Counted from the first letter of the stretch, positions 1 to 32,000 are shown. The stretch is 32,000 nucleotides of DNA from Mycolicibacterium smegmatis (GCF_001457595.1 NZ_LN831039.1:1200001-1232000), one strand, 5' to 3'. Numbers and translations are program-made. Notes: generated by a model from the sequence alone, not told the origin.

Positions 1-1
1 C

Positions 2-1204
2 CGGCGACACGAAGATGTTGCGACCGACCTCACCCGCGAGGAGGGCAAGACCCGCGCCGAGGCGATGGGGGAGGTGCGCCGCGCCATCGACGTGCTGCGG
101 TTCTTCGGCTCTGCTGGTTGGCGAACAGGCGGCGAGACGCTGCCAAGCACGATGCCGAACACCAGCGTGCACACCCGCCAGGAACCCCTCGGCGTGGTCG
201 GGCTGATCACCCCGTGGAACTTCCCGATCGCGATCCCCGCCTGGAAGATGGCTCCGGCCTTGGTGTCCGGCAACGCCGTGGTGATCAAGCCTGCCGAGCT
301 CACACCCTTGTCGGTCAACCACCTGGCCACCGCCCTGGTCGATGCCGGACTCCCCGCCGGAGTGCTCAACGTGGTGCACGGCTCGGGTTCTCTCGCCGGC
401 GACGCGCTGATCCGCCACCAAGATGTCGCCGCCGTGTCCTTCACCGGGTCCACCGGCGTGGGCATGGCGATCCGTGACGTTCTCAATGCGCGCAATGCGC
501 GTGTGCAGCTCGAGATGGGCGGCAAGAACGCCTATTTGGTGCTCGACGACGCCGACGTCGAGGCCGCCGCGGCCACCGTCGCAGCAGGCGCCTTCAGTCT
601 CACCGGCCAGGCCTGCACCGCGACATCGCGGGTTTACGTCACCCCGGGTGTCCGAGAGGTCTTCGTCAAAGCCCTTCGCGAGAAGGCGCGCGCCATCGAA
701 CCCGGCAACGGTCTGGACCCCGGCACCACCATGGGCCCCGTGGTCTCCGAGGCCCAACTTGCCAAGGATGTCGCGGCGATCCGTGCCGCGTCCGAAGCGG
801 GGTTCGACGTCGGAGAGGTCCGCGACCACGAGGCCCAGTTCCTTGCGCCGGTTGTGGTCTCAGGCGTCTTGCACGATCATCCGCTTGCCACCGATGAGGT
901 GTTCGGTCCGGTCGTCGGCGTCATCGATGTGGCGGACTACGAACAGGGACTGGACCTTGTCAACGACTCGTCTTATGGGCTCACGGCCGGGATCTGCACC
1001 CGGGACCTGGGCAAGGCCTACCACTTCGCCGCGCGGGCGCAGGTCGGCGTGGTCAAGATCAATCGTCCGACGACCGGGCTCGACCTGAACGTGCCGTTCG
1101 GCGGGGTTCGCGACTCCTCGACCAACACATTCCGCGAGCAAGGCGAGCGCGCCGTGGACTTCTACACCTGGACCAAGAGCGTCTACATCGGCCACGACCT
1201 GTAA
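2..1204 (+). CDS. NAD(P)+-dependent aldehyde dehydrogenase, 5' end outside the window
   Basis: The frame is open from base 2; TREEGKTRAEAMGEVRRAIDVLRFF precedes the listed start at 65. ALDH motifs are present: ITPWNFP, catalytic Glu box LEMGGKN and catalytic Cys box GQACTATSR. Stop TAA at 1202-1204. Confidence 0.9.
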   Translation, partial: RRHEDVATDLTREEGKTRAEAMGEVRRAIDVLRFFGSAGWRTGGETLPSTMPNTSVHTRQEPLGVVGLITPWNFPIAIPAWKMAPALVSGNAVVIKPAELTPLSVNHLATALVDAGLPAGVLNVVHGSGSLAGDALIRHQDVAAVSFTGSTGVGMAIRDVLNARNARVQLEMGGKNAYLVLDDADVEAAAATVAAGAFSLTGQACTATSRVYVTPGVREVFVKALREKARAIEPGNGLDPGTTMGPVVSEAQLAKDVAAIRAASEAGFDVGEVRDHEAQFLAPVVVSGVLHDHPLATDEVFGPVVGVIDVADYEQGLDLVNDSSYGLTAGICTRDLGKAYHFAARAQVGVVKINRPTTGLDLNVPFGGVRDSSTNTFREQGERAVDFYTWTKSVYIGHDL

Positions 1205-1234
1205 GCGCCACCTCGTCCCGTTACCGCTTCCGCC

Positions 1235-1289
1235 GAGAGCGACGAAAATGCCGTGTGGACACGCTCCACGCGGCATTTTCGTTCCTCTC
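1235..1289 (+). terminator. Long stem-loop after the aldehyde dehydrogenase gene (I-shaped terminator or palindromic repeat, copy 1)
   Basis: ACGAAAATGCCGTGTGGA (1242-1259) pairs with TCCACGCGGCATTTTCGT (1265-1282): 18 bp with one G-U and loop CACGC. Outer GAGAG/CTCTC pairing extends the stem. It lies 30 nt after the stop codon. Confidence 0.6.
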
Positions 1290-1411
1290 GACGCTAAATC
1301 GGGATAAGCCCGGGGGTTCGACTCCCCGCGAGTTCAAAGGGTTACCCAGCACCGATTTGTTGCCACCATGGCCGAGTTCGTCACAAGCTCGTCAATGGGG
1401 GGAGGGCCGTC

Positions 1412-2482
1412 ATGCGGCCACCACGTTCGGTGTTCGCACCGATCGGAGCACTACTGGCCACAGCCGCCCTGGTGCTGACGGCGTGCGGATCATCGGGGAA
1501 TTCCGCACAGACCGTCGACGGCAAGACCGTGGTCCGATATCAGGGCTGGACCGGTCAGGTCGAATTCCAGGAGCTCGCTGAAGAACTCGGCTATTACAAC
1601 ATGATCCAGCTGGACTGGGTCGGCAACACCACCAGCGGGCCACAGGACATCCAGTCGGTGGCCACCGGCGATATCGACGTCGGTTCGGCGTTCAACGGTG
1701 CCGTGGTGAAACTCAACGCCGCGGGCGCCCCGATCACCTCGGTGCTCAGCTCATACGGCGCCGACGAGGGCGAGTACACCGGGTACTTCGTGCTGGAGGA
1801 CAGCCCGATCCGTTCCGCGCGTGACCTGATCGGCAAGAAGGTCGGCATGAACACCCTCGGCGCACACCACGAGTTCCTGACTCGCGAGTGGCTCGCTCAG
1901 CAGGGCCTGTCCAACGACGAGATCAAGACCGTGACGCTGACGGTCGTGCCACCGGTGAACACCGAACAGGCGTTGCGGGAGAAGCAGATCGACGTCGCGG
2001 CCATGAACGGCATCTGGCGTGAGACCGCGCAGGAGCGCGGGGGGATCCGGCCGCTGTTCACCGACAAGGCACTGTTCGGGGCCTTCAGCTACGGCAGTTA
2101 CGTCATGCGTGACGACTTCATCGCCAGGAACCGGGACGCCGCCGCCGATTTCGTGCAGGGCACAGCACGCGCGATCCGCTGGACCCAGGTGACACCGCGC
2201 GATGAGGTGGTCGCCAAGTTCCGCGAGATCATCAACAAGCGCCAGCGCAACGAGGACACCAGGACCATCGAGTACTGGCGCAGCTCAGGGCTTCCGGTGC
2301 CCGGCGCGGTGATCGCCGAGCGCGAGTTGCAGACGTGGATCGACTGGCTGGTGCGCAACGGCGAACTCGAAGAAGGCCAACTGAAGGCGAAAGACCTCTA
2401 CACCAACGAGTTCAACCCCTACGCCAACGGCACCTACGACGAAACCAGCGGTCCCGACGGTCAAACCTTGGCGAAGAAATGA
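1412..2482 (+). CDS. ABC transporter substrate-binding lipoprotein, NitT/TauT (aliphatic sulfonate/nitrate/taurine) family
   Basis: Signal peptide with lipobox LVLTAC-GSS. Size (356 aa) and context fit, directly upstream of the matching ATPase and permease. GGAGGG lies upstream of ATG 1412. Confidence 0.8.
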   Translation: MRPPRSVFAPIGALLATAALVLTACGSSGNSAQTVDGKTVVRYQGWTGQVEFQELAEELGYYNMIQLDWVGNTTSGPQDIQSVATGDIDVGSAFNGAVVKLNAAGAPITSVLSSYGADEGEYTGYFVLEDSPIRSARDLIGKKVGMNTLGAHHEFLTREWLAQQGLSNDEIKTVTLTVVPPVNTEQALREKQIDVAAMNGIWRETAQERGGIRPLFTDKALFGAFSYGSYVMRDDFIARNRDAAADFVQGTARAIRWTQVTPRDEVVAKFREIINKRQRNEDTRTIEYWRSSGLPVPGAVIAERELQTWIDWLVRNGELEEGQLKAKDLYTNEFNPYANGTYDETSGPDGQTLAKK

Positions 2483-3282
2483 GCACCGAACCGAAGTTGC
2501 GTCTCCGCAACGTCACCAAGCAATTCGACATCCGCGGTGAGAAGGCCAAATTCACCGCCGTCCAGGACATCAGCATCGACGTGGCTGCCGGCGAGTTCCT
2601 GGTGCTGGTGGGTCCCAGCGGGTGTGGGAAGTCGACCCTGCTGGACCTGTTGGGTGGACTGAGCAGTCCCACATCGGGAGAGATCCTGCTCGACGGCGCC
2701 CCGGTCACCGGACCCGGACTGGATCGCGGCATCGTGTTCCAGCAGTACGCCCTGCTGCCGTGGCGCACGGCGCGCAAGAACATCGAGTTCGGTCTGGAAG
2801 CCAAGGGCCTGCCCGCCGCGGAGCGCAGACAACGCGCCGAGCACTACCTGGAACTGGTGGGGCTGCGGGCCTTTGCCGACCGCTATCCGCACGAGTTGTC
2901 CGGCGGGATGAAGCAAAGGGTGGCGATCGCGCGCAGCCTGGCGTTCGATCCGGAGGTGCTGTTGATGGACGAACCGTTCGCCGCACTCGACGCGCAGACC
3001 CGTGAATCCCTGCAGGACGAACTGCTGCGGATCTGGCGTGCCACCGGCAAGACCATCCTGTTCATCACACACGGCATCGACGAGGCGCTGTACCTCGGGC
3101 AACGCGTCGCGGTGCTCACGTCGAGGCCCGGGCGGATCAAGAAGATCGTCGACGTCGACATCGACCGTAGCGGCGAGGACGTGCGTTCGAGTTCCGGGTT
3201 CCGCGAACAACGACACCACATCTGGTCGTTGCTGCACGACGAGGTGCAACGCGCACAGACCGAGGAGGTTTCGCATGCCTAG
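2479..3282 (+). CDS. ABC transporter ATP-binding protein (NitT/TauT family)
   Basis: ATGA overlap with the upstream stop. Walker A GPSGCGKST, Q-loop, signature LSGGMKQR and Walker B LLMDEPF are present. The listed ORF start at 2335 lies inside the upstream gene, so I trimmed it to ATG 2479 (MSTEPKLRL). Confidence 0.9.
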   Translation: MSTEPKLRLRNVTKQFDIRGEKAKFTAVQDISIDVAAGEFLVLVGPSGCGKSTLLDLLGGLSSPTSGEILLDGAPVTGPGLDRGIVFQQYALLPWRTARKNIEFGLEAKGLPAAERRQRAEHYLELVGLRAFADRYPHELSGGMKQRVAIARSLAFDPEVLLMDEPFAALDAQTRESLQDELLRIWRATGKTILFITHGIDEALYLGQRVAVLTSRPGRIKKIVDVDIDRSGEDVRSSSGFREQRHHIWSLLHDEVQRAQTEEVSHA

Positions 3283-4120
3283 CCCGGCAGCGGTGCTGGA
3301 CGCCGACACACCGGTGGTTATTCCACCAGCTGAACCCCAGGCTGGACGCGGCCAGAGATTCCGCGCACTCACCTGGCGGCTGGTGCGCCCCGTCGTCGTC
3401 ATCGCGCTGTTTCTCGGAGTCTGGGAGACCGCGCCGCGAATCGGATTGGTGGACAACGTCTTCCTTCCGCCGCTGAGCCACGTTGTGCAGGCGTGGTTCA
3501 CGCTGCTCGGCAACGGTCAGCTGTGGGAACATGTTTCGGCCAGCCTGTCACGGGCCCTGATCGGTTTCGCGTTGGCGATCCTGGTGAGCATTCCGCTCGG
3601 CGTGGCCATCGGGTGGTATCGGCCCGTCGCGGACTTTCTCAACCCCATCCTCGAATTGTTCCGCAACACTGCGGCGCTGGCGCTGCTGCCGGTGTTCGTC
3701 CTCATCCTGGGCATCGGGGAGACCTCGAAAGTCGCGCTGGTCGTGTACGCGTCGGCGTTCCCGATCCTGCTCAACACCATTTCGGGGGTCCGCACCGTCG
3801 ACCCGCTGCTGATCAAATCGGCCAGGTCGCTCGGCCTGAGCCCAATCCGGTTGTTCCAGAAAGTGGTCCTGCCTGCGGCCGTACCGACGATCTTCACCGG
3901 CCTGCGCATGGCGGCGGCGTCCTCGATCCTGGTGCTCATCGCCGCGGAGATGGTCGGCGCCAAAGCCGGTCTGGGATACCTGATCACCGCTTCACAACTC
4001 AACTTCCAGATCCCGAACATGTACGCCGGCATCGTCACGATCGCGCTGGTGGGGGTGGTGTTCAACGGCATCCTCGTGGCGATCGAAGGACGGTTGTCGG
4101 GCTGGCGCAACACCAACTGA
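3275..4120 (+). CDS. ABC transporter permease (BPD-type, NitT/TauT family)
   Basis: ATG 3275 overlaps the ATPase stop by 8 nt. The product is multi-helix and hydrophobic (about 6 TM), with the typical LGLSPIRLFQKVVLPAAVP loop. The N-terminal 91 codons of the listed ORF are an out-of-frame overlap with the ATPase gene. Confidence 0.85.
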   Translation: MPSPAAVLDADTPVVIPPAEPQAGRGQRFRALTWRLVRPVVVIALFLGVWETAPRIGLVDNVFLPPLSHVVQAWFTLLGNGQLWEHVSASLSRALIGFALAILVSIPLGVAIGWYRPVADFLNPILELFRNTAALALLPVFVLILGIGETSKVALVVYASAFPILLNTISGVRTVDPLLIKSARSLGLSPIRLFQKVVLPAAVPTIFTGLRMAAASSILVLIAAEMVGAKAGLGYLITASQLNFQIPNMYAGIVTIALVGVVFNGILVAIEGRLSGWRNTN

Positions 4121-4142
4121 AAACAGAAGGACAACCACAAGA

Positions 4143-5489
4143 ATGACCGCACAGCCACGACAACTCCATCTCAACGCATTCCTCATGGGCGTCGGCCACC
4201 ACGAGGCCGCCTGGCGTCATCCGCGCACCGACGCGCGGAACTTGACCGACGTCAAGCATTTCCAGCGTCTCGCACAGCTCGCCGAGCGCGGCAGGCTCGA
4301 CTCGGTGTTCTTCGCCGACACGCTGGCCGTGGGTCCACGCGTCAAGCACAACTCCCAGACCATCTTCGAGCCCATCACGTTGCTCACCGCGATGTCCGTC
4401 GTCACCGAGCACATCGGCCTGATCGCGACCGCGAGCACCGGCTACAACGCGCCGTACACGCTGGCGCGCGCGTTCGCGTCGCTCGACCACATCAGCGGTG
4501 GCCGTGCCGGGTGGAACATCGTCACCTCGGCGGGGGAGGACGAAGCGGCGAACTTCGGCTACCACGGCATCCCCGACCACGCCGGCCGTTACGCGCGTGC
4601 CGCCGAGTTCCTCGATGTCACAACGGCATTGTGGGACAGCTGGGAAGACGACGCGCTGGTGCTCGACGAGCACAGCGGGATCTTCGCCGATCCCACCAAG
4701 GTGCATCGGATCGACCACGACGGCGAGCGGTTCCGGGTACGGGGGCCGCTGAACTCGCCGCGCTCGGTGCAGGGGAGACCGTTGCTGGTACAGGCCGGAT
4801 CGTCGGAGACCGGAAAGGATTTCGCGGCCCGGTACGCCGAGGCGATCTTCACCGCGCAGCGCAGCCTCGACGAGGGCAAGGCGTTCTACCGCGACGTGAA
4901 GGCCCGCGCCGTGAAGTTCGGCCGCAGCCCGGACGACGTGAAGATCCTGCCGGGGGTTGTCGTGTACCTCGGCGAGACCGAGCGGGTCGCACAGGAACTC
5001 GAGCAGGAGTTCACCGATCTCATCTCGCCGGAGTACTCGCTACGCCAACTGTCACAGATGCTCGGGGTGGACCTGACCGCGCATTCGCTCGACGCGCCGC
5101 TGCCTCCGTTGCCGCCGATCGAGCAGATCCAGGGCAACAAGAGCCGCTACCAACTGGTGAAGGACCTCGCAGCCGGCGAGTCGCTGACCGTGCGGCAGTT
5201 GATCGCGAAACTCGGTGGCGGGCGCGGACACCGCACCTGCGCGGGCACACCCGAGCAGGTCGCCGACAACCTCGAGGAGTGGTTCACCGAGGGCGCGGCG
5301 GACGGCTTCAACGTCATGCCGCCGTACCTGCCGGGCGGGTTGGAGGACTTCATCGAGCACGTCGTGCCGATCCTGCAGCGCCGCGGGCTGTTCCGTACCG
5401 AGTACACCGCCACGACGCTGCGCGGGCATTACGGCCTGGCGTATCAGCCCAGCCGGCATTCCCGCACCGCCGCCGAATCCACCGCGTGA
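4143..5489 (+). CDS. FMN-dependent LLM-class monooxygenase, NtaA/SnaA/DszA-type
   Basis: 448 aa. N-terminus QLHLNAFLMGVGHHEAAWRHP and GRAGWNIVTS are typical of the nitrilotriacetate monooxygenase component A family. It is co-oriented with the ABC importer. Confidence 0.8.
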   Translation: MTAQPRQLHLNAFLMGVGHHEAAWRHPRTDARNLTDVKHFQRLAQLAERGRLDSVFFADTLAVGPRVKHNSQTIFEPITLLTAMSVVTEHIGLIATASTGYNAPYTLARAFASLDHISGGRAGWNIVTSAGEDEAANFGYHGIPDHAGRYARAAEFLDVTTALWDSWEDDALVLDEHSGIFADPTKVHRIDHDGERFRVRGPLNSPRSVQGRPLLVQAGSSETGKDFAARYAEAIFTAQRSLDEGKAFYRDVKARAVKFGRSPDDVKILPGVVVYLGETERVAQELEQEFTDLISPEYSLRQLSQMLGVDLTAHSLDAPLPPLPPIEQIQGNKSRYQLVKDLAAGESLTVRQLIAKLGGGRGHRTCAGTPEQVADNLEEWFTEGAADGFNVMPPYLPGGLEDFIEHVVPILQRRGLFRTEYTATTLRGHYGLAYQPSRHSRTAAESTA

Positions 5490-6316
5490 GCGGGCCCGTC
5501 ACCGCAGGCGCACTTCGTTCCTTGGCCGCCACGGTCAAACATCCCGTCGGCCGTCTTCGGGATCGGGCAGGGCGCAGGCGCACCCGTCGTCGCGCTCATC
5601 GCGCGTGACCTCGGCGCGTCGGTCGGCACGGCAGGGGCGCTCGTCGAACTCGGCGCCGTCCTCGGCGACCTGCCCGCCGGGCGGGTGGTGGCCCGCTTCG
5701 GTGAGCGGCGGTCGATCATCGTCGGCTCGAGCATCGGCGCCGTCGGGGTGCTCATGTGCCTCGCGGCGCCGAATCCACTCGTGCTGGCGATCGGTGTGGC
5801 GCTCACCGGTCTGGCCAGCGCGGTGTGGGGCCTGGCCCGGCAGAGCTATCTGGCCGAGGTGGTGCCGCTGCCCATGCGGGCACGGGCCATGGCGATGTTC
5901 GCGCTGACGTGGCGGCTGGGCTACTTCGTCGGGCCGTTCCTCGGGGCTCTCGTGATCCTCGCCGCGGGCACCCGCGGCGGCTTCGCCGTCCAGTTCGTCG
6001 GCATCGTGCTCGCGGGCTACCTCATGGCGCGCATGGACGATCCGCCGCGCCCGCCGGATGCCGAAACCGGGCGGCGTGCCGCTTTCGCGCATTCTGCGGC
6101 GGCACCGCCCGTTGCTGTACACCCTCGGCACCGGTGCGTCGTTGATGGGCGCGGCCCGCGCTTCGCGTGACGCGGTGTTGCCGCTGTGGGCCGACCATCT
6201 CGGTCTGCACGCCGCGACGGTCTCGCTGGTGTTCGGCATCGGCGCGCTGGCCGACCTGATCTGCTCGTATCCGGCCGGGCAGATCATGGACCGTGACGGG
6301 CGGCGCCTGCGCCGAA
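5486..6316 (+). pseudogene. Decayed MFS transporter gene (two frameshifts, 3' truncation)
   Basis: MFS-like sequence is spread over three frames. It starts in frame 2 from GTG 5486 (GTGA overlap; ...LRSLAATV). It continues in frame 0 (SAVFGIGQGAGAPVVALIARDLGAS...DLPAGRVVARFGERR...). It ends in frame 1 from about 6060 (VPLSRILRRHRPLLYTLG...YPAGQIMDRDGRR). The sequence stops after the second DRxGRR loop, so about 4 TM helices are missing. Confidence 0.7.
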
Positions 6317-6363
6317 AGCGACGAAAATGCCGCTCAGAAGGGCCTCTGAGCGGCATTTTCGTC
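6317..6363. terminator. Long perfect stem-loop between convergent genes (palindromic repeat, copy 2)
   Basis: GACGAAAATGCCGCTCAGA (6320-6338) pairs perfectly with TCTGAGCGGCATTTTCGTC (6345-6363), 19 bp. It shares AGCGACGAAAATGCCG and CGGCATTTTCGT with the hairpin at 1235-1289. Confidence 0.6.
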
Positions 6364-6380
6364 AATTTCGAGGTGACAGG

Positions 6381-6872
6381 TCAGCGGTAGTTCACGAACT
6401 GCAGGGCGACGTCCAGGTCGGCGCCCTTGAGCAGCGCGATGACGGCCTGCAGGTCGTCGCGCTTCTTGGAGCTGACGCGGATCTCGTCGCCCTGGATCTG
6501 CGCCTTGACGCCCTTGGGGCCCTCGTCGCGGATGATCTTGGTGATCTTCTTGGCCTGCTCGCTGGTGATGCCCTGCTTGATGGTGCCCGTCACCTTGTAG
6601 GTCTTGCCGCTGGGCTGCGGGTCGCCGGCGTCGAAGGCCTTCATGGAGATGTCGCGACGGACCAGCTTCTCCTTGAAGACGTCGACGGCGGCCTTGACGC
6701 GCTCCTCCGTGCTGGACGTGAGTTCGATCACCTCGTCGCCCTTCCAGGCGATGGTGGTGTCGGTGCCGCGGAAGTCGAACCGGGTGGCCAGCTCCTTGGC
6801 GGCCTGGTTAAGCGCGTTGTCAACCTCCTGACGATCGACCTTGCTGACGACGTCGAAGCTGGAATCCGCCAT
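6381..6872 (-). CDS. yajQ: YajQ/UPF0234 family nucleotide-binding protein
   Basis: 163 aa. [27 protein letters not shown]...FDFRG and the overall sequence are characteristic of YajQ. The start was set at ATG 6872; the listed ORF extension to 7058 runs across the tRNA gene. Confidence 0.9.
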
Positions 6873-6981
6873 TGGACCGCCTCTCCTCTCCCTCGGTGAG
6901 TCCTGCCGGTTTGTAGTTTGGGTACATCCTCGTTGTACCCTGCTAGTCGCACCAAACCGGAAACGGGGCGGCGCGACGTCA

Positions 6982-7064
6982 GGCAGGTTGCCCGAGCGGC
7001 CAATGGGAGCGGACTGTAAATCCGTCGGCTTACGCCTACGCAGGTTCGAATCCTGCACCTGCCA
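6982..7064 (+). tRNA. tRNA-Tyr: tRNA-Tyr (anticodon GTA), class II with a long variable arm
   Basis: Acceptor GGCAGGT (6982-6988) pairs with ACCTGCC (7057-7063), discriminator A. Anticodon loop CTGTAAA. T arm GCAGG-TTCGAAT-CCTGC (7040-7056). The long variable arm CGTCGGCTTACGCCTAC fits bacterial tRNA-Tyr. CCA is not encoded (the following bases are CCC). Confidence 0.9.
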
Positions 7065-7071
7065 CCCAGGT

Positions 7072-7106
7072 CAAGACCGGTATCTAGCCGGTCTTGGCTT
7101 TTTTCT
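7072..7106 (+). terminator. Rho-independent terminator for tRNA-Tyr, overlapping the integrase 3' end
   Basis: CAAGACCGG (7072-7080) pairs with CCGGTCTTG (7088-7096), loop TATCTAG, followed by GCTTTTTTCTT. The integrase stop codon (7084-7086) sits in the loop. Confidence 0.7.
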
Positions 7107-8313
7107 TGCCCTCATCCGTACCGCAGTCGTACCGCAGTGGGAGCCGGATCGCCTCGCCCAGCTTGTTGGCTGCGGCGGTCAGGTCGGCGTCGTAGAGGTG
7201 GCCGTAGCGGTCCAGGGTCATGGTCGCGGTGGCGTGACCCAGCTGTCGCTGGACGACCTTGATGTTGGCCCCGGACGAGATCAGCAAACTGGCACAGGTG
7301 TGGCGGAGGTCGTGCGGGGTGATGCTCGGGAAGTCGCCCTCGGCCTTCATGGCGGCGACGGCCTTGTCGAACTCGTAGCGGTACTGGTGGTTGGTCAACG
7401 CCTCGCCCTGGCGGTTGGGGAACACCAGGGCCCGGGGGTCGGTGGGCAGCTCGGCGACCAACCGTTCCCACACGGGGGGCGGCACCGCGACCTCCCGCAT
7501 CTTGTTGGTCTTCGTCGCGGTGGTGACCAAACCTTGGCCCCGGACGCGGGTGGCGGACTCCCGGATCATCAATTTGCCGTCTCTGACGCCTTCTCGCCGC
7601 AGAGCGGACGCTTCCCCTAGTCGGATGCCGGTGTACCCGAGAACGAGCGTCAGCGTGGCGTACAGCCCCATCTTTGACACCAACCCCAGCAGCTGGTCGT
7701 GGGTGAGGGCGTGTTGGACGCGAGCGTTGTCGTTCGGCAGGTCGTTCTTGCGTTCGATGTCCGCCGCAACGTTTTTCGGCACCTTCCCGGTCCGCACCGC
7801 GTACTGAAGTACCGCGTGGACACACTGGTGGGTTTGGCGGATGCGGCTGGGCGACAACGGTGTTGCCTTGCGGGAGCCGTCGATGGACAGCTTCCCCAAC
7901 CACTTCACCAGGTCCTCGTAGGTGATGTCCTTGACGGGCACGTGTCCCCAGCGGGGCAGGATCAGGTTGTCGAGTAGTTCCCGGTATCCGGCAACGGTTT
8001 TCGGCTTCCGGTGCGACTTGGTGAGGAGCCAGTCCTCGGCGATCACCTCGAACAGTTCCCGGCCCTTCTTCGGGCTGACGACTTCACCCCGATGGATGTC
8101 GGCGGTGATCTTGTTGAGGAATGCTTGGGCGTCGGGTTTGCGGTCGAACACTTTGGTGTGTTCCTGGCTGTCGTCGTCCACCCAGCGGACTCGCCACCGC
8201 TTACCTTTGCCGTGCATGGCGGACTTGACGGTCCGCATCACGCCGTCGTCACCTTTGACCCGTTTGGTCCACCGGTCATCGAGGCCGGCCCGGATGTTCC
8301 GCTTCGCACTCAT
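7084..8313 (-). CDS. int: Tyrosine integrase (phage integrase family)
   Basis: Adjacent to the tRNA 3' end. Catalytic boxes are YTGIRLGEASALR and PHDLRHTCASLLISSGANIKVVQRQLGHATATMTLDRYGHL (R...HxxR...Y). The start was chosen at ATG 8313 (MSAKRNIRAG); the ORF stays open up to 8499. Confidence 0.9.
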   Translation of the reverse strand: MSAKRNIRAGLDDRWTKRVKGDDGVMRTVKSAMHGKGKRWRVRWVDDDSQEHTKVFDRKPDAQAFLNKITADIHRGEVVSPKKGRELFEVIAEDWLLTKSHRKPKTVAGYRELLDNLILPRWGHVPVKDITYEDLVKWLGKLSIDGSRKATPLSPSRIRQTHQCVHAVLQYAVRTGKVPKNVAADIERKNDLPNDNARVQHALTHDQLLGLVSKMGLYATLTLVLGYTGIRLGEASALRREGVRDGKLMIRESATRVRGQGLVTTATKTNKMREVAVPPPVWERLVAELPTDPRALVFPNRQGEALTNHQYRYEFDKAVAAMKAEGDFPSITPHDLRHTCASLLISSGANIKVVQRQLGHATATMTLDRYGHLYDADLTAAANKLGEAIRLPLRYDCGTDEGKKKAKTG

Positions 8314-8473
8314 ACCGCAGAGCGTACCGCTGGAAATCTGTCGGACTGGGCGGATTGGCCCTCTGATCTGCATAGCGCTCACGAGGACACGCCAACGCTG
8401 CCCGCCGAAACCGTCCCGAATTCTCTGCCACCATGGAGTGCAAGCGATTGTGCTGATTGTTATTGGAGGAGAG

Positions 8474-8668
8474 ATGAACGAGCGCCCGTTGACGACCATG
8501 GAGGTGTCGGAGCTGTTGGGGGTGCCGGAACCGACGCTTCGGTGGTGGCGCTATGAGGGCCGGGGCCCGCGGTGCTACCGGCTGGGTGGCCGCAAGGTCG
8601 TTTATGACCGGGCCGACTTGGAGCGGTGGGTGGAGGAGCAGAAGGCCGCGACGGTTCGGGGTGGTTGA
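8474..8668 (+). CDS. xis: Excisionase/MerR-type winged-HTH DNA-binding protein
   Basis: 64 aa, divergent from int, with GGAGGA 3 nt upstream of ATG 8474. The sequence LTTMEVSELLGVPEPTLRWWRYEGRGPRCYRLGGRKVVYDRADLERWV is typical of actinophage Xis. Confidence 0.8.
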   Translation: MNERPLTTMEVSELLGVPEPTLRWWRYEGRGPRCYRLGGRKVVYDRADLERWVEEQKAATVRGG

Positions 8669-8680
8669 CCCCAGGCACGA

Positions 8681-8719
8681 AGGAAGCCCCCCGCTGGAGA
8701 GTTTGCGGGGGGCTTTCCT
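8681..8719. terminator. Bidirectional stem-loop terminator between xis and the convergent leftward operon
   Basis: AAGCCCCCCGC (8684-8694) pairs with GCGGGGGGCTT (8705-8715), loop TGGAGAGTTT, with T-rich flanks. Confidence 0.7.
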
Positions 8720-8738
8720 GATTCTATGCGCGCCTGGG

Positions 8739-9125
8739 CTACCGGCCTGTCACGCAATCCTGGACGGCTGATCCGTACTCGTCACCAGCCGAGACTCCCA
8801 GGTCACGGCCATCGGGCAGGACGGTCCGCTTGCGGGCGTCGCTGCTCAGGGCCCAGAGGGCACCGTCCAGCAGCCACACATCCGCACTCGAAACCTTGGT
8901 GCCAGATGAGTCCACGATGTTCCCACCGATGTACAGGGCCCCATCGGGGGTGGTGACCACCTTGGCGTCGGTCAGGTGTTCGTCCTTCGTGAAGGACCAG
9001 TTGATGGCCTCCACCCACTTGGCGGGGGCTTCTTCGCACTTGATGGCAGCATGGGCCTGGGGTGCGGTCAGCGGGGCCAGTGCAATGACTACCGGCATCG
9101 CCAGCAGGGTCAACATCTTCTTCAT
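8739..9125 (-). CDS. Exported protein of unknown function (cleavable signal peptide)
   Basis: 128 aa. MKKMLTLLAMPVVIALAPLTAPQAHA-AIKCEE is a classic Sec signal with an AHA cleavage site, and two Cys flank the mature domain. GAGGAAG lies upstream. The start overlaps the stop of the XRE gene (ATGA). Confidence 0.65.
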   Translation of the reverse strand: MKKMLTLLAMPVVIALAPLTAPQAHAAIKCEEAPAKWVEAINWSFTKDEHLTDAKVVTTPDGALYIGGNIVDSSGTKVSSADVWLLDGALWALSSDARKRTVLPDGRDLGVSAGDEYGSAVQDCVTGR

Positions 9126-9397
9126 TTCTCTTCCTCGAATGTTCCTGTGGCCGTTGGCCGAAGGACCAGTGTTCGTCCGTTCGCCTTGACCACCAGTTTG
9201 GCGTCCACTCCACATCCGTTCAGGTAGGACGCGAGGGTGGACAGTTTCCAGTCGGTCTGCCTCTCCAGCCGACTCACCACGGTCTGTTTGGTGCCCATCG
9301 CTTCAGCGAGTTGGGCCTGGGTGAGGTCGGCGAGGTTGCGAATTCGTGACAGCTCCACCTCCTGATCGTGGCATGGCGGATCTGCCTGTTCTTGCAT
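9122..9397 (-). CDS. XRE-family HTH transcriptional regulator (candidate prophage repressor or antitoxin-like)
   Basis: LADLTQAQLAEAMGTKQTVVSRLERQTDWKLSTLASYLNGCGVDAKLVV is an XRE/HipB-like HTH with the usual C-terminal tail. AGGAGG lies 8 nt upstream of ATG 9397. Confidence 0.75.
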   Translation of the reverse strand: MQEQADPPCHDQEVELSRIRNLADLTQAQLAEAMGTKQTVVSRLERQTDWKLSTLASYLNGCGVDAKLVVKANGRTLVLRPTATGTFEEEK

Positions 9398-9445
9398 CGC
9401 CACCACCTCCTTGGTTTGTGGCCCCGGCGGGGCCGTGCCACCAAT

Positions 9446-9466
9446 AGTACACGCATGTACTAGTAC
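9446..9466. promoter_or_regulatory. Overlapping palindromes upstream of the XRE gene (candidate operator)
   Basis: AGTACA-CGCA-TGTACT (9446-9461) is a perfect 6-4-6 inverted repeat. It overlaps the 10-bp palindrome GTACTAGTAC (9457-9466) and lies about 50 nt upstream of the XRE start codon. Confidence 0.45.
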
Positions 9467-9475
9467 GGGGACGTG

Positions 9476-9676
9476 CTATCGGCGGCGACGGGGGTGGCTG
9501 AGTGCCATCAGTCGGTAGTTGGCCAGGTGGAGGCGGGGGAGGTGTTCGTTCGTCATCCGCATCTCCACCTCGCGGGTGAGGGCGTCCAGGAGTTTGGCGA
9601 TGGTGACGGCGAGTTCTTCTTCTCGGCTGAGGGTGTGCCACCGGGTGCGGAGTCGCCGCCAGGTCTTGGTGATCAT
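9476..9676 (-). CDS. Small hypothetical phage protein (66 aa)
   Basis: ATG 9676 lies 6 nt after the stop of the upstream HNH gene in the same leftward operon. The product is helical and basic. No recognisable motif. Confidence 0.4.
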   Translation of the reverse strand: MITKTWRRLRTRWHTLSREEELAVTIAKLLDALTREVEMRMTNEHLPRLHLANYRLMALSHPRRRR

Positions 9677-9681
9677 CTTCG

Positions 9682-10395
9682 TCACGAGGCGTTGATCCTT
9701 GCCTGGACCTTCTTGCGGGCCTCGGTTATCCACTTCTTGTTCCAGGCGGACTGGCACCGTGAGCAGTATTTGTCACCCATTGGGGTGACCCTCTGGTACT
9801 CGGCCCTTGGGTGGCCTTTGGCGCACACGTCGTCACTGATGAAGGACACGAAGTCCGTTCTCTTGGAGGCCTTTTGGTAATGGAAACCGCACAGTCGTCG
9901 TCGGATATGTCCCGCTGGGGTGTCGCAACCGTTCACGGTGCAGGGTGGGTTGTCCGCGAAGGGGCCGGTGCCACGGTATTGGTGCCGCACGTAGTGCCGG
10001 CGGCAGCACCCGCGAGACTCTACAAAGTCCTCGCACCCATCCTCTTGGCATGGGGTGTCTTTCGCTAGGACGCCCCGCCGTCCATCCCGGAAGGAATGGC
10101 GAATGTTCTCCGCCTGGGTGCCGTACTTGAGGTTGTCGACGTTGTTGTTCAGGGTGTCGTCGTCCAGGTGCATGATGACCATTCCGTCAGGTCGTGGCCC
10201 AATGAATTCGGCGGCGACGAGATGGTGGACATAGAACTGCTTTTTGTCTCCCGCTTTGGATAGGGACACATACCTGTAGCCGGAACTGGCGAGTCCGCCT
10301 GAGAGAATTCCTCCCATGCGTACGCTGAACACTCGACCGTCATCGGAAATGAGGTATTCGTCCTCGAAGCCCGCAATGGGACGCCACTCGGTCAT
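9682..10395 (-). CDS. HNH homing-type endonuclease with an N-terminal NUMOD4 motif and Cys-rich C-terminal repeats
   Basis: EWRPIAGFEDEYLISDDGRVFS is NUMOD4-like. HHLVAAEFIGPRPDGMVIMHLDDDTLNNNVDNLKYGTQAEN is an HNH_3-type core. The C-terminus holds repeated C-x2-GC...C-x2-HY motifs (CQEDGCEDFVESRGCCRRHY, CTVNGCDTPAGHIRRRLCGFHY). Confidence 0.8.
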   Translation of the reverse strand: MTEWRPIAGFEDEYLISDDGRVFSVRMGGILSGGLASSGYRYVSLSKAGDKKQFYVHHLVAAEFIGPRPDGMVIMHLDDDTLNNNVDNLKYGTQAENIRHSFRDGRRGVLAKDTPCQEDGCEDFVESRGCCRRHYVRHQYRGTGPFADNPPCTVNGCDTPAGHIRRRLCGFHYQKASKRTDFVSFISDDVCAKGHPRAEYQRVTPMGDKYCSRCQSAWNKKWITEARKKVQARINAS

Positions 10396-10574
10396 TCGCC
10401 CCCCTCCCCGAGGAAGGCCATGATGGAACTCCGCACAATGTAAGTACGGGCCCCGATAACAACGGACTTGACCTGGCCCTGTTTGACCAGTTGATCCACC
10501 AGCCGGCGGTCGATCCCCAGGACCCGAGACGCCTGGGCAATGCCCATGAGGGCACCTGATTCATTGATTTTCAT
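10392..10574 (-). CDS. Small HTH DNA-binding protein (excisionase/MerR-like fold), first gene of the leftward early operon
   Basis: 60 aa. LMGIAQASRVLGIDRRLVDQLVKQGQVKSVVIGARTYIVRSSIMAFL matches the helix-turn-helix_17/excisionase pattern. ATGA overlap with the downstream HNH gene. Confidence 0.65.
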   Translation of the reverse strand: MKINESGALMGIAQASRVLGIDRRLVDQLVKQGQVKSVVIGARTYIVRSSIMAFLGEGGE

Positions 10575-10779
10575 TTGGTATTTCCTGATTTTCTACAGAT
10601 CGGCCAGCGTCGAATGCCAGACCGTAAGTGGCGAATTCCCATTGAATTAGGAGCGCCGAGGAGAGGTTTTCCTTCTCTCTGATTTCAGAATAAGCGACGA
10701 TTCGCAAAATTAAGCAAAATTATGTGTAATCTACATCACAAAAGCTTGACAAATGAACGCCGAGGAATGGCGGATCTAT

Positions 10780-10788
10780 TGATAGAAT
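10780..10788 (+). promoter_or_regulatory. Extended -10 promoter element (TGATAGAAT) for the rightward operon
   Basis: A perfect TGn-TAnnnT extended -10 in the AT-rich divergent intergenic region (10575-10938). No good -35 lies at 17 bp. The TTGACA at 10746-10751 is 31 bp upstream, which is too far. Confidence 0.45.
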
Positions 10789-10938
10789 TAAAGGGAGAAG
10801 GGAATAAAACCCCCCACCACCTGCAAACCAACGGCAGCCAACGCCACCCGGCGTGGCGTCCAATAACGGTGCAGGAACCCCGGTAGCGTCCGCATTGGGA
10901 ACTGTGGGCTTGGGAGACGACCTTTTAGAGGAGAACCC

Positions 10939-11100
10939 ATGTCCAGAACACCCCACCATCGCTCTCGCGTTCAAGACGAACTCGAACGCCAGCAACGTGA
11001 AGAAGAACTGATCCGCGAAGCCGCCCGCACCGGGAACTGGAGCAAGCTGGAGGCCCTTGCCTCCGCAGACCTCCGCAAGGCCCGCAAGGAACTCTCGTGA
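10939..11100 (+). CDS. Small hypothetical protein (53 aa), first rightward ORF
   Basis: It is absent from the ORF track because it is under 60 aa. AGGAGA lies 5 nt upstream of ATG 10939. Translation: MSRTPHHRSRVQDELERQQREEELIREAARTGNWSKLEALASADLRKARKELS (charged helical). Confidence 0.45.
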   Translation: MSRTPHHRSRVQDELERQQREEELIREAARTGNWSKLEALASADLRKARKELS

Positions 11101-11237
11101 GCGCCGCCGCGGCTGGTTCCGGCTCCATCGAGGCCTAAATCGAAGAAGAAGGGCTTCTGGACTCGACAGAGGGCATCCAAGAGGAGAAGAGAATGAAAAC
11201 TGGTGTAAACCAACCGAATCTGGTGGTTCTGGCGTAG

Positions 11238-11780
11238 ATGGCGACGTACCACAAAGCAACACCCCGGTACGTGATGTCGTTCAACCAGTTCTGGGAGAAC
11301 CAAGCGTTCAACACCGACCTCACCCTGTGGCAGCGAGTGTTCGCCTTTGCGATGTCGCGTCACCTACCGAACCTCCACACACCATTCGAGCCCGGGCAAC
11401 TGGAAAAACTCCTCGGGGTCCAGCCGGATGGAACCGTCAAAACCATTCACCGGCAGAAGCTGTGGGAAGCGATCAACCACTTGAAGAAGATTGGCTGGCT
11501 GGATCAGTCGTCCGACCGGGAATGCCTCGTGCTTCCAGCCGAGGGCTTCGCGACAGGGATGAGGGGTAACAACAAGCCCTGCCCGCACCATTGCCAGGAG
11601 GCTCCAGCTCCGTCGAATGTGGTGTTCATTCGGGACCGCTCCGTTCCGTGCTCGAGTCCCAATGAAAGAGAATCTAATAGGGACGAAGCAAAACGGCAGG
11701 CCAGGGAAGTTTTGCGTCCCGAAAAACGGGACATGATGTCCCCAAAAACGGGACAAGCCCCGGAGGTGGTCGTCTCATGA
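11238..11780 (+). CDS. Hypothetical phage early protein (possible winged-helix DNA-binding N-domain)
   Basis: 180-aa ORF in the rightward operon. The stop overlaps the next start (ATGA at 11777). The N-terminal half (...LWEAINHLKKIGWLDQSSD) resembles a winged-helix fold, but this is weak. ATG 11274 is an alternative start. Confidence 0.5.
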   Translation: MATYHKATPRYVMSFNQFWENQAFNTDLTLWQRVFAFAMSRHLPNLHTPFEPGQLEKLLGVQPDGTVKTIHRQKLWEAINHLKKIGWLDQSSDRECLVLPAEGFATGMRGNNKPCPHHCQEAPAPSNVVFIRDRSVPCSSPNERESNRDEAKRQAREVLRPEKRDMMSPKTGQAPEVVVS

Positions 11781-12307
11781 CCGTGAAATGCCCAGTATGC
11801 AGCCAGTTTGTAAAGGTGAACTCCCGAGGAACCCTCCACCGGCACGGCCCTGCATTCCGTTGCCCGACTGTCGGACTCACCCCGGGCGAGATTGAGATCC
11901 TTCTTCAGGAAGGTCGACTCCCGGAGCTGACTGAGGAGCAGCGGCTCGGTGCGGTGTGTCCGGTGTGTGACCGGCGGATCAAGCTCACCAGGGCGGGATG
12001 CTTCCATCGCCACGGCCCGGAACCGTACATCTGCATGGGGTCGGGGCATTCTCCCGAGGTGGCTGCCAGATACAACCTGCCGCCGCTGTCCGAGGACCAG
12101 CTGGAGCTGTTCAGGCAGTGCTGGCGGACGGGCGACCCCCGGCCCGTGGAGGACGAGTTCGGCATCACCTGCTGGAAGGTCGGCCGGTATGCGTGCGACC
12201 GATTCGACTTCGACGGGATGCTGGCGGAGATGATCAAGTTCAACCGGAAGTGGATTGAACTCCTCATTGAACGCTCCAAAGCCCACTGGGAGGGCGTGGA
12301 ACGGTGA
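11777..12307 (+). CDS. Hypothetical protein with two tandem zinc-ribbon-like repeats
   Basis: Internal duplication: CPVCSQFVKVNSRGTLHRHGPAFRC and CPVCDRRIKLTRAGCFHRHGPEPYIC. ATGA coupling to the upstream gene. Confidence 0.6.
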   Translation: MTVKCPVCSQFVKVNSRGTLHRHGPAFRCPTVGLTPGEIEILLQEGRLPELTEEQRLGAVCPVCDRRIKLTRAGCFHRHGPEPYICMGSGHSPEVAARYNLPPLSEDQLELFRQCWRTGDPRPVEDEFGITCWKVGRYACDRFDFDGMLAEMIKFNRKWIELLIERSKAHWEGVER

Positions 12308-12413
12308 ACCCGGCTGGAACAGTGGAACAGCCCCCCCATATGCAGGCGGTGTCCCACTGTTCCGGTTCCGGTGTTGGTGAAGGAATCGGAGAGGGCAGTA
12401 GGGAAGTTGAGGT

Positions 12414-12893
12414 TTGCAGCTCGCTGAACTGATTCGGGAACTGGTGGAACCGAAGATGGTTGGGGGCGTGAAGATGTGCTCGGTCCTGGACCAGCTCCAC
12501 GCCCTTGGCCGTCCCCGAAATCTGATCATTGAGATCGAACAGACCGCCGCCAAGTGGTACCCGGAACTGGCCTCCACGGCTGATCGGCTTCGCATCGTCG
12601 CCAACAACCCGAAGGACTCCGAGGCGATGGCAAGGACTGTGAAGAGTTGGATTCGTCGGGCCGACCGGGTGTTGAACCCGAAGCCCCGCCGGTTGATCCC
12701 CGGCCAATGCCCAGAGTGCGGTGCCTCCGAAGTGGTTCGAGACCATCGTGGTGAAGAAGTCCGCCAACCAACCCTCCTTGTCGGTGTTGATGGTTGTGAG
12801 TGCCGATCTTGTCGGGCCGTGTGGGAACCGGACCAGCTGCTGGACTTGGCGAAGTATCTCGGGTTCCCGACACCAGAAGGTGTGTGCGCGTAG
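12414..12893 (+). CDS. Hypothetical protein with a C-terminal CxxC...CxCxxC zinc ribbon
   Basis: TTG 12414 is the first start after an in-frame TGA (12408-12410), with GGGAAG 7 nt upstream. CPECGASEV...CECRSC is present. The stop TAG overlaps the next GTG start. Confidence 0.5.
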   Translation: MQLAELIRELVEPKMVGGVKMCSVLDQLHALGRPRNLIIEIEQTAAKWYPELASTADRLRIVANNPKDSEAMARTVKSWIRRADRVLNPKPRRLIPGQCPECGASEVVRDHRGEEVRQPTLLVGVDGCECRSCRAVWEPDQLLDLAKYLGFPTPEGVCA

Positions 12894-13813
12894 TGAAAAT
12901 TGTCGTCCTCGGGAACCGCATCGAGTCGGGTCGCGTCTTTGAGTCTTGGCGTCCCGACTGTGTTGAGGCCCTCAAGCAGTTGGGCCACCAGGTCACGGCC
13001 CTGCCATTCGGTTCGGTGGCCGTGCCACTCCTTCGGAATGTCGCCAAAGACGCCGACATGCTGCTGTGGCTCAAAGATGAGCCCCCCTCGCCCGCTGAGG
13101 AAGTGATCGACGCTCTGCGGAGCCTGGAGGGTCGCGGCGTGGTCACGGTCGCCCTCCATATGGACCTGTTCCATGGGGTTGAGCGCCGCAAGGACCTGAT
13201 CGGGAAGTTGCCGTGGTGGACATGCCAGTACGTGTTCACCGCTGATGGCGGTGACCGGGACTGGGGTGGAGTGAACCATCGATGGTTCCCGCCGGCATTC
13301 GGCACCCGGTACCTGGGGCTGTGGGAGGCTGACGACCGGTACCGGCACAAAGCAACGTTTGTCGGAACCCACTCGCAGAGGATTCATGGTGATCACCGTG
13401 GGGCCCTGTTGCAGTGGGCGAACGGAACCTATGGGTGCGACTTCCGGCAGTACGGCACCAAGTCGTCTCCGGTGTGGGGCAAGAAGCTGAACAAGCTGTA
13501 CGCGACAGCCGATTTGGTGCTGGGCGATTCGGCCCCGGCCCCGTTCTATTGGTCTGATCGCGTTCCCAGAACCCTCGGCCGAGGCGGCATCCTCGCCCAT
13601 CCCCGCGTCCCCGGCATGGAGGAACAGGGCTTCACCGACGACGTGATGATCCTCTACGACCGGTTCGACTTCGCGTCCATCAAAGAACGTCGTGACTCAA
13701 TGACCGCAGCCGAAGTTAAGACGATGCGGGAGAACGCAGTTCAGGTTGTTCGAGAACGCCACATATGGCCGGTGGCGATGACTCGCGTACTTAAGGAAGT
13801 TGGGCTGGCATGA
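12893..13813 (+). CDS. Glycosyltransferase-like protein (CgeB/DUF3880-type, GT-B C-terminal half)
   Basis: GTG 12893 (TAGTG overlap). The pattern VKIVVLG..., KATFVG...., LNKLYATADLVLG, SDRVPRTLGRGGILAHPRV.GMEEQGF.D.V.ILYD......IKE........AEVKTMRENA...V.ERH fits my recollection of the CgeB spore-maturation-type glycosyltransferase family. Confidence 0.55.
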   Translation: MKIVVLGNRIESGRVFESWRPDCVEALKQLGHQVTALPFGSVAVPLLRNVAKDADMLLWLKDEPPSPAEEVIDALRSLEGRGVVTVALHMDLFHGVERRKDLIGKLPWWTCQYVFTADGGDRDWGGVNHRWFPPAFGTRYLGLWEADDRYRHKATFVGTHSQRIHGDHRGALLQWANGTYGCDFRQYGTKSSPVWGKKLNKLYATADLVLGDSAPAPFYWSDRVPRTLGRGGILAHPRVPGMEEQGFTDDVMILYDRFDFASIKERRDSMTAAEVKTMRENAVQVVRERHIWPVAMTRVLKEVGLA

Positions 13814-14520
13814 GCGTCCGACACATCATCATGGCTGCCGGTGAAGGAACCCGATGGGGCAATCACACCGGAGTGCCGAAGCATCTGATTTCCCCGCTGG
13901 ATGACGGTGAGGCGTTGTTGGCACGATTGGTGCGGCAGCTCCACGAGCGGGGCGAGAACGACGTGATCGTGACCGGCCCCCAGGACTACAAGGACTACCT
14001 CCCCGACCATGTTCAGGTCGTCACCCCGGATGTTTTGGGTGACACCGATGAGTGGCTGGGGGTGACCAAGTTCCACAACACGGTGCCGCATTGGTCGTCT
14101 ACCGGCCGCACGATCCTCTATTGGGGTGACTGTTGGCTTGATGACTGTGTGGTGGACGCGATCACCCGGTACGAGGCTCGCCGTTGGTTGAACTGGTGCC
14201 GCGTCAACAAGTCTCGGGTCACTGGTTGCCCATACGGGGAAAACTTCGCTGTCTCGTTCTTCCCAGAGCACCACAGCAAGTACCTGGAGGCAATGCAGAT
14301 CACGGCTGATGCTCACCGGGACGGTGAAATCACTCGGTCGGGCGGTTGGGAGGTGCTGCGGGCTTACGCCGGGGCGCGGGGACCGAAGATCCGCACCATG
14401 AACCGCAACCTGCCGCAGGTCCGCGATGTTGGGTATATGGGCACATCGTTCTCTGACGACTTTGACAAGCCAGAGGACTTCGACCGGTGGCAGAAGAACT
14501 GGAAGAAGCGGAATGCCTGA
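13810..14520 (+). CDS. Sugar-phosphate nucleotidyltransferase-like protein (GxGxR motif)
   Basis: ATGA overlap. The N-terminal IIMAAGEGTRWG....PKHL matches the nucleotidyltransferase signature (G-x-G-T-R-x(n)-PK) of GlmU/RmlA/LicC-type enzymes. The C-terminal half is unassigned. Confidence 0.6.
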   Translation: MSVRHIIMAAGEGTRWGNHTGVPKHLISPLDDGEALLARLVRQLHERGENDVIVTGPQDYKDYLPDHVQVVTPDVLGDTDEWLGVTKFHNTVPHWSSTGRTILYWGDCWLDDCVVDAITRYEARRWLNWCRVNKSRVTGCPYGENFAVSFFPEHHSKYLEAMQITADAHRDGEITRSGGWEVLRAYAGARGPKIRTMNRNLPQVRDVGYMGTSFSDDFDKPEDFDRWQKNWKKRNA

Positions 14521-15790
14521 CTTCGGCACCGATGGCATCCGGGGTGATATTTCCCCCGAGTTCGCCAAATCTCTCGGCATTGCGATTTCCCGGTTCGGCA
14601 ACCAGGTTGTGGTTGGTCGAGACACCCGCATCAGCGGCCAGGAGCTGGAGGACGCCCTCGTTGAAGGGCTTCGCTACGGCGCGAATGTGCAGCGGGTTGG
14701 GGTGGTGCCCACGCCGGCCCTGTCTTACTTCACCACCGACATGGGCGTGATGATCACCGCCTCCCACAATTTGATGCCCGACAATGGGTTCAAGATTTTC
14801 GGGCGGCTGGGCTACAAGCTGAACCCGGCTGGTCAGAAGCGGGTCCAATACTTCATTGGCGTCCCCGCGGTCAACGCTGGCGGCATGGAGGACACCCGCC
14901 TGCCCGGGTTGCTGGATCACTACATTCGTCGCGTCAGCAGGGTTGTGAGGGGCCTCGCCGGCCTCAAGATCGTGGTGGACTGTGCGAACGGTGCCACCCA
15001 CCGGGCCGCCCCCGAGGTGTACGCCAACGCCGGGGCTGAGGTCGTCGCCATCAACACCACCCCGGACGGCTGGAACATCAACCAGGATTGCGGCTCCACC
15101 AACCCGAGGATGCTTCAGGAAGCGGTCCTCACCCACCGGGCCGACCTTGGCATCGCTCACGACGGCGACGGGGACCGGGTCATCATGGTGGACGCCAACG
15201 GACAGATCGTTGACGGGGACGGCCTGCTGGCCGTTCTGGCGGTCGGCATGAAGGAGCGGGACGTTCTTACCGACGACACCATCGTGGTGACCCGGCTGAG
15301 CAACTCCGGGCTGTGGACCCGGCTCCGCGAAGACGACATCCGGGTGGCGGTGACCGATGTGGGTGATCACCATGTGGCGGAGCGGTTGCAGCGGAGGGGA
15401 TTGGCCCTCGGCGGGGAACCGTGCGGGCACATCATCATCCCGAAGTTGTTCCCGTCCAGTGACGGCATTCTCACCGCGATGAAGGTGATGTCGATCATGG
15501 TTGAATCCGGTGCCTCGCTGGCCGATTTGGCCCATTTCGACCGGATACCGCAATCTCACATCAACATCCCCGCCCGCAAGCCCAGTATTGCCGCCCAGAT
15601 GGCCCGTGAAGCGATTGACGAGATCGTTGAGGGTGTCGGCAAGGCGGGACGGATCATCGTGCGGGAGAGCGGCACTGAGCCCGTTGTCCGGGTGATGGTT
15701 GAGCATCCCACCGACGCGGACGGGCTGGCCCACGAGGTGGCCACCCACATCGAACAAGCAGAACTTCGCGCCCAGACTCTGGGTGTGTGA
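14513..15790 (+). CDS. glmM: Phosphoglucosamine mutase-like phosphohexomutase
   Basis: The four alpha-D-phosphohexomutase boxes are present: FGTDGIRG near the N-terminus, active-site loop TASHNLMPDNGFKIF, metal loop AHDGDGDRVIMVD, sugar loop GGEPCGHII and phosphate loop RESGTEPVVRVMVE. 8-nt overlap with the upstream gene. Confidence 0.85.
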   Translation: MPDFGTDGIRGDISPEFAKSLGIAISRFGNQVVVGRDTRISGQELEDALVEGLRYGANVQRVGVVPTPALSYFTTDMGVMITASHNLMPDNGFKIFGRLGYKLNPAGQKRVQYFIGVPAVNAGGMEDTRLPGLLDHYIRRVSRVVRGLAGLKIVVDCANGATHRAAPEVYANAGAEVVAINTTPDGWNINQDCGSTNPRMLQEAVLTHRADLGIAHDGDGDRVIMVDANGQIVDGDGLLAVLAVGMKERDVLTDDTIVVTRLSNSGLWTRLREDDIRVAVTDVGDHHVAERLQRRGLALGGEPCGHIIIPKLFPSSDGILTAMKVMSIMVESGASLADLAHFDRIPQSHINIPARKPSIAAQMAREAIDEIVEGVGKAGRIIVRESGTEPVVRVMVEHPTDADGLAHEVATHIEQAELRAQTLGV

Positions 15791-15805
15791 TTTACCGGAG
15801 GTTGC

Positions 15806-16154
15806 ATGACCATCAAGCTTGGCTGGGAGCCCCACCGCATCAAGCCAATCTTCTCCAAGGGTGTCGATTGGATTGTTTCCGTTGAGCCCGAGGGCGATTC
15901 ACCTGTGTGGCCAGAAGGGGCGACCGTCACCGCGGTTGTCTACGACAAGGCCACCGACGTGTCCGCACCCTTGGACGAGTGGATCGTCCTGTACTCGTGG
16001 GAGGGCACCATCCAGGACGACGTCCTGACGATCCGGGCTGAGTCGGCGGACACCGACATGGTCCCGGCAGGCTCCCTGATGAGGATTCGCGTCAGCTTCC
16101 CCAATACCCCGAACACCGACGACTACCTGTTCGCCAAGGGCGTGGTGGCCCGCG

Positions 16155-16162
<8 letters not shown>
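15806..16162 (+). CDS. Small hypothetical phage protein preceding the fibre genes
   Basis: 118 aa, with GGAGG 7 nt upstream of ATG 15806. Its stop overlaps the start of the collagen-like gene. No motif that I can name with confidence. Confidence 0.5.
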
Positions 16163-17058
<896 letters not shown>

Positions 17059-17062
<4 letters not shown>

Positions 17063-17691
17063 AGGTCTACTTCGGTGACCAGCCCCTGGACGAAGCTGTG
17101 TCGGTGTACTCCGGTGGGTACGCGGCAGCCGTCTATGTGGGCGACACGAAGCTGTGGCCAACCGAAGCTGTCACAACGATTTACAGCACAGCGGGCTCCA
17201 AGTCCTACACGTTCCCCACATGGTTCCGGCTGGGGGTCGATTACCTCGATGTCATCGCACTGGGCGGCGGGGGTGGCGGGTACCGGCCCGGATCGGGGCA
17301 GACCCAGGCACCCACAGACGGTGAGGATTCAGTGGTGGTTGTGCCGACCGGCTCCGGGGATGTCTCGGTTACTGGCGATGGAGGAGCGTTCAACTCGTCC
17401 AATGGAACCCTCCCAGGGCACGCAAATGGTGCGACGGCAATCAGCATGATGTTCAAGGGCACCTTCTATTTCGAGCCCACTTCAGGTAAGGGCGGCGATG
17501 GGGTTGCCGTCACGGCTGGGGTCATCGGCCGCGGCGGGACAGGGGGCAGCTGGGGGACAAACACCCTTCAGCCCACAGGTGCGATCACCGTCACCGTGGG
17601 TGCGGGCGGGCTGCCGAGAGTGACCACATTTGGAAGTGCTTCCCCAGGAAATCCTGGCAAGGTTTGGATCATCGCCTACCCGGCGGAATAA
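17059..17691 (+). CDS. Glycine-rich domain protein (minor-tail-like)
   Basis: GTGA overlap. [18 protein letters not shown] followed by G-rich stretches ([24 protein letters not shown]) is the pattern seen in actinophage glycine-rich minor tail proteins. Confidence 0.6.
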
Positions 17692-17707
17692 CGAAAGTCA
17701 TTGAACA

Positions 17708-19135
17708 GTGCCATATTTCTTTGATGGTGAACAGTGGGTGCAAACCTCCGCCCAGGCCGCGGAAGGCATGTCCGCCTACGAGGTCGCGGTAGCCAACGGC
17801 TTCGAGGGGACCGAATCAGAGTGGTTGGACTCCCTTGTCGGAGAACAGGGTCCACAGGGCGAGACTGGTCCGCAAGGTGAGACCGGCTCACAGGGCGAGC
17901 AAGGCCCGCAAGGTGATCCCGGCAAGTCCGCCTACCAGGTCGCGGTAGACGAGGGTTTTGAGGGGGACGAGGAGGCCTGGCTGGAAAGCCTGGTCGGTCC
18001 CCAAGGTGAGCAAGGCCCCCAGGGTGTTCAGGGTGAACCCGGAGCCAAGGGTGACAAGGGCGATACCGGCGAAAAGGGCGACCAAGGAGATCCCGGCCTG
18101 TCGGCGTACGAGGTCGCTCTCGACAACGGCTTTGAGGGCACCGAGTCGGAGTGGCTCGACTCACTCGTGGGGGAGCAAGGGCCGCAGGGTGAGCAGGGCC
18201 CCAAGGGTGACCAGGGCGATCCTGGAACGCAGGGCGAACAGGGACCCCAGGGCGATCCCGGCCTGTCGGCCTACGAAGTGGCTGTGGACAACGGCTTCGA
18301 GGGCGATGAAGAGGATTGGCTGGAATCTCTCGTCGGCCCGCAGGGCGAACCGGGGGAGCAGGGTCCCCAGGGCGAGCAGGGCCCTCAGGGCATTCAGGGT
18401 GAGACCGGACCGCAGGGTGATCCGGGTCCGTCCGCTTATGAAGTCGCACTGGACAATGGGTTTGAGGGCGACGAAGAGGATTGGCTGGAGTCGTTGGTGG
18501 GCCCCGAGGGGCCGAAGGGCGATGCCGGCGAGCAGGGGCCGAAGGGTGATCCTGGTGAGCCTGGCGAGCAGGGGCCTCAAGGCGATCCCGGCATGTCCGC
18601 CTATGAGGTGGCCGTCGATGAGGGTTTCGAAGGCACTGAAGAGGAGTGGCTGGAATCCCTGAAGGCTGACGGCATTCCGTGGCCGGATGAAGAGGGCACC
18701 GAGGGTCAGGTCCTGTCTTATGACGGGGACGGCGGGGTTGAGTGGATTGACCCACCCGAGGGTGGCGGGGGCGGTGGTGGGGCCCTACAGATCCCCTACG
18801 ACATGACCTGGACGCTGTACCTTGCACCAGGAACCGGGTCAACCAGCACCCCCTACCAGGCGTTCGAGGCAGTTATTGCGCGCGACTTCCACCTCGAAGA
18901 GGTTTCGATGCGGTATCTCACCGACACCAACCGAACAGCCACTCTTAGGCGCAACGACTCGTCACTGTCGGGCGAAACCTTGTCGCTGACTGGCAATGGG
19001 TCTTTTCAAACCGTTTACAGGAACATGAATTTAGATCTCGAACATGGGGAGAGTTTTGGAGCTGGCCTCAGTAGCACCGCCAATGTCCGCTGGGTGGTGA
19101 TCACCCTTCGCGGATACACCACAATCGACCTGTAA
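17708..19135 (+). CDS. Modular collagen-like fibre protein with six SAYEVAV-type knots and a C-terminal globular domain
   Basis: 475 aa from GTG 17708. Six copies of SAYEVA(V/L)xxGFEGxExEWLxSL(V/K)G alternate with five G-X-Y runs. A G7 linker and a 140-aa non-repetitive C-terminal domain follow. Confidence 0.8.
17771..18664 (+). repeat. Tandem 52-58 codon modules (knot plus about 10 G-X-Y triplets), 5.4 copies
   Basis: Repeat units were counted from the translation. Unit lengths are 52, 58, 55, 55 and 55 aa, plus a terminal knot. Confidence 0.85.
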
Positions 19136-19144
19136 GGAATCCCA

Positions 19145-19555
19145 ATGGCTTTGACCTACTTCGCCGTCACCGGCACCCTCCACGCTCTCATCTCCGACTC
19201 CTCCACGGACGACGACGGCAACCCGGATGTCCAGTACATCTCCTGCTTTGTGGACTTCGCTCCCAGTGTGCGGCAAGTCCATTCGTCCACCGACAACATC
19301 GTGTACCGGCTCCAGACGATCCGTGGCCGCACCAGCGTGGACGACGGTGAACTGAAAACCATCGACGGCAACACCCTCACGCTGGTCGCCAACTCTGCCG
19401 CCCTCGACCTGGAGGCCCTGTACTACACGGTCACCTTCTCCAACGTCGTCTACGACGGCAAGCGGGACCAGGTGATCGAAGGGTTCCGGTTCCTCGCCCC
19501 GACCGACGACACGGCCATTGACCTGTCCACGGTCGAAAGGCTGCCTCTGAAGTGA
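19145..19555 (+). CDS. Hypothetical phage protein following the fibre gene
   Basis: 136-aa ORF. Its stop overlaps the next GTG (GTGA). No motif recognised. Confidence 0.5.
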   Translation: MALTYFAVTGTLHALISDSSTDDDGNPDVQYISCFVDFAPSVRQVHSSTDNIVYRLQTIRGRTSVDDGELKTIDGNTLTLVANSAALDLEALYYTVTFSNVVYDGKRDQVIEGFRFLAPTDDTAIDLSTVERLPLK

Positions 19556-20178
19556 GCGTGGCCATCGGCGTTGTCGCCCACTGGAAACGGGCGGACATGG
19601 CCCAGGCCCTCGCCGAACAGGTCTCAGCCTCCTTCGTGTCCGTTGACGATGGCACCCTGGGGGCTGAGGCCAACCACCTACAAGTGTGGAAACACCTGGC
19701 CGACATGGGAACCACCCACTGCTGTGTGCTGGAAGACGACGCCGTCCCGGTTGATGGTTTCCGCGACCAGCTGGACCAGGCCATCGAAGTTGCACCGGCA
19801 CCCGTGGTGTCGCTGTACTTGGGTCGCAGCCGCCCACCGCAGTGGCAGCCCAAGATCTACCGGGCGATAGAGAAGGCTGACGACGACACCTGCTGGATAG
19901 TCGGCACCCATCTCCTCCACGCGGTCGGGGTGGTTATCCCTACCGACTTGGTGCAGTCGATGACCAGCCACCGGACGAACCTGCCCATCGATCAGTCGAT
20001 CTCGCTGTGGGCAAGGGTGCGTGGACACAGGGTGGCGTACACCGTTCCTTCGCTTGTCGATCACCTGGACGGCCCCACTCTGATCCAGCACCCGGACGGG
20101 AAGCCGAGGCCGGCGGGCCGAGTGGCCTGGCAAGTGGGCACCCGAAACAAATGGACCGATAAGGCGGTGAACCTGTAA
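19552..20178 (+). CDS. GT-A-type glycosyltransferase-like protein (resembles family GT25)
   Basis: LGAEANHLQVWKHLADMGTTHCCVLEDDAVPVDGF resembles the GT25 core (G..GC..SH...W........ILEDD......F), with EDD as the DxD-like motif. This assignment is from memory and needs a profile search. Confidence 0.5.
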   Translation: MSVAIGVVAHWKRADMAQALAEQVSASFVSVDDGTLGAEANHLQVWKHLADMGTTHCCVLEDDAVPVDGFRDQLDQAIEVAPAPVVSLYLGRSRPPQWQPKIYRAIEKADDDTCWIVGTHLLHAVGVVIPTDLVQSMTSHRTNLPIDQSISLWARVRGHRVAYTVPSLVDHLDGPTLIQHPDGKPRPAGRVAWQVGTRNKWTDKAVNL

Positions 20179-20429
20179 TGGCGTGGAAAGTTGACGCCCC
20201 CGGTTCTTGCATTTCCCGGCGGACAAAAACAATCGTCATGAAAAGGGACCGCGGCGAATGCCAGCTCGGATATGAAGGCTGCGATGTCACCGTGGGAATC
20301 GAATTCGACCACATTGTCTCCGTGAAGGCGATGAAAATTGCCCGCGTGAACGCTGACGACCCGGAACTCATTCAGCTGGCCTGTGTCCCGTGTCACCGGA
20401 AAAAGGGCTCTTCGCACTTGACGGTGTAG
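20178..20429 (+). pseudogene. HNH endonuclease gene, 5' part, interrupted by IS insertion after codon 76
   Basis: CQLGYEGC...EFDHIVSVKA...NADDPELIQLACVPCHRKK is an HNH core with flanking CxxC pairs. From 20406 the ORF reads into the IS inverted repeat (GSSHLTV stop). Confidence 0.85.
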
Positions 20430-20469
20430 AGACGATCAGCTGCTTTCGCGCTGTGATCGAGGGGTCTGG

Positions 20470-21222
20470 TTGGCTTGGGGTGTGCCGGAGAAGAAGCGGA
20501 AGAGCAAGAGGAAGAGCGGAGTGTCCGGGGGCAGTGTGGACCTGGCGTTGCTGCAGAAGCTAATGGCCGACGCTGGTCGGAACGTGTTCGCGGGAATGTT
20601 CGATGAGCCGACGCCCGAGGTGCGGGCGGTGCCGGATCGTGCGCGGGGCTTCCGGGTGCGCGTCGACCTGATGTACGCCAAGCCGCCGATCTGGCGTCGG
20701 CTGGACCTGCCGGGCGACCTCATGCTCGATGAGCTCCATGTTGTGCTGCAGGTCGTTATGGGCTGGCAGGACAGTCATCTGCATAAGTTCGGTGTCGGGG
20801 CGGACCGGCGGACCCGTGCCTACTTCGTCACCGGGTTTGATCTCAGCGAAGGCGACGACGGTGTCGTCGAGGACAGCGTGCGCCTCGATCAGGTGGTGTC
20901 CGATAAGGGCGAGCGGTTGTTCTACGATTACGACTTCGGCGACGGATGGGACCACGTGCTCGTGGTCGAAGACGTTTTCGATGATCCGCCCCCGGCTGCG
21001 GTGTGTCTGACGGGAAAGATGGCCTGTCCGCCGGAGGACTGTGGTGGCCTGGGCGGCTATGAGGAGTTGGCTGCGTGGGTTCGCGGCGGGTACGACCCGC
21101 GGGAAACGCCGATGGGACTCGGTGCGCAGGAGATGAGGGACTGGCTGCCCCGGGGCTGGCACCCCGACCGTTTCTCGGTGGCCGAGACCAATGACGCTCT
21201 GGCCGCGTTGAACACGCGTTGA
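20470..21222 (+). CDS. tnpR: pRiA4b ORF-3-like protein (IS1096 TnpR-like accessory protein)
   Basis: FRVRVDLMYAKPPIWRRLDLPGDLMLDELHVVLQVVMGWQDSHLHKF...YDYDFGDGWDH...CPPEDCGG are the hallmark motifs of the PRiA4_ORF3 family. Confidence 0.8.
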   Translation: MAWGVPEKKRKSKRKSGVSGGSVDLALLQKLMADAGRNVFAGMFDEPTPEVRAVPDRARGFRVRVDLMYAKPPIWRRLDLPGDLMLDELHVVLQVVMGWQDSHLHKFGVGADRRTRAYFVTGFDLSEGDDGVVEDSVRLDQVVSDKGERLFYDYDFGDGWDHVLVVEDVFDDPPPAAVCLTGKMACPPEDCGGLGGYEELAAWVRGGYDPRETPMGLGAQEMRDWLPRGWHPDRFSVAETNDALAALNTR

Positions 21223-21229
21223 GGATTCT

Positions 21230-22552
21230 TCACCGCCGAGGTTGACGGAGCTGGGTTCGGAAGCCTCCGGTCTCGAGCAGGGACCGGGCGATGTAGTTGG
21301 TGAGGTTGCGGAAGCCCAGGGCGGATCCGCGCAGGTGTTCGAGGCGGCCGTTGATCGCTTCGGTCGGCCCGTTGGAGGTGCCGGGGCGGTCGAAGTAGGC
21401 CAGGACGTCGGCGGCACGCTTCTTCAGTGTCCGCCCGAGGGTGATCAGCTCGGTCAGCGACGTGGGGACGCCTGTGCTCAGCGTGGTGATCAGTGCAGCC
21501 ATCATGGTGCGGCCCTTGGTGCGGTCTGGTTCGCGGTAGGCGGCCACGGTGCGTTGATACATCGCCCAGGTGGCCTCGATCTCGGCGTGCGCGTTGGCGG
21601 CGAACAGTGCGGCCAGTCGGGCTTTCTGGCGGTCGGTGAGCAGGTCGGCCCCGGTGTGCAGGGTGCGTCGCGATCGGTAGAGCGGGTCGGTGCTGCGGCC
21701 GCGGTGCCCGCAGGTGGCCAGCTGCACGCGGCGTCGGCACTCGTCGAGGGCGTTGCCGGCCAGGCGGACCACGTGGAAGGGGTCCATCACCGTGGCCGCG
21801 TCAGGCAGTTCTTCGGTGGCGGCGGTCTTGAACCCGGAGAACCCGTCCATGGCAACAACGTCCACACGATCACGCCACTCCTGTGGCCGCTGTGCCAGCC
21901 AGTCGGCGAACGCCTTCTTGGAGCGGCCCTCCACCATGTCGAGCAGCCGTGCGGGGCCGGTCCCGTCACGCACGGGCGTGAGATCGATGATGACGGTGAC
22001 GTACTTGTCGCCGCGGCGAGTGTGCCGCCACACGTGCTCATCGACGCCGATCACCGCGACGCCATCGAACCGGGCCGGATCGGCGATGAGCACCCGCTGA
22101 CCTTCGGCGAGCACGGCGTTGTTGGCAGTGTTCCACGACACCGCAAGCGCCTCGGCGACCCGGGCCACCGACAGGTGTTGGCAGACAAGGGCTTCCAGCG
22201 CCCACCGCAGAGCACGCCGGGACAGCCTGGCCCGCGGTTCGGCTGCGGCGCTGGCATCCTGGCGCCACACATGAGCGCAGCCGGCGCAACGGTAACGGCG
22301 GATCGTGACCAGCAAAGCCGTGGGTCGCCACCCGAACGGTTCATGAGCCAACGTGCGAGTCACGCTGTCACGTACAACGCCTTCTTCGCCGCAGCGGCGG
22401 CACCACCGATCCTCATCGGCGACCCGGCACGCCAGCACGGCCCGATCAGGGTCGAGGCGTTGGCCGGTCACCTCCAACCCGAGCTCGTCGAGGCGGCAGA
22501 AAGTCGTCAGGTCAGCGCAGGCGAAGCCCGCCCGACCGGTAGCGTCAGGCAC
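21230..22552 (-). CDS. tnpA: ISL3-family transposase
   Basis: 440 aa. N-terminal zinc-finger region (CRRCGEEG...YRCAGC), the DDE core region and the C-terminal NGPTEAINGRLEHLRGSALGFRNLTNYIARSLL are typical of ISL3 transposases. Confidence 0.9.
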   Translation of the reverse strand: MPDATGRAGFACADLTTFCRLDELGLEVTGQRLDPDRAVLACRVADEDRWCRRCGEEGVVRDSVTRTLAHEPFGWRPTALLVTIRRYRCAGCAHVWRQDASAAAEPRARLSRRALRWALEALVCQHLSVARVAEALAVSWNTANNAVLAEGQRVLIADPARFDGVAVIGVDEHVWRHTRRGDKYVTVIIDLTPVRDGTGPARLLDMVEGRSKKAFADWLAQRPQEWRDRVDVVAMDGFSGFKTAATEELPDAATVMDPFHVVRLAGNALDECRRRVQLATCGHRGRSTDPLYRSRRTLHTGADLLTDRQKARLAALFAANAHAEIEATWAMYQRTVAAYREPDRTKGRTMMAALITTLSTGVPTSLTELITLGRTLKKRAADVLAYFDRPGTSNGPTEAINGRLEHLRGSALGFRNLTNYIARSLLETGGFRTQLRQPRR

Positions 22553-22662
22553 GTCGAGGTCTTTCAGATGGATGGCGTAGGAACCTCCATCATCGGAAGA
22601 CCTCGACCCCTATCCCGGCACCGACGCGCCGACGACCTCTACACCCTCAACTGCGAAGAGCC

Positions 22663-22745
22663 GGAAAAAGACTCAGAGGGAGGCGTGGGAGGGCCGCAAT
22701 AAATGGCGACGGAAACCAATGCCTCACCCTGGTCTTGCGAAATAG
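22663..22745 (+). pseudogene. Displaced 3' end of the HNH endonuclease gene
   Basis: Joining 20405 to 22671 restores ...CHRKK-TQREAWEGRNKWRRKPMPHPGLAK-stop (TAG 22743-22745), the usual basic ...HPG tail of phage HNH proteins. The reconstructed gene is 100 codons. Confidence 0.75.
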
Positions 22746-22771
22746 CTGAACAGCTGATTTGACGAATTCAA

Positions 22772-22780
22772 TGTTATAAT
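22772..22780 (+). promoter_or_regulatory. Extended -10 promoter element (TGTTATAAT)
   Basis: A perfect TGn-TATAAT in a short AT-rich spacer, 27 nt upstream of ATG 22807. Confidence 0.5.
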
Positions 22781-22806
22781 CAGCAGTAGGAGAAGGTTTT
22801 CTTTCT

Positions 22807-23025
22807 ATGAAATTCACTTGCCTCTGTGGCCACTCAATGGGTGAACATCCCGGTGGGAATTCCTGCCAGGAACCGACCGGCCGCTGCCAATGCCAGCAAG
22901 CCATCTGGCTTTGCCCCAAGTGTCAGCACGCCAAGACCACCCACGAGAACGGTCCCTGTGTCCGCGTTGTTCAACGGACACAAACGCTGTGCCGCTGCGA
23001 GTTCAGCGACTGGCCCACAAGCTAA
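22807..23025 (+). CDS. Cys-rich small protein (72 aa, 11 Cys), moron-like
   Basis: MKFTCLCGHSMGEHPGGNSCQEPTGRCQCQQAIWLCPKCQH...CRC. It is bracketed by its own extended -10 and two downstream hairpins. Confidence 0.55.
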   Translation: MKFTCLCGHSMGEHPGGNSCQEPTGRCQCQQAIWLCPKCQHAKTTHENGPCVRVVQRTQTLCRCEFSDWPTS

Positions 23026-23067
23026 TTGACTCCCCCGCCCGTGCCCTTCTCTCTCCTCCCGGGGGCG

Positions 23068-23102
23068 GGCCGCGCCGAGACGGGTATCTAGAAGGCGCGG
23101 CC
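23068..23102 (+). terminator. Stem-loop after the Cys-rich gene
   Basis: GGCCGCGCC (23068-23076) pairs perfectly with GGCGCGGCC (23094-23102). It is preceded by a second weaker hairpin, CCCGCCC/GGGCGGG (about 23031-23069). Confidence 0.5.
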
Positions 23103-23127
23103 ACTTTCACTTCAGGGAAGCCGCCGA

Positions 23128-23304
23128 ATGGAATTGCCAGATGCCCCGGACGGCTTCCACTGGGTCGTGGTGGGGGTACCCACACAGCCATGGGTGTGGG
23201 TCCACGACTTCGTAGCACACTCCACCAAACGCAAAGTCTTGTGGTCCTACAGGGTGCTGGTAGCGACAGCAGGGGACGCCTGGGCGTACATCGATGAGGA
23301 TTGA
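23128..23304 (+). CDS. Small hypothetical protein (58 aa)
   Basis: It is absent from the ORF track because it is under 60 aa. GGGAAG lies 7 nt upstream of ATG 23128. Translation: [58 protein letters not shown]. It overlaps the glmU-like start by 11 nt. Confidence 0.35.
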
Positions 23305-24562
23305 GACAGCTGCCATCGTCTTGGCCGCAGGCGTCGGGACCCGGATGCAATCCAACACCCCGAAGGTGCTCCACCGGCTGGCCGGGAGAACAATCATCTC
23401 CCATGTCCTGCACGCGGTCTCAACGCTTCGAGCCGACCGCCTGATTGTTGTTCTCGGGTACGAGCGGCATCAGATCCTTCCCGAAGTGGAACAGGTAGCA
23501 GCCGAACTTGGCATAGACCTATGGATCACCGTCCAGGAGCAACAACGAGGCACCGGACATGCCGTTTCCTGCGGCCTGACAGCCCTCCCAGACGACTTTC
23601 ACGGCCGAGTGGTGGTAACACCAGGGGACACACCGCTTCTCGCCCCAGAGACGTTCACAGCGTTGATGGACTGTCCCACCAACACGGTGGTGACCACCAC
23701 CCTGAACGACCCCACCGGATACGGCAGGGTCCTGCGGATGCCCGATGCGGACCTGATCGGGATCGTTGAGCACAGCGACGCCAACACCCACCAGCTCACC
23801 ATCCGCGAAGTCAACGCCGGGATCTACAGCTTCGCCCATGACGGACTCCACACCAGCCTGATGCGGCTGCGGGCCGACAACGCCCAGCGGGAACTGTACC
23901 TACCGGATGTGGTTGGCCTCCTCCGCGAAGACGGCCACAACGTTCACACCCTCCAGGTGGAGCCCGATGTGGTTGCGGGGGTGAACGACCGGGCCCAGTT
24001 GGCTGAAGCCGCGAGGATTCTCAACCGCAGGATCGTCACCGCCCACCAGTTGGCCGGCGTCACAATCACCGACCCGGCAACAACGTGGATCGACCTGGAC
24101 GTGAAGATCGGCCGGGACACCATCATCCACCCCAACACCCACATCCACGGGGACACCAGGATCGGGGCGGGCTGCGAGATCGGCCCCTTTGCCTATGTGC
24201 GGCCAGGAACCCACCTCGGGGACGGCAGCAAGGTCGGGGCGTTCGTGGAGGTGAAGAACTCCACCATCGGCACCGGCACCAAGATCCCACACTTGACCTA
24301 CGTGGGGGACGCAGACATCGGGGACCACACCAACATCGGTGCGGGCACAGTTGTCGCGAACTACGACGGCCAAACGAAACACCGGACCACCATCGGATCG
24401 AACGTGAAGGGCGGGGCGGACACCACCTACGTGGCACCAGTCACTGTTGGGGACAACGCCTACACGGGTGCGGGAACCGTGGTCCGAGAAGACATTCCAC
24501 CGGCACACCTGGCGGTATCGGCCGGGAAGCAACGGAACATCGAGAAGAGGAAGACGTGCTGA
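23294..24562 (+). CDS. glmU: GlmU-like bifunctional GlcNAc-1-P uridyltransferase / GlcN-1-P acetyltransferase (shortened)
   Basis: [44 protein letters not shown] and [11 protein letters not shown] form the uridyltransferase domain. The left-handed beta-helix and [27 protein letters not shown]...[13 protein letters not shown] form the acetyltransferase domain. At 422 aa it is shorter than the mycobacterial GlmU I recall. Confidence 0.9.
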
Positions 24563-24717
24563 AAGACTTCCTGATGAAGGACGTGATGTCGAGCCCTGTG
24601 TACAAGAGCTTGATCGAGCAAGTGGAGGCTCGCCTCCGTCAGGTGATCCGTGAGGAGCTTGAGCGGGCGGGCCACTGTGGATGCGCGCCTGAAGCGCCGA
24701 GGCCGGGTTGTCACTGA
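24556..24717 (+). CDS. Small hypothetical protein (53 aa)
   Basis: GTG 24556 overlaps the glmU stop. The product is helical with a Cys-containing tail ([14 protein letters not shown]). Weak support. Confidence 0.3.
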
Positions 24718-25571
24718 TCCGCTGACCGCAGGCGCGCCATCCAGGTGTTGAGCAGCTCGGTGATGAACTGTCGCCCTTCTTCCAGGGACATGGGGTTGTT
24801 TATCTCCGCGGTAGATCTGGCATGGCGGGCCTTCTGAGCAGGCACCGTAAACCGGCTGACACCGTTCTTGCTCACTCCCAGCAGTTCGTGAACTGCGTTC
24901 GGCATGGTCTCGTCCTTCTGGATCGAGTCCCGGACAATCTCGTACACGTCATAGAGTTCACGGAAGGTGATTGGATTGGTCCTCCCGAGGATTCCGAGCG
25001 CTTCAGCAACGTCGGGATGGGATCCGGCCAAGGCGGCACGCCCCGGCCAGGGCGATGGCGGGCCAGGGACCTCTGTGCCGTCTGGTCGTCGCTGAGTAAC
25101 CACCGGGACGCCTCCGCGGAGTTCAAGCAAGGCAGGGCGCGGATATATCACTTCTGATCCACCATCGGTGACCCTGCCACCAAGTTCGACCGGTCGGAAC
25201 CCTCTGTGGTGAAGAGCGGCAAGCCCATTCAGGATCGATAGGACCCGCTGGGCCACCGCGTGCGGGTTCTCGCCGTCCGAAGAGTTCTCGATCTCCGGAG
25301 ACGTCAGATAATACCGGCCATCCTCCAGCACCACCCGCGTGTCCCCGGAGTCGAAGAGAACGGCGAGAACCTGAAGATCTGTTCGGTGACCGTCCAACCA
25401 TACCTTGATCCGTGCAGCATCGTGTGTGGGGTCCATCCACTGATCATCGCTCAGGGGTGCGACATCACGCGGACGGATTGTGGTGTGTTCGGTGCCGAGA
25501 GACGAAATGCCCTCCGCCTCAGCGATCTGGTTTCCCGGAAGGTTCGACAATCTGTGGAGGATCCTCGACAC
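24711..25571 (-). CDS. Hypothetical soluble protein (cassette gene D, 286 aa)
   Basis: Long ORF convergent with the glmU operon; the ends overlap by 7 nt. The start is uncertain: GTG 25571 overlaps gene C by 53 nt, and ATG 25436 is the alternative. No motif recognised. Confidence 0.55.
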   Translation of the reverse strand: MSRILHRLSNLPGNQIAEAEGISSLGTEHTTIRPRDVAPLSDDQWMDPTHDAARIKVWLDGHRTDLQVLAVLFDSGDTRVVLEDGRYYLTSPEIENSSDGENPHAVAQRVLSILNGLAALHHRGFRPVELGGRVTDGGSEVIYPRPALLELRGGVPVVTQRRPDGTEVPGPPSPWPGRAALAGSHPDVAEALGILGRTNPITFRELYDVYEIVRDSIQKDETMPNAVHELLGVSKNGVSRFTVPAQKARHARSTAEINNPMSLEEGRQFITELLNTWMARLRSADQ

Positions 25572-26127
25572 CTTCTATCTCGCCTAGCGGACCAGGAAGA
25601 GGATTGTGTTGCTTCTGCGCCGTTGCCAGCGCCCACCGGACCTCTTCGTCTTTGAACTCCAAGGCACGATTCCGCAGATTGCGCAGGCTCCGAAGGAGCA
25701 CGATCCGAGACCACCACGGGTGCCAAGCCAAACCGGTAAGGACCCCGGCGGCATCACGGACCAATGTGTTGAAGTACCCGTTGATCGGACCCGAGTAACC
25801 CTTCAGGTCGGGAAAGTAATCGACGGCATCCTCACTGAGGCCTCGTGCCGCGTGCGCGAGAACGACATAGTGATGCACGGCTTTGCGCGGAATGCGTGCG
25901 ATCAAGGCCGCGGTTTCCAAGTCGTGGACCGCGGTGATGAAGTCCCTAAAGCCGACGTGATCAGGTTCAGTGGCCCACCGTTGGGATTCGGTCTCGCGGA
26001 GGGCCTTGAGGACTGCACTGCGGACCTCTCGGCGCGAGCGGCCACCGCCAAACCAATTGCCGATCAGCGACGCGACTCCCAGGGCGCCCAGAAGTGGGGC
26101 GTACTGCAATAGGTTCTGTACGTTCAT
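25519..26127 (-). CDS. Hypothetical membrane-anchored protein (cassette gene C, 202 aa)
   Basis: One N-terminal hydrophobic helix (LLQYAPLLGALGVASLIGNWFGG) followed by a soluble helical domain. No motif recognised. Confidence 0.55.
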   Translation of the reverse strand: MNVQNLLQYAPLLGALGVASLIGNWFGGGRSRREVRSAVLKALRETESQRWATEPDHVGFRDFITAVHDLETAALIARIPRKAVHHYVVLAHAARGLSEDAVDYFPDLKGYSGPINGYFNTLVRDAAGVLTGLAWHPWWSRIVLLRSLRNLRNRALEFKDEEVRWALATAQKQHNPLPGPLGEIEGVEDPPQIVEPSGKPDR

Positions 26128-26198
26128 GCCGTGAAGGTATCGCCCGCCGACCCGCTGTCGGTCACCGAGGGCTGAAGAACCACCCCCGATGCGGAAGG

Positions 26199-27092
26199 TC
26201 AGCCCGACATCCGGTCAGCCAGTGGCACAGCGTGGCTGGTCTTATCCGTCCCAGCGATCAAAAAGTCGCCGCGGAACTCGAACGCTTTGAAGTACTCGTG
26301 GTAGTACCGGTTCACCTGCTCAACCAGCTGGAGGTAATCGAAGATGTACCGCCAGAGGAACGAGACATTCTCCTGCGGTGTCAGCTTCACGATGATGGAG
26401 TCGAACTGGCTGAACATGACGAAGTAGCCACGCTGTTCGATTGCAATGATGTAGTTGATCAGCTCGGAGGATAGATGGCCGGAGAATTCCAGAAGCTCGC
26501 GGTTGAGTTTCCGGGACTTCTCTGACGATCTTAGAAGGGCATCTCGGACCGTGGCCGGCCGTTCTGACCCATCGGAATTCACAATCTTCATCTTTACCTG
26601 CGTATTCAGTGAGATGAGGGAGCAGGTCTCAGCCACGTTCTCGGCGGTACAGCGGCGGCCAGTCGGCGCACCGGCCGCCCCGTTCAACAGCCCCATCAGA
26701 GTCACTGCTTCCGCAACGATCTGATTGACGAGCGGCGACAGGTTCTCGTACACGTTCTGTCGATCTCGACGCAGAGGGAGCCGAACTACCAGCAGATAGA
26801 AGACGAACGCTCCGATATAGGCGATGCCCAAGTCGTAGAGGAGGTCGCCCCATTGAGCGCCCATGTGGAAGATGGGCCGCACCTTTGCGAACACAACGTG
26901 CTGAAGGACCGTGTACACGACGAAGAACCCCAACGCGGCCCAGAGGGACCGATTGAGCCGCCGCTCATGGGAACTCAAATACGCGTAGCGGTTCCAGCTG
27001 CGGTAGGCATCCAGCAACGCCCTGAGCTTCAGTTGGCTCTTTCGCACAAGAGCATCCCCCGACTGCGCGATGTCAAAAGCAGAGAAAGACAC
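26199..27092 (-). CDS. Hypothetical two-TM membrane protein with a cytoplasmic C-terminal domain (cassette gene B, 297 aa)
   Basis: Two hydrophobic helices (LWAALGFFVVYTVLQHVVFA and LLYDLGIAYIGAFVFYLLVV) follow a 48-aa N-terminus and precede a 190-aa soluble domain. Local GC is about 47-57 percent by hand count of 60-nt lines, the lowest of any coding region in the window. Confidence 0.6.
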   Translation of the reverse strand: MSFSAFDIAQSGDALVRKSQLKLRALLDAYRSWNRYAYLSSHERRLNRSLWAALGFFVVYTVLQHVVFAKVRPIFHMGAQWGDLLYDLGIAYIGAFVFYLLVVRLPLRRDRQNVYENLSPLVNQIVAEAVTLMGLLNGAAGAPTGRRCTAENVAETCSLISLNTQVKMKIVNSDGSERPATVRDALLRSSEKSRKLNRELLEFSGHLSSELINYIIAIEQRGYFVMFSQFDSIIVKLTPQENVSFLWRYIFDYLQLVEQVNRYYHEYFKAFEFRGDFLIAGTDKTSHAVPLADRMSG

Positions 27093-27183
27093 CAGCCATT
27101 ACCCAGGCCTGGGGTGAACCCACACCACCAACAGATAAGGCCCCGCTGATGAAGCCGAGGCCGGCGACTGGCCACGGGTCGCC

Positions 27184-27474
27184 CTACCCCTGACCCGACC
27201 CCTGTCCTTCTTCAGCGATCCCAAAAGCCCTCCGCAGGTTATTGGTGAGGGCGAGACGCTGCTCATCGATTCGACTCACAGCGTCGATCAGCTCCATCTG
27301 CGACAGCGTCAACATCGCAATCCAGTCGCTGTAGTACTTCGCTTCGGACTCCACAGACTTTGGGTCGCCGTTCACGAGCCTGTCCCTCATGTGGTCGACC
27401 AAGGCCTGACCGGCCTTAAACCTGTCTGAGACCGTCAAGCCCTCGACCCACTTGAGATTCGGATCATCCACCAC
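27184..27474 (-). CDS. Small hypothetical helical protein (cassette gene A, 96 aa)
   Basis: First ORF of the leftward cassette, ending in a Gly/Ser/Gln tail (EEGQGSGQG). No motif recognised. Confidence 0.5.
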   Translation of the reverse strand: MVDDPNLKWVEGLTVSDRFKAGQALVDHMRDRLVNGDPKSVESEAKYYSDWIAMLTLSQMELIDAVSRIDEQRLALTNNLRRAFGIAEEGQGSGQG

Positions 27475-27702
27475 AATTTCCCCCTTCAGCGGGTGTTTCC
27501 GTACCGACCAATGTAAGACGCCGCACCCCCCCGCGTCGGCGGAATCGGCGCACTCCCTGACCCGGCAGCTGTGCCGACCCTTGCGAAAGCACCCTGGGGA
27601 CTACCCCCTCCCCCCGGTGCCCGACTCGCCCCGGCCGATATAGCGGCTCTGACAGTGGCGAGAATTCGAACCTTTTCCCAATTGCTCGAAAGGCCGTGAA
27701 CG

Positions 27703-28155
27703 ATGCCCGTGAGGGGAGCGAAACCCAAGGACGGCCTGGTCCGACACCACGATAAGCCCGCCCATGAGTGGGTTGAGATCGAGAACGTCCCGTTTGAGAA
27801 GGCCCCGGAGCTTCCGGCCCGTAGCCCCGCCCGTGAGGTTGTTGACGGCGAGGTGGCCGAGGTTCCTCGGCGGTGGCCCGCTGAGGCGGTGCGGAAGTGG
27901 CGGGCTTGGTCCCGGATGCCTCACTGCGTCATGTGGTCGGAGGCTGATTGGGAGTTCGCGTTCGACAGTCTTGAGGTGGCTGCGTCGTTCATTGAGACGC
28001 GGCGGGCGAGCTTGGCGACTGAGCTTCGCAACCGCGAGAAGGTGCTGGGCACGACCGCTGATTTCCGTCGCGATCTCCGCATCCGCTACGTGGACGTGAA
28101 GGCCCCGGCTGCGTTCATGGCGGTGGGGGATGACTTGCACGAGCTGTATGACTGA
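27703..28155 (+). CDS. terS: Terminase small subunit (putative)
   Basis: 150 aa, directly upstream of and overlapping terL. The pattern W..EA...W..W...P....W.E.DW......LE.......... and ...NREKVLG.T...RRDLRI resembles actinophage TerS proteins. The call rests mainly on position and size. Confidence 0.6.
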   Translation: MPVRGAKPKDGLVRHHDKPAHEWVEIENVPFEKAPELPARSPAREVVDGEVAEVPRRWPAEAVRKWRAWSRMPHCVMWSEADWEFAFDSLEVAASFIETRRASLATELRNREKVLGTTADFRRDLRIRYVDVKAPAAFMAVGDDLHELYD

Positions 28156-30961
28156 TCCGCTTGATCTTCCTCCCGGATATTCCATCGAACCGAAGACTGG
28201 TGCGTGGGTCACGTTGCCGTGGCCGGGAACTGACCATCTGCCGCCGAGTTTGGGTCCGCTGCTGATCCGGTGGGCGGAGAACCGGTTGACGGAGGCCGAG
28301 TTTGAGTTGTTTGGCCCTGGGCTGATCGATTACCAGACCGGTGAGGATTGGCGGTTCACCCCTGGGCAGCGTCGTTTCTTGCATCTGTGGTACGCCTACG
28401 ACGAGGACGGCAGGTTTCTGTACCGGTCGGGCGTGAAGCGGGGGGCCAAAGGGCCGATCACTCACACCACTCCGGTGATGACACCGGACGGCTGGGTCAA
28501 GCACGGCGACCTTCGGGTCGGCTCGCGGGTCTACGCGGTCGACGGCTCGATCACCACGGTGACCGACTTGCGCCCCGAGGTCCTGGAGGACACCTACCGG
28601 ATCACGTTCCGCGACGGGGCGACGGTGGAGTGCACCGGATCGCACCGCTGGCCGGTCGATGAGTTCACCGGTGGCCGCAGGCGGGTCCGCCGCATCGTCA
28701 CGGTTGACGAGATGCTGGCCGCTGGCCTGGCCTTCGAGCGTCCGCTGACGACCGGCAGGACCAAGGCGGCCAGGGGCGGTGTGGCTCGGTTTCGTGCGCT
28801 GCCGTCCCCGGCGGTCGAGGGCGGGCACGTCGATTTGGGGATCGACCCCTATGTCCTCGGGTACTGGCTCGGCGACGGCGACTCCGACTGCGCTCGGGTG
28901 ACCGGCAGCACCGAGGACCTTGGTGCGTTCATCAACGAGCTGGATCGACTGGGCATCGCGCACGGCCAGCCCTCGGCGACTCACGGCGACACCCATCGCA
29001 TGGGGATCGGCAGTGGCGCCCAGGCGGCCCTCAGAAGCCTCGGAGTCCTGGGCTACAAGCACATCCCCGCCGAGGTGCTCAGAGCGTCTCTGACACAACG
29101 CTGGTCGGTGCTGCAGGGCCTTGTGGACAGCGACGGGACCGTCTCAGCCAACGGCCAGGTGGAGATCTGCATCCTGGACAACCAGCTCGGCCACGACGTC
29201 TTCGAGCTGGCCGTATCGCTCGGCCTGATGCCGACGAAGACCTACCGCGACGTCACGCTGGGCGGAAAGACCTACGGTCCCTATGTCCGCATCCGTTTCA
29301 CCCCGCAGCCCGGTGAGATCGTCAGCCGCCTTCCGCGAAAGCTGGCACGGTGCAAAACCACTGGTATGGCGATGCCCTTCTCACGGAGCCGCACCATCGT
29401 CTCAATCGAGAAGATCGCCTCAGCACCCGCCCGGTGCCTGACGGTGGCTCACGAGGCGCACCAGTACCTGGTGGGCACTCACAACATCCCGACCTGCAAC
29501 ACCGGGAAAGATCCCATGGCCGCTGCACACGGCAACATTGAACTTGCGGGCCCTTCGCAACTTGTATGGGATAATGAAAAGGGATGCTGGACAGCCGTTC
29601 CCCATCGGATGCCAACGGTTCAGATCGCATCCAACTCTGAAGCCCAGTCGAAGGACACTCTCCGCATTGCGAATGCGATGTGGTCGAATGACGCCAGGGC
29701 GTGGCATGGGTTGGATTGCGGTGAGACCCGCACCATTCTGAAGGGTCGGGGCCGTTTCGAGGTCCTGACGGCTTCTGAGGCGTCTTCTGAGGGTGATCCG
29801 GCGACGTTCATCATCCTCAACGAATCCCACCATATGACAGCGACTTCCGGTGGGCACAAGTTGGCTGCGGTTGCCCGCCGCAACGTGGGCAAATCTCCTC
29901 GGGAGATTCAGGCCCGCTTGGTGGAGTACACGAACGCTCATGCGATGGGGGCGGATTCGACGGCCCAGCAGAGCTTTGAGGCGTGGCAGCAGCAGGTGTC
30001 GGGCGAGTTCCCGAACTTGAAGCAGGACATTTTGTACGACTCGGTTGAGGCCGACCCGAACTTGTCGATCTTCAACAACCAGGACCTGCGGAAGGCCTTG
30101 GAGCAGGCGTACTCGGACGCTCCGTGGGCTGATCTGGACCGCCTGATGGACGAGGTTCGTGATCCTCGCGTTACGGCGGCGGAGTCAATCCGGTTCTACT
30201 TGAACGGCCTGGCCCTGTTGGAGGACTCCTGGGTGGACCCGAGGGCTTGGGACACTCTGTCGCGGCCGGATGAGGTTGTGGCGGACCGGGAACAGATCAC
30301 GATGTTCTTGGACTGTTCGAAGTCTGGTGACGCCACAGGCCTTGTGGGTGTCCGTGTTTCGGATGGCTTCACGTTCGTCTTGGGTGTGTGGCAGCCCCCG
30401 AAGGGCGGCCGGAACCACGGATGGCTCGCTCCCCGTGAAGAGGTTGATGCGGCGGTCCGTGAGGCGTTCGACCGGTACCGGGTGATGTGGTTTGGGGTGG
30501 ACCCGTCACCGGCCACCGACGACGAGACTGAGGCCCTGTACTGGGCGGATCTGGTGGACGCCTGGCACCGCGATTTTCACAACAAGGTGAAGTTGTGGGC
30601 CACGCCGGGACAGGCCACAGGCCACGCCGTGAAGTTCGACATGCGGCTGTCTCAGCCCCGGGCTTATGAGCGGATGAAGGCGTTCACGGAGATGGCCGAG
30701 TTGTGCGCCCAATGGGTGGACGACGAACAGATTTTGATTCACGACGGCAACCCGGCTTTGCGGCTGCACGTCCACAACGCGAGGCGACGCCAGAACAAGT
30801 GGGGTGTCTCGCTCGGCAAGGAGTCCCGCGACTCGAAGAAGCACGTTGACCTGGCCGTCTGCCTGGTGGGTGCCCAGTTGGGTAGGCGATTCATTTTGAA
30901 CAACACGAAAGTCCGCACGGGCGGTGCGGTGAGGAAGAGGAAAGTGTCGGTGCTCAATTGA
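28130..30961 (+). CDS. terL: Terminase large subunit, intein-containing precursor (943 aa; about 594 aa after splicing)
   Basis: The P-loop is split as GVKRGAKG / intein / TGKDPMAAAH. Downstream lie the ATPase motif FIILNESHH and a C-terminal RNaseH-like nuclease region (MFLDCSKSGDATGLVGV, WFGVDPS). ATG 28148 (ATGACTGA overlap with the terS stop) is an alternative start. Confidence 0.9.
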   Translation: MTCTSCMTDPLDLPPGYSIEPKTGAWVTLPWPGTDHLPPSLGPLLIRWAENRLTEAEFELFGPGLIDYQTGEDWRFTPGQRRFLHLWYAYDEDGRFLYRSGVKRGAKGPITHTTPVMTPDGWVKHGDLRVGSRVYAVDGSITTVTDLRPEVLEDTYRITFRDGATVECTGSHRWPVDEFTGGRRRVRRIVTVDEMLAAGLAFERPLTTGRTKAARGGVARFRALPSPAVEGGHVDLGIDPYVLGYWLGDGDSDCARVTGSTEDLGAFINELDRLGIAHGQPSATHGDTHRMGIGSGAQAALRSLGVLGYKHIPAEVLRASLTQRWSVLQGLVDSDGTVSANGQVEICILDNQLGHDVFELAVSLGLMPTKTYRDVTLGGKTYGPYVRIRFTPQPGEIVSRLPRKLARCKTTGMAMPFSRSRTIVSIEKIASAPARCLTVAHEAHQYLVGTHNIPTCNTGKDPMAAAHGNIELAGPSQLVWDNEKGCWTAVPHRMPTVQIASNSEAQSKDTLRIANAMWSNDARAWHGLDCGETRTILKGRGRFEVLTASEASSEGDPATFIILNESHHMTATSGGHKLAAVARRNVGKSPREIQARLVEYTNAHAMGADSTAQQSFEAWQQQVSGEFPNLKQDILYDSVEADPNLSIFNNQDLRKALEQAYSDAPWADLDRLMDEVRDPRVTAAESIRFYLNGLALLEDSWVDPRAWDTLSRPDEVVADREQITMFLDCSKSGDATGLVGVRVSDGFTFVLGVWQPPKGGRNHGWLAPREEVDAAVREAFDRYRVMWFGVDPSPATDDETEALYWADLVDAWHRDFHNKVKLWATPGQATGHAVKFDMRLSQPRAYERMKAFTEMAELCAQWVDDEQILIHDGNPALRLHVHNARRRQNKWGVSLGKESRDSKKHVDLAVCLVGAQLGRRFILNNTKVRTGGAVRKRKVSVLN
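28454..29500 (+). mobile_element. Intein (349 aa) with a LAGLIDADG homing endonuclease domain, class-3 (WCT) features
   Basis: Block A PITHTTPVMTPDGW has Pro at position 1 and no Cys/Ser nucleophile. Block B ECTGSHRW has Trp two residues after His. DOD motifs are YVLGYWLGDGDS and LQGLVDSDGT. Block F is ARCLTVAHEAHQYLV (Cys) and block G is IPTCN, followed by +1 Thr of TGKD. Confidence 0.8.
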
Positions 30962-32000
30962 CGCTTGCGCTCAACATTCCCGGACTGTCCCCGGCTGACC
31001 GTGACACGTTGCACCAGTTGGTGCAGCAGCTGGAGAACAAGCGGGCCCGGAACGCTCTGCGGTCCCAGTATTACGACGGGAAGGCCCTTTTCAAGGATTT
31101 GGGCATCTCGACCCCGCCGAAGTTCCGCAACTTTGAGGCCGTCTTGGGGTGGCCCGCGAAGGCTGTGGATTCGCTGTCTCGCCGCTGCATCCTGGAGGGG
31201 TTTGTCATCCCCGGCCAGTCCTCGCAGGACCTAGGCATCGAGGACATGTGGTTCGACAACGCCTTGGACATCGAGGTGCCGCAGGCCCACGATTCGGCGT
31301 TCATCCACTCCTGTGCGTTCGTGACCACCATCCGTGGCGACGTCCGTTCCGGTGAGCCCGAGGTCCTGATCATGGTCCGGGACGCCTTCAACGCGACCGG
31401 CCTGTGGAACCCGCGTAGGCGTGGCTTCGACGCCGGCCTGTCGATTGTGGAGCGGGACAAAGAGGGGGCCCCGCTGTACATCATCATGTACCTGCCGGAA
31501 AAGGTGCTGATCCTGACCCGCGACTACCTGGGTGGACCGTGGCGGATTGCTCAGCGGCCCAATCCTCTTGGTCGCGTGCCGATGGAGCCGATCACGTACC
31601 GGCCGCGTCTGGGGTATCCGTTCGGGAAGTCCCGGATCACCCGCCCGGTCATGTACATCACGGACGCGGCGATCCGCACCGTGGTCCGCAGCGAGATCGG
31701 TGCCGAGTTCTTCACGGCCCCGCAGCGGTACGGCTTGAACATCCCGGAGGATGCGTTCGCCAATGGTGGCTGGAACGCCCTCATGGGCCGGTTCCTGGCC
31801 CTGGAGCCTCCGTCGCCGGATGAAGAGGTTGACCCGAATTTCAAACCCGAGGTGGGTCAGTTCCCGCAGATGACGATGCAGCCGCATTCGGAACAGCTTC
31901 GCCAGTGGGCTGCCTTGTTCGCGGCGGAGACTTCGATCCCGGTGTCCTCGCTGGGTGTGGTGCAGGACAACCCGTCTTCGGCGGAGGCTTTGTATGCCTC
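30958..32000 (+). CDS. Portal protein (SPP1 gp6-like), 3' end outside the window
   Basis: The frame is open from TTG 30958 (TTGA overlap with the terL stop; GAGGAAGAGGAAAG upstream) to the window end, so it is absent from the ORF track. Translation: LTLALNIPGLSPADRDTLHQLVQQLENKRARNALRSQYYDGKALFKDLGISTPPKFRNFEAVLGWPAKAVDSL..., a typical actinophage portal N-terminus. Confidence 0.75.
   Translation, partial: MTLALNIPGLSPADRDTLHQLVQQLENKRARNALRSQYYDGKALFKDLGISTPPKFRNFEAVLGWPAKAVDSLSRRCILEGFVIPGQSSQDLGIEDMWFDNALDIEVPQAHDSAFIHSCAFVTTIRGDVRSGEPEVLIMVRDAFNATGLWNPRRRGFDAGLSIVERDKEGAPLYIIMYLPEKVLILTRDYLGGPWRIAQRPNPLGRVPMEPITYRPRLGYPFGKSRITRPVMYITDAAIRTVVRSEIGAEFFTAPQRYGLNIPEDAFANGGWNALMGRFLALEPPSPDEEVDPNFKPEVGQFPQMTMQPHSEQLRQWAALFAAETSIPVSSLGVVQDNPSSAEALYA

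Follow-up and report, generated by a model that had tools for sequence, protein, structure and literature searches.

A candidate virion glycosylation cassette with putative hexosamine supply genes in a Mycolicibacterium smegmatis prophage

Actinophage virion glycosylation and the prophage locus

Virion O-glycosylation was reportedly shown by experiment for phages Che8 (gp108-110) and Corndog (gp35-38) in the 2023 Cell Host Microbe study of Freeman et al. In the passages of PMC12363180 and PMC11600133 that cite Freeman 2023, Che8 gp110 and Corndog gp38 are described as essential glycosyltransferases, and capsid and tail tube subunits are named as the proteins glycosylated by gp110-type phage transferases; a passage of PMC11256854 likewise cites that study. 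Herein, we analysed a window of 32,000 nt from Mycolicibacterium smegmatis (NZ_LN831039.1:1200001-1232000), in which the following features were found.

6982-7066, + strand: tRNA-Tyr, attL-side integration site (ARAGORN)
7084-8499, - strand: tyrosine integrase (Pfam Phage_integrase, 1e-20; longest ORF, 471 aa)
12414-12893, + strand: DUF7340 zinc-ribbon protein (Pfam DUF7340, 4e-16), its stop overlapping the glycosyltransferase start (TAGTG)
12893-13813, + strand: GT-B, a GT4-like, PF13524-type glycosyltransferase (phrog_28745 'glycosyltransferase', 1.8e-93)
13810-14520, + strand: small nucleotidyltransferase (NT) with a GxGTR motif, partner of GT-B (Pfam NTP_transf_3, 25.1 bits, cut-off 27)
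14513-15790, + strand: diverged GlmM-type phosphohexosamine mutase (four Pfam PGM_PMM domains)
15806-16162, + strand: LtfC-like beta-sandwich protein, candidate collar/adaptor for side fibres (PF23926, 62.7 bits, cut-off 27)
16155-17062, + strand: collagen-like fibre protein 1 with a Phage_tail_C tip (uninterrupted ORF, 16337-17062)
17059-17691, + strand: glycine-rich minor tail protein (Pfam Gly_rich_2, weak; PHROG minor tail families)
17708-19135, + strand: collagen-like fibre protein 2 (Pfam Collagen, 8e-34; five GXY blocks of 10-12 triplets)
19145-19555, + strand: 136-aa tail-like protein (phrog_11690, 1.4e-27), its stop overlapping the GT-A start
19552-20178, + strand: GT-A glycosyltransferase, homologue of Che8 gp110 and Corndog gp38 (phrog_854, 3e-80)
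20178-20429, + strand: HNH endonuclease, with the IS insertion in place of its 3' end
20406-22660, no strand given: IS1096 (ISL3 transposase and pRiA4-ORF3 passenger by Pfam; polymorphic among strains)
22807-23025, + strand: Cys-rich small ORF between IS1096 and glmU
23128-23304, + strand: 58-aa ORF overlapping the glmU start by 11 nt
23294-24562, + strand: short GlmU (TIGR01173, 473.6 bits, cut-off 366.85)
27703-30961, + strand: TerS and TerL, the latter with a homing-endonuclease/intein-like insert

The earlier note had taken the region for a prophage, and this is borne out by the tRNA-Tyr and integrase at the left end and by TerS/TerL downstream. Host genes lie to the left of the tRNA, and the integrase as called by gene callers (gene call in L008) has 409 aa (7084-8313). 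TerS and TerL open the structural arm. The element is present in only part of the M. smegmatis strains, and in some of these the prophage shows signs of decay: the HNH gene is interrupted by IS1096, CP082846.1 contains a second IS, and fibre gene 1 is frameshifted. Leftward genes without an assigned function lie near glmU (24711-27474), and their expression in the lysogen is conceivable. Our best explanation, which we hold with a probability of about 0.55, is that a temperate siphophage has integrated in tRNA-Tyr of these strains, with the region as its right arm, and that the prophage core would be a virion O-glycosylation cassette of the Che8/Corndog kind with its own hexosamine supply (GlmM and a short GlmU).

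All ORFs that the earlier note had called were recovered on the + strand with the same limits. The eight start/stop overlaps that it had described as consecutive all exist (11777-20178), but they are interrupted by gaps of 106, 15, 16 and 9 nt. The gene junctions indicate tight coupling, and no terminator-like site was found on the + strand within the array. The array shares its orientation with tail genes and is coupled to them, so its genes probably belong to the late class. The glmU gene is present 3 kb downstream as first described, but this spacing is due to IS1096 and amounts to 851 nt in IS-free copies. The IS, which is 2,255 bp long and 100% identical to a copy in phage LouisV14, was inserted in the HNH gene (83 aa here vs. 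100 aa in IS-free copies); an empty site is seen in L017, and IS1096 is outside the module. Both small ORFs upstream of glmU fall within 22807-23304.

Transferase genes, the fibre cassette and candidate acceptors

The GT-A protein is 51% identical to Che8 gp110 over 201 of 208 aa, that is, at full length. Its family comprises 734 phage records, and the prophage member carries a LEDDA (DXD) motif. What had been proposed as a GT-A/GT25-like transferase is present and is a gp110 homologue. Che8 and Corndog have mycobacterial hosts, as does the prophage, and in Che8 the gene holds the same position, with the glycosyltransferase followed by HNH and the genome end. In place of Che8 gp108 and gp109, to which BLASTP found no significant similarity in the prophage, the prophage has GT-B and NT. 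In addition, glmM and glmU are absent from Che8 and Corndog, and the side-fibre cassette that splits the prophage glyco-cassette is absent from Che8.

The assignment of 12893-13813 as a CgeB-like glycosyltransferase was upheld by the PHROG match and by the AF2 model (pLDDT 93.2), which has a two-Rossmann GT-B/GT4-like fold. Pfam Glyco_trans_1_2 (PF13524) was matched weakly (22.2 bits, under the cut-off of 25), and the majority of the 327 GT-B homologues have PF13524. The top Foldseek matches of the model in the PDB were ManT, HepE, BshA, MshA and PimA (7qsg, 4xsr, 3mbo, 3c4q and 2gej; TM 0.6-0.68, E 2e-9 to 1e-6). The NT, for which 764 relatives were found, likewise agrees with its first description as a GxGxR nucleotidyltransferase: GxGTR is present, and the family profile matches solved enzymes (2ggo at 9e-8, then 2xme, 1jyk and GlmU). 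These matches include CTP:inositol-P and CTP:phosphocholine enzymes and are confined to the first 113 residues, the N-terminal half; the C-terminal half is family-specific. By profile comparison, the protein is a member of the nucleotidyltransferase fold family, with both sugar-1-phosphate and alcohol-phosphate relatives matched. Two of the three transferase-like genes claimed initially are genuine glycosyltransferases (GT-B and GT-A), the third being this nucleotidyltransferase.

Judged by gene order, GT-B and NT are a widespread actinophage pair: they adjoin in 49 of the 80 viral loci (IMG/VR contigs with a GT-B homologue). In Streptomyces phages (Rooney gp31-33, Yara, Wentworth and others) and many IMG/VR actinophage contigs, they are adjacent and in the same order as in the prophage, within a glycosyltransferase/NT/methyltransferase trio, with 40-62% identity for GT-B and 28-55% for NT. 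The methyltransferase is usually added in the trio-bearing phages (29/80 loci) and is missing from the prophage array; conversely, glmM and glmU, both in the prophage, never occur in the trio-bearing phages and contigs. GT-B, NT and a gp110-like glycosyltransferase are contiguous in locus L024, and L023 has the order GT-B, inserted HNH, NT, gp110-like glycosyltransferase, HNH; both loci lack glmM and the fibre genes. Because NT stands beside the gp110-like gene in these loci, glmM and the fibre cassette seem to have been inserted between the glycosyltransferase genes of the prophage.

The candidate acceptors share a C-terminal tag. The prophage capsid ends in ...VDNGS and the tail tube in ...VDDGS; the corresponding ends are ...KTGS and ...SDGS in Che8, and ...LVGS and ...KGDS in Corndog, so that a C-terminal Ser on both proteins is common to the three. 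In the Streptomyces phages and actinophage contigs, the capsid or tail tube likewise ends in -GS. Among the 27 prophage proteins read, -GS ends were confined to capsid and tail tube, and none of the fibre proteins has one. The capsids of Severus and ArV2, 50-61% identical to that of the prophage, end in ...NAA. Across the 80 loci, 41 of 968 non-redundant ORFs end in -GS, compared with 5.3 expected (P = 4e-23). Pfam searches with 10 of the 41 returned capsid for six (P22-type, SU10, Phage_capsid_4), tail tube for two and no match for two. The GT-B family and the gp110-type GT-A family are each also found alone in phages with -GS-tagged capsids.

The two collagen-like proteins and the Gly-rich protein reported at first are all present, but the reading frame of collagen-like gene 1 is interrupted: the initial 39 codons, counted from 16155, reach the collagen frame only via a -1 shift at a C5 run (16268-16272). 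The fibre genes resemble the lateral fibre attachment system of T5/DT57C (LtfC collar and LtfA), for which PMC10713586 describes what LtfC does in phage DT57C: an LtfC-like gene directly precedes the fibre gene, and the fibre N-terminus is rich in beta-strands. The prophage differs in that its fibre is collagen-like, belongs to an actinophage and is encoded with a frame change.

The earlier note had offered these fibres as an acceptor, with the activated amino sugar attached to them in BclA fashion. The fibre genes do have transferase genes on either side, with translational coupling to their neighbours; the gene of the 136-aa tail-like protein (46% identical to phiGD20-1 gp111) overlaps the GT-A start and has a homologue within the glycosyltransferase cassettes of M. 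abscessus prophages; and some triplets of the collagen repeats are GXT or GXS. However, T or S occurs in only 13 of 99 triplets, with Y mostly Q, P or K, whereas glycosylated collagen of the BclA type has Thr-rich (GXT) repeats such as GPT. Furthermore, GT-A is of the Che8 gp110 type, the tag is on capsid and tail tube, and the cassette is absent from 80/80 viral loci carrying GT-B. The claim was not sustained, and we regard the fibres as an unlikely destination. The fibre genes (15806-19135) are probably a side-fibre cassette, a mosaic insertion in the glyco-cassette and a bystander rather than the primary substrate.

A second acceptor named earlier, the host envelope, fared worse. Lysogenic conversion would have the enzymes modify an envelope glycan, so that the receptor is hidden or superinfecting phages are kept out. 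In its favour are the prophage nature of the element, the use of UDP-GlcNAc in building the mycobacterial wall, and the position of glmU near the leftward genes that are possibly expressed in the lysogen. Gtr-type seroconversion uses a membrane-embedded flippase, a bactoprenol glycosyltransferase and a serotype-specific glycosyltransferase. The array encodes no flippase or polyprenyl-P transferase, and its proteins contain no transmembrane segment (maximum 19-residue hydropathy <=1.55), which argues against Gtr-like envelope conversion. Probable late expression and the presence of homologous glycosyltransferases in lytic phages (Corndog and Streptomyces phages) also make this reading very improbable. 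Some phage glycosyltransferases do act on DNA, as in the systems of PMC13326640, but the use of the sugars for hypermodified bases is hardly credible here: the GT-A family is tied to protein glycosylation, and between integrase and terminase there is no base-hydroxylating or hydroxymethylating enzyme or dNMP kinase.

Diverged GlmM and short GlmU

GlmM and GlmU together convert GlcN-6-P to UDP-GlcNAc. The description of 14513-15790 as a GlmM-like mutase with four phosphohexomutase boxes held, as evidenced by the four domains and four loops: TASHN82 (phosphoserine), DGDGDR217 (metal), GEPCGH301 (sugar) and RESGTEP384 (phosphate). The sugar loop reads GEPCGH vs. GEQSGH in relatives. The best PDB matches were all GlmM (1e-82, compared with 1e-31 for PMM/PGM). 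The TIGR01455 score of 403.8 bits is below the NCBIfam equivalog cut-off (447.55), and identity to any other protein is at most 48%. The gene overlaps that of NT by 8 nt and, from this junction, is translationally coupled to it.

The gene at 23294-24562 was confirmed as GlmU by TIGR01173, and the protein is 62-64% identical to mycobacterial GlmU; its score against the actinobacterial PRK14352 model is 583, under the cut-off of 611. It has 422 aa vs. 480-500 aa in relatives, owing to a 33-aa deletion in the beta-helix (LbH) and to termination (...[10 protein letters not shown]) immediately ahead of the conserved GW arm. In the alignment with PDB entries and relatives it retains LAAGxGTRM, GTGHA, and the segment aligned to [12 protein letters not shown] and NYDG, and beta-helix periodicity is continuous in the AF2 model. 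Judged by these motifs, the uridylyltransferase half is certainly intact, and the activity of the acetyltransferase half is uncertain although its catalytic residues are retained. In other GlmUs, the C-terminal arm contacts acetyl-CoA and completes the site (PMC11947611). Since this arm and 33 residues are lost, the short GlmU may yield UDP-GlcNAc from host GlcNAc-1-P only, or be impaired.

By family and motif, the encoded enzymes would be capable of turning GlcN-6-P into an activated amino sugar, and the amino-sugar supply proposed previously stands as a putative activity. No close glmM or glmU was found in the other phages and viral contigs searched, in agreement with the earlier note, which was aware of no described phage system coupling phage copies of both with collagen-like substrates. 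Both genes might instead be passengers with a metabolic role, sustaining host wall-precursor pools for instance, or remnants in decay, with no tie to the transferases. This would fit the shortened GlmU, the IS elements and frameshift in the prophage, and the lack of glmM and glmU in every related cassette. However, at 48% and about 63% identity to cellular copies both keep all their catalytic motifs and open frames, which points to long purifying selection in a phage lineage. The overlap of glmM with NT and the position of glmU after the array in the same orientation also count against it, and we consider it doubtful.

Proposed cassette and related systems

In the virion glycosylation reading, the cassette would consist of the gp110-family GT-A (19552-20178) and the GT-B/NT pair (12893-14520), with glmM coupled to NT and glmU closing the same rightward array as supply genes. 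During late expression, GlmM would make GlcN-1-P from GlcN-6-P, and GlmU would make UDP-GlcNAc; alternatively or additionally, the small NT would activate a sugar-1-phosphate. Both glycosyltransferases would then build a glycan on the C-terminal Ser of the capsid and tail tube. With GlmM below the equivalog cut-off, the identity of the sugar as a hexosamine is putative. Glycosylation of the collagen-like side fibres as well, by analogy with giant-virus fibrils, is less likely.

Actinophage virion glycosylation is already known; new here are the phage-encoded glmM and glmU alongside it. We put forward only tentatively that the phage has its own hexosamine-nucleotide pathway (GlmM with a streamlined GlmU and/or NT) for decorating capsid and tail, which would be the first such case known in a bacteriophage. 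If true, virion glycosylation would be independent of the host-regulated UDP-GlcNAc pool. Host regulation is possibly carried by the C-terminal tail of mycobacterial GlmU, in which case the short phage GlmU could be deregulated.

Compared with the cellular actinobacterial GlmM-GlmU pathway, the prophage pair has the same families and catalytic motifs but lies in a phage late array instead of at chromosomal loci. Its GlmM shares at most 48% identity with cellular proteins and falls short of the equivalog cut-off, and its GlmU is without the 33 aa of the beta-helix and the C-terminal arm. Giant viruses (Mimivirus/Megavirus) have their own UDP-GlcNAc pathway, glycosylated fibrils and collagen-like proteins, and in a giant-virus MAG contig in IMG/VR (L122) a mutase gene adjoins a GlmU-like gene. 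The prophage resembles them in concept, namely virus-encoded nucleotide-amino-sugar synthesis for particle decoration, but they are unrelated viruses of eukaryotic hosts, with enzymes 23-31% identical.

Prophage setting and layout of the array

The module enzymes had exact-sequence matches only in Mycolicibacterium smegmatis genomes (draft assemblies, SRA assemblies and CP082846.1, a 6.98-Mb M. smegmatis chromosome), and each enzyme formed a singleton 90% cluster. The element thus resides as a prophage in some M. smegmatis strains other than mc2155, with the module as its right arm. When 10400-25400 was searched against phages for near-identical DNA, the sole hit was the IS1096 copy of Mycobacterium phage LouisV14, whose sequence agrees with the window copy at 100% identity; thus, no sequenced phage isolate corresponds to the prophage. 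A scan for promoters and terminators gave counts at background level.

Features of the window
Left 7 kb: chromosomal genes (aldehyde dehydrogenase, ABC transporter, luciferase-like oxidoreductase, YajQ)
6982-7066: tRNA-Tyr
Right of tRNA-Tyr, leftward: tyrosine integrase
9682-10395, - strand: HNH_3/NUMOD4 homing-endonuclease gene, among the early leftward genes
12893-13813: GT-B glycosyltransferase
13810-14520: small nucleotidyltransferase (NT)
14513-15790: GlmM-type mutase
16155-17062: collagen-like gene 1
17708-19135: collagen-like gene 2
19145-19555: gene for a 136-aa protein
19552-20178: GT-A glycosyltransferase
20406-22660: IS1096 (ISL3 transposase and pRiA4-ORF3 passenger), in the 3' end of the HNH endonuclease gene, by the genome end
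23294-24562: GlmU
Further right of the integrase: terminase small and large subunits

All open reading frames claimed in the earlier note were recovered in place. The eight overlaps it had called consecutive are real, but they are interrupted by gaps of 9-16 nt and by one gap of 106 nt. The 3-kb distance to glmU likewise holds in the window, but it is due to the 2,255-bp IS1096 insertion. In IS-free prophage copies, 851 nt separate the GT-A stop from the glmU start; this interval contains two small ORFs, the second of which overlaps the glmU start codon. Strains free of IS1096 include the sources of SRR32024592 and SRR32024572. Since IS1096 sits in the HNH gene and the site is empty in other strains (locus L017), the prophage may be packaging-defective in the window strain.

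The first collagen-like gene is present, but it is a split gene that needs a frame change. Its 39 N-terminal codons from 16155 reach the collagen frame only via a -1 shift at a C5 run (16268-16272). The seamless product has 302 aa, and the fusion junction reads ...VVPVPGP followed by [11 protein letters not shown].... The region of the run is identical in six independent assemblies, indicating that the shift is not a read error. A tblastn search with the fused N-terminus gave no match bridging the frameshift junction. The frame change may be a programmed frameshift or a fixed lesion. In CP082846.1 (L008 11772-13175), a second IS with a DDE_Tnp_1_4 transposase lies exactly at the start of this gene (window 16155-16159). 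Collagen-like protein 2 has 475 aa in the window and some strains and 455 aa in CP082846.1 (L008 14922-16289) and two drafts.

Two observations concern the DNA to the right of glmU. The large terminase (28130-30961) is 943 aa long and matches a homing endonuclease (Hom_end) in mid-protein, an insert that is probably an intein; gene callers give the terminase 884-937 aa in other strains. The four genes that run leftward in the interval from glmU to the terminase (24711-27474, - strand) had no Pfam, PHROG or PADLOC match and may be lysogen-expressed morons. One of them has a hydrophobic segment, and the set is strain-variable (286/202/297/96 aa in the window and 279/168(+)/282/96 aa in locus L016).

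Families of the array enzymes

Profile searches placed the enzymes in glycosyltransferase, nucleotidyltransferase, GlmM and GlmU families as the earlier note had proposed, although some scores fell short of a cut-off. GT-B matched Pfam Glyco_trans_1_2 weakly (22.2 bits against a cut-off of 25) and a PHROG glycosyltransferase family at 1.8e-93; the majority of its 327 relatives carried PF13524. An AlphaFold model built with 62 homologues as input (pLDDT 93.2) predicted a GT-B fold. By structure comparison, the nearest neighbours of the model were GT4 enzymes, among them the M. hassiacum methylmannose-polysaccharide mannosyltransferase, HepE, BshA, MshA and PimA. The NT has the GxGTR signature, and its profile (61 of 764 relatives) matched solved nucleotidyltransferases, ST0452 at 9e-8 and then CTP:inositol-1-P, LicC and GlmU. 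This match is limited to the first 113 residues, so it secures the fold family but not the substrate. Single-sequence PDB searches with the GT and the NT were uninformative. Homologues of the GT25-like GT-A were found in 734 phage records, 661 of them from mycobacteriophages, and it is 51% identical to Che8 gp110 over the full length.

Four PGM domains and the full set of four loops were recognised in the mutase. Solved GlmM relatives matched it at 1e-82, compared with 1e-31 for PMM/PGM; it did not reach the NCBIfam equivalog cut-off, and the closest relative found anywhere shared only 48% identity with it. GlmU passed TIGR01173 and was 62-64% identical to mycobacterial GlmU. It is a short form (relatives have 480-500 aa) in which 33 beta-helix residues between two IGP/VGP repeats are missing, and it ends just short of the conserved GW of the C-terminal arm, whose residues contact acetyl-CoA in other GlmUs (PMC11947611). 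The aligned motifs are kept, and in the predicted model the six-residue strand periodicity runs unbroken across the deletion junction. The two genes could be passengers or decaying metabolic genes. We consider this unlikely, given that both are old, diverged and motif-intact.

The pair is unique among the records searched. With GlmM and GlmU as tblastn queries, all matches in 50,697 phage records were below 40% identity, mostly in unannotated or mislabelled bacterial records, and none was in an actinophage. GlmM peptide patterns found no close relative among GTDB species representatives and IMG/VR. The IMG/VR alignment search found no actinobacterial-type GlmU, and the GlmM relatives it returned, at 36-40% identity, were solitary and lacked neighbouring glyco-genes. 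None of the phage records or IMG/VR contigs searched had a close glmM or glmU or combined the two with these transferases.

Two further records came up. In a giant-virus MAG contig (IMG/VR; L122 2222-4713), a phosphohexomutase-like gene (23%) adjoins a GlmU-like gene (31%); no other viral contig found had the two together. For the prophage GlmM, the 90% cluster is represented by a 128-aa fragment, MCU7231409.1, from a 384-bp contig labelled Escherichia coli, which is probably M. smegmatis DNA contaminating that assembly.

A C-terminal tag on capsid and tail tube

In the structural arm belonging to this prophage, the HK97-type capsid ends in ...YTVDNGS and the tail tube in ...GQVDDGS. The corresponding ends are ...NKTGS and ...YSDGS in Che8, ...DDGSALS and ...HTAGS in Rooney, and ...PLVGS (gp41) and ...IKGDS (gp49) in Corndog; the L021 capsid ends in ...TETDGS. 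A GS ending was found in none of 16 window proteins, including both collagen-like proteins, the Gly-rich protein and the 136-aa protein, and in none of nine other head and tail proteins of the prophage. Capsids from Severus and ArV2 share 50-61% identity with that of the prophage and terminate two residues sooner, in ...NAA.

Coordinates listed with the -GS tag in locus L015
L015, 15944-16846
L015, 18314-18904

In 80 IMG/VR loci with a GT-B homologue, 41 of 968 non-redundant ORFs ended in GS, compared with 5.3 expected (P = 4e-23), and -GS was the commonest C-terminal dipeptide in these viral loci (L023-L102). Ten GS-ending ORFs were run through Pfam: six were major capsid proteins, two were tail tube proteins and two had no match. 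The six capsids span P22-type, SU10 and Phage_capsid_4, so that among the ORFs tested -GS capsids fall into at least three Pfam families, and the prophage capsid adds to these. GS endings on capsids of different families thus indicate that the tag travels with the transferases across unrelated capsid folds. The pattern of C-termini suggests that -GS is a portable acceptor tag, which could be engineered onto therapeutic phages.

We put the odds slightly above even (about 0.55) that the array represents a virion glycosylation cassette of Che8 type that has gained a hexosamine supply of its own. In this reading, GlcN-1-P would come from GlmM and be activated by GlmU, the coupled NT or both, and GT-A and GT-B would assemble a glycan on the C-terminal Ser of the capsid and the tail tube. 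The analysis shows the gene families and homologies, the synteny, the tag with its statistics and how unique glmM and glmU are; sugar identity, enzyme order, activity of the short GlmU and timing of expression are what we infer here. The 2023 abstract of Freeman et al. reportedly locates the glycans at the C-terminal ends of the capsid and tail tube subunits.

The earlier note had also offered the host envelope as acceptor. Envelope conversion seems very unlikely, as the array enzymes have no membrane segment and the same glycosyltransferases occur in lytic phages. Glycosylation of DNA was rejected as extremely improbable, there being no base-modifying enzyme present. For virion glycosylation, a natural cassette that carries glmM and glmU leads one to expect a glycan that contains an amino sugar, and it offers a genetic handle on donor supply (sugar, nucleotide and chain-starting enzyme). 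Mycobacteriophage virion glycosylation was reportedly first described in 2023 and is said to affect antibody recognition, an effect that matters for phage therapy of mycobacterial disease.

Comparison with known glycosylation cassettes

Two sources, both citing Freeman et al. 2023, deal with these enzymes: PMC12363180 names Che8 gp110 and Corndog gp38 as the two glycosyltransferases that capsid glycosylation requires, and according to PMC11600133 the proteins that they modify are those of the capsid and tail tube. In nine Streptomyces phages, GT-B adjoins an NT, which is followed by a methyltransferase. Among the 80 IMG/VR GT-B loci, an NT came next in 49, a methyltransferase was present in 29 and a gp110-like glycosyltransferase in 5; glmM, glmU and an LtfC-like gene were present in none. 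The closest GT-B (62% identity) sits on a phage contig of 61 kb (L020, the contig of L023) whose right end reads GT-B, inserted HNH, NT (52%), gp110-like glycosyltransferase (46%) and HNH. In L024, GT-B, NT and the gp110-like glycosyltransferase are contiguous. Compared with these two loci, the prophage has glmM and the fibre cassette inserted between NT and GT-A, and glmU added past the HNH gene.

This insertion pattern bears on the proposal that the collagen-like fibres are the glycan acceptors, the least supported part of the finding. It counts against that proposal, as do the lack of a -GS tag on the fibre proteins and triplet Y positions rich in Gln, Pro and Lys, and we regard fibre acceptors as improbable. 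The cassette starts with an LtfC-like protein; LtfC of the T5-like phage DT57C is a collar that anchors lateral fibres by their N-termini (PMC10713586), which fits a side-fibre module. The 136-aa gene overlaps the GT-A start, and its product has a 46% homologue, gp111, in the M. abscessus prophage phiGD20-1 (L127 6995-7411). There, at the right-hand end of that prophage, gp111 is flanked by glycosyltransferase genes 107-109 and 115, so some tail-like component may belong with the transferases, and the 136-aa protein may work together with the gp110-like enzyme. Another homologue of it occurs in phage Gaia.

The Che8-type reading also rests on gene order. Che8 runs gp108-109-110, one small gene, HNH and genome end; the prophage runs glycosyltransferase, HNH, small ORFs and glmU, and terminase.
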